Positions 1 through 64,000 of a stretch of DNA of 64,000 bases are shown here, in pieces; within the stretch, counting starts at the first letter, position 1; every line of letters starts with the position of its first letter. Under the pieces are notes generated by a model that ran no database searches, had not been told where the DNA came from, and saw only the letters and a program-made list of their open reading frames with translations. Position numbers and translations under genes: made by a program. The DNA is taken from the NCBI GenBank assembly GCA_035390125.1, contig DAOOTD010000001.1:241936-305935 (forward strand), read 5' to 3'. The stretch is from Candidatus Moraniibacteriota bacterium. Lineage in GTDB: Bacteria > Patescibacteriota > Minisyncoccia > Moranbacterales > GWC2-37-73.

Positions 1-983
1 TCAATTAATATATGCTCGCCAAGATTTGCCTCTTCAAGTACTAATGCAGCACCTATACCAGCTAATGCATAAGCATTCATTCTTTGATGATCGTTGGCAC
101 TATGAGTAATTGGAACAAGAATTGCAGGTTTTGCATTTGCAGCAATTTCAGTAATAGATGTGGCCCCAGCTCTGCTTATAATCAAATCGCTTGCAGCAAA
201 AGCATCTCTGAGCTGGTTTGCATTCATGAAAGGAACAGCATAATATCCTTCACGTCCAGACTTTATTCCCAGGTATGCAGCCTCTTCAATAACCTCATTA
301 AAATGTTCTTGGCCAGTTTGATGAATAACCTGATAATAAGGTAAAATTTTCGGAAGAATTTTTATTATAAAATTATTAATAGTTTGAGAACCCTGACTTC
401 CTCCTAATACTAATATTGTTTTTTTTGACTCAGTAAATCCAAGTTTTTTTCTTAATATTAAAGGATCGCCTTCGGTAACTTCAAAACGTATTGGATTTCC
501 AATTAATGCAGTTTTTTCTTTTGGAAAATATTCTTCAGCAGAAGGATAAGCTACTGCTATACGATCAGCAAACTTAGACAGAAATTGATTTGCTATTCCA
601 GGAATACTGTCTGATTCATGAATCATTATTGGTATCCGGTATATCCAAGCAGCTATCACTATAGGTACTGCTACATATCCTCCTTTGGAAAAAATAACAT
701 CAGGAGTAAACCACAGTAAAATCCATAATGACTGGAAAAATCCTATGGGCAGCTTAAAAAAGTCTAAAATATTTTTTAATGAAAAATAGCGACGCATTTT
801 TCCGCTTAAAACAAATTTTGCCGGAATATTTTTTTCCGACATTATTTCCTTCTCCATTTGAGCACCTGATCCTACATATAAAATTTCAAGATCAGGACCA
901 ATCTTTTTTCTAAGCTCATCTATTACTGCAATTAGAGGCGTAAGATGACCACCCGTTCCACCTCCTGTTAATAATACACGCAT
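1..983 (-). CDS. murG: UDP-GlcNAc:undecaprenyl-PP-MurNAc-pentapeptide GlcNAc transferase MurG (C-terminus runs off window start)
   Basis: The reverse translation from the ATG at 983 reads MRVLLTGGGTGGHLTPLIAVIDEL, the MurG G-loop. The frame stays open to position 1. Confidence 0.8.
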   Translation of the reverse strand, partial: MRVLLTGGGTGGHLTPLIAVIDELRKKIGPDLEILYVGSGAQMEKEIMSEKNIPAKFVLSGKMRRYFSLKNILDFFKLPIGFFQSLWILLWFTPDVIFSKGGYVAVPIVIAAWIYRIPIMIHESDSIPGIANQFLSKFADRIAVAYPSAEEYFPKEKTALIGNPIRFEVTEGDPLILRKKLGFTESKKTILVLGGSQGSQTINNFIIKILPKILPYYQVIHQTGQEHFNEVIEEAAYLGIKSGREGYYAVPFMNANQLRDAFAASDLIISRAGATSITEIAANAKPAILVPITHSANDHQRMNAYALAGIGAALVLEEANLGEHILI

Positions 984-1095
984 AAATTTTTATAAATCAT
1001 TTATTTTTTATATTTTTAGACTTTGCTTATAAAAAGCATCGTTATTAATTATATTATAGCAATATGATGCTAAAAAATCTACTTCTTTAATTAGT

Positions 1096-2286
1096 TTACT
1101 TGCAGTTAATATTCAAATGTTTTGAAATGTTAAGCAAAATTCCTACGGCTGACATTAAAAAAATAAGTGATGTTCCGCCATAACTTACAAATGGAAGAGG
1201 AACGCCTGTGAGTGGAACCAACGCTATATTAGCACTTATGTTAATGAAAGCCTGAAAAGCTATCCACATTATTACGCCTGTTGCCAATAATCTTCCAAAC
1301 ATGTCTGGCGAATTCTTTGCGATTTTTATGCCACGTAAAGCTAGCAAAACTATCAAAACAACAAGGGTTACGGCTCCGATAATTCCTAATTCTTCTCCTA
1401 TTATGGCAAAAATTGAATCACCTACTGGTTCTGGTAAATAGTTAAATTTTTGCCGGCTATGGCCTAAGCCGACTCCCAAAAGACCTCCCGATCCTATAGC
1501 TAATAAAGCTTGATTGATTTGATATCCAATTCCTTGCGGATCAAAACCTCTGTCAAGAAAAGTTGCTATACGATTGAAACGATAAGGTTCAATTTTAACA
1601 AGTATCCAAAGCAAAAAAAATCCTAGTATGCCCATTGAAAAAATATGCTTCAGGCTAGCTCCAGATATAAAAAAAATTGAAATAGAGGTAAGTAAAATTA
1701 CACCTAAAGTTCCTATATCTGGCTGCTTTATAATTAAAAATCCTATAAATGCCATAATTCCTAAAAAAGGCAGAAATCCTTCAAGAAAATCTTTTATTCT
1801 GTGAACTCCTCTGCTTTCAAGCCAGGCAGCTAAGTAGATTATTATGGAAAGTTTTGCCATTTCTGAAGGTTGAAATGAAAATGAACCAAGCTGAATCCAG
1901 CGACTGGCACCATATATTTTTGTTCCAATCCCAGGAACAAAAACCAAAATAAGAAATACTAATGAAATAAAAAATAAAGGCACGGAAACTTTTTTCCAAA
2001 AATGATAATCTATCTTAGAAAAAGTATATAGGGCTATAATTCCAGGAATAACACCAAAAAATAACTGGTGTTTAAAAAAATAATATTCGTCAGCAAAACG
2101 CGTTTCGGAATAAATAACTCCTGCACTGGCAATCATAACCAGCCCGAAAGCCAGCAGGATGAGCACAACGGTAAGCAATGTTTTATCTACTGACTTTTCA
2201 TACATAATTTTTGTTTTGAATTTTTCTTTCTCCATTTTTCTATTTCCTTGTGATTTCCGGATAATAAAATTTTTGGCACTTTCCAC
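1096..2286 (-). CDS. ftsW: SEDS-family peptidoglycan polymerase / lipid II flippase (FtsW/RodA)
   Basis: About 10 TM segments and a conserved SEDS C-terminal block (YLPEPVGDSIFAIIGEELGIIG). The gene lies beside murG. The 5' end overlaps trmD, so the real start is probably the internal Met near 2205-2235. Confidence 0.75.
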   Translation of the reverse strand: MESAKNFIIRKSQGNRKMEKEKFKTKIMYEKSVDKTLLTVVLILLAFGLVMIASAGVIYSETRFADEYYFFKHQLFFGVIPGIIALYTFSKIDYHFWKKVSVPLFFISLVFLILVFVPGIGTKIYGASRWIQLGSFSFQPSEMAKLSIIIYLAAWLESRGVHRIKDFLEGFLPFLGIMAFIGFLIIKQPDIGTLGVILLTSISIFFISGASLKHIFSMGILGFFLLWILVKIEPYRFNRIATFLDRGFDPQGIGYQINQALLAIGSGGLLGVGLGHSRQKFNYLPEPVGDSIFAIIGEELGIIGAVTLVVLIVLLALRGIKIAKNSPDMFGRLLATGVIMWIAFQAFINISANIALVPLTGVPLPFVSYGGTSLIFLMSAVGILLNISKHLNINCK

Positions 2287-2864
2287 TTATTAAAAATTTC
2301 TGGTTTTGTATATTGTGGAAATTCAAGATAGCCTTCTTTTGAATGTGATTCTATTTTTGTGCTTTCGTTGTTGCCTAGAACCCCAGGAATTATCCTAGAA
2401 ACGGAATCTGCTACAATCATAGCTGGGATTTCGCCGCCAGTCAGAACGTAATCTCCTATAGAAATTTCTTCATCGGCAATATATTTAGCTACCCTTTCAT
2501 CAACTCCTTCATATCTTCCACAAATAAAAATAAGTTGATCGTATTTTGAAAGCCTTTTAGCATCTTTTTGTGTATATTTTTTACCCTTAGCGGAAAATAA
2601 AACAATCCTTACTTTTAACTTTCGACTCCTGATTTTTGATTTTAAAGATTGAACACATTTATATATTGATTCAATCTTAAGCACCATTCCGGCTCCTCCG
2701 CCATAAGGCGTATCATCCACAGTTTTGCGTTTGTCAGTCGTATAGTCACGTAAATTATGAATGTTAATATCTATTAAGCCATTTTTCCGCGCACGCTTGA
2801 GGATTGACTCATTGAAATACGAATCAAAAATCCTAGGGAAAATTGTGATAATATCAAATTGCAT
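2187..2864 (-). CDS. trmD: tRNA (guanine37-N1)-methyltransferase
   Basis: MQFDIITIFP... and DDTPYGGGAGMVLK, the SPOUT TrmD signature. Confidence 0.85.
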   Translation of the reverse strand: MQFDIITIFPRIFDSYFNESILKRARKNGLIDINIHNLRDYTTDKRKTVDDTPYGGGAGMVLKIESIYKCVQSLKSKIRSRKLKVRIVLFSAKGKKYTQKDAKRLSKYDQLIFICGRYEGVDERVAKYIADEEISIGDYVLTGGEIPAMIVADSVSRIIPGVLGNNESTKIESHSKEGYLEFPQYTKPEIFNKWKVPKILLSGNHKEIEKWRKKNSKQKLCMKSQ

Positions 2865-2999
2865 ATGATTTCCTTTTTAGCTTAACTATGGCCATTTTAT
2901 CATATTTTTGGGAAAACAAAAACCCCAGTTACAGTTGCTAAATATTTTTTTTTATATTATCCTTATTTCAGATAATTAATTATTAAAAAAATAAATTAT

Positions 3000-3431
3000 A
3001 TGACAGGAAACATATTTTCATCCTTAGAAAAAGGGTCTCGATTACCAGAGGAACCGTTAAATCTTCATGGTGATAAAAATGGAAAAGAACAAGAACCTTT
3101 AACAAAAGAATTTCATGTGTGTGATTCAATGAGAACACAATTACTAGAAGAAATTGAACAAGCTATTAGACTTCTTAGTAACTTTGATCCAGACTACAGT
3201 CCAGAGGAATTAAAAGGAATAACAGAAAAATATCATTTGATACCAAGAAACAACATTGATGTTGTACTTGGGGAATTAAAAAATATGAAAAAAAAGTTCG
3301 AAGATAATACTTTTTACATGAACTCTTTAAGGAATATGAATTTTAAACTAGTATTATCTGAACGGGAACCCAAAGAAGCTGATAAATATTTGATGGATGG
3401 TTTAATATCAGGAGCTGCTCAGAAACACTAA
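3000..3431 (+). CDS. hypothetical protein (143 aa), lone plus-strand gene
   Basis: Clean ORF ending 25 nt before a strong bidirectional terminator. No recognisable motif. Confidence 0.4.
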   Translation: MTGNIFSSLEKGSRLPEEPLNLHGDKNGKEQEPLTKEFHVCDSMRTQLLEEIEQAIRLLSNFDPDYSPEELKGITEKYHLIPRNNIDVVLGELKNMKKKFEDNTFYMNSLRNMNFKLVLSEREPKEADKYLMDGLISGAAQKH

Positions 3432-3454
3432 AATTCAATAAAATTAAAAATAGC

Positions 3455-3486
3455 AAAAACCCCAGCAAAAAACTGGGGTTTTTATT
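3455..3486. terminator. bidirectional rho-independent terminator
   Basis: ACCCCAG-CAAAAAA-CTGGGGT followed by TTTTT, with an A-run on the other side. It sits between the convergent genes at 3000-3431 and 3509-3844. Confidence 0.7.
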
Positions 3487-3508
3487 ATATAAAGAATTTT
3501 TGAACAAA

Positions 3509-3844
3509 TTACATATTTCCTAAAACATCATCGATGCTTTTCTTGGGTTCATCTGATGTTTTAGCTGGTCTTTCACCGCGATTTGAACCTTCCGGTTCAT
3601 TAATCTTAAGATTTACGCGTGCATTGTTCCTTGCTCCGATAACTCTCAAAATTGTGCGGAGAGCCTTGGCTGTCTGGCCTTCGCGGCCAATTACCATTCC
3701 CATATCAGCGGGATTTACATCCAGTGATATCAGGACGCCCATTTCATCAATTTTTCTTTCAACCTTTACATCATCAGGATTATCAACGAGTGCTTTTACA
3801 GCAAACTCCAAAAACTCCTGATCAGTAGCTCTTTTGTCTGTCAT
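3509..3844 (-). CDS. khpA: KH-domain RNA-binding protein (KhpA/YlqC-like) with basic C-terminal tail
   Basis: LVDNPDDVKVE...MGMVIGREGQTAKALRTIL matches the KH GxxG core. Classical neighbourhood with trmD. Confidence 0.6.
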   Translation of the reverse strand: MTDKRATDQEFLEFAVKALVDNPDDVKVERKIDEMGVLISLDVNPADMGMVIGREGQTAKALRTILRVIGARNNARVNLKINEPEGSNRGERPAKTSDEPKKSIDDVLGNM

Positions 3845-4002
3845 AATTATGCTTTCTTTAATTACTGATTAATAATAAGAAAGATTCATGAAATAGTTGA
3901 CCAAACCATTTCTATTCTATCTTTCTAGCTAAAATTATAATCTGATTTTTTGTTTTTGTCAATCACGCTAAAAATAAAACAAATAAGTAAAGATAGTTTG
4001 AA

Positions 4003-5418
4003 CTAATTTTTCCTTCTTTTAAATAAAACTGTTACCGTTTTTAAGCATATTTGTATATCAAGCCATAGTGACCAATTTTCTATATAATAAACATCTAACT
4101 TATACTCATCTTCAAATTGCAAATCGCTACGTCCTGATATCTGCGCCATACCCGTAACTCCCGGTTTTATAGTAAGTAAGCGCCTGTGATATTCATTATA
4201 CTTTTCAACTTCTCTTTTCTGGTGTGGTCTTGGACCAACAATACTCATTTCCCCTTTTAAAACATTGAAGAATTGAGGTAATTCATCTATTGAATATTTT
4301 TCTATAAAATTACCCACCCTGGTTTTGCGAGGATCATTTTTTATTTTATACAAAGGACCATGACGTAAACTATGTTTTTCTATTAATTCCTTTTCATATC
4401 TTAAAGCCTCTTCGATTTTTTTATTTTCTTTAGTGACACAATATTCCCACTTCATATAACGGAATTTATAGGCAAAAAATTTTCTGCCATCATTGCCGAC
4501 ACGTTCATTTTTATAAATTATCGGCCGTCCAGTTTCCATCCAAACAGCAGCAGCAACAACTAGCATAATTGGAGAAAAAAGAATAATAAGCAAAATCGAT
4601 CCGATAATATCAAAAGTGCGTTTTAATATTTTGCCCCAGCCATCTAACGGAGTATGCTTAACTTCTATAATTGGTTCTCCATTAAAAATACTGGCTTCAA
4701 ATTTCGCCGTTTGTAGGGTTGTTGGCATAAACTTATAGGCGATATTATTTATTGCACAATAGTCTATAAGCTTTTCCTGTTCTGAATCAGTTATAGATGC
4801 ATCACACGTTATTATTTCATCAACTCCTAACTTGTTCCTTATCTCTTTAATTCTGTGAATACTGGCTGAATCTATATTGGAAACAATTTTATAACCTGAA
4901 TATAGATTGTTTCTTATGGCTTTTTTAATAAGTTCAATCTTGTCGTTATTGCCTATAAGAAGAAGTCTGTGAACACCTATACCTTTGTATCTAAAGAACA
5001 ATTTTTGTATTTCACGCAACATTGACCTTCCAATTATCACATATACCGTTGCCAAAACCCATCCCGCTAAAATTATAAAACGAGAAGAAAACCACTCTCT
5101 TTTTAAAAATATACTCACAATGATAGCGACTAGACCTATAGATGTAGCAGAAAAAACCTTTAAGGATTCTCTTCCAAATTTACGAGTCACTTTCAAGTCA
5201 TATAACCCCTCAAGAGCATAAATTAAAATAAAAAAAGGAACTATCATAATCACAACAATAATGTAGCTCCTAAATGGAAAATTATAAAGTTTTGGCTGAA
5301 GCGCAATGATTTGGGGAATATCACGAATGGCAAAAGCACTAAGCGCTGCCAATATTATCATGGCTATATCCATTGGAACCTGTATTGCACTGAAAAACAA
5401 TTCACTGCGTTTTTTCAT
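4003..5418 (-). CDS. polyprenyl-phosphate sugar phosphotransferase (WbaP/CpsE-type initiating transferase)
   Basis: N-terminal TM block plus the C-terminal 'bacterial sugar transferase' motif DELPQFFNVLKGEMSIVGPRP. Confidence 0.75.
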   Translation of the reverse strand: MKKRSELFFSAIQVPMDIAMIILAALSAFAIRDIPQIIALQPKLYNFPFRSYIIVVIMIVPFFILIYALEGLYDLKVTRKFGRESLKVFSATSIGLVAIIVSIFLKREWFSSRFIILAGWVLATVYVIIGRSMLREIQKLFFRYKGIGVHRLLLIGNNDKIELIKKAIRNNLYSGYKIVSNIDSASIHRIKEIRNKLGVDEIITCDASITDSEQEKLIDYCAINNIAYKFMPTTLQTAKFEASIFNGEPIIEVKHTPLDGWGKILKRTFDIIGSILLIILFSPIMLVVAAAVWMETGRPIIYKNERVGNDGRKFFAYKFRYMKWEYCVTKENKKIEEALRYEKELIEKHSLRHGPLYKIKNDPRKTRVGNFIEKYSIDELPQFFNVLKGEMSIVGPRPHQKREVEKYNEYHRRLLTIKPGVTGMAQISGRSDLQFEDEYKLDVYYIENWSLWLDIQICLKTVTVLFKRRKN

Positions 5419-5435
5419 TTTTATTCTTTAAGTTT

Positions 5436-5800
5436 AAAATTTATCAAGGCATCTCATAAGCCGGATTCTGTCAAGGATAATCATTTATCTATTTCCGATA
5501 TTGCTATTGGAAATTAAGCGACACTTCCAGTACTTCCTAGGGGAGTGCTAGATACGGTCTTGCATCCGGGTAAGGTTTTAGCCGTTTCACCTCTTATATT
5601 ACTATAAGAACTTACCCTATTTTTTCAATAGGATAATTTAATTCTTTCGAATTAAATCGTCTCTGCTCGCACCTCTAAAATTACTTTCGACGGGAGTTAC
5701 CCGCTACCCCGCTACCTGTCATTTATAAGTGACAGGTGAATGTCCGGACTTTCCTCTCTAATAAAAAATTAGAGCGATTATCTCAATGCCTTGATAAATT
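5436..5800 (-). ncRNA. rnpB: RNase P RNA (bacterial type A-like)
   Basis: The minus strand carries GAGAGGAAAGUCCGGAC (P4 5' strand) and GACAGAAUCCGGCUUAU (P4 3' strand). It also has a GGUGCGAGCAGAGACG J11/12-like block and AAGAGGUGAAACGGC. A 15-bp terminal P1 pairs AAUUUAUCAAGGCAU (5800-5786) with 5436-5452. A P3-like hairpin CUCUAAU-UUUUU-AUUAGAG is present. Confidence 0.8.
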
Positions 5801-5823
5801 ATAATCTCAAAGAACTCTATATA

Positions 5824-5832
5824 TTATAGCAT
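5824..5832 (-). promoter_or_regulatory. extended -10 (TGcTATAAT) candidate promoter for rnpB
   Basis: The minus strand reads TGCTATAAT about 24 nt upstream of the P1 5' end. No good -35 is present. Confidence 0.3.
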
Positions 5833-5937
5833 AATGTGACTAATCAACTTTATATAAAAAATACTATTTTGTCAAGTTTCATTGATCACTTCTAATGCTA
5901 TATTATGGCTTATTTAAAGCAATATTTTCATTTTTAA

Positions 5938-7821
5938 TTAATATTTTTCCTTAAAATACCATTCATAAACCTCTTTAGTAACTGGTAAAGCGCTAGAATG
6001 TCCTTCTCCGCCCCCTTCAACAAGTACTACCATTGCAATCTGAGGATTATTATATGGTGCAAATGATATAAACCAACCATGCGTTTGATTATTTGACCCA
6101 AATTGTGCTGTACCAGTTTTTCCCGCAATATCAACTGGAAGATCCTTGAGCGACTGTGCTGTTCCTTCTGTCACAACCTGGCGCATACCTTCTCTAATAA
6201 CATTTATTATATCAGGAGAAACAAAATTCGAACGAATAACTTGTGGCTGTATTAAAGTCAATATTTCATCACCTTTTTTTATTTGAGAAACTATATGAGG
6301 TTTAAAAAGCGTACCACCATTCGCTATGGTTGATGTATAATTAGCAAGCTGAAGAGGAGTTGCTGTTATATATCCCTGACCTATAGCAGCATGATAGCTA
6401 TTACCAATAGACCATTTTTCCCCAATTTTATTCTGTTTCCATTGTTCATCTGGAATAAGCCCACTAGATTCTCCCCCTATATCTATGCCCGATAATTGGC
6501 CAAATCCATATAAGTTATACCATTTTTTCATTCTGTTCATGCCAAGCCCTTCAATTTTACCATAACCACCTCCGATAGTATAAAAAAATATATCATTACT
6601 TTCAGCAATAGCTTTGCGTACATCGCTTGGAGCATGCGCCTTCCAATCACCAAAGGAATAATTGCCTATTTTGAGCACTCCACCTAAACCACTTATAATT
6701 GTTGAGGGGGTTATAATGCCTTCAGATAAAGCAGCTGTAGCAATTACAGGTTTTATTGTAGAACCAGGAGGATATTCACCGGATATTGCACGATTAAAAA
6801 GTGGCTTATTTGAATTATTTATTAATTTTGAATAATCGGTTTCTGATATTTTTTGAGCAAATAAATTATTGTCATAACTTGGTATACTTATCATAGCTAA
6901 CACTTCTCCATTTTGTGGATTTATCGCAACTGCTGCAGCAGTTTTTGTTTTTGTTTTTTCCAAGATATCATTAAGACTGTCATATATTTTTTTTTGCAAA
7001 TTAGCATCAATGCTTAATACTAAATCACTCCCAGGATTTGGATTTATTATTCCTAATTCCCGCTTTATATTTCCCATTGAATCAACCTCCATTTGATTAG
7101 CGCCACGAGTACCCCTTAAAAATTGTTCGTACGACTTCTCTATGCCATGTTTACCAATATAATCAGTAAGTGAATATCCTTGTTCTTTTTCGAGTTCTTT
7201 TTTTTCAATTTTTCCTTCATATCCCAAGATATGAGAAAATATTGAACCATCCATATATGAACGAATCGCTGTTTTTTCAATACTGACACCTGGAATAGAA
7301 TTATTTTTTTCAAGCAAAACAAGAGATTCATCTTGAGAAATGTGTTCTTTAAGTAAAACAGCATTGAGAGAATTTGAAACACTATTTTCTAATTTTGTTC
7401 GAATTTCATTTTCGTCCATTTTTAAAACATCTGAAACAATATTCGCTATTTCTTTTATTTTTTGTTTATCTTTTGGAATGTCGGCTGGTATAATAACAGC
7501 ATCGATACTTGGGATATTACTAACTAAAGCATTGCCACTTCTGTCAAAAATTCTTCCCCTTGATGCTTGTATAACAACTGATCGAATGCTATTGCCTTTA
7601 GAAACATCTTTGTAATAAGCTCCTCTTATTACTGTCAAAAAAAATATCCTGCAAAAAAGAGCTCCGAAAGCAATTAAAATAATCCACCAAAAAACAGTAA
7701 ACCATTTTTTCTCAAAAGGTTTTTCCATTCTGGCAGCTTCTTTTTCTGTAGCCGTAAGCACATAATCTTCAATCTCCATCCCGGAAAAAAACTTTATAAT
7801 ACTACGTTTACGTTTTGGCAT
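5938..7821 (-). CDS. mrdA: penicillin-binding protein 2 (elongasome transpeptidase)
   Basis: N-terminal TM; RGRIFDRSGNALV; SXXK as STIK; KTGTAQ. Immediately downstream of mreBCD. Confidence 0.8.
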   Translation of the reverse strand: MPKRKRSIIKFFSGMEIEDYVLTATEKEAARMEKPFEKKWFTVFWWIILIAFGALFCRIFFLTVIRGAYYKDVSKGNSIRSVVIQASRGRIFDRSGNALVSNIPSIDAVIIPADIPKDKQKIKEIANIVSDVLKMDENEIRTKLENSVSNSLNAVLLKEHISQDESLVLLEKNNSIPGVSIEKTAIRSYMDGSIFSHILGYEGKIEKKELEKEQGYSLTDYIGKHGIEKSYEQFLRGTRGANQMEVDSMGNIKRELGIINPNPGSDLVLSIDANLQKKIYDSLNDILEKTKTKTAAAVAINPQNGEVLAMISIPSYDNNLFAQKISETDYSKLINNSNKPLFNRAISGEYPPGSTIKPVIATAALSEGIITPSTIISGLGGVLKIGNYSFGDWKAHAPSDVRKAIAESNDIFFYTIGGGYGKIEGLGMNRMKKWYNLYGFGQLSGIDIGGESSGLIPDEQWKQNKIGEKWSIGNSYHAAIGQGYITATPLQLANYTSTIANGGTLFKPHIVSQIKKGDEILTLIQPQVIRSNFVSPDIINVIREGMRQVVTEGTAQSLKDLPVDIAGKTGTAQFGSNNQTHGWFISFAPYNNPQIAMVVLVEGGGEGHSSALPVTKEVYEWYFKEKY

Positions 7822-7823
7822 AA

Positions 7824-8339
7824 TTATTTTTCTAATTTAAAGAATTCTTTGATTTTTTTAATCAGAAAAAATAAAAACAAAAACAATATCGAATTAGACA
7901 TAATCTGAAAAGCTATATGTTTCAGACTGCCGAATATTTTCCAATATAAATGAAGATCTTGAAAATTCCAGACTGTTATTAAAGCTATTATACTTTTAGA
8001 AAGAAGAGTGGCAATGATAACAAACATGAACAGCAATACCCACCCTATTCCTTTAACCTCCAGGGACAAGCGTCTGGAAAAAAAACTCACAAAATAAACA
8101 ACTAATGAGAATATTAAAGCGTGTTCTCCTATTACTGAATAAGAAGCTAAATCATATAATATACCGAGAATTATAGACCAGCCTAGGAATGCAAAAAATC
8201 CATCAATTACAGATAGCACCAGCACTAACATTAATACTATATCTCCATTAAAATTTGACCCTAAAATAACCGGCAATATACTGGTTTGAATTACTATTGC
8301 TATAAAAAAAATTAACAAATAAATAAGCTTTTTTTTCAT
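7824..8339 (-). CDS. mreD: rod shape-determining protein MreD (polytopic membrane)
   Basis: 171 aa with about 5 TM helices. Position between mreC and PBP2. Confidence 0.5.
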   Translation of the reverse strand: MKKKLIYLLIFFIAIVIQTSILPVILGSNFNGDIVLMLVLVLSVIDGFFAFLGWSIILGILYDLASYSVIGEHALIFSLVVYFVSFFSRRLSLEVKGIGWVLLFMFVIIATLLSKSIIALITVWNFQDLHLYWKIFGSLKHIAFQIMSNSILFLFLFFLIKKIKEFFKLEK

Positions 8340-8341
8340 TA

Positions 8342-9151
8342 TTATTTATTGTTTTTAATAACAAAAACCATGCGTATATTTGAAATTTGAAGCGGAGCTG
8401 TTAGCACAGCTTGTTGAAAAAGATGGTCTTCGGATTGATGTATTTCTTGAATAGTCCCGACATAAAGTCCGCGTGGAATTTCGCCGCCAATGCCAGACGT
8501 AATTACACTATCACCTATACTAATAGAATCTGTTTGAAGCACCATATCGAATATAATTCCAAGTCCGTATTCTCCTTTTGCAACCCCTTTGGCACCGCTT
8601 TCAACGTCTATTATATTTACAGTGCTTTTAGGATTAGTCAGGAGCATTACCTGTGAACTTTTTCTATTAACTTCATATATACGCCCTATTATAATTCCTT
8701 TAGAAACAATTACTGGCATCCCTGGAAAAATTCCATCTTCGCTTCCTTTATCAATCTCCAGCCAATTGCCGGTGCCACTTGGATCATAGCTAACTATAAA
8801 AGCAGCGGATAAATCATATTTGTCACGTGGAATCAGATTTAATTGTTCGCGAAGTGTTGTATTTTCATTTTTTATATCACTAATTGATGCATTTTCAAAT
8901 AAAAGTACTTGATTATCCCTGATAAGTTGTTCATTTTCGCTTTTAAGTTGATCTATTGATATGATAAATTCCTTAATGTTATTAATTCCAACAGAAAATG
9001 AATAGAAAAACTTTTGAAAAGGTTTTAGTGAGGCTAAAAAACCAGAGCGAACAGGTTTAAAAATATCAGAAGGATTTAAAAAAATAAGCAGCAAAAATAA
9101 TGCTGCAATTATAATAATTTTGAAAAATTTAGTATGAATAAATTTCTGCAT
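8342..9151 (-). CDS. mreC: rod shape-determining protein MreC
   Basis: N-terminal TM, coiled-coil region, and a C-terminal beta domain (GMPVIVSKGIIIGRIYEV...). Confidence 0.7.
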   Translation of the reverse strand: MQKFIHTKFFKIIIIAALFLLLIFLNPSDIFKPVRSGFLASLKPFQKFFYSFSVGINNIKEFIISIDQLKSENEQLIRDNQVLLFENASISDIKNENTTLREQLNLIPRDKYDLSAAFIVSYDPSGTGNWLEIDKGSEDGIFPGMPVIVSKGIIIGRIYEVNRKSSQVMLLTNPKSTVNIIDVESGAKGVAKGEYGLGIIFDMVLQTDSISIGDSVITSGIGGEIPRGLYVGTIQEIHQSEDHLFQQAVLTAPLQISNIRMVFVIKNNK

Positions 9152-9165
9152 TTATTTTATAATTT

Positions 9166-10275
9166 TTATTTGAACGATTTTTCTCTTTGATCCTCCACCA
9201 GAACATCTTTAAGTGTTTCTATATCTTCAAGAACTATGCCGACACCACGAACAACTGCAGTTAGGGGATCCTCCATCATTCTTACTGGCATTTCAGTCTG
9301 ATTTGCAACCAATTTATCCAAGCCACGTATCAAGCTTCCACCGCCAGCTAAAATAATTCCTCTCTGCATTATATCAGAAAGCAATTCTGGAGGTGTTTCT
9401 TCAATAACTGTTTTAATATTATTAATTATGATTCTTATTGAACGTGAAATTGCTTCTCTGATTTGTTCATCATTAATAATAGCTTCTTTAGGCAATCCAC
9501 TGACTAAATCACGTCCACGCACTGAAATTTTTAAAGACTCTTTAGGTGGATAGGCACTTCCAACGGCAATCTTTATATCTTCAGCTGTTTTTTCACCTAT
9601 TAGTAAATTAAATTCATCGCGGCAATAACGTATAATATCTTCATTCATTTCATCACCTGCTACTCTTAGGCTTCTAGCACTTACCACTCCGCCTAGGGAA
9701 ATTACGGCAATTTCTGATGTTCCACCACCAATATCAACAACCATATTTCCTCTTGCATCTGTAACTGGAAGACGAGCTCCTATTGCAGCAGCCATTGGCT
9801 CTTCTATAAGAAATGCTTCACGGGCTCCCGCATTTAAAGCAGCATCGACTACAGCTTTTTTTTCAACTTCCGTAATGCATGAAGGAATACCAATTAATAT
9901 TCGCGGGCGCGGTGAAAAAGAAAAAGAATCTTTGTTTATCTTTTCAACAAAATATTTAAGCATCTGTGTTGTTACTTCAAAATCGCTAACAACTCCATCT
10001 ACAAGTGGCCTTGTTGCAACAATATGACCTGGCGTTTTTCCAACCATACGTTTAGCTTCTCTTCCAATTGCAAGAACCTGCCCGGTACGCTTATTGATTG
10101 CAACTACTGATGGTTCATTAATTACAATTCCCTTGCCCTTAAGATAAACAAGTGTGTTGGCGGTTCCTAAATCAATACCTATATCACGAGATATGTTATT
10201 GAAAAAATTCCCAAAAATACGTTGAAATATGTTTTTTACTTTTTCCCCCATAATATATTTATTTAAATAACACAA
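9166..10275 (-). CDS. mreB: actin-like rod shape protein MreB
   Basis: GIDLGTANTLVY...; DIGGGTSEIAVISLGG; actin/Hsp70 fold motifs. Confidence 0.9.
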   Translation of the reverse strand: MCYLNKYIMGEKVKNIFQRIFGNFFNNISRDIGIDLGTANTLVYLKGKGIVINEPSVVAINKRTGQVLAIGREAKRMVGKTPGHIVATRPLVDGVVSDFEVTTQMLKYFVEKINKDSFSFSPRPRILIGIPSCITEVEKKAVVDAALNAGAREAFLIEEPMAAAIGARLPVTDARGNMVVDIGGGTSEIAVISLGGVVSARSLRVAGDEMNEDIIRYCRDEFNLLIGEKTAEDIKIAVGSAYPPKESLKISVRGRDLVSGLPKEAIINDEQIREAISRSIRIIINNIKTVIEETPPELLSDIMQRGIILAGGGSLIRGLDKLVANQTEMPVRMMEDPLTAVVRGVGIVLEDIETLKDVLVEDQREKSFK

Positions 10276-10340
10276 AAAGGCTTTCCTAAAGGAAATATTT
10301 GCTTTTAAACTTATTGTGTTTTTTGTTTTTACCTTATTTT

Positions 10341-10369
10341 ATAATAAGGCAAGCTAACCTTAATGTCAA
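10341..10369 (-). promoter_or_regulatory. sigma70-like promoter for the mreBCD-mrdA operon
   Basis: The minus strand reads TTGACA, a 17-nt spacer, then TATTAT, about 60 nt upstream of the mreB start. Confidence 0.45.
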
Positions 10370-10378
10370 AAAATGAAG

Positions 10379-11395
10379 CTATAAACCAAATTTAAGTTTA
10401 TTAGCAACATGCTGTTCAAAAGTGGCTGAATAAACTGTATTTTTTGGATTTTTTGGATCAGTTAAGAAATAATTATAATTTGTCTTTTCGGGATTAAGAG
10501 TTGCATGTATAGTATTTATGCCAGGATTAGATATAGGACCTGGAGGCAAACCCTTGTATTTATAGGTATTGTATGGCGATTCAACTTGTGTATCTTCATA
10601 TGTATATTGAGCCTTATTTACACCTAAAATATAGGCTAGAGTGGCACAAGACTGAAGATTACGACCATCGGCAATTCTTTTCCAAAATATGCCTGAAACT
10701 ATTTTGAAATCTTCAATTGTGCTGACTTCTTTTTCTATTATACTTGCCATGGTCAATATTTGAAAGATAGATTTTTTTTGAATAGCGATTTCATTTTTTA
10801 TATCATCATTCATTTTTAATTCGGTATTATTTAAAATCTTTTTTAAAATACCTTCTGGAGTAGCATCTTTTGAAAAATTATAAGTGTCAGGAAAAAGATA
10901 TCCTTCCAGCGAAGCGCTTTCAGGTTTATCTGAAAAAATAGAAAACTGGGAAATGATATCTTTAGGAGGATCATTTACTAAGTTTAAAAAAGCTTTTCCA
11001 TTAAAACCTTTTTCGTCCAAGCGATTGGCCATTTGTTTTGCTGTCCAACCCTCAGGAAAGGTTACGCTCACGAAGGCCTTCTGCGGATTAGTTATTAAAG
11101 TAGCAACTTCTGGAATTGTAAGATTTCCACTTAATAAATATGCTCCTGGATAAATTTTGTTCATTAGATTATGCGACTTAAGATAGAGCCAGAAATATAT
11201 TTTATTGGAAATAATTCCTTCTGATTTAAGATTTTTTGCTATAGCAGTATTACCTTCCCCTTTTTCTATATTAAATATTTTATTTGAATTTCTTGTTCCA
11301 TGAGAAAAATATATTTGATTATAAATATAAAAAAAAGTTCCTATAATGGCTACAGCAATGATAAATATTATGATTATTTTTTTTCCTAATCTCAT
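10379..11395 (-). CDS. mltG: endolytic murein transglycosylase MltG (YceG family)
   Basis: N-terminal TM; YceG-like block ...IASIIEKEV...LQSCATLAYILG...YNTYKYKGLPPGPISNPG. Confidence 0.8.
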   Translation of the reverse strand: MRLGKKIIIIFIIAVAIIGTFFYIYNQIYFSHGTRNSNKIFNIEKGEGNTAIAKNLKSEGIISNKIYFWLYLKSHNLMNKIYPGAYLLSGNLTIPEVATLITNPQKAFVSVTFPEGWTAKQMANRLDEKGFNGKAFLNLVNDPPKDIISQFSIFSDKPESASLEGYLFPDTYNFSKDATPEGILKKILNNTELKMNDDIKNEIAIQKKSIFQILTMASIIEKEVSTIEDFKIVSGIFWKRIADGRNLQSCATLAYILGVNKAQYTYEDTQVESPYNTYKYKGLPPGPISNPGINTIHATLNPEKTNYNYFLTDPKNPKNTVYSATFEQHVANKLKFGL

Positions 11396-11407
11396 TTAGT
11401 TTGTTTA

Positions 11408-12034
11408 TTAATTATTTTCGTCATAAATAAATGGTACAAAAGAAAAACCCGGATATTTTTCTATATAAATATCATCTTCCCCCCTCTTTTCAACATACCA
11501 AACTGAATTCCTTACTGGAATAACCATCTTACCTCCTATGGATAATTGTTTTTCAAATACTGGGGGAATTTCATCAACTGAAGCACTAACCAGAATCCTG
11601 TCATAAGGAGCATTTTTTTCAAATCCATTTTTTGCCGATTCACAGTAAACCTCCGCTATTCCTTTTTTAATGAAACCAAATTTATTAATATTCTTCTTCC
11701 CAATTTCGCATAAATCTTTTATTTTTTCCATTGCCGTCACCCTCCCTTTTTCTCCCACAATATGGGCTAAAAGTCCTGTTGTCCAGCCTGAACCACTTCC
11801 AACATCCAATATGTTTTGTCCGCGTTTCGGATCTAAAAGTTCAAGCATGAAAGCAACTGTCAGTGGCTGAGATATTGTCTGTCCGCATCCTATGGGCAAA
11901 GGTATGTTTGCATCCGACTGAGAAGAAAGGTCTTCTGGAACAAACTCAATCCTGTGCACATTAGAAAAGGCATCAATAATATCATCATTGCGCAAGTATC
12001 CGTTTTTTATTAAATCATTAACAAGGCGACTCAT
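11408..12034 (-). CDS. pcm: protein-L-isoaspartate O-methyltransferase
   Basis: GCGQTISQP...ILDVGSGSGWTT, the PCMT motifs I and post-I. Confidence 0.8.
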   Translation of the reverse strand: MSRLVNDLIKNGYLRNDDIIDAFSNVHRIEFVPEDLSSQSDANIPLPIGCGQTISQPLTVAFMLELLDPKRGQNILDVGSGSGWTTGLLAHIVGEKGRVTAMEKIKDLCEIGKKNINKFGFIKKGIAEVYCESAKNGFEKNAPYDRILVSASVDEIPPVFEKQLSIGGKMVIPVRNSVWYVEKRGEDDIYIEKYPGFSFVPFIYDENN

Positions 12035-12086
12035 AGAAATTTCTAATAATTTTTTAAAATTATGAGATTTTAAAATATGTATTTAA

Positions 12087-12530
12087 CTATATTCCTATTA
12101 CTTGCACTATAACATCGCGCTTTCTAGAACCATCGAATTCAACCGCAAAAATACTTTGATTTTTACCAATTGTAAGTTTGCCTCTTTCGATAGGAATTGT
12201 CTGACTAACTCCTGTTAAAAATGATTTGCAATGCGAGTGTCCATTACTCCTGCCGTCTGAATGCGAAGCCTTACGCAACTCAAATAAATCATGCGAATAT
12301 TGGTCATCAACTGGAGCAAGTTTATATAATACCTTCATGAAATCCTGCATAAGCATAGGTTCGTTATGATTAATAACAATGCCCATAGTAGTATGCGGAG
12401 CAAAAACAATCGCACATCCCTCTCGGACTCTTGAATCATCGATAATTTTTTGAATTTGTTCAGTTAAATCAAAAAATTCTACTTGGCTTTTGCTTTCCAG
12501 ATCAATTTTTTGTTTGTATATTTTTTCCAT
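12087..12530 (-). CDS. yjbQ: YjbQ/UPF0047 family protein (secondary thiamine-phosphate synthase-like)
   Basis: APHTTMGIVINHNEP...GHSHCKSFLTGVSQTIPIERGKL...EFDG, the characteristic YjbQ pattern. Confidence 0.75.
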   Translation of the reverse strand: MEKIYKQKIDLESKSQVEFFDLTEQIQKIIDDSRVREGCAIVFAPHTTMGIVINHNEPMLMQDFMKVLYKLAPVDDQYSHDLFELRKASHSDGRSNGHSHCKSFLTGVSQTIPIERGKLTIGKNQSIFAVEFDGSRKRDVIVQVIGI

Positions 12531-12620
12531 AAATTTTTTTATATTAATTTAAAAAATTACTTATTTTTGTCGTATATTTCATTTTTATTTTACTACAATT
12601 ATTGTTTTATACAAATGTGA

Positions 12621-13547
12621 TTAACTTTTATTTTCAGTAAGTTTCATTTTTTTATAAACACTTCCAGCTGCAACTGCACCTTCAGCTACTGCTGTAGCAA
12701 TTTGGCGAAATTTATTTGAACCTGTTGTGACATCTCCTGCTGCATAAACATGTTCAAGATTTGTGCTCTGATCAGATTTTACAATTATATAATCATGTTC
12801 ATCAGTTTTAACCCCTAATTCCTTAGCAACTACAACCCCAGGCGCAGAACCTATTTCTATAAAAATACCCTGCGTCTCGATTTCTTTTTTTTCTCCATTT
12901 TTTGTTGTATATGATAGTCCAGAAACTTTTTCATCTCCCAATATCTTTTCAATCTCGCTGAAAGATTCTTCTTTTATTTTTTCGTTACTCTTTATTTTTT
13001 CTTCCCAAGCTGGTTCAAAACATTTTGTCCCTTCTTTGTATAAAAGATGTACGGAATTCGCAAATTCAGCCAGATGAAGCGAGGCCGTGGCTGCGCTGTC
13101 GCCTCCACCTATGACAGCCACATCTTTATTTTTGAAAAACATTGCATCACAGATTGCACAATAGGAAATACCTCTGCCAATAAATTTTTCTTCATTTTCA
13201 ATATCAAGCTTTCTTGGATTCATACCAAGCGCAAATATAATGGATTTGCATTCATATTTTTTGTCTTCGCCAATAAAAACAGCAAACCCGCCAGGAACAT
13301 TATCAATGTTTTCCACTGTCGCAGATATTATTTCTCCTCCCAGAGCTGTTGCTTGTTTTTTAAAGCGTTCTGTTAATTCCTGTCCTGAAATTGATTCAAA
13401 ACCAGGATAATTTTCTATCTGCCAAGCTTTTGTAATCTGTCCTCCGATTTCAGCTCCTATAACAAGATGTTTAATTTTATAACGAGATGCATAGATAGAA
13501 GCTCCTAGCCCTGCTGGACCTGCGCCGATAATAATAAGATCGTACAT
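12621..13547 (-). CDS. trxB: thioredoxin-disulfide reductase
   Basis: IIIGAGPAG FAD motif; CAICD redox-active disulfide; GGGDSA NADPH motif. Confidence 0.9.
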   Translation of the reverse strand: MYDLIIIGAGPAGLGASIYASRYKIKHLVIGAEIGGQITKAWQIENYPGFESISGQELTERFKKQATALGGEIISATVENIDNVPGGFAVFIGEDKKYECKSIIFALGMNPRKLDIENEEKFIGRGISYCAICDAMFFKNKDVAVIGGGDSAATASLHLAEFANSVHLLYKEGTKCFEPAWEEKIKSNEKIKEESFSEIEKILGDEKVSGLSYTTKNGEKKEIETQGIFIEIGSAPGVVVAKELGVKTDEHDYIIVKSDQSTNLEHVYAAGDVTTGSNKFRQIATAVAEGAVAAGSVYKKMKLTENKS

Positions 13548-13626
13548 AATTTTATATTGCCTTTTTTAATATTTATCATTGTTTAGTAATTATAGTATAA
13601 ATATGTTTTTAAACAAAATTTTAAAA

Positions 13627-13655
13627 AGCCTCGGAAAAATCCAAGGCTATTTTTA
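13627..13655. terminator. hairpin terminator between trxA and trxB
   Basis: AGCCTCGG-aaaaat-CCAAGGCT with T/A runs on both sides. Confidence 0.4.
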
Positions 13656-13669
13656 AAAATTTTCCTCTT

Positions 13670-13987
13670 TTACATTAAACTTTCCAGCTCTTTCTTGAGT
13701 ATTTCTTTATTTTGCACGCCCGAAAATTCTTTTATAATTTTTCCGTTTTTGAATATTTTAAGAGAAGGAATAGACATAACTTCAAACTTTGAAGCAGCTT
13801 CTCCGTTTTCATCCACATTACATTTGCCTATTCTAATTTTTCCTTCCATCTCCTTGGCTAGTTCATCTATAATTGGTCCCATTATCTGACAAGGTCCGCA
13901 CCAGGACGCCCAAAAGTCAACTAAAGTCACCTTGTCGTTTTTTATAACCTCCTGTTCAAAATTTTCATCAGTAAATTCTATAGCCAT
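13670..13987 (-). CDS. trxA: thioredoxin
   Basis: WASWCGPCQ active site. The tracked ORF starts 15 codons earlier, but MAIEFTDENF is the likely true start. Confidence 0.85.
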   Translation of the reverse strand: MAIEFTDENFEQEVIKNDKVTLVDFWASWCGPCQIMGPIIDELAKEMEGKIRIGKCNVDENGEAASKFEVMSIPSLKIFKNGKIIKEFSGVQNKEILKKELESLM

Positions 13988-14116
13988 ATAACTTAAATGA
14001 TAAGCCTTGATAACCTTCATGAAAAAGATCACCCTGCTTATTTTTATTAATTATTATATTAATGTCCTTTTATAAATAACTAACAATTATTAGCATTAAT
14101 AAAAAATTATCTTTAT

Positions 14117-14833
14117 TTATTTACCCAACCTTCTGCCGCGACTCAGGAAATCATTGATAGCTATTTCGAACTCTTCTATTCCAAAATCAGGATAATATTT
14201 TTCTGAAAAATAAAGCTGAGCATTAGCGGTGTCCCACATCATAAAACCGGCACTTAAATGAGGCTCACCGCCAGTACGAATCATAAAATCAACAGCCGGC
14301 AAAGATTTGGTCATAAGATTTTCCTTTATCGTATCTGCAGAGATAGCTTCTGCTGGAATCTCCTTATTAATAATCTGTTTTATAGCACTAGCCATTTCAT
14401 CATCACCACTGTAAGCCAGAAAAAAATTAAGAACATTCTGGGAATAGTTTTTAGTCGCTTCAAGGCAATCATATAAAACTTTTTTCAAAGAATCCGGAAA
14501 CTGTTCTTCCCAATGGCCAATAAAATTTATTTTTACCTGATGTTTATGAATATCTTCACTTTTGAGCAACTTAGTAAAATGCTCTTCATAAATGCGCAAT
14601 AATTCCCGGCTTTCTTCTATTGGACGCTTTTTGAGGTTTTCCAGAGATGAACCCCAAACAGAAAAACATTTTATCCCAAGATCAAGGGCCTTGCGCAAAA
14701 GTTTTTCAGTATTTTCTGCTCCAGCTTCATGCCCTTTCCAAGGTTTAAGGCCGTGTTCTTTCGCCCAACGGCGGTTTCCATCAGGAATAATAACAACATG
14801 ATTTGGTAAACTATTTTTTCCATTATTTAGCAT
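14117..14833 (-). CDS. uppS: undecaprenyl diphosphate synthase (cis-prenyltransferase)
   Basis: VVIIPDGNRRWAKEHGL; ...RTGGEPHLS. Confidence 0.9.
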   Translation of the reverse strand: MLNNGKNSLPNHVVIIPDGNRRWAKEHGLKPWKGHEAGAENTEKLLRKALDLGIKCFSVWGSSLENLKKRPIEESRELLRIYEEHFTKLLKSEDIHKHQVKINFIGHWEEQFPDSLKKVLYDCLEATKNYSQNVLNFFLAYSGDDEMASAIKQIINKEIPAEAISADTIKENLMTKSLPAVDFMIRTGGEPHLSAGFMMWDTANAQLYFSEKYYPDFGIEEFEIAINDFLSRGRRLGK

Positions 14834-14917
14834 TGCGATACTATAAAAAATTACTTTTTTGGTTAAATTAAAAAAGTTTCATCAACTTTTAAATTATACC
14901 ATGATTATAATATTTGA

Positions 14918-15988
14918 TTAAGCTTCCCTATTTTCTAAATATTCCACTAATCCTGTCAGAAAATTTTTAGCTTCAGGAAAAAAAGCCATCTTTTTTATTT
15001 CCCTTTTTCCTTTTGCCAAATAGCCTGCTGACATTTCTTGAGCATATTCAAGCGCCCCTGTATTTTTCAAGATGTCCTGAAAAACCATAACTTCTTTACT
15101 GGTTATACCCTTTTTGCCTAAAATAAAGTCCAACTGCTTTTTTTGCCTGATATTTAACCACTTATAAGCCCTGATAACCATGATAGATTTTTTTCCTTCT
15201 TCTATATCTGATACGGATAATTTACCTGTTTTTTTCTTATTTCCAAAAACTCCCAGAATGTCATCCTGAATCTGAAAAGCAATTCCTACATTAATGGCAT
15301 ATCGACTCAAACACTGCATTAATTTCTTATTATTTTTGCCAGCTAATATTACACCCATACATAAGGGATTTTCAAAAGTATAGCGAGCTGTTTTATTGGC
15401 ATACATAGCTAAAACTTCTTTTTCGGTAGCTTTTTTCCCCTGTGCAATTTTAACATCCTGTGATTGCCCAACTATTGTAGTTTCTACTATTTTCTGCATT
15501 TTTATCAAAGATTGTAATGTTGTCTTAATGTCAAATCCAGCTTCTAAAATTATTTTGTTGGCCATTGCATAAAGCATGTCACCGGCAATAATGGCGATTG
15601 AATTTCCAAAATGCTGTGCTTCTTCTGCGGGCATATTTTTTTGCTTTTTGCCAGCAAAGAAAGTTTGCAAAGTTTTTTCTCCGTGCCGCAATAGTCCCTT
15701 ATCCATGATATCGTCATGGACAAGAAAAAACATGTGCAATAATTCTGCAGCTGCAGCAGTTTTTATTATTCTTTTCTTATTTTTACCGCCTGCCCCAAAA
15801 TAAGCCTGGCACAAAAGCGCTCCGCGGATTCTCTTTCCTCCGGCTAAAGTTATTTTTTTAATTTGTTCTAGGGCTTCAGCGATAAGCACATCCTCTTTCC
15901 GCACATTTTTAATAAGACCATTAAATTGAAGTTTTAATTCATCGTCTATTTCTTTTTTCAGTTTTATTAAAGTTTCTTTAAAGTTCAT
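14918..15988 (-). CDS. trans-polyprenyl diphosphate synthase (FPP/GGPP/longer chain)
   Basis: Two aspartate-rich motifs: FFLVHDDIMD and FQIQDDILGVFG. Confidence 0.8.
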   Translation of the reverse strand: MNFKETLIKLKKEIDDELKLQFNGLIKNVRKEDVLIAEALEQIKKITLAGGKRIRGALLCQAYFGAGGKNKKRIIKTAAAAELLHMFFLVHDDIMDKGLLRHGEKTLQTFFAGKKQKNMPAEEAQHFGNSIAIIAGDMLYAMANKIILEAGFDIKTTLQSLIKMQKIVETTIVGQSQDVKIAQGKKATEKEVLAMYANKTARYTFENPLCMGVILAGKNNKKLMQCLSRYAINVGIAFQIQDDILGVFGNKKKTGKLSVSDIEEGKKSIMVIRAYKWLNIRQKKQLDFILGKKGITSKEVMVFQDILKNTGALEYAQEMSAGYLAKGKREIKKMAFFPEAKNFLTGLVEYLENREA

Positions 15989-16112
15989 AAAACTTTTTTA
16001 TTTTCACTTTCCTATTATCCCAATTATCGAAAAGCAAGTCAATAATAAATAAAAAAGCAGGAATTAAATCTATTCAGATAACCCTGCTCTTTTTCATGGT
16101 ATAATGCATTTT

Positions 16113-16670
16113 TTAATGCTTGTATTTACTGGGCGTTTCTGATGAAATGTGAGCCATTTCCTCAGACCTTTCTCCTTCCGACCCAACTATTTCAATAATT
16201 GCAAATGATCCACCCGACAAGGCTTTCTCTATCTGGCATTTAGCACAATCGCATTCTGCGCCCCCATTTTCTGCCATCTTGAAAATTCTGAAACCACTTC
16301 TGAGAATAATTTTAGTCCCTTTTTCCCAGAATCCGGTTCTTGTCCTGAATGAATTCCAGAGAATTGACTTTACCAAAATAACCGTCTCCATCTTTGTTTC
16401 TATTTCTTTTATCCTTGCTTTTAACCTCCATGAATCTCCTTGATAATTTTCAAGAGATTTTAAAATTTTCTCCGCTTCATCTGAAATTTTTGTCATGTAA
16501 GTTAATAAAGCCTTTTCATAATCACTTAATATTCCAAGCTGGACATCCCCCTCTTCTGGATGAAATTTAACATCTACGAAATCTCCACTTTTAAGTATTT
16601 TAAAAACTTCTAAGAGAAAATTTCCTTCTAAAGCCTTAGCTATTATTCCTTTTTTATTATCTCCTTTCAA
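16113..16670 (-). CDS. hypothetical protein (185 aa) with C-terminal CxC...CxxC cluster; first gene of GC-richer island
   Basis: ORF reading ...AENGGAECDCAKCQ.... No family recognised. Confidence 0.4.
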   Translation of the reverse strand: MKGDNKKGIIAKALEGNFLLEVFKILKSGDFVDVKFHPEEGDVQLGILSDYEKALLTYMTKISDEAEKILKSLENYQGDSWRLKARIKEIETKMETVILVKSILWNSFRTRTGFWEKGTKIILRSGFRIFKMAENGGAECDCAKCQIEKALSGGSFAIIEIVGSEGERSEEMAHISSETPSKYKH

Positions 16671-16798
16671 AGTACACCTCCTTTATATCTTGTATATTTA
16701 GGTTTTTAACCCAATCTTCTGATTATACATAAAACACAAAAAAAGTCAACCACCGACTAGTATTATTATAATTTTCTTTATATAGTCAAATAAAAAAT

Positions 16799-17398
16799 TT
16801 AGTGCTTATTTTTTATGTGTCCCTTAGTCGGCCCATCAAGCATAATTTTAAAATCTGCTGAAGTATAAGCACACCCTGGTTTTGGCCATTCATCATAATC
16901 AGCACAGCAGTCTTCGTCCATGTGATTCTTATTTTTTCTTGAGCTCCATCCCGGCTTGTCTTTTTCAGCGGGACAATGGGTACCTTTTTTAATATAATCT
17001 GACCTATTATTTTTGGGAGCAGAATTTATTGATTGATGATTGGCATTTTGGGATAATTTTCTTGCAGAATTTTCTTTTTCAATAGCCTCTCTTAATTCTA
17101 TGATTCTATCCGGTTTTTTATTAAACAGTATCTTATCATCACTTTTATGTATAATATTATACTTCTTTGGATTATTGCCATATGTTATATAAGGAACAGA
17201 ATACATATTTACTGTTTCATTTTTTACTGTTTTTTCTCCAATAATAACCTCCTGAAAATATTTCTCGGCCTGATTTAATGTCGTCACTGTTTTGACGCCT
17301 TCAATAAAATTTTCCTCAGCGAATGAAACATCAGACACTAAAAATCCTGCAAAAACACATGAAGTAATCAAAGAATATCTGAAAATACCATTTCGCAT
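16799..17398 (-). CDS. secreted hypothetical protein with Cys-rich C-terminus
   Basis: Signal-peptide-like N-terminus (MRNGIFRYSLITSCVFAGFLVSDVSFA) and a C-terminal cysteine cluster (...HCPAEKDKPGW...DEDCCADYDEWPKPGCAY). Confidence 0.45.
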   Translation of the reverse strand: MRNGIFRYSLITSCVFAGFLVSDVSFAEENFIEGVKTVTTLNQAEKYFQEVIIGEKTVKNETVNMYSVPYITYGNNPKKYNIIHKSDDKILFNKKPDRIIELREAIEKENSARKLSQNANHQSINSAPKNNRSDYIKKGTHCPAEKDKPGWSSRKNKNHMDEDCCADYDEWPKPGCAYTSADFKIMLDGPTKGHIKNKH

Positions 17399-17477
17399 AT
17401 ATTGTAATAGATATGATTATTTTTATATTCTCCTAAAATATACATTATAATACATATTTGGCAATAAATTATTTTAA

Positions 17478-17503
17478 TAAGATAAAGCCCTATTGATTGC
17501 TCA
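17478..17503 (-). terminator. rho-independent terminator after the repeat-protein gene
   Basis: Perfect 11-bp stem AGCCCTATTGA / TCAATAGGGCT with loop TTGC, followed by a T-rich stretch on the minus strand. Confidence 0.6.
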
Positions 17504-17557
17504 ATAGGGCTCATGTTCTGATTTACAGAAAGTTTTCTTTTGTACATTTGCGGCTTA

Positions 17558-18817
17558 TTACTGTTGTACATTTATATTTTTGTAGCAGACTAATGCTATC
17601 ATTCTGAATTCGCTATTCAGATCTTTGTGGAATTTTTTAATTATTTCAGGAGGAATATTTTTCATGATTGATGGCATTATTTCACGGCAATGAGCCAGCA
17701 CCATGCCTTTGAAATCTTCCGGACAATCATTAAAACGATCACTTAACTCATCAATGGATATAATCGTCTTTAAAACATTACTGTATTGGTTTCCGATAAG
17801 CCCATTGAATGTTTCGTCACAATTGTCAAATAAATCTTGAAGTTTTTTCAGTGATGTTTCTTTTTTGATCAACTGGAGAGCATAATGAGCATACAATGGC
17901 ACAAAATGTTCTTCACATTCTTCATGAAGATTATCCAGCTGTTCAAAGGACTCGATTTTACTCAACAATTTGTCGTATGGATCAAAATAGAAATCTTCGA
18001 ATTCTTCCGGACAGTCATTGAAATGTCTTTCGAGATCTTCAATTGATTCAACCGTATATAATAATTTCTGATACGGCCCCTGGAAAAGATCATTGAAAGC
18101 ATCAGGACAATTTCCACGTCGTTCTTCAAGTTCTTCAAACGAAGTGATAGCATCCAAAAGTTCTCCGTAGCGCTGCTTGATAAGTTCATCGAATTGATCC
18201 TGGCCAAGACAATTTCCGTATTTCTCTTCCAGCTCTTCAAGAGAAGCTTCTTTCAGAAATTGCGGAAAAAGTTCCTTATACCTAGAAGTAATGGCTTCGT
18301 CAAATTCTTCAGGACAATTTTCATATCTATCTTCCAGTTCTTCCAAAGAAACTTCTTTCAAAAGTCGTCCATAAAATTCTTTAATAAGTTCATTAAATCT
18401 ACCTGGATTAAGACCATTTCCAAACTCGTCTTCCAGCTCTTCCAGAGAGGCTTCTTGTAGAAATCGGGGGAAAAGGTCTTCATATCGAGCAATAATGATA
18501 TCCTGAAAATTATCAAAATTCATGCTGTTGGCCTCTTTCACCTGTTCAATATCATTGATAACTGAAAGAAGTTCTTTTAGGCGAACACCGATAAGAAACT
18601 TAAATTGCTGGGGACATTTATCGTTTTGCCGACTAAGTTCTTCAAGATCCTGAATGTTAGCCAGAATATCCTTGAACCCATATTCTGATATTGGCTCATT
18701 TGATTTGGATGATGAAATCGGATTTTTTGTAATCGTTTTTGAGATTGGTTCATCAACAAAAAGATTCTCCCACCAGTTGTCCAGCCGCTCCAATAATCTT
18801 ATTAATGCTTTTAACAT
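17558..18817 (-). CDS. acidic tandem-repeat protein (about 10 repeats of 32-35 aa, each with one conserved Cys)
   Basis: Repeat consensus roughly S-[LI]-EELE-[DE]-x-[FY]-x-[ND]-C-P-[ED]-[ED]-F-x3-[IL]-x2-[RQ]-Y-x-[EK]-L-[FL]-P-x-F-L-K-EA. Examples: NCPEEF, NCPDAF, DCPEEF, NCDETF, DCPEDF, KCPQQF. Confidence 0.6.
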   Translation of the reverse strand: MLKALIRLLERLDNWWENLFVDEPISKTITKNPISSSKSNEPISEYGFKDILANIQDLEELSRQNDKCPQQFKFLIGVRLKELLSVINDIEQVKEANSMNFDNFQDIIIARYEDLFPRFLQEASLEELEDEFGNGLNPGRFNELIKEFYGRLLKEVSLEELEDRYENCPEEFDEAITSRYKELFPQFLKEASLEELEEKYGNCLGQDQFDELIKQRYGELLDAITSFEELEERRGNCPDAFNDLFQGPYQKLLYTVESIEDLERHFNDCPEEFEDFYFDPYDKLLSKIESFEQLDNLHEECEEHFVPLYAHYALQLIKKETSLKKLQDLFDNCDETFNGLIGNQYSNVLKTIISIDELSDRFNDCPEDFKGMVLAHCREIMPSIMKNIPPEIIKKFHKDLNSEFRMIALVCYKNINVQQ

Positions 18818-18953
18818 ATCTATATCCTGCCTCCTTTAAATGGTTTATTTTTTAGCTTGTAAAATAACTTTTGAACAATTTACTGTATCAAATTATTATT
18901 TATTTGTCAATTGTCCATAAATTGTTCATATATAACGTATCTAAATAAAGAAA

Positions 18954-18985
18954 AAGGGTCCTGTAGTTTTCTACAAGACCCTGCC
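18954..18985 (-). terminator. terminator after hypothetical gene 19013-19672
   Basis: GGGTCCTGTAG-ttttc-CTACAAGACCC with one mismatch. The minus strand follows with TTTTTCTTTATTT. Confidence 0.5.
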
Positions 18986-19012
18986 TAATAATTTTTAGTT
19001 TACTTGAATTCC

Positions 19013-19672
19013 CTATGCCGACACTTCTTCAAACACTGCCTTGGTGTGTTCAGCGTTAGCGAATTTAGCATAAAAAAGACGAACATTCACGGTGCCTTTG
19101 GTCAGACTGAGTAAGGTTTTCGCCACCTTACCCAAATCAATCTTGTGCCGATTTACCATATTTCCGGCTACGCGCAGGAATTGATTTCCTATAATATCTT
19201 TCATGCTCTCGTACTTTTTGCAATCCTCATGGTTTATAAGGACAATAAGCTTAATCGAGTCATGTTTACTTAAAAACAGACTGATTATATCACTTACTAC
19301 CTTAAACTCTTTGGGGAAAGTTTCGCGTTCGGAAAATGAAGCGGCCGCACCAGGTATGACTACCGGAATATATTGTCCTGATGCCAATCCCAATTCATTG
19401 TGGATAAATTGATCAAAGGCGTTTTGGAAACGCGGATCATTACAATGAATTACGATTGCTTCCGGATGACTTATGTTTAAGTCATATTCCTTGACCACTG
19501 ACTGCATTTGTTCTTCATTCCTACCCTTACCGGACAAATTTGAATCACCATTGATTCCGCTTTCTAATGCTTTATTGTTTGCCTGTTGCCGGTTATTTTC
19601 TTTCCTATCGGGGAAAGGTATTGGCTTTTTTTCTAATGAGATACCACTTTTCCCTTTTTGATTTTTATCCAT
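19013..19672 (-). CDS. hypothetical protein (219 aa), third gene of the NfeD-flotillin operon
   Basis: Low-complexity N-terminus, then a conserved-looking core ...AIVIHCNDPRF...YIPVVIPGAAASF.... No family recognised. Confidence 0.45.
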   Translation of the reverse strand: MDKNQKGKSGISLEKKPIPFPDRKENNRQQANNKALESGINGDSNLSGKGRNEEQMQSVVKEYDLNISHPEAIVIHCNDPRFQNAFDQFIHNELGLASGQYIPVVIPGAAASFSERETFPKEFKVVSDIISLFLSKHDSIKLIVLINHEDCKKYESMKDIIGNQFLRVAGNMVNRHKIDLGKVAKTLLSLTKGTVNVRLFYAKFANAEHTKAVFEEVSA

Positions 19673-19767
19673 TTAACCCTCCTATTTCTTGATAGTAAAG
19701 TGCACGGGAACAGATTCGCCCCCGTGCACAAATTTCATCATCACGCCCTATCGAGCGTTATGATTTT

Positions 19768-21360
19768 TCACTTTTTTTCTTCAGATCCTGCATTTTTGTC
19801 GGCAACCATTGATAATGCTTCACCAATGTTTACGCCGGCTTTTTTGAACAGATCTTCCAGGTCAATACCTTGGGTTTTCAAAATTCTGACAACATTGGCT
19901 ACTGTCTGAGGAACTATGCTTCCCATGGTCTGAAGACCTTCACCTTTTCCGCCCATATCAACGATTTTGATGTTGTCGATGCTGCCAAAAGGTAAGGCCA
20001 CGCTCTTGAAAATCGATTCTCCGACTTTGGCCAGTGCTTCTCCACCTTTGTCTACCAGGGCCGGCAAGCGGTCGAGGATAATAATCAGACGCGAGGCATC
20101 ATTCATTTGAGCCAATGCTTCAGCCATGGCCTTGGTACCAGTAGCTTCAGCGGTAAGTTTCTTTTCCACCTTGGCCGCTTCGCCTTCCGCCGATGCCATC
20201 AAAGTAGCTCTGATCTTATTGGCTTCACCTTCGCCTTCCATTGTTTGTGAAACCTTATCAGCTTCAGCTTTGATTTGAACTTTTTTGGACTCGCCTTCCG
20301 CTTCCGTAATTGTGGCTTGCTTATTTGCATCAGCGTCAATAAGTTTTTTCTTCTTGGCTGCTTCGGCCGGCATAACAACGGTGGCTTCGAGTTCTTTCCC
20401 TACCCTTATAACTTCTTTTTCCTGCACATGCGTCTGGGCTTCTTTTTCTGCCGCATCACGTTCAGCTTCCTTGACTTTGAGAACTTTTGACTGATCAGCC
20501 AATTCAATATTTTTTGCCATCTCTGCTTTGGCATTTGCAGTTTCAGTAATGACTTTCATATCGGCAATTTTTACATCGCGGTTCTTATTTGCTTCCGCGA
20601 CCTTGGCTGCATTTTCAGCAGTAACTATCGACGCATCACGTTCGGCATCAGAGACTTTAATTGTTGATTCTCTTTGCGCCTCAGCAACTTTAATGTCTGC
20701 ATCACGTTTAGCTTCGGCCACTGTCTGTTTGCCCAGCGAATCAATGTATCCGTACTGGTCATTGATATCCTGGATAACCAAAGTGATGATGCGCACGCCA
20801 AGAAGCTTTAATTCGGCGCCGGATTCTTCCAGAACTTTCTTATTGAATTCGTCACGCCGTCTCAGTAATTCCTGGATATCCAGTTTACCGATAATTGACC
20901 GCAAATGACCTTTCAGGATGTTTTGGATAAATTTGTTGATTTCTTCTTCAGATTTTCCCAGAAATGCTTGTGCAGCATTGACCAAGTCTTCGAACTCAGT
21001 CGATAACTTGCAGGTTGCCACACCTCTGACTTCAACTTTTACGTTATCTTTATTGGGAATAGATGATTCGTTTATTTCCACCTGAAAGGCGGATGTCGAC
21101 ATTTCCTGGTAATTTTCTACGAATGGGATTTGTACCTTGCCGCCGCCACATACTACCTTAAATCCGAGTGAATATTTTTTGTTTTCAGGAGCGGGACCGG
21201 TATATGTATATTGTCTTCCATAAAAAACACCGACTGCATTTGGCGGAATTTTTTTGTATCTGCTTGCGATGTACTTAAGAGCAAGTATGATACCCACAAC
21301 AACCAACAAAATCATGCCCGGAACAAACGCCTTACTTACAATACTTGATAAAATTTCCAT
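19768..21360 (-). CDS. floT: flotillin-like SPFH/band-7 protein (FloT/YuaG family)
   Basis: N-terminal TM hairpin, an SPFH domain, a long Ala/Glu-rich repeat coiled-coil (AEAKRDADIKVAEAQRE...) and the flotillin C-terminus. Confidence 0.8.
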   Translation of the reverse strand: MEILSSIVSKAFVPGMILLVVVGIILALKYIASRYKKIPPNAVGVFYGRQYTYTGPAPENKKYSLGFKVVCGGGKVQIPFVENYQEMSTSAFQVEINESSIPNKDNVKVEVRGVATCKLSTEFEDLVNAAQAFLGKSEEEINKFIQNILKGHLRSIIGKLDIQELLRRRDEFNKKVLEESGAELKLLGVRIITLVIQDINDQYGYIDSLGKQTVAEAKRDADIKVAEAQRESTIKVSDAERDASIVTAENAAKVAEANKNRDVKIADMKVITETANAKAEMAKNIELADQSKVLKVKEAERDAAEKEAQTHVQEKEVIRVGKELEATVVMPAEAAKKKKLIDADANKQATITEAEGESKKVQIKAEADKVSQTMEGEGEANKIRATLMASAEGEAAKVEKKLTAEATGTKAMAEALAQMNDASRLIIILDRLPALVDKGGEALAKVGESIFKSVALPFGSIDNIKIVDMGGKGEGLQTMGSIVPQTVANVVRILKTQGIDLEDLFKKAGVNIGEALSMVADKNAGSEEKK

Positions 21361-21412
21361 GAATTCTTTCCTCTCTTTCGTTTGATTTTATAATTTGGGT
21401 TTATGCTACTTA

Positions 21413-21934
21413 TTATACAGTTTTCACTGTAAGTTTTCCGCCAACAACCTTTTCAACGATAACTGTTTTGTCTTTATCTATCGGTTTACCGTCATTGGAA
21501 CAGGCCATAAACGTACAGTAACGTCCATTCATGGTCATTCCTACTTCTCCGATGGCGCCTTGATCAATAGGCGTAACAACCGTAGCTGTTAATCCTACCG
21601 CGTCAGAAGTATTAACTACCGATGAGCCTTGCTGTTTGTAAATTGCTTTATAAACAAGCCACATTACGATAGCAAAAAAAACTCCTGAGCTTGCGCCGAC
21701 AAAAGATGCATTTGGATACGACAAATCATAGTAACGAGCTACCGCACCTGCGGCACCAAAGGTCATTATGAATGTCGATATCACCTTCATGGAAAAAATA
21801 CTGACCGTTGATTCGCCACTTCCGCCGGCATCATGACTTACGTCATGATCATGATCCATATCATGGTCACCGAAAATGTGGGATCCAATGGTAAGTAATA
21901 ATCCTGACAACGCAATTGCAACAAAAATCAACAT
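21413..21934 (-). CDS. nfeD: NfeD-like membrane protein, short form (YuaF-like), flotillin partner
   Basis: Two N-terminal TM helices and a C-terminal OB-fold-like beta domain. An AAAGGAGGG RBS precedes the internal ATG at 21934. The tracked ORF start at 22084 is probably too long. Confidence 0.65.
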   Translation of the reverse strand: MLIFVAIALSGLLLTIGSHIFGDHDMDHDHDVSHDAGGSGESTVSIFSMKVISTFIMTFGAAGAVARYYDLSYPNASFVGASSGVFFAIVMWLVYKAIYKQQGSSVVNTSDAVGLTATVVTPIDQGAIGEVGMTMNGRYCTFMACSNDGKPIDKDKTVIVEKVVGGKLTVKTV

Positions 21935-22095
21935 AAAAAACCCTCCTTTCTTTTTCTCTTTATTCGTTGTATTTTGTTTGTAAAAATTTAATTGTAAAAC
22001 AACGCTATTGCAAAAATTATTGCAACCTTCTTGTATAGCAGATAAATATAATTTTGTCAAGTGGTGAAAGTATTTTATTATCATTTTCTTTGCAA

Positions 22096-22137
22096 TAAAA
22101 AATAAGGCTCAAGCAAGCCTTATTTTTATCGCGTACA
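22096..22137. repeat. direct repeat copy 1 (hairpin AATAAGGCT-CAAGCA-AGCCTTATT plus ATCGCGTAC)
   Basis: About 40 nt are identical to 22628-22669. Confidence 0.7.
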
Positions 22138-22263
22138 CTTCGCACTCACTGGTTGGAACCAAATCATGAGAGAATTGGTTAAATGGGATAAACTTAAGAA
22201 AGGTATCAACCCTTTTATTATTGAAGATTTATTAAAGGCTAGAGAAATAAATAAGGCAAGGGG

Positions 22264-22524
22264 TTAGCCTTGCCTTGTGGAAGATTTGTCTTTTTCCCTC
22301 TCTGCATTCATTTTATTTGCTCTCACATGAAGAGCCTCCGCTGGAGTAATTTTTTGTTTAGCAAATATGTTTATTATTTTGGTTGCAGCTTTCGCGGCGG
22401 AGAATGATTTGGCCGCTTCTTTATAAACAAAACTGCCGTCTTCTTCTTTTTTGAAATTCTTCTTTTGATCGTCGGGAACTTTTTCGAAAGAATCAAATTG
22501 CTTCGGTTTAAACATTTCAGACAT
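22264..22524 (-). CDS. small basic hypothetical protein (86 aa)
   Basis: ORF bracketed by the two direct-repeat copies. Its own hairpin AAGGCAAGG...CCTTGCCTT overlaps the stop codon. Confidence 0.4.
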   Translation of the reverse strand: MSEMFKPKQFDSFEKVPDDQKKNFKKEEDGSFVYKEAAKSFSAAKAATKIINIFAKQKITPAEALHVRANKMNAEREKDKSSTRQG

Positions 22525-22627
22525 ATTTTTTGATTATTTAATATTTATATCTTTATTCTAACACCTAACAACAAACGCGCAAGATTATAAAAAATATAAA
22601 TTGGTTCCAACTACTCCCCTAAGGTAT

Positions 22628-22669
22628 AAAAAAATAAGGCTCAAGCAAGCCTTATTTTTATCGCGTACC
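22628..22669. repeat. direct repeat copy 2; also the terminator immediately 3' of tRNA-Glu
   Basis: Same about 40 nt as 22096-22137. The repeat overlaps the last 3 nt of the tRNA. Confidence 0.7.
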
Positions 22670-22737
22670 ACCACGGGGAATCGAACCCCGGTTACCAGGA
22701 TGAGAACCTGGCGTCCTAGCCGCTAGACGATGGTGGC
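22666..22737 (-). tRNA. tRNA-Glu (anticodon CUC)
   Basis: Minus strand reads GCCACCATCGTCTAGCGGCTAGGACGCCAGGTTCTCATCCTGGTAACCGGGGTTCGATTCCCCGTGGTGGTA. Manual cloverleaf fold with G1-U72. CCA is not encoded. Confidence 0.75.
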
Positions 22738-22834
22738 ATTTGCATGAATTTTATAATACCAATCTTTTCAAATTAAGCAACAGAAACAAGCTATTCTCTG
22801 GCTTCTGAGAATGTAAAATAATTTATAAAAATTT

Positions 22835-24130
22835 CTACAGCCTTACAAATGGTTTCTTTTTCCATTCCTTGTTCTGTCTACAAAGAAGTTTTTTGGCTTG
22901 AGTAGGATCAGCTATTATCTTTTCAACTATTTTCTCCATCCTCATCCCTTGCGAACCTTTAACTAGGACAAAGTCTCCTTCTTTTATAAACTGGGATATT
23001 TTTTCGGCAGCTTTTTCCGGATCATCAAACCGCAAAATATTTTGCTCAGGAAATCCTAGCGTAATCAATTGGCCGACTGTGTGCTGCATTCTATTACCAA
23101 CAGCTATAAAAGCATCTATGTTTTCTGAAAATATTTTTTTGCCAACTTCCTTATGGCCTGATTCTGTTTGATCACCAAGTTCTAACATATCCCCAAGAAC
23201 AGCTATTTTTCTTTTGGCTCTAAGCTGGCCAAGAACTCCCAGCGCCGCAATTGTAGAAATGGGTGAAGCGTTATACGTATCATCAATTATGTAGCTGCCT
23301 TTTATGCCTGGAAGAAGATTGAGCCTACCTAAAGGAGCACGAAAAGATTCTATAGCCTGTGCAATATCAACTAAATTCATTTTAAATATTATTCCGACAC
23401 TCACTGCTGCTAAAGCCGGATATACATAATGTGATGCTAAAAGATTTTTAAGGCGGATAGGAATGTTTTTACCGTCATAATTGAGCTTGAAGCTTATGCC
23501 TTCAGGACTCTCGTTTTCATAATTATAAATCAGATTAGATCCATTGACAGTGGCGTTTTCATTTAAACCATACGTTAGAACATGTGCCTTGGTTCGATTG
23601 GCCATTTCCATAACAAGTTCTTCATCGGTATTTAAAATTGCATATCCATCAGGGTTTAATGATTCAATAAGTATTCTTTTTTCTTTAGCAATGTTTTCAA
23701 CTGTATTAAAAAACTCAATATGGCTCAAAGAAACGTTTGTAACAACTCCTACCATAGGATGTATGAATGACATGAAATATTTCATGTCATCTGGGCGATC
23801 GACTCCGAGTTCAAACACTAAAATTTCCGGATAAAATGGAAACACCAATATGAAAATCCATTTAAAAAATACCCATATCCATTTGAAAATATTTTTATTG
23901 CCGCTTTCGGCTCCAATAATTGTTAATGGAATTCCAATTTCATTATTATAATTTTTCTGATTTTCACGTACATTATATCTATAGGAAAGCACCGTAAAAA
24001 TAGCTTCTCTAGAAGAAGTTTTTCCAACTGATCCAGTAATAGCCACAATTTTAGGCTTATGACGCTTAAGAACGGCAATAGCCATGAGACGCAGTATTTT
24101 TTCTAAAAATATTAGCTTCTTTGACTTCAT
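22835..24130 (-). CDS. murF: UDP-MurNAc-tripeptide--D-Ala-D-Ala ligase MurF (with a hydrophobic insertion)
   Basis: Mur ligase P-loop AITGSVGKTS; MurF-specific NNEIGIPLT and DDTYNASP. An unusual roughly 45-aa hydrophobic insert (WIWVFFKWIFILVFPFYPEILVF) is present. Confidence 0.7.
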   Translation of the reverse strand: MKSKKLIFLEKILRLMAIAVLKRHKPKIVAITGSVGKTSSREAIFTVLSYRYNVRENQKNYNNEIGIPLTIIGAESGNKNIFKWIWVFFKWIFILVFPFYPEILVFELGVDRPDDMKYFMSFIHPMVGVVTNVSLSHIEFFNTVENIAKEKRILIESLNPDGYAILNTDEELVMEMANRTKAHVLTYGLNENATVNGSNLIYNYENESPEGISFKLNYDGKNIPIRLKNLLASHYVYPALAAVSVGIIFKMNLVDIAQAIESFRAPLGRLNLLPGIKGSYIIDDTYNASPISTIAALGVLGQLRAKRKIAVLGDMLELGDQTESGHKEVGKKIFSENIDAFIAVGNRMQHTVGQLITLGFPEQNILRFDDPEKAAEKISQFIKEGDFVLVKGSQGMRMEKIVEKIIADPTQAKKLLCRQNKEWKKKPFVRL

Positions 24131-24138
24131 AATAAAAT

Positions 24139-26100
24139 TTAATCGCTTGATGTAATAACTTTTTCTCTTGATTCTTTCTTGTCATTTTTTTCAGTTGCCT
24201 GGTTTACTGGCTGTGAAACTACCTGATTTGGTGGCCATTGTATTGGCGCCATTTTTGCTAGTGGACTTGATTCTGGATTTTCTGTAGGCGATACTTTGTA
24301 ATATTTAAGCAAAAACTTCATAACCTGTCCAAATGCTGGTGCAGCTGAAGATTCTGCCCATTGTACATCTCTGGGATTTACAATTTTTACTAAAACAACA
24401 AATTTAGGATCATCTATAGGTGCATATCCAGCAAAAGAACCTATGTTCATACCTTCTTCATATCCTTTTGAACCAGATTTTGCAATCTGGGCTGTTCCCG
24501 TCTTCCCTCCCACAAGATAACCTGGAACATCGGCACGTTTTCCGTGGCCTTCAACCACAACGCTTCTGAGCATTTTTGATATCTGCTCAGCCGTACTTTC
24601 TGAAATAACTTGCCTTACCTCTTCAGGCTTAATTTCTTCTTCATGCCCGTCGCTATAGCGTAACCTATCAACAATCTGCGGTTTCATTAGAACACCCTTA
24701 TTGGCAAATACGGCGTACCCGGAAATTAGTTGCAAAGGAGTTACAGAAATACCCTGCCCGAAAGATGCAGTAAAAAAGTTAATGGTTATTTTTGGATTAT
24801 TTAGATTTTTTATATTTCCAGGAACTTCTCCAGGCAATTCTATGCCACTTTTTTCCCCAAATCCAAACCTTTGTATATAATCAGCAAATTTCTTATTGCC
24901 AACTAATTTTTCAATATATATTACTCCTGTATTCAGTGATTTTTCTAAAACTTGAGTCATTGTCTGCACTCCATTAGCTTTCATGTCAGAATTATGTATA
25001 CTATACCCTGCTTCTTTAACAACTCCTGTATCTGTATAAGTAGTATCTGGATTAATTTTTCCGCTATCTATTCCTGTTGCTACAGTAAAGGCTTTGAAAA
25101 CTGAGCCTGATTCATATGGTTGACTGACAGCAGAGTTGACGAATCTGGAAATATCTTCTGTCTTTGAGAATTCATTGGGATTAAAACTTGGTTGGTTTGC
25201 CATAGCCAATATCTTTCCAGTTTTAGGATCCATAACTATAATAGTCCCGCTATCTGCCCTAAAACCTTCAACTGCTTCCTTTAATATTTTTTCCACTTCA
25301 AATTGAACGGTATGATTTATGGTTAAAATAAGATCAGGACCATCTTTTTTCTCCTGCAGTTTTCGTTCACTCATAGGTATCCACCTTCCACGTGAATCGC
25401 TTTCCTGCGAAAGTGAGCCTGACTCTCCGCAAAGTTTCTTTTCCCAATAAGCTTCAAGCCCATACATTCCGCGTTGCTGTTCACCATCTGATCCGACAAA
25501 CCCAATAACTTGGGCAGCCAGTTCTTTAGCCGGATAATATCTAAAGCTCTCTCCCAAAAAATATACCCCGGCTATCTTCGCCTCTTGTATTTTTCTAACT
25601 TCATCATCAGAAAGTTTATGTTTGAGTATTTCAAACATATCATTAGGATCACTGCTTAATTTATCTTTTATAAAATCTTTATCTAATCCTAAAATATCAG
25701 ATAATTTTTCACTTGCTTCATTCACATTTTCAATTTCTTTAGGAACTGCATAAGCCATTTGAAGCTCTTGATTTACAGCTATTGGATAAAGCTGATTCTC
25801 ATCTTGTAAAAAAACCTCTCCGCGCTTAGCTAAAAGTTTAGTAGTACTTTTATGCTGGTTTTCAGCCAATTCTAAATAGGTAGAATGCCTATTCACCTGA
25901 AGAACAAACAATTTTGCTAAAATGCAAAAAGCTGTAAAAAAGATAAAAAAAATTAAACAATATATTCTCCAATTATTTTCTCCACAATCAGCATACGGCA
26001 TTTTTTGTTTTATTGTTTTTGTCTTATTCATAGCCATCGAGTCCAAAAATAATCTAAGCTTCTCAATTTTTACTGCCCTTTGAATCATTGCCATAGGCAA
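24139..26100 (-). CDS. ftsI: penicillin-binding protein (FtsI/PBP3-like divisome transpeptidase)
   Basis: SVFK (SXXK) and KTGTAQ motifs, N-terminal TM. Located in mraZ-rsmH-ftsL-ftsI order. The start probably lies at an internal Met to avoid overlap with ftsL. Confidence 0.8.
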   Translation of the reverse strand: MPMAMIQRAVKIEKLRLFLDSMAMNKTKTIKQKMPYADCGENNWRIYCLIFFIFFTAFCILAKLFVLQVNRHSTYLELAENQHKSTTKLLAKRGEVFLQDENQLYPIAVNQELQMAYAVPKEIENVNEASEKLSDILGLDKDFIKDKLSSDPNDMFEILKHKLSDDEVRKIQEAKIAGVYFLGESFRYYPAKELAAQVIGFVGSDGEQQRGMYGLEAYWEKKLCGESGSLSQESDSRGRWIPMSERKLQEKKDGPDLILTINHTVQFEVEKILKEAVEGFRADSGTIIVMDPKTGKILAMANQPSFNPNEFSKTEDISRFVNSAVSQPYESGSVFKAFTVATGIDSGKINPDTTYTDTGVVKEAGYSIHNSDMKANGVQTMTQVLEKSLNTGVIYIEKLVGNKKFADYIQRFGFGEKSGIELPGEVPGNIKNLNNPKITINFFTASFGQGISVTPLQLISGYAVFANKGVLMKPQIVDRLRYSDGHEEEIKPEEVRQVISESTAEQISKMLRSVVVEGHGKRADVPGYLVGGKTGTAQIAKSGSKGYEEGMNIGSFAGYAPIDDPKFVVLVKIVNPRDVQWAESSAAPAFGQVMKFLLKYYKVSPTENPESSPLAKMAPIQWPPNQVVSQPVNQATEKNDKKESREKVITSSD

Positions 26101-26476
26101 CTGAAGAATTTTCTTCGAGATATTTTACACTCGAGACATTAATCATGCCAGCACTCTTGGATTCTTCTTCGATACGATACAATGATTTCAATTCGGCCTC
26201 TTTTATTCTTAGAGATTCTTTAATTTTCTCCTGCTCAGCAATTTCTTTTTCCACTTTGCGTATTTCAATGCCTTTGACAGCCGTCTGATTTATAGAATAA
26301 ACATAGAATAATCCTGAAAATACAGCACATGCAAAAACAATAAACACTGGGTTTATAAATCCCGCTGTGTGTGATTTTAGCGCCTCAATAGGCTGCCAAT
26401 TTGTTTGTATTTTTCTTTTTATTTTTGGTTGCCAATTTAAGGGTTTTTTCCTTATGACAACAGTTCTATTGATCAT
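26063..26476 (-). CDS. ftsL: FtsL-like small bitopic cell-division protein
   Basis: Single TM followed by a coiled coil. Position between rsmH and ftsI. Confidence 0.5.
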   Translation of the reverse strand: MINRTVVIRKKPLNWQPKIKRKIQTNWQPIEALKSHTAGFINPVFIVFACAVFSGLFYVYSINQTAVKGIEIRKVEKEIAEQEKIKESLRIKEAELKSLYRIEEESKSAGMINVSSVKYLEENSSVAYGNDSKGSKN

Positions 26477-26508
26477 TTCTCATGGATCCCCCCAGAGAAA
26501 TAAATGGA

Positions 26509-27435
26509 TTAAATTTTTTCTATCACTCTTAGTTTTGCACTGCGAGCGCGATTATTGATTTTAATCTCGCTATAGCTTGGTGCAATAGGCCTATGATTGA
26601 CTAACCTGGCAATTGGATTGATATGGCATTGGCATACCGGAAATTCCGGCGGGCAAATGCATCCCCTAGCATTTTCCCTGAAAGCATATTTTACCAATGA
26701 ATCCTCACCAGAGTGAAAGGTGATTATTGCAAGCCTTCCTTGTGGCTTTAGCACTTCTATTGCCTGGGAAAGAAACGAATCAAGAGATTCCAACTCACGA
26801 TTCACTTCTATCCTTAGCGCTTGAAATGTTTTTGTTGCATAATGTATTTTCTTCCGTTTATATATATCAGGAACCGAATGCCCTATTATTTCGACAAGTT
26901 CTGATGTCCAGTTTAGCGGTTTTTCTCTGCGCCTAATAACAATATTTCTGGCAATTGAACGGGCATATTTTTCATCGGCTAAATACTTGAGTATTTTTTC
27001 CAGTTCTTTTTCTGTGTAAGTATTCAGAATTTCGGCTGCTGTAATTCCCTTAGTCATATCCATACGCATATCGAGGGCTGAATCGTTTCGGAAACTTATT
27101 CCGCGCTTCGCATCTTCCAGTTGATCAGATGAAATTCCCAAATCTGCCAGAATTGCATCGACTTTTTCTATTTTTAAATTAGCTAAAATATTTTTTAAAT
27201 TCGCAAAATTGTCATTTACCAGGTATATATTTTTCGATTCTTTTATTTCGGCAAACCTTTTTATCGCCTGGATATCCTGATCTATTGCAATCAATATTCC
27301 GCTATCTCCTATTTTCTCAATAATTTTAAAACTATGTCCTCCTCCTCCTAATGTTGCGTCAACTACAATCATTCCTGGTTTTAAATTGAGGGCTTCTATT
27401 GCTTCTTTCAATAAAACTGTCTTATGAATAGGCAT
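26509..27435 (-). CDS. rsmH: 16S rRNA (cytosine1402-N4)-methyltransferase
   Basis: VDATLGGGGHS...ILADLGISSDQLEDAKRGISFRNDSALDMRMD. Confidence 0.9.
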   Translation of the reverse strand: MPIHKTVLLKEAIEALNLKPGMIVVDATLGGGGHSFKIIEKIGDSGILIAIDQDIQAIKRFAEIKESKNIYLVNDNFANLKNILANLKIEKVDAILADLGISSDQLEDAKRGISFRNDSALDMRMDMTKGITAAEILNTYTEKELEKILKYLADEKYARSIARNIVIRRREKPLNWTSELVEIIGHSVPDIYKRKKIHYATKTFQALRIEVNRELESLDSFLSQAIEVLKPQGRLAIITFHSGEDSLVKYAFRENARGCICPPEFPVCQCHINPIARLVNHRPIAPSYSEIKINNRARSAKLRVIEKI

Positions 27436-27437
27436 AT

Positions 27438-27884
27438 TTAGTAGATTCCCAGTTTGCCAAGCTGTTCTGCGATTTCATCGGTATTTTTTTCGGCGCCTGT
27501 TTTATATATCTTCCACTTCTTTTCATCCCAAATTTCCAATCTATTGAAAAGTCCCGCAATCGTAACTGAGCGTCCAAGCCCTGCATATTCTTTAAGATAT
27601 TCCGGCAGTAATACTCTGCCTTGGCTGTCTATGTCACTTTCAATTGCGCCAGCCAGCATTAAACGCACAAAACTTCTGGTAGTTGATTCGCCCATTGGCA
27701 ATGTCCCTAATTTTTCCGCTAAATCTTTCCATACTTTAGCTGGATACACAAATAGGCATTTGTCTAAACCGCGAGTGATTACAACCTTGCCTCCCAATTC
27801 TTTTCTGAATTTTGAAGGAAGCGCTAAGCGCTTTTTTGGATCTATGCTGTGTTGATACTCTCCGATAAACATATTGTTATTCAA
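27438..27884 (-). CDS. mraZ: transcriptional regulator MraZ
   Basis: MFIGEYQHSIDPKKRLALPSKFR plus a second DXXXR repeat. Confidence 0.85.
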   Translation of the reverse strand: MNNNMFIGEYQHSIDPKKRLALPSKFRKELGGKVVITRGLDKCLFVYPAKVWKDLAEKLGTLPMGESTTRSFVRLMLAGAIESDIDSQGRVLLPEYLKEYAGLGRSVTIAGLFNRLEIWDEKKWKIYKTGAEKNTDEIAEQLGKLGIY

Positions 27885-28038
27885 AATACCGATTTATTTT
27901 TGGGAGCACAAAATCATAACTACCCCTTTATAGCAATTATTTTTTTATTGTAATAATATGGGGATGCGATTTCTACAGATACAATATTTGTTTGCGTATT
28001 TGTAGTTTTTAATCGCAACATGTATTACATCGTATTCA

Positions 28039-28100
28039 CCACTTTATTCCACTTTACTACATTATGATGTAATTTTACTCCACCAATCTACATACGTCAA
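28039..28100 (-). promoter_or_regulatory. Pmra promoter (TTGACG-17-TAAAAT) with two MraZ-box direct repeats (AAAGTGG at 10-bp spacing)
   Basis: Minus-strand -35 at 28095-28100 and -10 at 28072-28077. AAAGTGGAATAAAGTGG lies at 28039-28055, between the -10 and mraZ. Confidence 0.5.
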
Positions 28101-28177
28101 CACTTTTTTAACAATAAAAAAATGGCTTTAATAAGCCATTTTTAAAAAGTTATCCACAGTTTTTTTCTATAAAAAAT

Positions 28178-28303
28178 CTATTCTTCTATTTCTTTCATTT
28201 CTTTACCACAGCAGACCAAAACACCGCCACCAACAGTGATAACTTCAACTTCATTTCCGCAAATTTCGCAGCGATATATTTCGCCTATTTTTTCGACTGC
28301 CAT
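28178..28303 (-). CDS. desulforedoxin-like small protein (41 aa, Cys4 iron centre)
   Basis: Translation is [41 protein letters not shown], matching the desulforedoxin pattern YKCELCG...GGG.LVCCG. It is below the ORF-track size cutoff. Confidence 0.65.
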
Positions 28304-28322
28304 AATATTATTTTTTAAAAAA

Positions 28323-29513
28323 TTATTTGTACGATTTATTTTTATTTTTCAGATATGAATAATATTCTTCGTTATTGCTGTTTTTTATTGAATATTTTTC
28401 AATCGCTTTTTTACAAGCTCTTTCGCCAATTTCTTTCCTTAAATTTTCATCAATAACAAGCCTCTCTATTTTTTCAAACCATTCTTTTTCTCCACTCGCA
28501 ACAAAGCCATCAATTCCATCCTTAATTGCTTCTCTGAAAGTCTGAGTTGCTGCTGCTATAGTTGGAATTTTCATTATTCCAGCTTCAAAAAATTTCAGTT
28601 CTGAACGAGCTTCGCAAAACGGATTCCCGATTTCCAGTGGCGCTAAATTAATATCCACATTGGCAATATTGGCAAAATGTTTTTCTCTAGGAACAAAAGA
28701 CAGCCTTATTGTCCTACTGGAAAATTTATTAAGCCCATTCTCTATATCCAGCGGCCCTGCTAAAAATAATTCGACATTTTCATATTTTTCCATGATCTGT
28801 ATCAATGGCCCAGTGATAGTTGCGAAATCTTTATTATGGCTGGATGTTCCGCTGAAATAACCTATCCTAACAGCTTCGTTAGCCTTTAGCTTAGTTAGCT
28901 TTTTAGCTTCAAGGATTCCAGCAGCTATTTCAATATCTTTTTCAGAAAGCTTATTGGAAACAACAAAAACTTTTTTGCCATATTCTTTTATTTTTTCCGC
29001 CAGAAAAACAGTTGAGGTTGTACAAACTTTAACATAAGGATCTCTAAGTATTTCTCCGCCTATTCCATTTTCAAAAAATTTCTTTTCAAATTCATTGGCA
29101 TTTTTGAAAAAGTCCTGCTGTTTGATATATCCGGGATCAAAAAGCAGATCATCAGTTTCAAAAATAATTTCCTTATTTTCTTTCTTAAGCTTCTTTATAA
29201 ATTTTTGGATTTGCGGAATATAGGAAACCTTGTGAAAAACAAAAATGTTGAACTTGTCCGCACAGGACATCAGCATTGGATGTTCCTGGACAACAGAAGA
29301 GCATTTAAGCCCATGTAGACTCAATTCCTCTGCTACATTAAGCACGCGATAACGTGAGCTATCCCCCACTATTCCGCTGGAAATGAACAATACGTCGCCT
29401 GATCCAGCAGGATGCAACATTGAAAAGAAAACCTTTATAATCTTTTTCAGCCCATAAAAAAACCCTTCTTGCCCGAAAATGGCTCTTATTTTTCCTAAAT
29501 ACCTTTTAAGCAT
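28323..29513 (-). CDS. glycosyltransferase, GT4-like (GT-B fold)
   Basis: C-terminal E-x7-E region ([18 protein letters not shown]...DGIDGFVA). Confidence 0.65.
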
Positions 29514-29617
29514 AAGATTTATTCCTTTATAAATTACAGGAATCGCCTTGCAATTTCAAGGCTACCTTTAAACTTTTGGAATGATTCAATTTTACCTTAA
29601 AAATTTTTTAAAATCAA

Positions 29618-29645
29618 AAAGGATGGCAAATCCCATCCTTTTTAT
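29618..29645 (-). terminator. terminator after the CARDB gene
   Basis: AAGGATGG-caaatc-CCATCCTT, followed by a T-run on the minus strand. Confidence 0.5.
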
Positions 29646-29668
29646 TAGCAAGTCTTTTTTATCTTGAG

Positions 29669-30591
29669 TTAATGAATAGGAATTACGGTTTTAGTGGAAA
29701 CATTATTTCCCTCGTTGCTTTCATTAACATCATCATCAGTATCAACAACAACTTTGGTCGCATAAGTTGACCATCCACCATAAGTATACTCGCAAGAAAC
29801 ATCCTTGCTTTCTCCAGCTTTCAATTCATCAATTTTGCCATCACAAGAAGCCGAATAGGCATTTGACCACCATTCCCATTTAAAGGAACCAGCGTTTGTT
29901 TGGCCCTTATTTTTAATGGTAATTTTAACTTTGAATTCTTCCCCCATTACCGGGTCATGATTAAAATCATATTCACTGACAGACAAATCAGCTTTTCCAT
30001 GAATAGGAACAACTTGTTTTTTGGCAACATTATTATTTTCATCGCTTTCATCTACATCATTCTGGGAATCAACAATAGCTTTTGTCGCATAATCTGACCA
30101 GCTTGAATAAGTATAATTGCATTGGACAGTGTTGCTGCCGCCAGCCTGAATGGCTGATACTTTCTTCTTGCATATCTGTTCAGAAGCAGTTGCCCACCAT
30201 TCCCAATAAAATTCTCCTGACGCAGCTTGCCCTTTATTGGCAATTTCCACTATAACAACAAATTCAGATCCCATTTTTGGTTCTTCACTAAAAACATATT
30301 TTTCACGTAGAGATCAGCCTTTTTAACCTCTACAGGTACTGCCGTGGCTGTTCCATTAGCCGGAGGATTTACATTTGGAGTAATTTCCTTTGCAACTTCT
30401 TCATTTGCAGGTGTGTTATTTTTAACAGTTTCATTTTCCTTTTGGGAATTTTTAATCAAGCTATTAACAAAAAGAGTGGCTAATATAATAACTGCTGCAG
30501 ATAAAATAATTATTATAAATATTAAAATTTTCTTTGAATTAGGCGCTTTGCCTGATTCATTATTGATATTGGATACATTTTCTTGTTCCAT
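29669..30591 (-). pseudogene. membrane-anchored surface protein with two CARDB-like domains, interrupted by a 1-nt frameshift in an A5 run (about 30299-30303)
   Basis: ORFs 30250-30591 (TM anchor plus linker, ends ...KADLYVKN) and 29669-30274 (starts ...EKYVFSEEPKMGSEFVVIVEIANKG) together reconstruct a repeat that aligns to the second CARDB repeat (KADLSVSEYDFNHDPVMGEEFKVKITIKNKG). One extra A restores the frame. Confidence 0.6.
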
Positions 30592-30634
30592 ATTTTTATA
30601 ATTTAATATTTAATTTATTCTATTTTAGCTTATC

Positions 30635-31144
30635 TTACTGGGTTTGTCTAATTTTATTTTTCTGCCTCTTGTATAAAAAAATAGCATAAACAATGACTAA
30701 TATGGCTACATTCGGAAAAAATATAATTGGATTGCCCCAGCCGATTCCATCAATCATAAAATCAGATATTGGCCAGAGAAACGGGGTCGGAAAAAAATCA
30801 AAAGAATGGCTGGGAATATCTATTAAAATGTGAAGCCCCCAGGCGCCCAAAATCCAGTATGGTTTTTTGCGTATAAGCCAAACAGCAAAAAATGTCGCAA
30901 AAAAAATAATCAGGCTATGGGTAATGCCATAGAGAATATGCACATACCCTGGGATAAGGCTTTGATCCATATGCCCTTTGGAAAAATCTATTTCTTGAGC
31001 AAATCCCAGTATCCTAGCAGCCATAAAAATTCCAAAAGAAAAAATATCAGGACTTATTCCAATTAAAAAAGCTTTTATATAATCTTTGGCATTTTTTCTG
31101 CCAAAAGCTATGCCCCCGTAAAGACCGTGGGAAATTATATCCAT
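30635..31144 (-). CDS. membrane-bound metal-dependent hydrolase (DUF457/YdjM family)
   Basis: MDIISHGLYG... N-terminus, 4-5 TM helices, conserved His residues. Confidence 0.55.
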   Translation of the reverse strand: MDIISHGLYGGIAFGRKNAKDYIKAFLIGISPDIFSFGIFMAARILGFAQEIDFSKGHMDQSLIPGYVHILYGITHSLIIFFATFFAVWLIRKKPYWILGAWGLHILIDIPSHSFDFFPTPFLWPISDFMIDGIGWGNPIIFFPNVAILVIVYAIFLYKRQKNKIRQTQ

Positions 31145-31164
31145 ATTATTTTTGTGTCCTAAAA

Positions 31165-31929
31165 TTATTTAAGGAGCACTCCCCCATCAGCAACTATAAT
31201 CGATCCTGTCATATATGAAGATGCTTCGCTTGCCAAAAATAAAGCTATTGTTGCCATTTCATCAGGTTCGCCCATTCTTTTCATCGGTATAGACTTGGCA
31301 AAATCACTGGGATCAACTTGGCTGGTTCCTTCTGTTTGCACTCCGCCTGGAGCAATAGCATTAACTCTTATTCCCTTATCAACTAATTCCAGCGCTAAGT
31401 TTTTAGTAAACCCCCATACTCCATGCTTTGAAGCATCATAAGCTGCCAAACCAACCATACTTGGATGCAAGGCATCTATTGAAGCTATATTAATTATATT
31501 TCCTCCACCATTTTTTATCATTATTTTAGCAGCTTCTCTCGAGCACATAAAAACACCGCGAAGATTAACCATCTGAACTTTATCCCATTCTTCCACGCTC
31601 ATATCCATAGCATTAGCAAAAGGGAAAATTCCGGCATTGTTAATCATGATGTCAATTTTTCCAAAGTTTTTTTCAGTTTCATTTATCAGGTTTTTTACAT
31701 CTTCTTCAAGACTAACATCAGTTTTAACAAAAATAACCTTAACTCCAAATTCTTTGGAAACAAGACTGGCTTTTTGATTGCCAGCTTTCTCGTTTATATC
31801 TGCTATAACAACATCTGCTCCTGCTTCAGCAAACCGGCGCACTATTCCATAGCCTATACCCAAGGATCCACCCGTAACAATCACTGATTTGCTTTTAAAA
31901 TCAAAAATTTCTTCAATCTTTTTATTCAT
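31165..31929 (-). CDS. SDR-family oxidoreductase
   Basis: TGGSLGIG Rossmann motif, NNAG, and the catalytic Y-x3-K (YDASKHG). Confidence 0.8.
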   Translation of the reverse strand: MNKKIEEIFDFKSKSVIVTGGSLGIGYGIVRRFAEAGADVVIADINEKAGNQKASLVSKEFGVKVIFVKTDVSLEEDVKNLINETEKNFGKIDIMINNAGIFPFANAMDMSVEEWDKVQMVNLRGVFMCSREAAKIMIKNGGGNIINIASIDALHPSMVGLAAYDASKHGVWGFTKNLALELVDKGIRVNAIAPGGVQTEGTSQVDPSDFAKSIPMKRMGEPDEMATIALFLASEASSYMTGSIIVADGGVLLK

Positions 31930-31993
31930 ATTTTTTAATTATTTAATTTATTATTTTATTTTTTCTGCATTTCCTACAATAATATTTATTTTA

Positions 31994-32680
31994 TCATATC
32001 ACTTCATAAAACACATCCTTTCTTTCAATAATAACTTTCCACTGGTTCTTTTTAGCCACACGATAGAGTTTTTTATTGGGATTAAAACATATGGGCTTGC
32101 TGACTACTTTGAACATCGGAATATCAGACTCGGTATCTCCAACAGCTATGGAATTTTTGATAGTTAATTTTTCTTTTTCTATAACTCTTTGCAGAACTTT
32201 AGCTTTATTGCTTATCATCTCTCTATGCATTATCGCGCCAGTAAATATTCCTTTTTCGTTCACTTCATACATCCTTCCATATGCTTTATTAAAACCCATA
32301 CGTTTACAAAATTCATCCACTATTATTTTAGGAGAATTAGAAATAGCCAACAGAAAATAATCTTTTTTCTTAAGCTCTTGGATTAAATCTCTGGTATATT
32401 GATAAGTCTGGCTTCTTTTAGCAGCTATGACTTTTTTAGAAATTTTTATAAAATCATTATATTTAACTCCTTTTATGTTAAGCTCAAACGCCCTAACCAC
32501 TCTATCTATATATTTTTCATATGAATCTTTCCTGTTAAGCCAGTTTTTGTGCTGTTTAGAATAATATTTTTTAGCAGATGATTTAAACAGCCCAGCCTCA
32601 ATCAATGCTTCAGTTATTTCTATTAAAAGACTAGACCTGAAAATTGTTCCATCTATATCAAATATTGCAATTTTTTTCAT
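31994..32680 (-). CDS. HAD-IB family hydrolase (phosphoserine phosphatase-like)
   Basis: FDIDGTI motif I; GDTESD motif IV. Confidence 0.65.
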   Translation of the reverse strand: MKKIAIFDIDGTIFRSSLLIEITEALIEAGLFKSSAKKYYSKQHKNWLNRKDSYEKYIDRVVRAFELNIKGVKYNDFIKISKKVIAAKRSQTYQYTRDLIQELKKKDYFLLAISNSPKIIVDEFCKRMGFNKAYGRMYEVNEKGIFTGAIMHREMISNKAKVLQRVIEKEKLTIKNSIAVGDTESDIPMFKVVSKPICFNPNKKLYRVAKKNQWKVIIERKDVFYEVI

Positions 32681-32701
32681 ATTTCCATTTTAAATTTTAA
32701 G

Positions 32702-35149
32702 CTATAGGCTTATTTCTACTTTTTCACCATTAACCGCTTCTCCGGAAATTATTTTTTTAGCAATAATTCCTTCAACTGTATCTTCAATATATCTGTTTAC
32801 TGAACGCGCTCCGAAAATTGGATTATACCCTTTTTGGATTATGTCATTAATAACATTTTCACTAAAAGTTATTTCTATATTTTTTTCTTTAGCTACACGA
32901 CGTGCAAATTTATCTAATTGAAGACGTACAACGCTTACTAATTCCCGGCCATTGAGTGGACGGAAAAATATAACGCCATCAAAGCGATTCAAAAATTCGG
33001 TGCGAAATATGTTATTCTCAATTACGTAATCTATGATTGCCTCTTTTATTTCCTCTGCTGGAATATTTTCTTCAACCATTTTTTTAATCAATGATGCACC
33101 CGCATTAGATGTTGCAATAATCATGGTATTAGTAAAATTTATTTTTTCTCCGAAGGCATCTGTAACAAATCCTTCGTCAAGAATTTGAAGAAATATGTCT
33201 AAAATTTCAGGATAAGCTTTTTCTATTTCATCTAAAAGCAATAAAGAATAAGGATTGTCTTTTATTTGCGTAACTAACCTCCCCGGCTGATTAAGCTGAT
33301 TCGATCCCAATAAACGATCGATTGAATTGGGCATTTGAAATTCGCTCATATCTAAGCGAACTATTCTTGATTCATCCCCGAAATAAGCTTTTGCCAGAGC
33401 TTTAGCAGTTTCTGTTTTACCGACTCCAGTCGGTCCGAGAAAAAGAAAGCTTCCTATAGGTTTTTTTGAATTTCCTATTCCACTACGAGATCTTCGAAAA
33501 GCTTCAGCTACATGGTTTATAGCTTCTTCTTGGCCAATAACCTGTCGATGAAGCGTATCTTCAAGGTTTAATAGTTTTTTTCTTTCTTCGCCCTCAACCT
33601 GTCCGTGCTTCACTCCGGTTTTTAACGTCAGATAATCATTGACTGTTTTTTCAGTAATAAATTGTTCATCAGACTTTTTTTCCCAAAACATAAGAACATT
33701 CATTGCCAAATCCAATGCACGTTCAGGCAATGGAAATTCCCAATTATATCTACTACTGTTAGTTATGATTTCCTTTATAGATTTATAGGTAAATATTATC
33801 CTTTTATTTTCATATCTTTGCATTTGAAAAAGCAAAATTGCCGCTGTTTCATCTTCAGATGGCTCACGCATTTCAATAACCTCAAAATATTTTATAATCT
33901 GATCATGTTTCTCAATTAAGTGATGGTATTCTTTAGTGGTTGATGTGGCAATTATTTGAAAAGTTGGAACCTCGAGAAACTCACTAATAACCGCTGAAAT
34001 GTCTGGATGAAAAGTATTAACTTCCTTGCCTATAAAATTTTCCATATTTTCAATAACCAAAACAACATTACCTGCATAACTAGCTTCATGAAAAAGCAAA
34101 CGCATAAAATTCTCTACATCTTCTCCCTTGTTTATAGCATCAGAAATAGCCCGGCCTAAATCCAGCAGAAGTATCCTAATATCCTCTATTTCTTTTTCTT
34201 CATCTATTCGTATATTTCGTGCCAATGAATGAATGAGAGTTTTCTTGCCAACTCCAGAATTACCGACTATTAATACGCAATTCTGATCCGGCCGCTGAAT
34301 AATCATTTTAAGAATTTCATATTCTTCATTCCGTCCAATAAGTTCTGTCTTGCCGTAATCAGTCCAATCGCTTTCTGATAAATCCTTACAATATTTGTCT
34401 AAGTTAACGGTATAACCATAATGCCAATGCATTCCAATTGGCCTTATTTTTTTTAAATTTTCTAAACGCCAAAATCTTCCTGAATTGTTTTTTTTCTCTT
34501 CATCTAAAAACTCATGCCTTATTAAATATTGATAATCTTTTTGCGTAAGCCCTCTGGCTCTAAGAAAATCATCCAATAATTTTTCATCACTCATTATTTC
34601 TTTTGGAAATCTTTTGCCAACTATGCCAAGCCTTCCGCATATCCTTTCAAATGATTTGTGCTTTAAAAATTCATCAGGCCCCATTTCCGTTGCTACAATT
34701 TTTGTGTCATTAAGATAGCAATAAATTGAAAAAATTATCCAACCTAAAACAAAACCGCCTGAAAAAAACGGGTTAATAAGTCCCTTTATTGAGAATGCAA
34801 ATAAAAACAAGAAGAATAACGGGGCGCTGATCCAGATAAAGTTAATTACTATTCCAAAAAATATAACTGCAATAAATAATGCTATTCCAAAACAAATTAT
34901 TACCAAGCGGACTATTATGCCAATGAAGCGAGAAATTATATTCTCAATTATAATCTCAAGTGTCCTAAAGGGATGCAATCCGCGCCAGCTTTGTATAGAA
35001 ACGTCCCGATGCCAAGGATAAACCAACGTTTTTAAAAGTCGGAATATGGAGAAATTCCTAAAAACAAAAAACAGAAAGTTTTTCCAAATTTCCAATAGCT
35101 CCCAAACGCCTTGACTGTAATACCAATAAAAAAAATTAGGCTTTTTCAT
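32702..35149 (-). CDS. membrane-anchored double-AAA+ ATPase of the ClpA/ClpB class (N-terminal multi-TM domain, no M-domain)
   Basis: About 170 aa with 4 or more TM helices. D1 Walker A is GNSGVGKKT. D2 reads LFLGPTGVGKTETAKALA...LLLLDEIEKA...GARSVNRYI (ClpB-like sensor 2). No IGF/LGF loop was seen. Confidence 0.65.
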   Translation of the reverse strand: MKKPNFFYWYYSQGVWELLEIWKNFLFFVFRNFSIFRLLKTLVYPWHRDVSIQSWRGLHPFRTLEIIIENIISRFIGIIVRLVIICFGIALFIAVIFFGIVINFIWISAPLFFLFLFAFSIKGLINPFFSGGFVLGWIIFSIYCYLNDTKIVATEMGPDEFLKHKSFERICGRLGIVGKRFPKEIMSDEKLLDDFLRARGLTQKDYQYLIRHEFLDEEKKNNSGRFWRLENLKKIRPIGMHWHYGYTVNLDKYCKDLSESDWTDYGKTELIGRNEEYEILKMIIQRPDQNCVLIVGNSGVGKKTLIHSLARNIRIDEEKEIEDIRILLLDLGRAISDAINKGEDVENFMRLLFHEASYAGNVVLVIENMENFIGKEVNTFHPDISAVISEFLEVPTFQIIATSTTKEYHHLIEKHDQIIKYFEVIEMREPSEDETAAILLFQMQRYENKRIIFTYKSIKEIITNSSRYNWEFPLPERALDLAMNVLMFWEKKSDEQFITEKTVNDYLTLKTGVKHGQVEGEERKKLLNLEDTLHRQVIGQEEAINHVAEAFRRSRSGIGNSKKPIGSFLFLGPTGVGKTETAKALAKAYFGDESRIVRLDMSEFQMPNSIDRLLGSNQLNQPGRLVTQIKDNPYSLLLLDEIEKAYPEILDIFLQILDEGFVTDAFGEKINFTNTMIIATSNAGASLIKKMVEENIPAEEIKEAIIDYVIENNIFRTEFLNRFDGVIFFRPLNGRELVSVVRLQLDKFARRVAKEKNIEITFSENVINDIIQKGYNPIFGARSVNRYIEDTVEGIIAKKIISGEAVNGEKVEISL

Positions 35150-35206
35150 TGCTAGTTTTTGTTTTGATTTACTTAATTTTACATCATAAAAAATCGCTTT
35201 GCAAAT

Positions 35207-37018
35207 ATGAAAATAACGGGTATAATCGAAACAATGAAAGATTTAAAATTGTCATCAAAAGATTACCAATTTTTTCTTTTTAAGGCCCTGTTTTGGTTAG
35301 GCGCAGCCTGGATTGGTTTCATAGCCGCATTAGGAGGTTTTTTTTATGCGCCTTATTTATGGATTTTGATTGTTATTCTAGGAATCTTTCTGTTTTATTA
35401 TTTTATATTAAAAAATGGATATTCTGTAATTATTTCCCGTGAAATGCTGGCAATAAGCATGATATCAATTCTTACGGTAATCTTATTTTCTTATTTTTCA
35501 ACTCCCACTATTTTTTCAGGCAGGGATCAGGGATCTATTAGCGAAGCTGCTATAAGATTAGTTCAGAATCATACTTTTGAATTTTCAACTCCTGCTAGCA
35601 CGGAATTTTTTAAAATTTATGGACCAGGCCGAGCACTCAATTTTCCTGGTTTTTATTATTCCAATGAAGGTAACCTGACAACTCAATTCCCCTTGGTTTA
35701 CATAGTCTGGCTAGCACTTTTTTATTCTCTTTTTGGAACCATCGGATTCATAGTGGCTAATGCTATTTTGTTTTTTATTTTTATTCTTTCTTTTTATTTA
35801 CTTGCCAGGCTATTCTTAAGATTTCCCTATGCTTTATTAACACTAACTTTTACCTTAACTTCTTTTTCTTTCATGTGGTTCTCAAAATTTACGCTCAGTG
35901 AAAACATGGCATTGTCTCTTTTATGGCTATCCATATTGTCATTGATGCTTTTTCTGAAAAACTTTAGAAGATTTTATTTTTACGTATTCCTTATGTCTTC
36001 AACACTTCTTTTTTTCACACGCATTGAAGGAATCGCTATTATGATTGTTTCTGCAATCATAATCCTATACAATAGTGCTGTCAGAAAATTCATAAAAGAA
36101 AAAATTTTCCTGAGGTTCTTTCTGCCAGTAATATTTTTTACCATAATTTTTATAGCAAATATTTTCAGGGATTTCAGTTTTTATCACGAGGTTGCAAAAG
36201 TATTTTTATCCCCTTTTATTTACTCTCAAGACAGATATGCCGACGTACTTAAAGATATCGTTTTGCCAGCTTTTTATATTGAAAAGTTGTTCTTAATATA
36301 CGGATTAATAGGTTTTTTTATAGTCGGAGCTATTGGCATATTTTTTTTCATTTGGAAAAAAGAGTATTATAAGCTTATCCCTCTTTTTATAGCCCTGCCT
36401 ACTTTTATATATTTCTTTGATTCTCATATAACTAATGATAACCCTTGGATGCTCAGGCGATTTATGTTCTCTCTTTTGCCTATCGGAATTTTCTATTCTG
36501 GACTAATTTTGGGACGAGGCTTGGAAAATATGAAAAGTAAAAAAATCTTTATTTTTTCAGGCATTATTTCTATATTGCTTATTGTCAACAATTTTCCACC
36601 ATTTTTAAAATATCTAACTTTTTCAGAGAATCAAGGACTTGATAAGCAGACAGCAACATTCGCAAAAAATTTTTCCTCTCATGATCTCATCCTTATGGAC
36701 CGTGAAACAACTACTGATGGTTTAAATATGATTAGCGGACCCCTTAGTTCAATTTATGGGAAAAATGCAGTATATTTTTTCAATATAAATGATCTGGCAA
36801 AATTAGACCTAAAAAAATTCAGTAACACATATCTTGTTGCTCCAAATAAACAGGTGCCTTATTATTTAAATAGTTCAATAGCCAATAGGCTTGTACCAGA
36901 AAATGAATATAATTTTACTTTTTTAAAATTAAAAGCAAATCAGAATGATGGCGTCAAATGGCCAGAAAAAGAAGAGATTTCGGCAAGCGGTAAAATATTT
37001 AAAATTAAAAACAATTAA
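35207..37018 (+). CDS. polytopic membrane glycosyltransferase, GT-C fold (ArnT/PMT-like)
   Basis: More than 12 TM segments. The first external loop SGRDQGSISEAAIRL resembles the GT-C D-E-x-x-Y-A-E-I-A loop motif. Confidence 0.45.
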   Translation: MKITGIIETMKDLKLSSKDYQFFLFKALFWLGAAWIGFIAALGGFFYAPYLWILIVILGIFLFYYFILKNGYSVIISREMLAISMISILTVILFSYFSTPTIFSGRDQGSISEAAIRLVQNHTFEFSTPASTEFFKIYGPGRALNFPGFYYSNEGNLTTQFPLVYIVWLALFYSLFGTIGFIVANAILFFIFILSFYLLARLFLRFPYALLTLTFTLTSFSFMWFSKFTLSENMALSLLWLSILSLMLFLKNFRRFYFYVFLMSSTLLFFTRIEGIAIMIVSAIIILYNSAVRKFIKEKIFLRFFLPVIFFTIIFIANIFRDFSFYHEVAKVFLSPFIYSQDRYADVLKDIVLPAFYIEKLFLIYGLIGFFIVGAIGIFFFIWKKEYYKLIPLFIALPTFIYFFDSHITNDNPWMLRRFMFSLLPIGIFYSGLILGRGLENMKSKKIFIFSGIISILLIVNNFPPFLKYLTFSENQGLDKQTATFAKNFSSHDLILMDRETTTDGLNMISGPLSSIYGKNAVYFFNINDLAKLDLKKFSNTYLVAPNKQVPYYLNSSIANRLVPENEYNFTFLKLKANQNDGVKWPEKEEISASGKIFKIKNN

Positions 37019-37023
37019 ATATT

Positions 37024-38355
37024 ATGTTTGATTTAACTGAAGAAATAAAACTTGAAAATTATTTGCGCAAAAAATATTTGATTGCTAAGTTTTTCTTATA
37101 TTTGTTTTTTCTGATAGGCACACTTTTTATATTGAACCGAATTATTTTTCCTCTCATATCATTTTCTTTATCTTTTGACAATATAAACTCTCCTAAAAAT
37201 ACGCTGGACTTATCCAGTACAATGTCCCAAGCTGAAGCAATAAAAAAAGGCTTTGTCAAAAATAATGAGGATATGATCTTTACTGCAAGTCCCTTAGGAA
37301 ACTTCTCTTATTCCACTATTAAATTAAAGACAAGCAAGGATTCTGAAAATATCGAAGGAACTTCCATAAAGATACGCAGATCTTATGAAGCTTTTTTCTA
37401 TCCAACTGGTGATCCGGTTGGTTTCAGAAATGGAACTCTTCTTTTTGCAAACGGTTCTTATTATATAATTTCCGGTGATGCTCTCAGAAAATTTTCAAAT
37501 AATAATATAGTCGAACAGCTTGGTTATTCAAAAGACTCTTTTCTGAATGTTTCTTTAGATGATTTAAAATACAACAAAAATGGAGCTGATATAACTGATG
37601 CAAATATTTACCCAGATGACACTTTTTTTAATATTGGCGACACTTACTATCAACTAAAAAACCGCCAGCTTTTCCCTTTCGTAAGTGCCGGGGCCTTTTT
37701 GTCAAAATTCGAATCCGGACAAGCAATTATAAAAAATGATGATTTTTTAAACCGATATAAGATATCAGAAACATACCTTGGATTCACGGATGGCACATTA
37801 GCATCTTTGGCTCCATCGGTTTTTTTCCTGAGCGAAGAAAAAAGCTATCCTATATCAAATGCAGAAACTTTTGTCAAAAAGGGGTTCAATTGGGACGATG
37901 TTATTCAGATTAATTCGGAGGAACTCAGTATTTATAAAAAACAAAAACAATTCACTTATAACCAGCCACATCCGGATGGAACTTTATTTTTGGATAGGAA
38001 GACAAATACATATTTCATCATTAAGGATAAACAAAAGCGTCCCATAGAAAGTTTAGCTGTTGCCAAAACATATTCAAAACAGAAACCAGTAATAGTAGAT
38101 TCCGAAGAAAGCGAAACTATTGTTTCATGCCAATTGAAAAAAGTATTTTTTCCAAAAAACACATACGAATGTGATGCTATGCTTAATTCTATGAATAATT
38201 TTATTGGTATTGATTTTCAGATTGATTTAAAATTTGCAAATAATGCAAAAATAAATAATGCCAGCATAACCTTCTTTACAGCAAAGAATTTTGATAATTT
38301 CATGGCTTTTCTCTCGGGAACAAAAACGAGTCTAATAATTAATTATACTAAATAG
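37024..38355 (+). CDS. hypothetical N-terminally anchored extracytoplasmic protein (443 aa)
   Basis: Single N-terminal TM. No family recognised. Translationally coupled to neighbours. Confidence 0.4.
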   Translation: MFDLTEEIKLENYLRKKYLIAKFFLYLFFLIGTLFILNRIIFPLISFSLSFDNINSPKNTLDLSSTMSQAEAIKKGFVKNNEDMIFTASPLGNFSYSTIKLKTSKDSENIEGTSIKIRRSYEAFFYPTGDPVGFRNGTLLFANGSYYIISGDALRKFSNNNIVEQLGYSKDSFLNVSLDDLKYNKNGADITDANIYPDDTFFNIGDTYYQLKNRQLFPFVSAGAFLSKFESGQAIIKNDDFLNRYKISETYLGFTDGTLASLAPSVFFLSEEKSYPISNAETFVKKGFNWDDVIQINSEELSIYKKQKQFTYNQPHPDGTLFLDRKTNTYFIIKDKQKRPIESLAVAKTYSKQKPVIVDSEESETIVSCQLKKVFFPKNTYECDAMLNSMNNFIGIDFQIDLKFANNAKINNASITFFTAKNFDNFMAFLSGTKTSLIINYTK

Positions 38356-38360
38356 CCATA

Positions 38361-38765
38361 ATGTATATTCCAAAATTACCAGTACTAAATAAGAATTACG
38401 TGCTTATAGTATATAAACTTCTACATGATGCTTTATTCCTTTTGCTTATGTTTTTTATTTTTATGTTAATAGCTGAAGGGGCATTGCCTGGAGTTGTTTC
38501 TTCTCATATAAGCTTTATACTCGTCATTCTTCCTATATTATTAATTTTTATATTTATAATTCTCATAGGAAAAAAGTTTGACCTGACTTATACCTCTCCT
38601 GCAATCAAAAAAAACAGGTTATTGCCTGTTCTAATTCTGCTAACTTTTCTATTATTAGGAAATTCCCTTTTGAAATTTGCCTTTTGGGAAAATATAATTA
38701 TTGTAATTTCTACTTTATTTTTGTTTTTACTTTTATACCAAATAATTTTCGAGCCTAAAGATTAG
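38361..38765 (+). CDS. small integral membrane protein (134 aa)
   Basis: 3-4 hydrophobic helices. Confidence 0.35.
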   Translation: MYIPKLPVLNKNYVLIVYKLLHDALFLLLMFFIFMLIAEGALPGVVSSHISFILVILPILLIFIFIILIGKKFDLTYTSPAIKKNRLLPVLILLTFLLLGNSLLKFAFWENIIIVISTLFLFLLLYQIIFEPKD

Positions 38766-39880
38766 GCTGAAATTAAAATATCGAGCGTTTCTTTGGCACA
38801 TTTTCCCCACGAAAAGCTTTTTACATGTTCAGTCCCTTTTTGTATCAATTTATCTTCAAGTGATTTTTCTTGCATAACTTTATCTATACAATCAGCTAAA
38901 TCCTTGCTATTTTCTGTTTGAAAATAAAGCACCGCATCTCCACCGACTTCAGTTAAACTTGAATTTTTAGCACAAATTACAGGAACACCAGAAGCCATAG
39001 ATTCCAATATAGGTATCCCGAAACCTTCATAAAGTGACGGAAAAATAAATAATTTTGCATTCCGATAAATTGCGGATAATTTTTCGAATTCAAGATTTCC
39101 AGTGATAATTATGTCTTTTTTGAATCTGCTGTTATTTATTCTTTTAATTATATTATCGCTTTTCCAAGCAGGAGAACCAGCAATAACTAGCTTTAAATCA
39201 ATATTGCCTTCTTTTATTTTTTCAAAAGCCTCAATAAGAACTCCAAGATTTTTTCTTGGCTGAATTGCGCCGACGTATAATAAATAAGATTTAGCTTTTA
39301 GACAATACTTTTTCAGTATTATTTCTGAGTTTTCTTGAGAAATATCCTTTTGGAATAATTCACTGTCAAATCCATGATAAACAACGGAAATTTTATCATT
39401 TTTAATTTCAGGATAAAATTTTAAAATATCATTTTTAGTCGAATGTGAAACAGCGATAATATGATCAGCATTTTTAATAGCCATATTACTTAATTTATTA
39501 AGCTTAAAAAGATCTTTATTAGTGAAATATTTCGGAAATATTTTAAAGGCTAAATCGTGAATAGTAACTATGACCTTTGTATTCTTATTTCGGAGTAAAG
39601 GTATATTATGTACTGGCATCCAAAGGATATCAGGTCTATCTATAAAAACTTCAAAAGCAAAACGAGTCTGCGTCCATAAAAATGGAAAAGGAATTTTTCT
39701 TATTGAATAATTATTAAAATCTGGAGGAGTTAGGTGATGATTGAAAAAATCTCTGTGATAAATAAAAAATTTATCGGTTTTATCAAGATTACCGAAATTT
39801 TTGAGCATATTAAAAAGATAAACTCTGGTGCCATCTATCCTGTTATGATCCAAATCTGCCGCATGAATTGCAATCTTCAT
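38762..39880 (-). CDS. glycosyltransferase, GT4 family
   Basis: EGFGIPILESMASGVPVICAKNSSLTEVGGDAV, the GT4 nucleotide-sugar binding region. Confidence 0.75.
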   Translation of the reverse strand: MKIAIHAADLDHNRIDGTRVYLFNMLKNFGNLDKTDKFFIYHRDFFNHHLTPPDFNNYSIRKIPFPFLWTQTRFAFEVFIDRPDILWMPVHNIPLLRNKNTKVIVTIHDLAFKIFPKYFTNKDLFKLNKLSNMAIKNADHIIAVSHSTKNDILKFYPEIKNDKISVVYHGFDSELFQKDISQENSEIILKKYCLKAKSYLLYVGAIQPRKNLGVLIEAFEKIKEGNIDLKLVIAGSPAWKSDNIIKRINNSRFKKDIIITGNLEFEKLSAIYRNAKLFIFPSLYEGFGIPILESMASGVPVICAKNSSLTEVGGDAVLYFQTENSKDLADCIDKVMQEKSLEDKLIQKGTEHVKSFSWGKCAKETLDILISA

Positions 39881-39884
39881 AAAT

Positions 39885-40619
39885 TTATTTTATTTCTAAT
39901 TTCTTTAAAAATTCTTCTAGCTCTTTTCCTTGTATTTTTCTATAATGTCCTAAACCTAAATTGCCTAATTTGATATTCATTATTCTGATTCTTCTTAAAT
40001 CAGTTATTCCCCACCCGAGATTATCGCACATCCTCCTGATTTGATGTTTCTTGCCTTCTGTCAGAATTATATTGAAAGTAAAATCATCTTTTTTATTGAT
40101 AATGCACGGCTTGGTTTTAAAATCTTCCAGCTGAACTCCGACACTCATAATTTTCAAAAAGATATTTTTAATAGGCTTATTTACCTTAATTACATATTCT
40201 TTTTCATGATTTCTGTTTGGATTTAAAAGTTTATCAGTAATGCGTCCATCATTAGAAAGGATAATAAGACCATGAGAAATTTTATCTAGGCGTCCGATGG
40301 GAAAAATGTCCTCTGGAAATTTACCACCATCTTTTATCTTTTTACCGGTCTGATTGTCTTGATTGGTTAATTCTCCCTTAGGCTTATTATAAGCTAAATA
40401 AACATATTCTTTAACCTTTCTATAAACTTTTAAATCTACTTTGACTTTGTCATTTTCATAGACTTTATCACCTATCCTGGCTTTTTTGCCGTTTATTTCA
40501 ACTATTCCTTTCGTAATAAATCCATCCGCTTCCCTGCGACTACAATAATTATGGAGTGCCAAATAGCGGTTAATGCGTATTGGATAGTCTATTTTATTTA
40601 TTTGTTTTGTATTATTCAT
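39885..40619 (-). CDS. rluB: rRNA pseudouridine synthase (RsuA/RluB family; S4 domain plus catalytic domain)
   Basis: S4-like N-terminus; GRLDKISHGLIILSNDG catalytic Asp motif. Confidence 0.8.
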   Translation of the reverse strand: MNNTKQINKIDYPIRINRYLALHNYCSRREADGFITKGIVEINGKKARIGDKVYENDKVKVDLKVYRKVKEYVYLAYNKPKGELTNQDNQTGKKIKDGGKFPEDIFPIGRLDKISHGLIILSNDGRITDKLLNPNRNHEKEYVIKVNKPIKNIFLKIMSVGVQLEDFKTKPCIINKKDDFTFNIILTEGKKHQIRRMCDNLGWGITDLRRIRIMNIKLGNLGLGHYRKIQGKELEEFLKKLEIK

Positions 40620-40661
40620 TTATAAAGCTTATCCTATTTTAAATGATTTAACAAGAAAATC

Positions 40662-40689
40662 TTGATTTTCTCAATATTTCTGATATACT
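40662..40689 (+). promoter_or_regulatory. candidate promoter for tRNA-Gln (TTGATT-16-TATACT)
   Basis: Hexamers seen 36 nt upstream of the tRNA 5' end. Confidence 0.35.
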
Positions 40690-40725
40690 TTATTTTGTTT
40701 GATACATGCATTTTTCAAGATATTT

Positions 40726-40796
40726 TCCGAGGTCGTCTAATGGTAGGACAACAGGTTCTGGTCCTGTTTATTGGAGTTCGAATCTCTACCTCGGAA
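40726..40796 (+). tRNA. tRNA-Gln (anticodon CUG)
   Basis: TCCGAGGTCGTCTAATGGTAGGACAACAGGTTCTGGTCCTGTTTATTGGAGTTCGAATCTCTACCTCGGAA. Cloverleaf with U1-A72, typical of tRNA-Gln. Confidence 0.7.
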
Positions 40797-40843
40797 CAAA
40801 AGCAATAAAGTACTTTATAAAATTAAATTATGGAGGCAGGACT

Positions 40844-41158
40844 ATGACGAATGATGAAGAAAAAAAATATGCTAAAATCCGTAGCCTCTGTGACATAATA
40901 GGAGGCTTAAATTCAACTGAGAAACAACGTCAAAGAGCATGGGAACAGCTCATGCCTATGGCAAGTAGCACTACGCTAAGCACCTTAATCGCAGCTAAAT
41001 ATTCTTGGCTAGAATTTACAGATGAATATAAAGAGAAAGCATGGCGAGAATTAAAAAAACGAAATATAGAAAACGATGAGATTAATTTGCATTATTTAGC
41101 GGTCAACGCTCCAGAACCATGGTGTGAAGAAGCCAGAGAATTAGAAGAAAAAACATAA
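40844..41158 (+). CDS. hypothetical protein (104 aa)
   Basis: GGAGG RBS 6 nt before the ATG at 40844. The longer tracked ORF (40706-) would overlap the tRNA and is rejected. Confidence 0.45.
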   Translation: MTNDEEKKYAKIRSLCDIIGGLNSTEKQRQRAWEQLMPMASSTTLSTLIAAKYSWLEFTDEYKEKAWRELKKRNIENDEINLHYLAVNAPEPWCEEARELEEKT

Positions 41159-41186
41159 GAAAAATATTATTAATAAACGAAAAATA

Positions 41187-41220
41187 AAATCCCCAAGCCA
41201 TAATGGTAAAGGGATTTTTT
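41187..41220. terminator. bidirectional terminator between 40844-41158 (+) and ftsX (-)
   Basis: AAATCCCC...GGGATTT hairpin with T-runs on both strands. Confidence 0.5.
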
Positions 41221-41241
41221 AATTATATCGTTCTGAAATCT

Positions 41242-42153
41242 CTATACTTTCAAATATCTTTTAATCGCAATAAGTCCGCTGATGGTTCCGAGAGCTATGC
41301 CTGAAAAGATAAGTGAAATAAAGATAATAAAGAAATTATCTAAATAAAACGAGAAAATGTTCTCTCCAGAAATGCTGTTCTGGGTAATCGGCGCCAAAAA
41401 TTTTGAAGTTATACCAAGAAAAATCATAACTAAAAATGCAGATGCTACTCCATAGAAAATACCTTCAAAAACAAAAGGCATACGAATATAAACATTTGAA
41501 GCTCCGACAAGACGCATAACTTCAAACTCACTTTTGTGTGCATACATAGTAAGTCTGATAGCATTAAATGTTATCATTATACCGATAAAAATAAAGACTA
41601 AACCGAGAGTAAAGCCGATTTTTTCTACAAGTTTAACAATTGAGTTAAGCCGCTGAACAGCTTCTTTATGTTCTTCAAAGTCGATATTACTTATACTATC
41701 TGCAAAACTAGACTTACTGATTGCTTGTGTAATTATACCGTACTGTTCAGGGTTTTTAGCTTTTATAACTAAAGAAGATAGCAATGGATTGTCTCCTATC
41801 AACTCAAGTGCACGCGAAATGGAATCACTATTGTTTGTGATTTTCTTGAAATTTTCTAATGCTTGTTCCTTAGTAACATAATCTATTGATTTTATTTCAT
41901 CATATACAACCAGCTTATTTTTTATATCCAATATTGTATTTTCCTCAATATCTGAATTGAAATACACACTGACGCTTAAATCATCCTGTATGTTTTTTAA
42001 AATGATATTTGTAGTCACGCCTAAAATAAAAGTAACACTTATCACATATAGGGATATTGCCAAAACACTAACGGTTGCAAAACTTAGCCATCCGTTACGA
42101 CGAAAATTATCAAGTCCTTCAAAAAATGTGCGTTTTAATTTTATTAATTTCAT
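41242..42153 (-). CDS. ftsX: cell-division ABC permease-like protein FtsX
   Basis: 4-TM FtsX topology with a large first extracellular loop. Downstream of ftsE. Confidence 0.75.
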   Translation of the reverse strand: MKLIKLKRTFFEGLDNFRRNGWLSFATVSVLAISLYVISVTFILGVTTNIILKNIQDDLSVSVYFNSDIEENTILDIKNKLVVYDEIKSIDYVTKEQALENFKKITNNSDSISRALELIGDNPLLSSLVIKAKNPEQYGIITQAISKSSFADSISNIDFEEHKEAVQRLNSIVKLVEKIGFTLGLVFIFIGIMITFNAIRLTMYAHKSEFEVMRLVGASNVYIRMPFVFEGIFYGVASAFLVMIFLGITSKFLAPITQNSISGENIFSFYLDNFFIIFISLIFSGIALGTISGLIAIKRYLKV

Positions 42154-42207
42154 AATTCTGTCTTCTTTTTAATTTTTTGTTTTTAAATCTTATAAATCTA
42201 GCAAAAA

Positions 42208-42936
42208 TCATAGAACTTGTTTCTTTTTTTCTTCGGTAATATTTTTTTCTTTTGAGTTATCCTCATATTTTCCTTTTTCATTATCTCTTACTAGTTTTCC
42301 CTTTTCTAATTCCAGCACACGACGATTTAGTTTATCTACAATACCCTTATTGTGTGAAGCTAATAAAACAGTAGTTCCCATGCTGTTTATTTTTAAAAGT
42401 AATTGTACGATTTCCCAAGTTGATGTAGGGTCAAGATTTCCTGTAGGCTCATCTGCAATTATAACCAAAGGTTTGCACACAAGCGCCCTGGCTATACAAA
42501 CTTTTTGTTTTTCACCACCTGATATCTGATTTGGATATTTTTCCATTTTATCTCCCATACCGACAATATCTAAGATTTGAGGAACAAGTTCTTTAATTTC
42601 TTCTTCTGAGCTATCTGAAACTTCAAGAGCATAAGCAACATTTTCATAAACTGTTTTTTTAGGAAGCAGTTTAGAATCTTGGAAGACTGTGCCTATATTA
42701 CGGCGATAAAATGGAAGAAGTTTCTTGTTTATTTCATCTAAAGGACGATCATTAAAATATACACGTCCTCCTGTTGGCTGTTCTTCTGCATATATCAACT
42801 TAAGCAAAGTTGATTTACCTGATCCGCTATGTCCAATAATAGAAACGAATTCTCCTTTTTTTATAAAAAGATTAACGTTCTCTAGGGCTACAAAATCACC
42901 TGGGTATATTTTAGAAACATTATCGAACCTGATCAT
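42208..42936 (-). CDS. ftsE: cell-division ATP-binding protein FtsE
   Basis: Walker A GHSGSGKST; signature LSGGEKQKVCIARAL. Confidence 0.85.
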   Translation of the reverse strand: MIRFDNVSKIYPGDFVALENVNLFIKKGEFVSIIGHSGSGKSTLLKLIYAEEQPTGGRVYFNDRPLDEINKKLLPFYRRNIGTVFQDSKLLPKKTVYENVAYALEVSDSSEEEIKELVPQILDIVGMGDKMEKYPNQISGGEKQKVCIARALVCKPLVIIADEPTGNLDPTSTWEIVQLLLKINSMGTTVLLASHNKGIVDKLNRRVLELEKGKLVRDNEKGKYEDNSKEKNITEEKKKQVL

Positions 42937-42977
42937 TTTTATATTTTTTAATAATTTTGCTATGTTTTAATTATATA

Positions 42978-44076
42978 CTATTTTTTCTGAGCCGCAAAGC
43001 GTAGATAGTCCTCTATTAATTCATGAAGATCACCGCTCAAGACTTTTTCCGCATCACTGGTTTCATATTTTGTACGATGGTCTTTAACCATTTTATAAGG
43101 ATGCAGAACATAAGAACGGATCTGATTCCCCCATTCCGCACTTTTATATTCACCCCTGAGTTTTTGTTTTTCTTCCTGCTGTTTTTCTAAATATAATTTA
43201 TGTATCCGGGCCTTTAAAACACGCATGGCTTGTTCCTTATTCTGCAGTTGAGATCGTTCGCTTTGGCACATTGAAACTGTTCCGGTTGGGATATGTGTAA
43301 TCCGTACAGCACTGTCTGTAGTGTTCACATGCTGTCCGCCAGCCCCTGAAGATCTGTAAGTATCAATAATTAAGTCTTGTGGCTGAATCACTACTTCAGA
43401 AATTTCTTCAATAATCGGCAAAACCTCTACTAATGCAAATGATGTTTGGCGCAAATTATCAGCATTGAATGGGGAAAGCCTTACCAAACGATGCACACCT
43501 GCTTCGCCTTGCAGATATCCATAAGTATAAGCACCTGAAATTTCAATTGTTGCGCTTTTTATCCCAGCTTCTGTTCCTTTCGATTCTTCTACTATCTTGG
43601 TTTTGAACCCATTTTTTTCAGCCCATCTTAAATACATCCTGAGAATCATTTCTGCCCAATCTTGAGCATCTACCCCCCCAGCTCCACTACGGATAGCCAA
43701 AATGACATCATTTTGATCGTATTTTCCACTAAGTAATGATTTAAATTCCAGATCATCAAAATCTTTTTGTAATTTATCGACTTGTTTTTTAATTTCTTTT
43801 AATTCTTCGTCTGTGCCGGATTCAAACAGATTTACAAGTTCTAATAACTCTTTTGCTTTTTTTTCTATATTTTCAAAATTTTCCAATTCATTTTTCAAAA
43901 GCTCAAGCTCTTTAGAAATCTGGGCAGCTTTTTGCGTATCACTCCAAAAATACTTAGCAGACATTTTTTCCTCCAATTCTAATATTTTTTGTTTTTTTTG
44001 TTCAACGTCAAAGATAGTCCCGCAAAAGCGGGAGCTTAGATTTTATATTTTCAAGTTTTTCTAAAATTTCTTTCAT
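42978..44076 (-). CDS. prfB: peptide chain release factor 2 with programmed +1 frameshift (short ORF0 MKEILEKLENIKSKLPLLRDYL, then CTT TGA C, then main frame)
   Basis: The main frame has SPF and GGQ motifs. Upstream, in the 0 frame, ATG at 44076 runs to TAT CTT TGA C at 44007-44013, with GGGA 3 nt upstream (SD-like). The +1 frame continues DVEQKKQKILELEEKMSAKYFW into the tracked ORF. Confidence 0.85.
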
Positions 44077-44081
44077 AAATT

Positions 44082-44828
44082 TTATTCAAGTAGCAAAAGC
44101 GTAGACATCATAGCAACGCCAACACCCATAAACACTAATTGCCAGATTGAATGACTTATTTTCTCTCCATTATTCTTGTGCAATTCCGGAATCATATCCG
44201 CACTGGCTATATATATAAATCCTCCGGCAGCAACTGGCACTAAAGCATTTGCTATGATTTCTATATTTAAGCTTATTAATAAAGTCACTATTGCACCAAC
44301 TATTGCAGAAATTGCCGATATAAAATTATAAAGCAGTGCCTTTTTTTTTGTAAAGCCGGCATATAAAAGAACTCCAAAATCTCCTATTTCCTGTGGTATT
44401 TCGTGCATAATTACTGCCAAAGTAGTAGCAATACCAACTGGAATACTAACCAAATAACTGACGGCTATGATTACTCCATCAATAAAATTGTGGATAGCAT
44501 CTCCGAAAAAAATTACATAAGGCAATACTTTTTCATGTTTCTCACAGTGTTCATCGTGGCAGTGCCGCCAATGCAAAAATTTTTCCAATATGAAAAAGAT
44601 TATAAAACCAACTAAAACCAAAAAAGATACATGTATGCCTTCTTTTTCCATAGCCTCAGGAATCAAATGCAAAAAAGCATCACCCAAAAGCGTGCCAGCA
44701 GCAAAGCTGACTAAAAAAATTAAAATCTCATGAAATTTTTTTGATTTCCAAGAAAAAACAAAAATACCTATGAGGGAAATAAGGCTTACAATCAAAACGC
44801 TTATTAAGGTATATATCCAGACTTGCAT
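44082..44828 (-). CDS. zupT: ZIP-family divalent metal transporter (ZupT-like)
   Basis: HNFIDGVIIA and HEIPQEIGDF metal-binding motifs. About 8 TM. Confidence 0.8.
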   Translation of the reverse strand: MQVWIYTLISVLIVSLISLIGIFVFSWKSKKFHEILIFLVSFAAGTLLGDAFLHLIPEAMEKEGIHVSFLVLVGFIIFFILEKFLHWRHCHDEHCEKHEKVLPYVIFFGDAIHNFIDGVIIAVSYLVSIPVGIATTLAVIMHEIPQEIGDFGVLLYAGFTKKKALLYNFISAISAIVGAIVTLLISLNIEIIANALVPVAAGGFIYIASADMIPELHKNNGEKISHSIWQLVFMGVGVAMMSTLLLLE

Positions 44829-44860
44829 TTATTATAAATAAATTTATTTTATAAGATAAT

Positions 44861-44930
44861 CCACCTATTAGAATCGAACCCCAGTAGCAGAAACTTCTTT
44901 TCGCTACGGGACAGGCTGATGACACTTTAT
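44861..44930 (-). other. tRNA-like remnant (T-loop GGGGTTCGATTC and GGTGG similar to the tRNA-Glu 3' half, but no foldable cloverleaf)
   Basis: The minus strand reads ...CTGCTACTGGGGTTCGATTCTAATAGGTGG. The T-stem 3' strand is missing. Confidence 0.25.
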
Positions 44931-44938
44931 TTATTATG

Positions 44939-45011
44939 AGCCGATGGCCGGGATTGAACCGGCGACCTATGCGTTACGAGTGCATTGCTCTACCAGCTGA
45001 GCTACATCGGC
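44939..45011 (-). tRNA. tRNA-Thr (anticodon CGU)
   Basis: GCCGATGTAGCTCAGCTGGTAGAGCAATGCACTCGTAACGCATAGGTCGCCGGTTCAATCCCGGCCATCGGCT. Confidence 0.75.
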
Positions 45012-45023
45012 ATAGCTCATATT

Positions 45024-45932
45024 TTAGCTTATCTGAGCCTTTTTTACAAGTGTTTTAAAATTTTCATTAACCGTCTTTTGAATATCTGCAATTACTGATT
45101 TATTTTTTGGAACAAATAGATGTTTAAAACGTCCTTGGGTTTTTAAAAATTCTTCGACTGGCTTTGGATTTTTAGGTGTGTAATTAATTACGTAATTTCC
45201 ATTTTCTATTTCATAAAGTGGCCAGAAATTTGTTTCAGTGGCTAATTTTCCAATATTGACATACTGAGACGTTGGGAATTTCCAAAGATTCGTGCATGGC
45301 TGAAGCACTAACAAAAATGATGGTCCCGGAGTTTTTAAGGCTTTTTTGGCTTTCTTTTTTAGATCAGAAAGATATGCAACATTAGCCTGTGCCAAATAAG
45401 AAATATTATGCGCTTTCACAATTTCCATTAAATCTTTTCTTTGCTTTGATTTTCCGAAAGAATCACTGCCAGCTGGTTCCGTTTCCGTGTTAGCACCAAA
45501 AGGTGTTCCGCCAGATCTTTGTCCGCCCGTATTCATGTATCCTTCATTGTCATAACAAACATACAGAAAATCGTGTCCACGTTCCAACGCTCCAGAAAGA
45601 GCCTGGAGACCGATATCATATGTTCCCCCATCGCCACCAAAGGCAACAATTTTAGCAGGCTTTTTTAGTTTCTTGTTTTTCATTAATGCCTTTTGGGCAG
45701 CATCTATTCCAGATGCCGTTGCCGCTGCATTGCCAAAAGCGCTATGGATATAGGGAACTTTCCAGGAAGTATTCGGATATATAGTTGTAGTTACTTCCAA
45801 ACATCCTGTTGCATTGGAAACAATCACAGGCTCATTTGTTGCACCAAGTACTGTCCGTACAATAGCCGGTATCCCGCATCCTGCGCAAGTCGCATGACCC
45901 GGAGCTAATTTTTTAGTTAAATCTTTATTCAT
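45024..45932 (-). CDS. porB: pyruvate/2-oxoacid:ferredoxin oxidoreductase beta subunit (TPP-binding)
   Basis: GHATCAGCG...GGDGGTYDIGLQAL (TPP/Fe-S region). Confidence 0.85.
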   Translation of the reverse strand: MNKDLTKKLAPGHATCAGCGIPAIVRTVLGATNEPVIVSNATGCLEVTTTIYPNTSWKVPYIHSAFGNAAATASGIDAAQKALMKNKKLKKPAKIVAFGGDGGTYDIGLQALSGALERGHDFLYVCYDNEGYMNTGGQRSGGTPFGANTETEPAGSDSFGKSKQRKDLMEIVKAHNISYLAQANVAYLSDLKKKAKKALKTPGPSFLLVLQPCTNLWKFPTSQYVNIGKLATETNFWPLYEIENGNYVINYTPKNPKPVEEFLKTQGRFKHLFVPKNKSVIADIQKTVNENFKTLVKKAQIS

Positions 45933-45937
45933 GCTTT

Positions 45938-47104
45938 TTATTTCAGATATTTTATTTTATTGCTTATTTCCCCTTCTTCTAGATCCTTAAAAACTTTTTC
46001 AATATCTTTTTGTAATGTGTCACGCCCACCAAGACCATAAATATAGCTGGCAATTTCATTTTTGTGACTGCCGGCGTGATGCAAACTATTTACAATATCC
46101 TGATATAATGGCGGATAGGCTCCTATGGAAATAGCCCTGTCTAAAACAGCAATTTTTCTTACATGCGCTATTTCGCGTCCAATTTCCCTATATGGGAAAG
46201 GCCTGTATAGTTTAATATTCAAAAGTCCGACTTTTTTTTCTTTTTTGCGTAAACTATCTATAACATCCTTAGCGGTTCCTGCGGTTGCACCCATCATAAC
46301 TATTACATAATCTGCATCCTCTAATTTATATGTTTCAAAAATCCCATGTTTTCTTCCGGATATATTCATATACTCTGCACACAATTTCTTATATTCCGTT
46401 TTTGCTTTTTCTATTGCTTCTTCCTGGTCCAGCTTGAAATCAAAATATGAGTTTTGCAGAGCCAAAGCTCCGAATGTCACGGGACTATTAAAATCAAGCA
46501 ATGATTTTTCAGCTTTTCTGTCACCCAAAAAATTTTTTATTGATTTATCGTCACAAATTTCGAGCCTTTCTGTCGTATGCGAAGTATGGAAACCGTCCAT
46601 AATCGACATTACAGGCAAATCAATTGATTCGGATAGCTTCAAAGCTATTATTGTATTGTCATAAGCCTCCTGCACATTTTCGGAGAAAATTTGGACCCAG
46701 CCAGCTTCGCGCACAGCCATGACATCACCATGCTCACCATGGATATTAAGCGGAGCACTTAGAGCGCGAGAACTAACGCACATTAAAATTGGAAGCCTTA
46801 GCCCACTGGCAATCGGCAACATTTCTGCCATATATAAAAGTCCCTGCGAACTGGTTGCTGTTATTGCTCTTGCACTCGCTGCTGAGGCTCCAATTGTGGC
46901 ACTCATGGCACTATGTTCTGATTCAACCTGAACTATTTCTGTTTTGACTTTTCCATCAGCTTTCATTTTGGCATATGTTTCTATAATCGGAGTCTGTGGA
47001 GTAATAGGATAAACAGCCATTACGTCAGGATTAATTTGACGTAAAGCCTCAGCCATCGCTGCACCACCAGTCATTGCTTCAATTTTTTTATTATTTTTAT
47101 CCAT
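45938..47104 (-). CDS. porA: pyruvate:ferredoxin oxidoreductase alpha subunit
   Basis: Pfor domain I/VI-like sequence. Operon context. Confidence 0.8.
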   Translation of the reverse strand: MDKNNKKIEAMTGGAAMAEALRQINPDVMAVYPITPQTPIIETYAKMKADGKVKTEIVQVESEHSAMSATIGASAASARAITATSSQGLLYMAEMLPIASGLRLPILMCVSSRALSAPLNIHGEHGDVMAVREAGWVQIFSENVQEAYDNTIIALKLSESIDLPVMSIMDGFHTSHTTERLEICDDKSIKNFLGDRKAEKSLLDFNSPVTFGALALQNSYFDFKLDQEEAIEKAKTEYKKLCAEYMNISGRKHGIFETYKLEDADYVIVMMGATAGTAKDVIDSLRKKEKKVGLLNIKLYRPFPYREIGREIAHVRKIAVLDRAISIGAYPPLYQDIVNSLHHAGSHKNEIASYIYGLGGRDTLQKDIEKVFKDLEEGEISNKIKYLK

Positions 47105-47371
47105 TTATTTTTTCATAATAATAGCTTTTACAGGGCAGACTGATGCGCAGACTCCACAGCCTTTGCAATAATCATAATCGATTTCTGCAACTTTCTTGTT
47201 TTTATTTTTTGATTTTTTATTCTTCAATTCAATAGCTGCTTCCGGGCAATATGAAACACAAATGCCACATCCAATACATTTTGATATATCAATTTCTGGC
47301 TTCATATAACGCCAATCTCCTGTTTTGGAAGAATTTTTAATACTATGCTTTATAATAGCTCCTTTTTCCAT
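47105..47371 (-). CDS. porD: pyruvate:ferredoxin oxidoreductase delta subunit (2x[4Fe-4S] ferredoxin)
   Basis: CIGCGICVSYCP and CKGCGVCASVCP. Confidence 0.85.
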   Translation of the reverse strand: MEKGAIIKHSIKNSSKTGDWRYMKPEIDISKCIGCGICVSYCPEAAIELKNKKSKNKNKKVAEIDYDYCKGCGVCASVCPVKAIIMKK

Positions 47372-47379
47372 AATTTTGT

Positions 47380-47952
47380 TTATATTTCATCATAACCAAC
47401 TTGCATGGCTTGTATTGTTTTTTCTGTAAGTTCTTTTCCGATTTTAGGAGTAAAAACTTTCCTGAAAATCTGCATAGCATTTTCTAGGGTTATAATTTCT
47501 GAAATTTTTATAAAATAACCCATGAGCACCATGTTGGGATTTGGATTGCTAGTAATTTTCAGTGCAATTCCTGTTGCATCTATAGTGCGGATTTTACCTT
47601 CAAAATTAGGAACTTTTTTACGGATTTCTTCAGGATTTTTTTTTGAGTTAACGACCAATATTTCATCTTTATCCAAGTTTTTCACAACATCCTGGCAATC
47701 TATGACTGTTTCATCTAAAACAACCACAACATCCGGATCAATAACTGGCTCCTGGGTCCTGATTTCTTTTTCTGAAATTCTTAAAAACATTCTAGTTGGG
47801 GCACCTGATCTTTCCGGACCAAAAAATGGGAACGCTTTGACATATTTTCCTTCCAAAATAGCCGAATGCGCAATAAGCTCAGAAGCTGTTTTAGCTCCCT
47901 GCCCTCCACGTGCAAAAAAAATGACTTCAAATGTATCCTTATTGAATTTCAT
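47380..47952 (-). CDS. porG: pyruvate:ferredoxin oxidoreductase gamma subunit
   Basis: ARGGQGAKTASELIA..., typical of the Por gamma subunit. First gene of the operon. Confidence 0.8.
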   Translation of the reverse strand: MKFNKDTFEVIFFARGGQGAKTASELIAHSAILEGKYVKAFPFFGPERSGAPTRMFLRISEKEIRTQEPVIDPDVVVVLDETVIDCQDVVKNLDKDEILVVNSKKNPEEIRKKVPNFEGKIRTIDATGIALKITSNPNPNMVLMGYFIKISEIITLENAMQIFRKVFTPKIGKELTEKTIQAMQVGYDEI

Positions 47953-47980
47953 ATTTATAAGAATATCATATTTTTAAACA

Positions 47981-48010
47981 AAAAAACAGGGGGTAGCCCC
48001 TGTTTTTAAT
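47981..48010. terminator. strong hairpin terminator between dsbA-like gene and por operon
   Basis: AACAGGGGG-tagc-CCCCTGTT followed by TTTTT. Confidence 0.65.
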
Positions 48011-48026
48011 TTATTTTTAAATCTAT

Positions 48027-49154
48027 CTATTTACTCAGCTGCTCATCAACAATTTTCTTGATATCATCATAACTTGCCAACGAAGTTTCAATATCAGTTC
48101 CTAAGAAAATAGATGGGGTTTCATTGATTCCAAAGCTTTGACCATCATTGGATGACTGGACTAATTTTTCTTGATATTTTTTATCGTTTAGACATTGGTT
48201 AAAATCACTTGTATTTAGACCCAGTTGTGATGCAAATGATTTCATTATTACAGTCGCATCTTTAAGTTTACTCCAGCTCGCCTGTGATGAATAAAGCTTT
48301 TCAGCATAAACCATAAATTTTCCCTGTTCATTAGCACATTCAACAGCTAAGGCAGCACTCAGTGATTGTGTAGATGTTGGCATAAAATAATTCTTAAAAG
48401 AAAATTGAATTTTATCCCCATAATCTTTTATCAATTTAGAAACAACATCTTTAAAGAATTTAGCATCAATTGGATTTGCAAAATCAGAAAATTCAATAAT
48501 TTTTACTTTAGCATCATTTGGACCAATTTTTATATCATTTTCATTGATTGCAGGAGCAATAAGATATTTTCCTATCGGAAATCCAGCTTCTGCGCTTTTG
48601 ATTGCATATGAATCCTCTTTTTTATCGAAAAATGCCTGCGCCTGAGAAAATAAACTTGTTTGTTCAATTTCTTTTGAAAAAATAAAAGCTGGAATTGTTT
48701 TTATTGAGAATTGATTAACGAGTTTCTTCCCCTGCTCAGAAGCAACATCAATTTTTTTAGTAAGTATAGTTGGAATAACTTGCTTAAGCGCCACGAGAAT
48801 TTCATCGGGCTTGCATGCATCACCGCAGGTATCATCATTGAGAACCTGAACTGTTATAACTGGCTCATTGTACGCAACCCATGACTTTCCGTTTGAAGAA
48901 AAAACATCAGTATTGTCCAGTGCACGTTGAGAAAATCCGCCTCCACGTAACAGCTGGACTACATCGACAAACAAACTTCCAACAAACAAACCGCCCAACA
49001 ATATCAAAGCTGAAATAAGATTTTTAATTTTCTTTTCTTTAGACTGCAATAAATCATCTTCCTCTTCTGGCTTTTCTGCCAAAGTTAATGACTCTATCCT
49101 TTCTTGCTCTTCTTTTTCAGATAATGATTTTGAGTCCTTTTTTTCTTCTTCCAT
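48027..49154 (-). CDS. membrane-anchored DsbA-like thioredoxin-fold protein lacking the canonical CxxC (has CGDAC in the N-terminal domain)
   Basis: Acidic N-terminus, one TM, then a DsbA-like domain with IEFSDFANPIDAKF where DsbA has EFSDYQCPFC. The only Cys pair is DDTCGDACKPDE. Confidence 0.5.
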   Translation of the reverse strand: MEEEKKDSKSLSEKEEQERIESLTLAEKPEEEDDLLQSKEKKIKNLISALILLGGLFVGSLFVDVVQLLRGGGFSQRALDNTDVFSSNGKSWVAYNEPVITVQVLNDDTCGDACKPDEILVALKQVIPTILTKKIDVASEQGKKLVNQFSIKTIPAFIFSKEIEQTSLFSQAQAFFDKKEDSYAIKSAEAGFPIGKYLIAPAINENDIKIGPNDAKVKIIEFSDFANPIDAKFFKDVVSKLIKDYGDKIQFSFKNYFMPTSTQSLSAALAVECANEQGKFMVYAEKLYSSQASWSKLKDATVIMKSFASQLGLNTSDFNQCLNDKKYQEKLVQSSNDGQSFGINETPSIFLGTDIETSLASYDDIKKIVDEQLSK

Positions 49155-49177
49155 AATTATGTGTATTTATTAATTAT

Positions 49178-49519
49178 TTATTGTTGCAATTGCTCACTTT
49201 CTGCCTGATTATCAATTTGTTCCTGCTGAGTCTGTTGGGCCGCCTGAATTGCTTCCGCCTGTTGCTGTTCTAAATTTCTTTTCATTGATTCTATATCATA
49301 TGAACTTTTACCTGATGCAATTTTGTAATCACTAAAACCTATCGTTATCTTTTTTACTGCTTCAGTTTTTATAGTAATTCCTATTAAAATTCCAAGGATG
49401 AAAAAAAGCAACATCTCAAAAATAGCTCCGCGTTTCAATTTTTTGCCTGAATCTTCGTAAATTATGGATGATTCTGATTTAGACTCATTCACTTCAATAT
49501 CTTCTATTTCCTTTTTCAT
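49178..49519 (-). CDS. small membrane protein with Gln-rich tail (113 aa)
   Basis: One TM helix. Confidence 0.35.
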   Translation of the reverse strand: MKKEIEDIEVNESKSESSIIYEDSGKKLKRGAIFEMLLFFILGILIGITIKTEAVKKITIGFSDYKIASGKSSYDIESMKRNLEQQQAEAIQAAQQTQQEQIDNQAESEQLQQ

Positions 49520-49562
49520 ATTTATTTTTTAGCATTAATATTTGATTTAAAACTAACATATA

Positions 49563-49592
49563 GAAAAAAAACCCACAACTTGCGGGTTTTTC
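49563..49592 (-). terminator. terminator after ABC permease
   Basis: The minus strand reads AAACCCGCAAGTTGTGGGTTTTTTTT. Confidence 0.5.
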
Positions 49593-49608
49593 TAAATATT
49601 GCATAATT

Positions 49609-50865
49609 TTATTCTTTACGCAAAGCATCCATGGGTGATAACTTTGATGCCTTCCAAGCCGGGTAATAACCAAAGATTATGCCTGTTGCCATTGAAAAGC
49701 CTACTCCAAGTAAAATAGAGTTGAGCGTCAATGAAAGTTGCAAAGAAAAACCAAGTAGAGAAAAAATGTATGAAAAAGCAAGATTTATCAAAAAACCAAG
49801 AATTATTCCAACAATACCGCCAAGAGATGTAAGGATAATAGCTTCAAAGAGAAATTGCCTAAGAATATCTTTCGATTTTGCGCCGACTGCTTTGCGCAGC
49901 CCTATTTCAAAAGTCCTTTCAACTACCGCAACATACATAATATTCATGATTCCAACCCCGCCGACTATAAGAGAGATTGAGGTAAGCGCTAAAAGCAAAA
50001 TCGTAATAACATTAAAAACGTCGTCAATAATTTTCTTTGCTTCCTGCATCGTCATGACTGAAAAATCTTCCTGCTCCGGCTTTGGAGTTCTATGTAATCT
50101 TTTTAAAAGATCTGTAATATCAGAAGCAGTCACATCGATTTTACTGACGTCCTTTACTTTCACCGTTATATATCTCACATAATCAATTCCGAGAATTTTC
50201 TTTTCAAGAGTCTGTACTGGAATATAGATTAATTCGTCATAATTAAAGAATGTTACTGTTCCTCTTTTTCCTAAAACACCAATCACCTTAAAATTTAGGC
50301 CTTTTATTTTTACATCTTTTCCAATAGGACTTTCATTTTTAAAGAGCGCCTCTTTTATATCCTGTCCTATCACAATAACCTGCGCCAAACTATTGTCTTC
50401 ACTTTCAGTATAAAACATGCCTTCGGAAACCTTTGCTCCAGCATCAATTAAGGGATAGTTTGCGCCACTGCCAAAAAGCATTGATCTTTTATTTTCACCT
50501 TTGTAAGAAACTATTTCTTGTCCCATTGTTCCAGCGGCATAACTATCTACGTTGGGAAGTTTTTTTATTTCTTCTCCATCTGAAGTTTTTAGTGTCGTAA
50601 TTTGAACTCCCATAGCCTGACCCATAGCGTTTTCAGAAGATGTCGCTGATGTTGATGGAACTTTTGTTTCAATCTGGATTATATCATTGCCATAGCTATC
50701 AAATTGTCCCATTATGTATTTTTTTACGCCTTCACCACTGGAATTAACCACAATAACCGACATAATTCCGATCACCACTCCAATTAACGTTAAAACAGTT
50801 CGGCCCTTATTATTCCGGAGATTTCGCAAGGCAAGTTTTATTGATAATATAAATCGTTTAAACAT
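49609..50865 (-). CDS. ABC transporter permease, MacB/FtsX-like (periplasmic domain plus 4 TM)
   Basis: MacB periplasmic core and a C-terminal FtsX-type 4-TM bundle. Confidence 0.75.
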   Translation of the reverse strand: MFKRFILSIKLALRNLRNNKGRTVLTLIGVVIGIMSVIVVNSSGEGVKKYIMGQFDSYGNDIIQIETKVPSTSATSSENAMGQAMGVQITTLKTSDGEEIKKLPNVDSYAAGTMGQEIVSYKGENKRSMLFGSGANYPLIDAGAKVSEGMFYTESEDNSLAQVIVIGQDIKEALFKNESPIGKDVKIKGLNFKVIGVLGKRGTVTFFNYDELIYIPVQTLEKKILGIDYVRYITVKVKDVSKIDVTASDITDLLKRLHRTPKPEQEDFSVMTMQEAKKIIDDVFNVITILLLALTSISLIVGGVGIMNIMYVAVVERTFEIGLRKAVGAKSKDILRQFLFEAIILTSLGGIVGIILGFLINLAFSYIFSLLGFSLQLSLTLNSILLGVGFSMATGIIFGYYPAWKASKLSPMDALRKE

Positions 50866-50866
50866 A

Positions 50867-52108
50867 TTATTCGTATCTTAATGCTTCCATAGGCGAAATT
50901 TGCGAAGCTTTGCGGGCAGGATAAATACCAAAAATGATTCCGATCAAAACCGAAATGAATGTTCCTACAATTATCGAGCTTAGCGATATTATGAATTGCC
51001 AAGAATAACCCAGAGCATTAATTACAAGTGAAGCTAAAAATGAGATCAGAATTCCAATTATTATGCCTATTGTTCCTCCAACAAGTGTAATAAAAACCGA
51101 TTCAGACAAAAATTGCGTTATTATATGCCTGGTTCTCGCACCGACTGCTTTTCGAAGTCCGACTTCGCGAATTCTTTGATTTACTGAAATAAGCATAATA
51201 TTCATAATCCCAATCCCCCCAACCAGCAGTGAAATTCCAGCAATACCAGCCAGAAAATATTTCAAAACATTAGTAATTTTGTTTATCATTTCCAGAGCTT
51301 GCGCTGTGTTCCTTACAGAGAAATCGTCATCCGTAGGATTTTTGATATTATGCTTCATTCTGATTGTATATTTCACATCAGCAACTGCCCGATCCATATT
51401 CTCAAAAGAATCTATTTTTACGCGGGCAAAATTTAGATAATTTATTCCCAGTATTATTTTCTGCGCTGTCTGCAGGGGAACATAAATCATTTCATCAACA
51501 TTGGAAAATCCGGAAGATCCTTTTTTCTCAAAAATTCCAATCACGGTAAAATTCGTACCCTTCAAAGAAAAAACTTTTCCAATTGGATCTTCATTTTCAA
51601 AAAGATCTTCGGATTTTTTGGATCCGATAACCGCCACTCGAGCCAGTCCATTATCCTCTTCATTAGTAAAAAATCTTCCGGCTTGCAATTTATTATTCTC
51701 AACATCAATAAACCCGGCAGAAACTCCTTGAAAATTGCTCTGAGTAGAATTGCTTTTATATTCAGCTGTTGCAACTCCGCTAACATATCCAGAAATTGCA
51801 ATTACATTAGGAACATTTTTTTTGAGCATTATTGCTTCAAGATCTGAGGTTTTGAGCGTTGTTGTCACTATGCCAAGCGCAGATGCCGGCGGACCTTTTT
51901 CATCAGAAGCTCCGGGAAGTATGCCGACCAGATTTGTCCCCATTCCATTAACCTGATCAACAATAAGCTGTTGGGCACTGGCACCTATAGCCATGACAAT
52001 AATTACCGATGCAATTCCGATAATTATTCCAAGAATTGTTAAAAACGAGCGGAATTTCGCCGCCATAAGGTTTTTATATGAAATTTTTATAGGCGCAGAA
52101 AATTTCAT
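50867..52108 (-). CDS. ABC transporter permease, MacB/FtsX-like (paralogue)
   Basis: Same architecture. Translationally coupled. Confidence 0.75.
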   Translation of the reverse strand: MKFSAPIKISYKNLMAAKFRSFLTILGIIIGIASVIIVMAIGASAQQLIVDQVNGMGTNLVGILPGASDEKGPPASALGIVTTTLKTSDLEAIMLKKNVPNVIAISGYVSGVATAEYKSNSTQSNFQGVSAGFIDVENNKLQAGRFFTNEEDNGLARVAVIGSKKSEDLFENEDPIGKVFSLKGTNFTVIGIFEKKGSSGFSNVDEMIYVPLQTAQKIILGINYLNFARVKIDSFENMDRAVADVKYTIRMKHNIKNPTDDDFSVRNTAQALEMINKITNVLKYFLAGIAGISLLVGGIGIMNIMLISVNQRIREVGLRKAVGARTRHIITQFLSESVFITLVGGTIGIIIGILISFLASLVINALGYSWQFIISLSSIIVGTFISVLIGIIFGIYPARKASQISPMEALRYE

Positions 52109-52109
52109 A

Positions 52110-52862
52110 TTATTTCAATAATGCTCCTTCTCCATCTGCAATTAATCTGTCTTTTACCGGATCATCAGCTATAATCTGGCCATCTTTTACATAGATAATG
52201 CGTTTGGCGTGTTTGGCAGTATAAGTTTCGTGGGTAACTAAAATAATAGTATGCCCGGAATTATTTAAATCCTGCAAAATTTTCATAACCGCTATTCCTG
52301 ATTTTGAATCCAAATTTCCAGTCGGCTCATCGGCAAAAATAATTTCCGGATCATTAACTAAAGCCCTGGCAATGGCAACACGTTGTTTTTCTCCACCAGA
52401 AAGTTGATTGGATAAATATTTTATCCTATGTTCCATGCCCACAGATTTAAGGGCTTTTTCTACTTTTCCTCTGTTATGTGTTTCAATATGCTCTTCATCA
52501 TAAAGAAGCGGCAGTTCAGTATTTTCATAGACTGTCGTCCTCGGCAAAAGATTAAAAGATTGAAATACAAATCCGATTTTTTTATTGCGCAATTTCGCTA
52601 ATTCATCGTCTGTATAATCATTGATATTTTTACCTTCAAAAAGATAAGTTCCGTCAGTTGCGCGATCAAGCATCCCGAGAATCTGCATCAATGTAGATTT
52701 CCCTGATCCTGAAGGACCCATAATGGAAACGAATTCGCCTTTTTCAATGCTAAAAGTCATCCCACACATAGCTTTGGTTTTCACGCCTTCGTTTTCGTAT
52801 GTTTTGCAAAGGTTTTCAACTTTGATTAGGGATGTTGACATTTTGATTATTTTGTAGCACAA
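52110..52862 (-). CDS. ABC transporter ATP-binding protein (MacB/LolD-type)
   Basis: GPSGSGKST; [15 protein letters not shown]. The probable start is [11 protein letters not shown]. Confidence 0.85.
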
Positions 52863-52932
52863 TTAAGCATTAGCATAAATACTTTAAAAAAATAATTTAA
52901 CGGCTCAATGAAGCCAGAGGAGGATAGAAATT

Positions 52933-53130
52933 ATGAAAGCTATGCTATTCGGAAAGTTAAGACCCGGAGATAAATTTATTTTATCAGAAGATTCAAATGT
53001 ATTTCTTACAAAATTATATATCTCTGAAAAAAAATCTTCAAAAGGGAAAGAGCAACCATTCACAGCTAAATTTATAAGAAGCGGATCGCCTGCTAGGATT
53101 CCTGAAGATGAAGAAGTTTTTAAGATATAA
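52933..53130 (+). CDS. small hypothetical protein (65 aa), convergent to the efflux operon
   Basis: GGAGG RBS 8 nt upstream of the ATG. A plus-strand hairpin terminator lies 25 nt downstream. Confidence 0.5.
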   Translation: MKAMLFGKLRPGDKFILSEDSNVFLTKLYISEKKSSKGKEQPFTAKFIRSGSPARIPEDEEVFKI

Positions 53131-53154
53131 TAAATCTTACAAATTAACAGCAAT

Positions 53155-53193
53155 GAAGCCCCGATATTAAAAATATTGCGGGCTTTTATTTTG
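53155..53193 (+). terminator. terminator after the 65-aa gene
   Basis: GAAGCCCCG...CGGGCTT followed by TTTATTTT. Confidence 0.5.
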
Positions 53194-54208
53194 TCGTCAC
53201 AAATGTCACGACTTTTTCTCCACCTTTAAGTCCTGAGGTTATCTCCACTATCCCTTCATCACCTTCTAAACCTGTTTCGACAAAAACTTTTTTGGTCGTA
53301 TTGTCAATTTCTTGCAAAACATCTACATATTTTTTATTTCCTTCTGTCTTGATAGCACGCTGTGGAACCATAAGCACGTTATCTTTTTGGTTTGTATGCA
53401 CATCAATATTGGCGCTCATGCCAGCCTTAAGACGCGAATCGAGATTATCCAATTTAAGTTTTATCCTGTAATAAACAACATCTTGAATAACTGTTGAAGC
53501 TGGATCAATTTGGCTAATTGTAGCATTGAAAATTTCTTCTGAAGAGAAAGCGTCAAATGTGACTTCGGCCTTCTGCCCAATTTGGATTTTGATTATATCA
53601 GATTCGGGGACATTAGCCTGTATTAGCAAGTCTTCTTTTTGAGCTATAGTTATAACCGGACTATTAAGACTTAAAACTACAGTTTCTCCCGGATCAGCTG
53701 TTCTTCTGATTACGATTCCGTCAATTGGAGAAATCATTCTGACATCCCTAAGCTGATCTCTGATAGCATTGACGCCTTCCTGAGCTTGAGTTACTTGCGC
53801 CTTTTGGGCTCTCTTCTGCTCAGAAGAATAGGCATCATCATTTTCATCATCCTTATCTCTAATATCATCCAAAATTTCTTCCTGATATTTAACTTGCGCT
53901 TCTGCCTGGCGAAGCTGCGAAAGTAAACTGCCTGTATCAATAATTGCTAAAATCTGACCTTTTTTAACAGTATCGCCAACATCTACACTTATGCTTTTTA
54001 AAATACCAGTGGTCTTGAAAGTTAGGTCAATTTGTTCATTCGGATTTACCTTGCCTGTCACAGAAACTGTCTGTGACAATGTCCCTTTTTCAACATCGGC
54101 TGTGGTATAGGTTGTTTTAGGCTGGCGGCTTTTGATATACAAAAAAACACTGCCAACAATTGCAGCTATAATAATAATCCAAACTACCCATTTACGTGCC
54201 TTAGCCAT
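53186..54208 (-). CDS. periplasmic adaptor (membrane fusion protein, HlyD/MacA family)
   Basis: N-terminal TM, coiled-coil hairpin, beta-barrel and lipoyl-like domains. Confidence 0.75.
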   Translation of the reverse strand: MAKARKWVVWIIIIAAIVGSVFLYIKSRQPKTTYTTADVEKGTLSQTVSVTGKVNPNEQIDLTFKTTGILKSISVDVGDTVKKGQILAIIDTGSLLSQLRQAEAQVKYQEEILDDIRDKDDENDDAYSSEQKRAQKAQVTQAQEGVNAIRDQLRDVRMISPIDGIVIRRTADPGETVVLSLNSPVITIAQKEDLLIQANVPESDIIKIQIGQKAEVTFDAFSSEEIFNATISQIDPASTVIQDVVYYRIKLKLDNLDSRLKAGMSANIDVHTNQKDNVLMVPQRAIKTEGNKKYVDVLQEIDNTTKKVFVETGLEGDEGIVEITSGLKGGEKVVTFVTTK

Positions 54209-54229
54209 AAGATTTTTTGTTTTTTATAT

Positions 54230-54661
54230 TTATAATAAAGTGTTCTGCCTACTTTGAGCGTCTAGTGCTTCATTTACCAATGCATCGGCAATTTTGTTTT
54301 TCTCCCTGTAAATATGGTTAAAATTCACACTTTTAAAATCTAATATTAGATTCCAAACTTCCAGAAACAATTCCTGAATATTTTTTTCTTTAACTTTATA
54401 TTCATGTTTCAACTGCTTAGTAACAAATTCACTATCCAGATAGCATTCAACTAAATAATCCTTGGCCTTATTCTTGCCGATCAGTTGCTTGATTTTTTTC
54501 AAACCAAAAATTACCGCTTCATATTCGGCTTCATTGTTGGTTTTTTCCCCAATATAATGCCCGTATTGCTTATGCAGGGTTTCAATGTAAACGCCGATGG
54601 CCGCTGGTCCGGGGTTATTTCTTGATCCGCCGTCGGTATACATTACTATCTTCTGTTCCAT
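54230..54661 (-). CDS. rnhA: ribonuclease HI
   Basis: YTDGGSRNNPGPAAIGV...NNEAEYEAVI...DS (DEDD catalytic residues). Confidence 0.8.
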   Translation of the reverse strand: MEQKIVMYTDGGSRNNPGPAAIGVYIETLHKQYGHYIGEKTNNEAEYEAVIFGLKKIKQLIGKNKAKDYLVECYLDSEFVTKQLKHEYKVKEKNIQELFLEVWNLILDFKSVNFNHIYREKNKIADALVNEALDAQSRQNTLL

Positions 54662-54741
54662 AATAAAAATCGCATATTAGAAATTCCTTCCTAAATGTTA
54701 ACATTTTATGGATAAATTCGCAATTAGCTTCTAGACTTAAT

Positions 54742-55563
54742 TTATATCAATCTGGCGGTCAGATATCCTATCCCCATGGGGCTTTCATAGCTCAAAAGCT
54801 TTATTTTATATTCTTTGCCGTGCAAAGCTCCGAAAAGTATCATAAAAGATCTTATTCCGCATTCAGCTACTTCGGACACAAGCGGATTTTTTAAGTCCAT
54901 AATACCTTTAATGTTATTTTCTTTCAGATAACGAAGCATTAACCGATCAAATTCTTTGGCTTTTGGCGAAAAACCAACAGGAGATTTTGGTGAAAGTTTG
55001 TGCGATAAATCGCCACTGGCAATAATGGCAACGCGCTTCTCAGTATTCTCATCTATTATTTTCTGCAATATCTGCCCGTAACGATAATGAAAATCATAGT
55101 CCATAAAAGAGAAGGATAAATGAACGATTTTAGGTTTTATTTTTTTCAAAAGATGGTAAAGCGGAATCAAAGCGCCATAATCCAGTGGATTTTTCCTAAG
55201 TTCCGCAGGAAACTCTCTTATAAAGCAAGCCGAGAAAAGCTCGTCAGCAATTTGCAAGTCATTGTTAAAAGTGAATGATTTTTTAATTCCAAACTGCTCA
55301 AAATCGCCAGCTAATTTTCTGGCATAATTTATAACAAAGAAATATTGTTCCAGATGAGCATGCGGGGAAATTATAACAACAACATCAGGATCCGCTTTTT
55401 CCAATCCTGTCCTTAGTTGATCAAAAGCCTGGAGAGTTTTCTTTATAGTCCTTGAATTTCCTTTTTTTCCTATACCAGGCACACTCTCCGGCGGATGAGG
55501 CATTATAGCTGCGAATACTATCATACAATTAATCTTAATAATAAAATACGTAGTATAATACAA
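54742..55563 (-). CDS. class III extradiol dioxygenase-like / Memo-LigB family protein
   Basis: AAIMPHPP...VVIISPHAH...ASGDLSHK. Family call is tentative. Confidence 0.4.
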   Translation of the reverse strand: MYYTTYFIIKINCMIVFAAIMPHPPESVPGIGKKGNSRTIKKTLQAFDQLRTGLEKADPDVVVIISPHAHLEQYFFVINYARKLAGDFEQFGIKKSFTFNNDLQIADELFSACFIREFPAELRKNPLDYGALIPLYHLLKKIKPKIVHLSFSFMDYDFHYRYGQILQKIIDENTEKRVAIIASGDLSHKLSPKSPVGFSPKAKEFDRLMLRYLKENNIKGIMDLKNPLVSEVAECGIRSFMILFGALHGKEYKIKLLSYESPMGIGYLTARLI

Positions 55564-55586
55564 GTTAATGCCTTTTTTCTTTTATT

Positions 55587-56039
55587 TTAACCTCTTATTT
55601 TTTGCGCTAATTCAGTTAATTGTTTATCATCGGCACGTTTATAATCATGTGAAGAAATGTAACCTTCATATTTTTCAAAATATTTATCCACGTTAGAATG
55701 GACAGGTTCCCATTTTTCAATCTTTGTTCCATGCATGGGAAAAAGTTTGGCATGTAAATGGTCAACTCCGAAACCTTCAAAAATCATTCCCGTCCTGCCT
55801 ACATCTTCAAGTTTTTCATCCAGAATTTTTCCAACTTTTTTAGCAGCTATGACTAATTCCTTTAAAACATCTTCCGGTGCATCAAAAGCATAACTTGAAT
55901 AATGTTCTTTTGGTATAACAACAGTGAAACCTTCCGTGTTCGGAAAAATTGTAAGAAAAGCTATATGCCTTTCATCTTCCCAGATTTTATGACTGGGTAT
56001 TTCGTCTTTAATAATTTTGCAAAAAACACAGTCTTTCAT
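55587..56039 (-). CDS. HIT-family nucleotide hydrolase
   Basis: CVFCKII...GFTVVIPKEH...VDHLHAKLFP (histidine triad). Confidence 0.75.
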   Translation of the reverse strand: MKDCVFCKIIKDEIPSHKIWEDERHIAFLTIFPNTEGFTVVIPKEHYSSYAFDAPEDVLKELVIAAKKVGKILDEKLEDVGRTGMIFEGFGVDHLHAKLFPMHGTKIEKWEPVHSNVDKYFEKYEGYISSHDYKRADDKQLTELAQKIRG

Positions 56040-56165
56040 AGATTTTTTCTTTTAATTTTTATAAAATATTTTAAACTAATTTAACACTCTTAAAAGTAAA
56101 TATTATTAAAAGAGATTGGATTTATATTTAAATTCAACCTCTTTTTATGTATTTTTGCAAGGGTA

Positions 56166-56726
56166 TTAAAGAATAAAAACTGCTGCCGCAATTACAGTTG
56201 TGTATTCTTCTTTTTTATTTCCTTGCGCCGTTTGCGCAATTGACCGGCTCTTGAAAATCTTACCAGAAGCCTTATACACCTCCTCTCTTTCGCTCCAAGC
56301 CTGTTCTGGATCAAATTCTATCCCCAAGGTACTTGCGAGCATTGTTGCAGCTAAGTCTTCAGCAATATCAGAAATTTCTTTCTCATTTTTGCCGAAGCAA
56401 TGATGCTCTGACAAATATCCATACATTTTTTTCTTATCTGCTGGAATAGCCAGCCCTACAGCCGAACCTACTAAGCGGCTTGTTTCACTAGTAGCATTTC
56501 TTGCCATAACGCAATAGGTTATTTGTCCAGGCCTCAGCAATTTCAAACCTTCTTTTTTTGTTATGATTTTGCAAGAAGGAGGTAAAATGCTCGACACTTG
56601 GACTAAATTGCATTTCTCAATGCCAGCCTTTCTAAGCGCCAGTTCAAAAGAAGAGAGCTCATGCTTATGCTCTCCCACCCCTCTGGTAAAAAAAACTTTC
56701 TTAGGAACCACTTTGTCACCTCCCAA
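56166..56726 (-). CDS. pdaD: pyruvoyl-dependent arginine decarboxylase
   Basis: FFTRGVGEH...[10 protein letters not shown]...[11 protein letters not shown] (Ser-Ser self-cleavage site)...LAIPADKK. Confidence 0.7.
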
Positions 56727-56839
56727 TTTTTTAATTTTTTATTTTAAAACTAGTTAATTATAACAAGAAATGCAGATTTGCAAATAAAAAAGCAGATGAG
56801 TTATCCACTTTTTCTAAAAATAAATTTTTCAGCTGTTTA

Positions 56840-58228
56840 TTATAAGTTTTTTTGGAAATAATCCTGCAGTTCTGAAATTTTAATCCTTTCCTGTTTCATA
56901 GTGTCGCGATCGCGGACTGTCACTGCCTCATCTTCCAGTGATTCAAAATCAACAGTCACACAATACGGAGTTCCGATTTCATCCTGCCTTCTATACCTCT
57001 TTCCCACATTTCCATTATCATCAAATTCGCACATGAATTCTTTTCTTAATTCATTATAAATATTTTTGGCTTTCTCAACTAATTCAGGTTTATTCTTCAT
57101 TAGCGGGAAAATTGCAATTTTGATCGGAGCAAGCCTCTTGTCTAATTTCAAAACAACTCTCTGCTCACCATTAACTTCTTCCTCCGTGTAAGCCTTATCT
57201 ACAAACATCAAAAAAATTCTGTTAAGCCCTGCTGACGTCTCCATAATGTGAGGAATATATTTTTCTTTTGTTTTTTCATCAAGATAACTCAGATCAACTC
57301 CTGAAAATTTTGAATGCTGAGAAAGATCCCAATTACCACGAGCATGAATTCCTTCAACTTCCTTGAAACCTCCAAGTGACTTGAAATTATACTCAATGTC
57401 ATATGCTTCTGATGCATAGTGTGCTAATTTTTCATGTTTATGCCATTTAATATCTTCCTTTTTCATTCCGTATTCTAAATACCAATCCCAACGCAATTTT
57501 TTCCACATTTCATATTTTTCTTTCATATCATTTGGGTGCAGAAAATATTGCATTTCCATCTGCTCAAATTCACGAGTGCGGAAAATGAACTGGCGAGCAA
57601 CAATTTCATTCCTGAAGGCTTTGCCAATTTGCGCTATTCCAAAAGGAATCTTAGCACGTGTTGAATCCAAAATATTTTTATAATTCAAGTATATTCCTCC
57701 ACAAGTTTCCGGTCTGAGATAAACTACATTTTCTTCACTAAGAGCTTCCGTCGGCGAGCCTAAATTTGATTTCACCATCAATGAAAACCTTTTAGCTTCA
57801 GTAATTTCAGTTGAGCTGCAATTTTGGCATTTTAATTTTTTCTGCTCTCTGAGTTTATTAAGTTCTGCATTAATAAATTCCAAAGATTCTTTGTCAGCAT
57901 TTATTCCGAAGCTTTCCAAAATCTGATCGGCACGCATGCGGTTTTTGCATTTCTTACAGTCGATTTGTGGATCATCAAAACTGTCCACATGCCCTGAAGC
58001 TTTCCAGGTCATCGGGTGCATAAATATGGCGCTATCCAATCCTACGACATCATCCTGAAGCTGAACCATATGCTTCCACCAAGCATCGCGAATATTATTT
58101 TTGAGAAGTGTTCCATAATGGCCATAATCATATACTGCCGCAAAACCACCATAAATTTCAGAAGATGGAAATACAAATCCCCTTCTTTTACAAAGTGAAA
58201 CTATTTTATCCATTGAATTATCCGACAT
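56840..58228 (-). CDS. glyQS: glycine--tRNA ligase (dimeric class II, GlyQS type)
   Basis: N-terminal RRGF(V/I)FPSSEIYGG and class II motifs. Confidence 0.9.
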   Translation of the reverse strand: MSDNSMDKIVSLCKRRGFVFPSSEIYGGFAAVYDYGHYGTLLKNNIRDAWWKHMVQLQDDVVGLDSAIFMHPMTWKASGHVDSFDDPQIDCKKCKNRMRADQILESFGINADKESLEFINAELNKLREQKKLKCQNCSSTEITEAKRFSLMVKSNLGSPTEALSEENVVYLRPETCGGIYLNYKNILDSTRAKIPFGIAQIGKAFRNEIVARQFIFRTREFEQMEMQYFLHPNDMKEKYEMWKKLRWDWYLEYGMKKEDIKWHKHEKLAHYASEAYDIEYNFKSLGGFKEVEGIHARGNWDLSQHSKFSGVDLSYLDEKTKEKYIPHIMETSAGLNRIFLMFVDKAYTEEEVNGEQRVVLKLDKRLAPIKIAIFPLMKNKPELVEKAKNIYNELRKEFMCEFDDNGNVGKRYRRQDEIGTPYCVTVDFESLEDEAVTVRDRDTMKQERIKISELQDYFQKNL

Positions 58229-58305
58229 ATTTATATTATCTTAGCTTTATTTATAATGTATTTATACTATTTTTTCTGATAAAAAACAAGCTGAGATTAT
58301 GTTTC

Positions 58306-58788
58306 TTATTTTAACAATTCATACATAGCTATCCCGGCTGCCACGGAAACATTAAGAGACTCTTTTTTCCCACGCATAGGAATGGAAACCACAGCATCAC
58401 ATTTTTTCAGAACCGATTTTGGTATACCTTCCACCTCGTTGCCCAGAATAAGTGTCGCCGGGAAAAACAGTTTAATTTTTTTTATATCTTGACTATTTTT
58501 AGTTCTTTCCAAAGCAACGATTTTTATTTTTTTCTTTTTCAATTCTTCCATGAGATTCTTCAGATTTTCATATTTTTTCCAAGCAATAGTTTTTTCTGCA
58601 CCCAAAGCTGTTTTTTCGATCATTTTATCCGCTTGTGTTTTATGCAATTTATTTTTATCCGGCGGACAAGGTGTATAGCCAGTCAAATAAATCTGGCTGA
58701 CCCCTGCCCCATCAGCAGTACGAAAAATAGCGCCTACATTATAAGCACTGCGTATGTCATGCAATATCAGAAAGAGTTTTTTCCGCAT
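58306..58788 (-). CDS. SpoU/TrmH-family RNA 2'-O-methyltransferase
   Basis: DIRSAYNVGAIFRTADGAG...LILGNEVEGIP...SLNVSVAAGIAMYE. Confidence 0.8.
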   Translation of the reverse strand: MRKKLFLILHDIRSAYNVGAIFRTADGAGVSQIYLTGYTPCPPDKNKLHKTQADKMIEKTALGAEKTIAWKKYENLKNLMEELKKKKIKIVALERTKNSQDIKKIKLFFPATLILGNEVEGIPKSVLKKCDAVVSIPMRGKKESLNVSVAAGIAMYELLK

Positions 58789-58790
58789 AT

Positions 58791-59981
58791 TTATTTCTTT
58801 GCAGATAAAATTTTATTAATGGCATCCTCATCTTTGCACTTATAGGCATTATCCGGAGAATAAAACCTTTTTTTTGGTCCATAGCAACCACCATTAGTTT
58901 TATCTAACACACCAAAAAATGGCATTAAAAAACCCATATTTTGTGAATTAAACTTATTATATAAATTTTGCAAAGTTTCGGCTCTTTTTTCCTTGGTCAT
59001 TCTGGCAAAAATATCCAAATCATCCGAAATTATTCCAGACCAATCAAGATGCAATAAAACATTTTTAGCTTTACTGGCAAAATTTTCATGCCACAAAAGC
59101 GCCCAGCAACTCCCTCTTCTAGAAAGACATGGACCGTCTTCAATATTGCCGTCAGAATCAATTCCTACGCCACCCTCGATATAATCGAAGAGTTTAAGAT
59201 AATTAGGATCAGTTATGCTTCCAGTTTGTGCTCCGATAACAACATTAACCCCCTTTTTCTTAGCATAATCACGAATATCTTTTATTATTTTAGGGGCATA
59301 ATCCTTGTCTCCACTTTCCTGCATATATATCTGTCCGAAAGTAAAGCTTTGCACGCCCAGATCTATAGCTTTATGTGTTATATATTCAATATAATCACGA
59401 TATTCTTTACTGGCAAAATTAGGCTTGCAGGTATGTTCACCCCAGGTATTTTCACTACCATCCCTGCACATCGCTTTAAAATCAAATTCCCTGCCTATTT
59501 CATTTTTAAAATATTCATCACGATAATCAATAGCTTCTGCAATAAACATTCCGTAAACCACATCCTTTTTTGTAATCTGGCTCATAACATAATCAACAGT
59601 AGTAAAATCCGGTGGCGTCAGCCAGGTTTCAATAGCTCTGTGCAGATAATAACAATTGGAACGGTTTATAAGTTCAATAAATTTTTCGTTCTCAGGATTA
59701 TATTCCGAAAGAAGCCCATCCGCCACACATCCTTGTTTTTTCAGACGTTCCATATCTACCGGCTTGGGCTTTGGACGATGGATAACTATAGGATTTTCGA
59801 TTATTTTAGATTTTCTGGCTGTTTCTTCTTCAGCAGCTTTTTCTTCCGCAACAATTCTAGCCGCCGCTTCTTCCGCTTCTTTTTTTATTTTATTTTCACG
59901 CACAAAGAAAAAAATAACGGCTGTAAAAACAACAACCACTAGTAAAGATGACAAAAATATTTTTTTCATCCCGTCAGACAT
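58791..59981 (-). CDS. membrane-anchored hypothetical extracytoplasmic protein (396 aa)
   Basis: N-terminal TM, Ala/Glu-rich linker, then a Cys-containing globular domain. Unknown family. Confidence 0.4.
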   Translation of the reverse strand: MSDGMKKIFLSSLLVVVVFTAVIFFFVRENKIKKEAEEAAARIVAEEKAAEEETARKSKIIENPIVIHRPKPKPVDMERLKKQGCVADGLLSEYNPENEKFIELINRSNCYYLHRAIETWLTPPDFTTVDYVMSQITKKDVVYGMFIAEAIDYRDEYFKNEIGREFDFKAMCRDGSENTWGEHTCKPNFASKEYRDYIEYITHKAIDLGVQSFTFGQIYMQESGDKDYAPKIIKDIRDYAKKKGVNVVIGAQTGSITDPNYLKLFDYIEGGVGIDSDGNIEDGPCLSRRGSCWALLWHENFASKAKNVLLHLDWSGIISDDLDIFARMTKEKRAETLQNLYNKFNSQNMGFLMPFFGVLDKTNGGCYGPKKRFYSPDNAYKCKDEDAINKILSAKK

Positions 59982-60253
59982 ATTTTTTATTTATATGCTT
60001 TGGATTTATTGAGAATTATGTCCTTTATGATAAACACGCTTTTGCCTGAAACTTTCATCTTTGGTTTTTTCTTTTTATCCCTTTTTTCCGCTTTTATTTT
60101 TGATTTTTTCATAAAAATCTATATATATTAATTATACAATTTTCAACTGAATTTTCTCACAATTAAATATAAAATGCAAAATAAAAAAGCACACCTTATA
60201 AAAACCAAGGCATGCTTATCTTTTTTAAAATAATAATATTTTTTCCAAAAATT

Positions 60254-60634
60254 TTAAAGCCCGGCTTTCGTGTCAGACATCTCTGTTTCACTGAAATCAG
60301 TAGAACTCATCGAACCAATTTGATTATCTAACTGCTCTAATTCATAGTCAAAATCAACAGGAAGCTGAGATATTGAAACGGGTTTTTCTGTTTCTGCCTG
60401 CACATTTTGGTTTGTTGTTGGCGCCTCCGGCAAAGATTTTGAAGTATTGTTTTCGGACTGTGTTATTTTCTCTTCTGTCACAACATTCTGAACTTTAGCA
60501 TTTTTTTCTCCCATAAAATAAGAAACTATTGCAATCAAAATCACAACTATAGTGACTAGTATGCTGATAACAACAAATGGCCATTTTTGCTTTGATGTTT
60601 TAGGAAAATTTTGATTTATTGGTCTTATGTCCAT
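60254..60634 (-). CDS. hypothetical bitopic membrane protein (126 aa)
   Basis: One TM. Acidic tail. Confidence 0.35.
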   Translation of the reverse strand: MDIRPINQNFPKTSKQKWPFVVISILVTIVVILIAIVSYFMGEKNAKVQNVVTEEKITQSENNTSKSLPEAPTTNQNVQAETEKPVSISQLPVDFDYELEQLDNQIGSMSSTDFSETEMSDTKAGL

Positions 60635-60655
60635 AAAATTTTATTTTTCAATTAA

Positions 60656-61231
60656 TTAATTTGATTGCTTTTGATTCTTTATTTCCAGTATATCCTGCTT
60701 GATGACATTTTTTATATAATTGCGAATTTCGTCATCGCCACTTTTGATATTTTTTAAAAGCGTCCTGGCCTCTACTAATTTTACTTTTACTTCAGAATTA
60801 GTATGATCACAGGCATAATTTTTTATTTCATTCAACTTATTCAAAAAAGCCGTATAATCACTTTTGAGCTTGCTGATTTTATTGTTAAGTGTTGAAACAT
60901 CAGATTTAATATCAGTTAAATCATATCCAAGAGCTTCTAATTTAGTTATCATTTTATCTAAACGCGACTTTATGTTTTCATAGGCAGGTATATGAAAATT
61001 TCTTCTTTCTTCGAATGTATTGATTCTATTTTCTATTGCTTTAGTGATTTTATCACATCTGGCCTGTGTAAGCGTGGAGTTCGAAATCTGACTACCTAAA
61101 TTTTGAGAAATTCCTAGTGGATTTAAAGTAACTGCATGCGCTATTGAAAACGACGCTAAACCAGCAAAAAAAATGACCGCTAATAATATCTTTTTCATAA
61201 GCTTATTTTTAAATAAATTATACATTTTCAT
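60656..61231 (-). CDS. secreted coiled-coil hypothetical protein
   Basis: Signal-peptide-like N-terminus MKKILLAVIFFAGLASFSIAHA. Confidence 0.4.
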   Translation of the reverse strand: MKMYNLFKNKLMKKILLAVIFFAGLASFSIAHAVTLNPLGISQNLGSQISNSTLTQARCDKITKAIENRINTFEERRNFHIPAYENIKSRLDKMITKLEALGYDLTDIKSDVSTLNNKISKLKSDYTAFLNKLNEIKNYACDHTNSEVKVKLVEARTLLKNIKSGDDEIRNYIKNVIKQDILEIKNQKQSN

Positions 61232-61304
61232 TATACAATATAAATAATAAATTGGCTATAAATGATTTTTTCGTAAATAAAAAAACACTTCACTGAGCGT
61301 TTTT

Positions 61305-61378
61305 TGGCACGGGATAGAGGAATCGAACCTCTGCCAACGGTTTTGGAGACCGCCGTACTACCACTATACGAATCCCGC
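61305..61378 (-). tRNA. tRNA-Trp (anticodon CCA), CCA encoded
   Basis: GCGGGATTCGTATAGTGGTAGTACGGCGGTCTCCAAAACCGTTGGCAGAGGTTCGATTCCTCTATCCCGTGCCA. Confidence 0.7.
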
Positions 61379-61400
61379 ATTGTCACTTTTACATGACAGG

Positions 61401-61565
61401 TTATTTCATTTCCTTGTGCAGTGTATGTTTTTTACAAAATTTACAATACTTATTCATTTCTAACTTCTCTTTGATCTTCTTCTTGTTGCGTGAAGTATAA
61501 TATGTAATTCTTTTGCATTCGCTGCATTTCATCTTTACCAAATTTTCCTTAGTTTTTGTTGCCAT
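61401..61565 (-). CDS. rpmG: 50S ribosomal protein L33
   Basis: Translation is MATKTKENLVKMKCSECKRITYYTSRNKKKIKEKLEMNKYCKFCKKHTLHKEMK (CxxC...CxxC zinc ribbon). Below the ORF-track cutoff. Confidence 0.8.
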   Translation of the reverse strand: MATKTKENLVKMKCSECKRITYYTSRNKKKIKEKLEMNKYCKFCKKHTLHKEMK

Positions 61566-61611
61566 AAAATTTTTATATATATAAAAAAAATTAAAAAATT
61601 ATAAATTTCTG

Positions 61612-61683
61612 AGCCCAGAGGGAGAATCGAACTCCCGACATCATCCTTACCATGGATGCGTTCCGCCACTGAACTATCTGGGC
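61612..61683 (-). tRNA. tRNA-Thr (anticodon GGU)
   Basis: GCCCAGATAGTTCAGTGGCGGAACGCATCCATGGTAAGGATGATGTCGGGAGTTCGATTCTCCCTCTGGGCT. Confidence 0.75.
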
Positions 61684-61711
61684 GTCCATGGCTTTTTATT
61701 TTTCATTTTGA

Positions 61712-61798
61712 TGGTGGGCAGTGAGGGATTCGAACCCCCGAAGGTACAAGACCGGCTGATTTACAGTCAGCTGCGATTGACCACTCCGCCAACTACCC
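61712..61798 (-). tRNA. tRNA-Tyr (anticodon GUA), long variable arm, CCA encoded
   Basis: GGGTAGTTGGCGGAGTGGTCAATCGCAGCTGACTGTAAATCAGCCGGTCTTGTACCTTCGGGGGTTCGAATCCCTCACTGCCCACCA. Confidence 0.7.
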
Positions 61799-61828
61799 TT
61801 TTTATATAAAGATTTTTCTATCTTTATG

Positions 61829-61900
61829 AGCCGACTAAGGGATTCGAACCCATAACCTACTGTTTACAAAACAGTTGCTCTACCATTGAGCTAAGTCGGC
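61829..61900 (-). tRNA. tRNA-Thr (anticodon UGU)
   Basis: GCCGACTTAGCTCAATGGTAGAGCAACTGTTTTGTAAACAGTAGGTTATGGGTTCGAATCCCTTAGTCGGCT, with one T-stem mismatch. Confidence 0.65.
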
Positions 61901-61905
61901 AATTA

Positions 61906-62559
61906 TTACATTATTATCATTTTTTCAATCTTACGGATTCTAATTTTTGCTTTATAATGAGACGGGCTCAGCATCAGAACTTGTTTGAAACATTCATGCG
62001 AATCGCGAAAATTCTTACTTTCCAAATAATAATCACCCAATCTTTCATATGCTTCAATATCACGAGGATTTATTGCAATCCTTTTTATAAGAGCTTCTTC
62101 TAATTTGCTTTTCTCCTTATTTTCCATCTGCGGATTAGTTACAGCTTCACGAATTAAGGGACGAATAGGCTTCTCGTCTTGAATATTTTTGGGAAGTTTT
62201 TCTTGAATAATATTCTCCTTACTTTTGTCATTTTCTTTTATATCTTGTGATTTTTCTGTTTCCTGCTGTTCAATAATTTTGCGTTGCCTTTTCTCGTGTA
62301 TGGAATGAAACCAGCTGTTACTTATATTATGGAATTTTAACGATAATAACTTGAATTTATGCATAAGTCTTTCTAAAATTTTCAGCATAAATTGTCCAAC
62401 TGCAGAAATAACCATAGAAATTTTTCTCTTTGGTTTTTTTTCTCCTTCCTCTTTGGAATTTTCTTGAGCTGGAATCTGTTGGGCTTTACGGGAAAAAAAT
62501 ATTACAAGCACTGAAAGACTTATAATAATTACAATTGGTGGTATTATATAATTCAACAT
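61906..62559 (-). CDS. hypothetical membrane-anchored protein with a C-terminal TPR-like motif
   Basis: N-terminal TM. The C-terminus reads AYERLGDYYLESKNFRDSHECFKQVLMLSP. Confidence 0.35.
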   Translation of the reverse strand: MLNYIIPPIVIIISLSVLVIFFSRKAQQIPAQENSKEEGEKKPKRKISMVISAVGQFMLKILERLMHKFKLLSLKFHNISNSWFHSIHEKRQRKIIEQQETEKSQDIKENDKSKENIIQEKLPKNIQDEKPIRPLIREAVTNPQMENKEKSKLEEALIKRIAINPRDIEAYERLGDYYLESKNFRDSHECFKQVLMLSPSHYKAKIRIRKIEKMIIM

Positions 62560-62604
62560 ATTAATTAAAAATTAAGATTCAATTTATTCATTCAAAAATA
62601 TTTC

Positions 62605-63381
62605 TCACTTTAATCCATCCTTTTTAACAACTGAAATTCCACCATCTTCCATTTTTATCTTAATATCTCCTGTTAGTACATTAAATTCCATAACTTCACC
62701 TTTGCCCTCTTTAACTGATATTTTGCTATGTATCTCAGGAAAACCTTCAAGCATTTGTTGGTATTGAGCAGCTTCATAAGAAAGACAGCACATTAATCTT
62801 CCACAAACTCCCGATATTCTTTCACTTCCACGATGGGCTACCTGTTGAATTCTGGCCATATCTATTGATATGCTTGGTAAATTACCGGAAAATCTTAAGC
62901 AACATAAATCACGTCCGCAAACTCCGCATCCGCCTAATTTTCTAGCTTCATCCCTTGATCCAACTTGATGTAAGCGTACACTGCGATGGAATATTTTAGA
63001 GAGATTTTTAACCAATTCACGAAAATCTATCCTTTCATCAGCTGTAAAAAGTACAATTGCGTTGCTTCCATCTAAACTTATATGAACGTCTACTAGCTTC
63101 ATATTCAGACCCAGACGTTTTATTTCACTCTTGCTTAAATTTGCAATTTCATCTTTCTTTTCCTTATTTTTTGCGTATGTGCTAAGATCCCGTTCTGTTG
63201 CTTTTCTTAATATTGTTGTTCTTTTTTCTTCTAAAATATTACCTTCTTCTGGTTCAATGAGACCGATTTCATTACATGATTCCTCTTTAACTACTACCAA
63301 ATCTCCGTCTTGTAGCTCTAAATCGCTATTGCATTGGCGGGCAGGTTCCCAACTATACACACGAACTGAATATGTATACAT
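62605..63381 (-). CDS. ricT: PSP1 C-terminal domain protein (RicT/YaaT-like)
   Basis: GGCGVCGRDLCCL and GVCGRLMCCL cysteine motifs, characteristic of PSP1/YaaT. Confidence 0.55.
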   Translation of the reverse strand: MYTYSVRVYSWEPARQCNSDLELQDGDLVVVKEESCNEIGLIEPEEGNILEEKRTTILRKATERDLSTYAKNKEKKDEIANLSKSEIKRLGLNMKLVDVHISLDGSNAIVLFTADERIDFRELVKNLSKIFHRSVRLHQVGSRDEARKLGGCGVCGRDLCCLRFSGNLPSISIDMARIQQVAHRGSERISGVCGRLMCCLSYEAAQYQQMLEGFPEIHSKISVKEGKGEVMEFNVLTGDIKIKMEDGGISVVKKDGLK

Positions 63382-63424
63382 AACTTTTCAATCTTATATT
63401 GGCCTCGAAACTTTATTAAAAAGA

Positions 63425-64000
63425 TTACAATTCAAAACGGATTATTTCTCCAACCTGTATATTCTCTCCTATCTTCCCTACTTTTTCAATAATCAATTCT
63501 CCTATCGTAATATCGGGATTTTTGACGAAAGACTGTGTCAAAAGAGCTGATTCTTCACGAAATTTTTTCTCCTTGCCTACCATTATTTTTTCAATCATTT
63601 CAGGGTTTTTGCCTTCCGTTATTAATTGGGCTTTCCATATTTCTTTTTCCTTATTTATGATTTCATCAGAAACATCTTCTGGTTTAATAAATTTCGGATT
63701 CATAGCAGTAACATGCATTGCAATATCTTTGGCCAGCTGTTTAAATTCTTCATTACGGGCAACAAAATCTGTTTCACAAAGAAGCTTTACTAATGAAGCT
63801 ACACGATTATTTGAATGAACATAAGACGCAACAACACCTTCTTTAGCCTCCCTGCTAGCTTTTTTAGCAGCTTTACTTTCTCCTGATTTGCGAAGCAGTT
63901 CTATAACCTTTTCCTCATCCATACCAACCTCATCAATAGCTTTTTTTATTGCAACCACGCCTGCTCCAGTACGCTCTCTGATTTTTTTGATAAGATCCAA
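63425..64000 (-). CDS. tsf: translation elongation factor Ts (start at or just beyond the window end)
   Basis: IKKIRERTGAGVVAIKKAI (UBA-like N-terminus); CETDFVARN. Confidence 0.8.
   Translation of the reverse strand: MDLIKKIRERTGAGVVAIKKAIDEVGMDEEKVIELLRKSGESKAAKKASREAKEGVVASYVHSNNRVASLVKLLCETDFVARNEEFKQLAKDIAMHVTAMNPKFIKPEDVSDEIINKEKEIWKAQLITEGKNPEMIEKIMVGKEKKFREESALLTQSFVKNPDITIGELIIEKVGKIGENIQVGEIIRFEL

Follow-up and report, generated by a model that had tools for sequence, protein, structure and literature searches.

A recent one-nucleotide homopolymer deletion probably inactivates a conserved membrane-anchored CARDB gene in a strain of uncultured Moranbacteria

Two overlapping reading frames at one locus

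Within the 64-kb stretch of DNA that was analysed here (the window), two open reading frames (ORFs) on the minus strand overlap around a run of five adenines. The locus raises the question of whether these are two genes or the two parts of a single gene, and, if a single gene has been broken, whether the break is real, whether it is reversible, and whether the full-length protein is still made. The features concerned are:

30250-30591, minus strand: upstream ORF of 113 aa, consisting of 97 native residues, 16 out-of-frame residues and a TAG stop
29669-30274, minus strand: downstream ORF of 201 aa, starting at internal Met107 and containing CARDB-1 minus strand A and the complete CARDB-2
30299-30303, minus strand: A5 homopolymer, site of the 1-nt deletion; the ancestral A6 encodes Lys97-Lys98
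30622-30650, minus strand: promoter-like site TAGACA-17-TAAAAT, about 30 nt upstream of the ATG (consensus scan 10/12, pattern match only)
29610-29644, minus strand: intrinsic-terminator-like hairpin with U-run, 25 nt past the stop codon (RNA fold)

The ORFs share 25 nt (positions 30250-30274), and the minus strand around the homopolymer reads GTG AAAAA TATG, the A5 run corresponding to T5 on the plus strand, with the junction sequence GAT CTC TAC GTG AAA AAT ATG. Insertion of one A into this run yields a single 307-aa ORF with the junction peptide DLYVKKYVFSEEPKMGSEF. The repeats of the repaired gene align without gaps across the junction (56 of 108 positions identical, E=7e-37), and the 19-residue junction peptide matches the internal repeat DLSVSEYDFNHDPVMGEEF at 10 of its 19 positions. 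A preliminary description of the locus had given the 25-nt overlap, the T5 run, the repair to a protein of roughly 307 aa and the repeat-aligned junction, all of which are reproduced, and the junction peptide that it predicted is encoded exactly by two natural relatives with A6 (L006 and L007, see below).

The 97 native residues of the upstream ORF comprise the cytoplasmic tail, the membrane helix, the linker and the first six residues of CARDB-1, and this ORF alone has no Pfam match; the downstream ORF has no signal and no anchor. In the NCBI annotation the upstream ORF is a hypothetical protein and the downstream ORF a CARDB domain-containing protein. Judged from the promoter-like site and the hairpin with its U-run (-15.5 kcal/mol, z=-3.5, with none of 200 shuffles equally stable), the gene appears to form its own transcription unit.

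Architecture and family of the repaired protein

The repaired protein consists of an N-terminal membrane helix, a disordered linker and two Ig-like CARDB domains:

30454-30528, minus strand: hydrophobic membrane-anchor segment, residues 22-46, ILIFIIIILSAAVIILATLFVNSLI (read from the sequence)
30017-30318, minus strand: CARDB domain 1, repaired residues 92-192, with the frameshift within its first β-strand (Pfam and repeat alignment)
29690-29992, minus strand: CARDB domain 2, repaired residues 201-301, covering positions 2-101 of the 101 of the Pfam CARDB profile

Pfam CARDB (PF07705) matches the repaired product in two stretches with 119.2 bits, compared with a gathering cut-off of 22.7. AlphaFold2 predicts the repaired protein with a mean pLDDT of 82, exceeding 90 in both CARDB domains; the model consists of a single long helix (residues 19-53), a disordered linker and two β-sandwiches, with residues 94-101 forming the first strand of CARDB-1 (strand A). 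In a Foldseek comparison one domain superposes on the CARDB domain of Pyrococcus furiosus PF1109 (3idu_A; TMt 0.82, rmsd 1.7 Å over 107 columns), and the domain pair resembles the tandem C-terminal barrels of transglutaminases.

A protein search of a 5.8-billion-cluster collection returned 63 relatives, most of them 300-350 aa long, from Moranbacteria and other Patescibacteria, and 40-66% identical. An alignment of 36 sequences shows a common plan, in which a short polar N-terminus (MEQE...) is followed by a hydrophobic helix, a variable linker rich in Thr, Ser, Pro and Glu, the motif (V)KKADLYVK(S/K)Y and two CARDB domains, both of which contain W-E-W-W, two Cys and a D-x-D-E-S-N-E-x-N-N loop. 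The membrane-anchor segment is conserved in 36 of 36 aligned homologues, and the repaired 307-aa product is colinear with the 35 others, with D93, L94 and Y99 near the break being invariant. Single-CARDB versions of the family exist as well: the shorter matches P0056-P0060 were considered as truncations, but proved to be paralogues that are complete in themselves, each having an anchor and a single CARDB domain. The anchor-plus-CARDB family is conserved in Moranbacteria and other Patescibacteria, and the N-terminal hydrophobic helix suggests a location at the cell surface. The locus is best described as one gene, encoding a predicted type-II membrane-anchored surface protein, in which a short cytoplasmic tail and one transmembrane helix are followed by a variable, low-complexity linker (about 45 residues) and by a pair of CARDB domains outside the cell. 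A literature search on CARDB in Patescibacteria and on pseudogenes in CPR bacteria found nothing relevant.

Many of the homologues (P0002-P0050) carry the JGI label "subtilase family serine protease". No protease domain is present in the repaired protein or in the Pfam columns of the homologues (CARDB/DUF11, and PF03859 on two), and the label was probably carried over from CARDB-containing proteases. Two family members lie on contigs named as non-Patescibacteria, L019 (DYDB01000001.1, "Micavibrio sp.") and L022 (CAYSJW010000004.1, "uncultured Gammaproteobacteria"), and these names may reflect taxonomic mislabelling or mis-binned MAGs.

Close relatives carry an intact gene with six adenines

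Clustering at 90% identity groups the 201-aa fragment with one 307-aa protein (P0064) and a related 212-aa fragment with another (P0065); these two proteins are encoded on contigs L006 (Logan ERR7570002) and L007 (Logan ERR14064716), respectively. Both are intact genes with A6, which are 94% (L006) and ~89% (L007) identical to the window at the nucleotide level, and which read GTGAAAAAATATG at the site, whereas the window and contigs L001, L002 and L005 read GTGAAAAATATG. Both share the neighbourhood of the window (ClpB-like, HAD, SDR and YdjM, then the gene), and in L006, whose contig reaches further, the glycosyltransferase, a desulforedoxin-like gene of 41 aa, MraZ and RsmH correspond as well. 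Some 50 homologues at a greater distance are also single ORFs, and 11 of 12 loci in species-representative genomes are intact, most of them reading GTG AAA AGY at the site and thus having only A4. Since most homologues have A4 and L006 and L007 have A6, the longer run arose within this species group, where A6 is the ancestral state and A5 a derived 1-nt deletion. The preliminary description had read the locus as a CARDB protein split by a 1-nt homopolymer deletion and had proposed to compare the run length across strains; this comparison gives A5 in the window strain and A6 in its two closest relatives, in which, as in the ~50 homologues, the gene is intact. Orthologues split at the same point, which it had named as evidence to the contrary, are found neither in L006 and L007 nor among these homologues.

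A 212-aa product of contig L003 (P0005) was considered as a broken orthologue and rejected, since the site itself has A6, the near-identical L007 is intact and the coverage is 3.1x. In this contig (ENA ERZ2648158, NODE_12070) positions 690-860 contain T5->T4, GG->G and A5->A4 together with a scrambled stretch, about 160 nt in all. The three 1-nt homopolymer deletions are confined to columns 158-317 of the alignment; elsewhere the contig is almost identical to L007, and the patch looks like low-coverage assembly noise.

A distant homologue on contig L009 (the same as L018; GCA_043803385.1, JAZDKA010000009.1, positions 2669-3657) is split into ORFs of 132 aa and 218 aa. It is 57% identical at the amino acid level and has a different neighbourhood. 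The contig reads ATAAAAAAGCC (A6), while A7 is needed for I-K-K-A-D-L-Y-V-K, which places the break eight codons upstream of the site in the window. This split appears to be an independent 1-nt homopolymer frameshift, observed on a single contig of a MEGAHIT assembly, so that an error is possible.

The window is also a mosaic with respect to L007. Positions 29458-37247 are 96.6% identical over 5.3 kb (ClpB-HAD) and then 89.9% identical over the next 2.5 kb; within 30170-30320, tracts of 82 nt and 67 nt identical to L007 lie around the frameshift, and the linker just upstream is highly diverged. The mosaic identity suggests recombination among co-occurring strains.

The deletion recurs across assemblies

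If the real genome carried A6, the CARDB gene would be intact and A5 an artefact of sequencing or assembly. Homopolymer length is the classic indel error, the 160-nt patch of L003 demonstrates that such noise exists in the collections, and an unchanged dN/dS (see below) would also fit an intact gene. Against this, 14 contigs encode exactly the 201-aa product and 15 the 113-aa product, the two always being adjacent. These contigs come from at least three JGI metagenomes (3300025715, 3300009771 and 3300025902), from NCBI (MAG proteins HOW60393.1 and HRZ33721.1), from ENA and from Logan, although they may be only partly independent, since some of the JGI and TPA assemblies may share read sets. 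Three A5 contigs that were retrieved match the window at 100% identity along 1.5-6.6 kb.

No assembly contains an A6 version of the window strain, in a comparison that drew on identical proteins and on the members of their clusters. A collection of 15 billion proteins lacks the exact repaired protein, and the protein search found no full-length match of at least 90% identity on the background of the window strain. Run-length variants were also sought with a variable-gap and a 40-nt exact pattern on metagenome contigs and with a 40-nt pattern on genome contigs, with no match in these collections, which apparently lack the window strain.

Short-read consensus calling is dependable for runs as short as five adenines. 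The window contains 422 A/T runs of at least 6 nt (291 A6/T6 and 131 of at least 7 nt), yet no other split gene is evident among its ~70 ORFs, and the genes adjoining the CARDB gene equal their counterparts in L006 and L007 in length, which indicates that the assembly is not generally error-prone at homopolymers. Overlaps at 17368-17571 and 26063-26476 were considered as frameshifts and rejected, since they arise from the choice of the longest start; L006, for example, has genes of 137 and 632 aa where the longest ORFs of the window are 137 and 653 aa.

The recurrence of A5 on 14-15 contigs from several sources, with no A6 version among them, thus argues for a genuine, strain-fixed deletion and makes a one-off sequencing error unlikely; minority A6 alleles may occur within samples, the data being at consensus level. 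An artefact is accordingly considered very improbable, if marginally less so than the other alternatives.

Age and consequence of the deletion

The repaired gene has a dN/dS of 0.13 in comparison with L006, neighbouring genes having values of 0.1-0.36. With L007 as outgroup, 11 synonymous and 6 nonsynonymous changes fall on the window branch, compared with a neutral expectation of 1:4 (P=8e-5), and the window copy shows no secondary decay in the form of extra stops or indels. The low dN/dS on this branch and the lack of further lesions point to a deletion that is recent relative to the split from L006. Formally, the same purifying signature is equally expected if the gene were still expressed via some rescue.

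With respect to the usual signs of a pseudogene, intact colinear orthologues are present at the same locus (L006, L007), and the lesion is reproducible at the assembly level, on 14-15 contigs from several samples and assemblers. Relaxed selection or decay is not seen, which fits a very recent event and is on its own no proof of inactivation.

The break affects Lys97/Lys98, which in the AlphaFold2 model belong to strand A of CARDB-1 (residues 94-101). Replication slippage is the presumed origin, by which one A would have been removed from the A6 run in GTG AAA AAA TAT (Val-Lys-Lys-Tyr). Translation from the true start would then end after 16 out-of-frame codons and leave a 113-aa stub of anchor and linker, while any synthesis of the two CARDB domains would have to start at internal Met107, minus the anchor and strand A. 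Since the downstream product would have neither of these, the protein would no longer be displayed on the cell surface. Loss of function and of surface display, and likewise the absence of any rescue mechanism, are what we infer.

In sum, a recent, strain-fixed homopolymer frameshift that inactivates a conserved anchor-plus-two-CARDB gene, and that is neither a switch nor a recoding device, is the likely explanation of the locus. Among the three options that the preliminary description had left side by side, a genuine pseudogene is thus the best supported, whereas a sequencing error is unlikely and slippage-based phase variation finds no support at the assembly level.

A possible but improbable reversible switch

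As a slipped-strand contingency switch, the A5/A6 tract would turn a surface adhesin off and on. The product is indeed a predicted surface protein, close strains have runs of different length, and the distant homologue on L009/L018 has been split independently (A7->A6), eight codons upstream in the same KKADLYVK region. Run length, however, tracks lineage, in that the 14-15 contigs of the window strain all have A5 and both relatives A6 at the consensus level. The tract is also short: in Neisseria meningitidis, homopolymers of at least 8 nt are predominantly the variable ones, and A/T tracts are mostly weak candidates (PMC5084427), so that A5/A6 falls below a homopolymer criterion of ~8 nt. Furthermore, the tract is not maintained, with A4 in most homologues, and is not distinctive among the hundreds of A/T runs of at least 6 nt in the window. 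This explanation is very improbable.

The same low probability attaches to a variant, in which A5/A6 and the nearby A-runs of the KKADLYVKK motif at the linker/CARDB boundary together would act as a low-rate reversible adhesin switch, or in which part-expression would occur via tRNA-Lys slippage. Two independent homopolymer frameshifts within a region of 10 codons (in the window strain and in L009) would fit a low-rate switch, and part-expression by tRNA-Lys slippage would explain the intact signature of purifying selection. If true, a low-rate switch would mean on/off control of a surface adhesin in episymbiotic Patescibacteria.

Possible but improbable recoding or functional split

The full-length protein could also still be made from A5, either via -1 ribosomal frameshifting on G AAA AAT or via transcriptional slippage. 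A -1 shift at Lys97 would, from the sequence, restore exactly V-K-K-Y, the signature of purifying selection persists on the window branch, and tRNA-Lys is slippage-prone on A-runs (PMC5009743). G AAA AAT, however, does not conform to X XXY YYZ, since G precedes AAA AAT, and no downstream structure is predicted in stretches of 81 nt and 99 nt (z=+0.5 and +0.6), where 142 and 145 of 200 shuffles, respectively, fold as well. With its non-canonical heptamer and without a structure, programmed frameshifting was rejected. By eye, no AGGAGG-like element is present 10-14 nt upstream. The A6 strains have identical flanks, which in them are plain coding sequence; this indicates that no recoding signal has evolved, and the two-ORF arrangement is not conserved, the relatives having a single ORF. 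For transcriptional slippage in bacteria, runs of ~9 A/T have been described (PMC5009743), compared with 5 nt in the window. Recoding is very improbable, marginally more so than a switch; a recoded product would contain the junction-spanning peptide (K)ADLYVKKYVFSEEPK, and the stub product the peptide ADLYVKNMFLVK.

Least probable of all is an adaptive split into a small membrane peptide and a soluble two-CARDB protein as separate products, since, although both ORFs remain open and the downstream ATG lies 22 nt upstream of the stop of the upstream ORF, so that re-initiation is possible in principle, the downstream product has no export signal and no strand A of CARDB-1, the split is not conserved in relatives, and the 16-residue out-of-frame tail has no homologues.

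Significance and genomic context

Inactivation by a homopolymer frameshift is a known and ordinary kind of event. If the frameshift is what it seems, one strain of uncultured Moranbacteria has recently lost a conserved surface protein that its sister strains (~90-95% ANI) keep, which would be a minor example of how strains of Patescibacteria vary at their surface and raises no new mechanism or question. Its value lies mainly in annotation: public records list one frameshifted gene as two separate proteins, and contain what is probably an unflagged pseudogene.

The wider window is a gene-dense segment of a Patescibacteria chromosome with 34% GC, containing the dcw cluster, an RNase P RNA and seven tRNAs. 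Features outside the CARDB locus include:

5441-5793, minus strand: bacterial RNase P class A RNA (Rfam, 122.5 bits), filling an ORF-free gap
28178-28303, minus strand: 41-aa desulforedoxin-like gene (PF06397, N-terminal domain of desulfoferrodoxin) between the glycosyltransferase and mraZ, kept in L003 and L006
61305-61900, minus strand: Thr-Tyr-Thr tRNA cluster followed by Trp, among the seven tRNAs; the others lie at 22665-22737, 40726-40797 and 44938-45011

Two of the tRNA genes lie inside mechanically called ORFs, tRNA-Gln (40726-40797, plus strand) in an ORF at 40706-41158 (plus strand) and tRNA-Trp (61305-61378, minus strand) in a 51-aa ORF at 61231-61386 (minus strand), and both ORFs are probably spurious. 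Two intervals of more than 700 nt each (345-1095 and 2287-2999) contain no ORF of at least 50 aa and no Rfam or tRNA match at gathering thresholds.

Comparison with known systems

Homopolymer-indel pseudogenes of AT-rich bacteria are similar to the locus in the contraction of a Lys-Lys poly-A run by one base, in the presence of intact syntenic orthologues and in the annotation of two overlapping fragments as separate genes. The window case differs in that it would be very recent, with no secondary decay and a low dN/dS on its branch, and in that it lies in a streamlined Patescibacteria genome, with no other split gene in 64 kb.

The locus resembles the contingency loci of Neisseria, Campylobacter and Haemophilus in that a homopolymer lies within a surface-protein gene, near its 5' part, and in that the on and off frames are one repeat unit apart. 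By contrast, the tract in the window has 5-6 nt, is A/T rather than G/C and is not conserved in homologues, and at the assembly level its length is constant within the window strain. Overlapping 0 and -1 ORFs at an A-run are also found in programmed -1 frameshifting (dnaX, IS3-family) and in the slippage rescue of Buchnera and Blochmannia, but the window has no canonical heptamer, no stimulatory structure and no conserved split, and its run is far below ~9 nt.

As for the protein itself, the two domains score far above the Pfam cut-off for CARDB proteins (PF07705; PF1109, PDB 3idu), the Ig-like β-sandwich superposes, and the acidic D-x-D/E-S-N/D-E-x-N-N loop is kept. Unlike these proteins, the window protein has a small, Patescibacteria-specific architecture, in which an N-terminal signal-anchor and a linker are combined with one or two CARDB domains bearing conserved W-E-W-W and paired Cys motifs.
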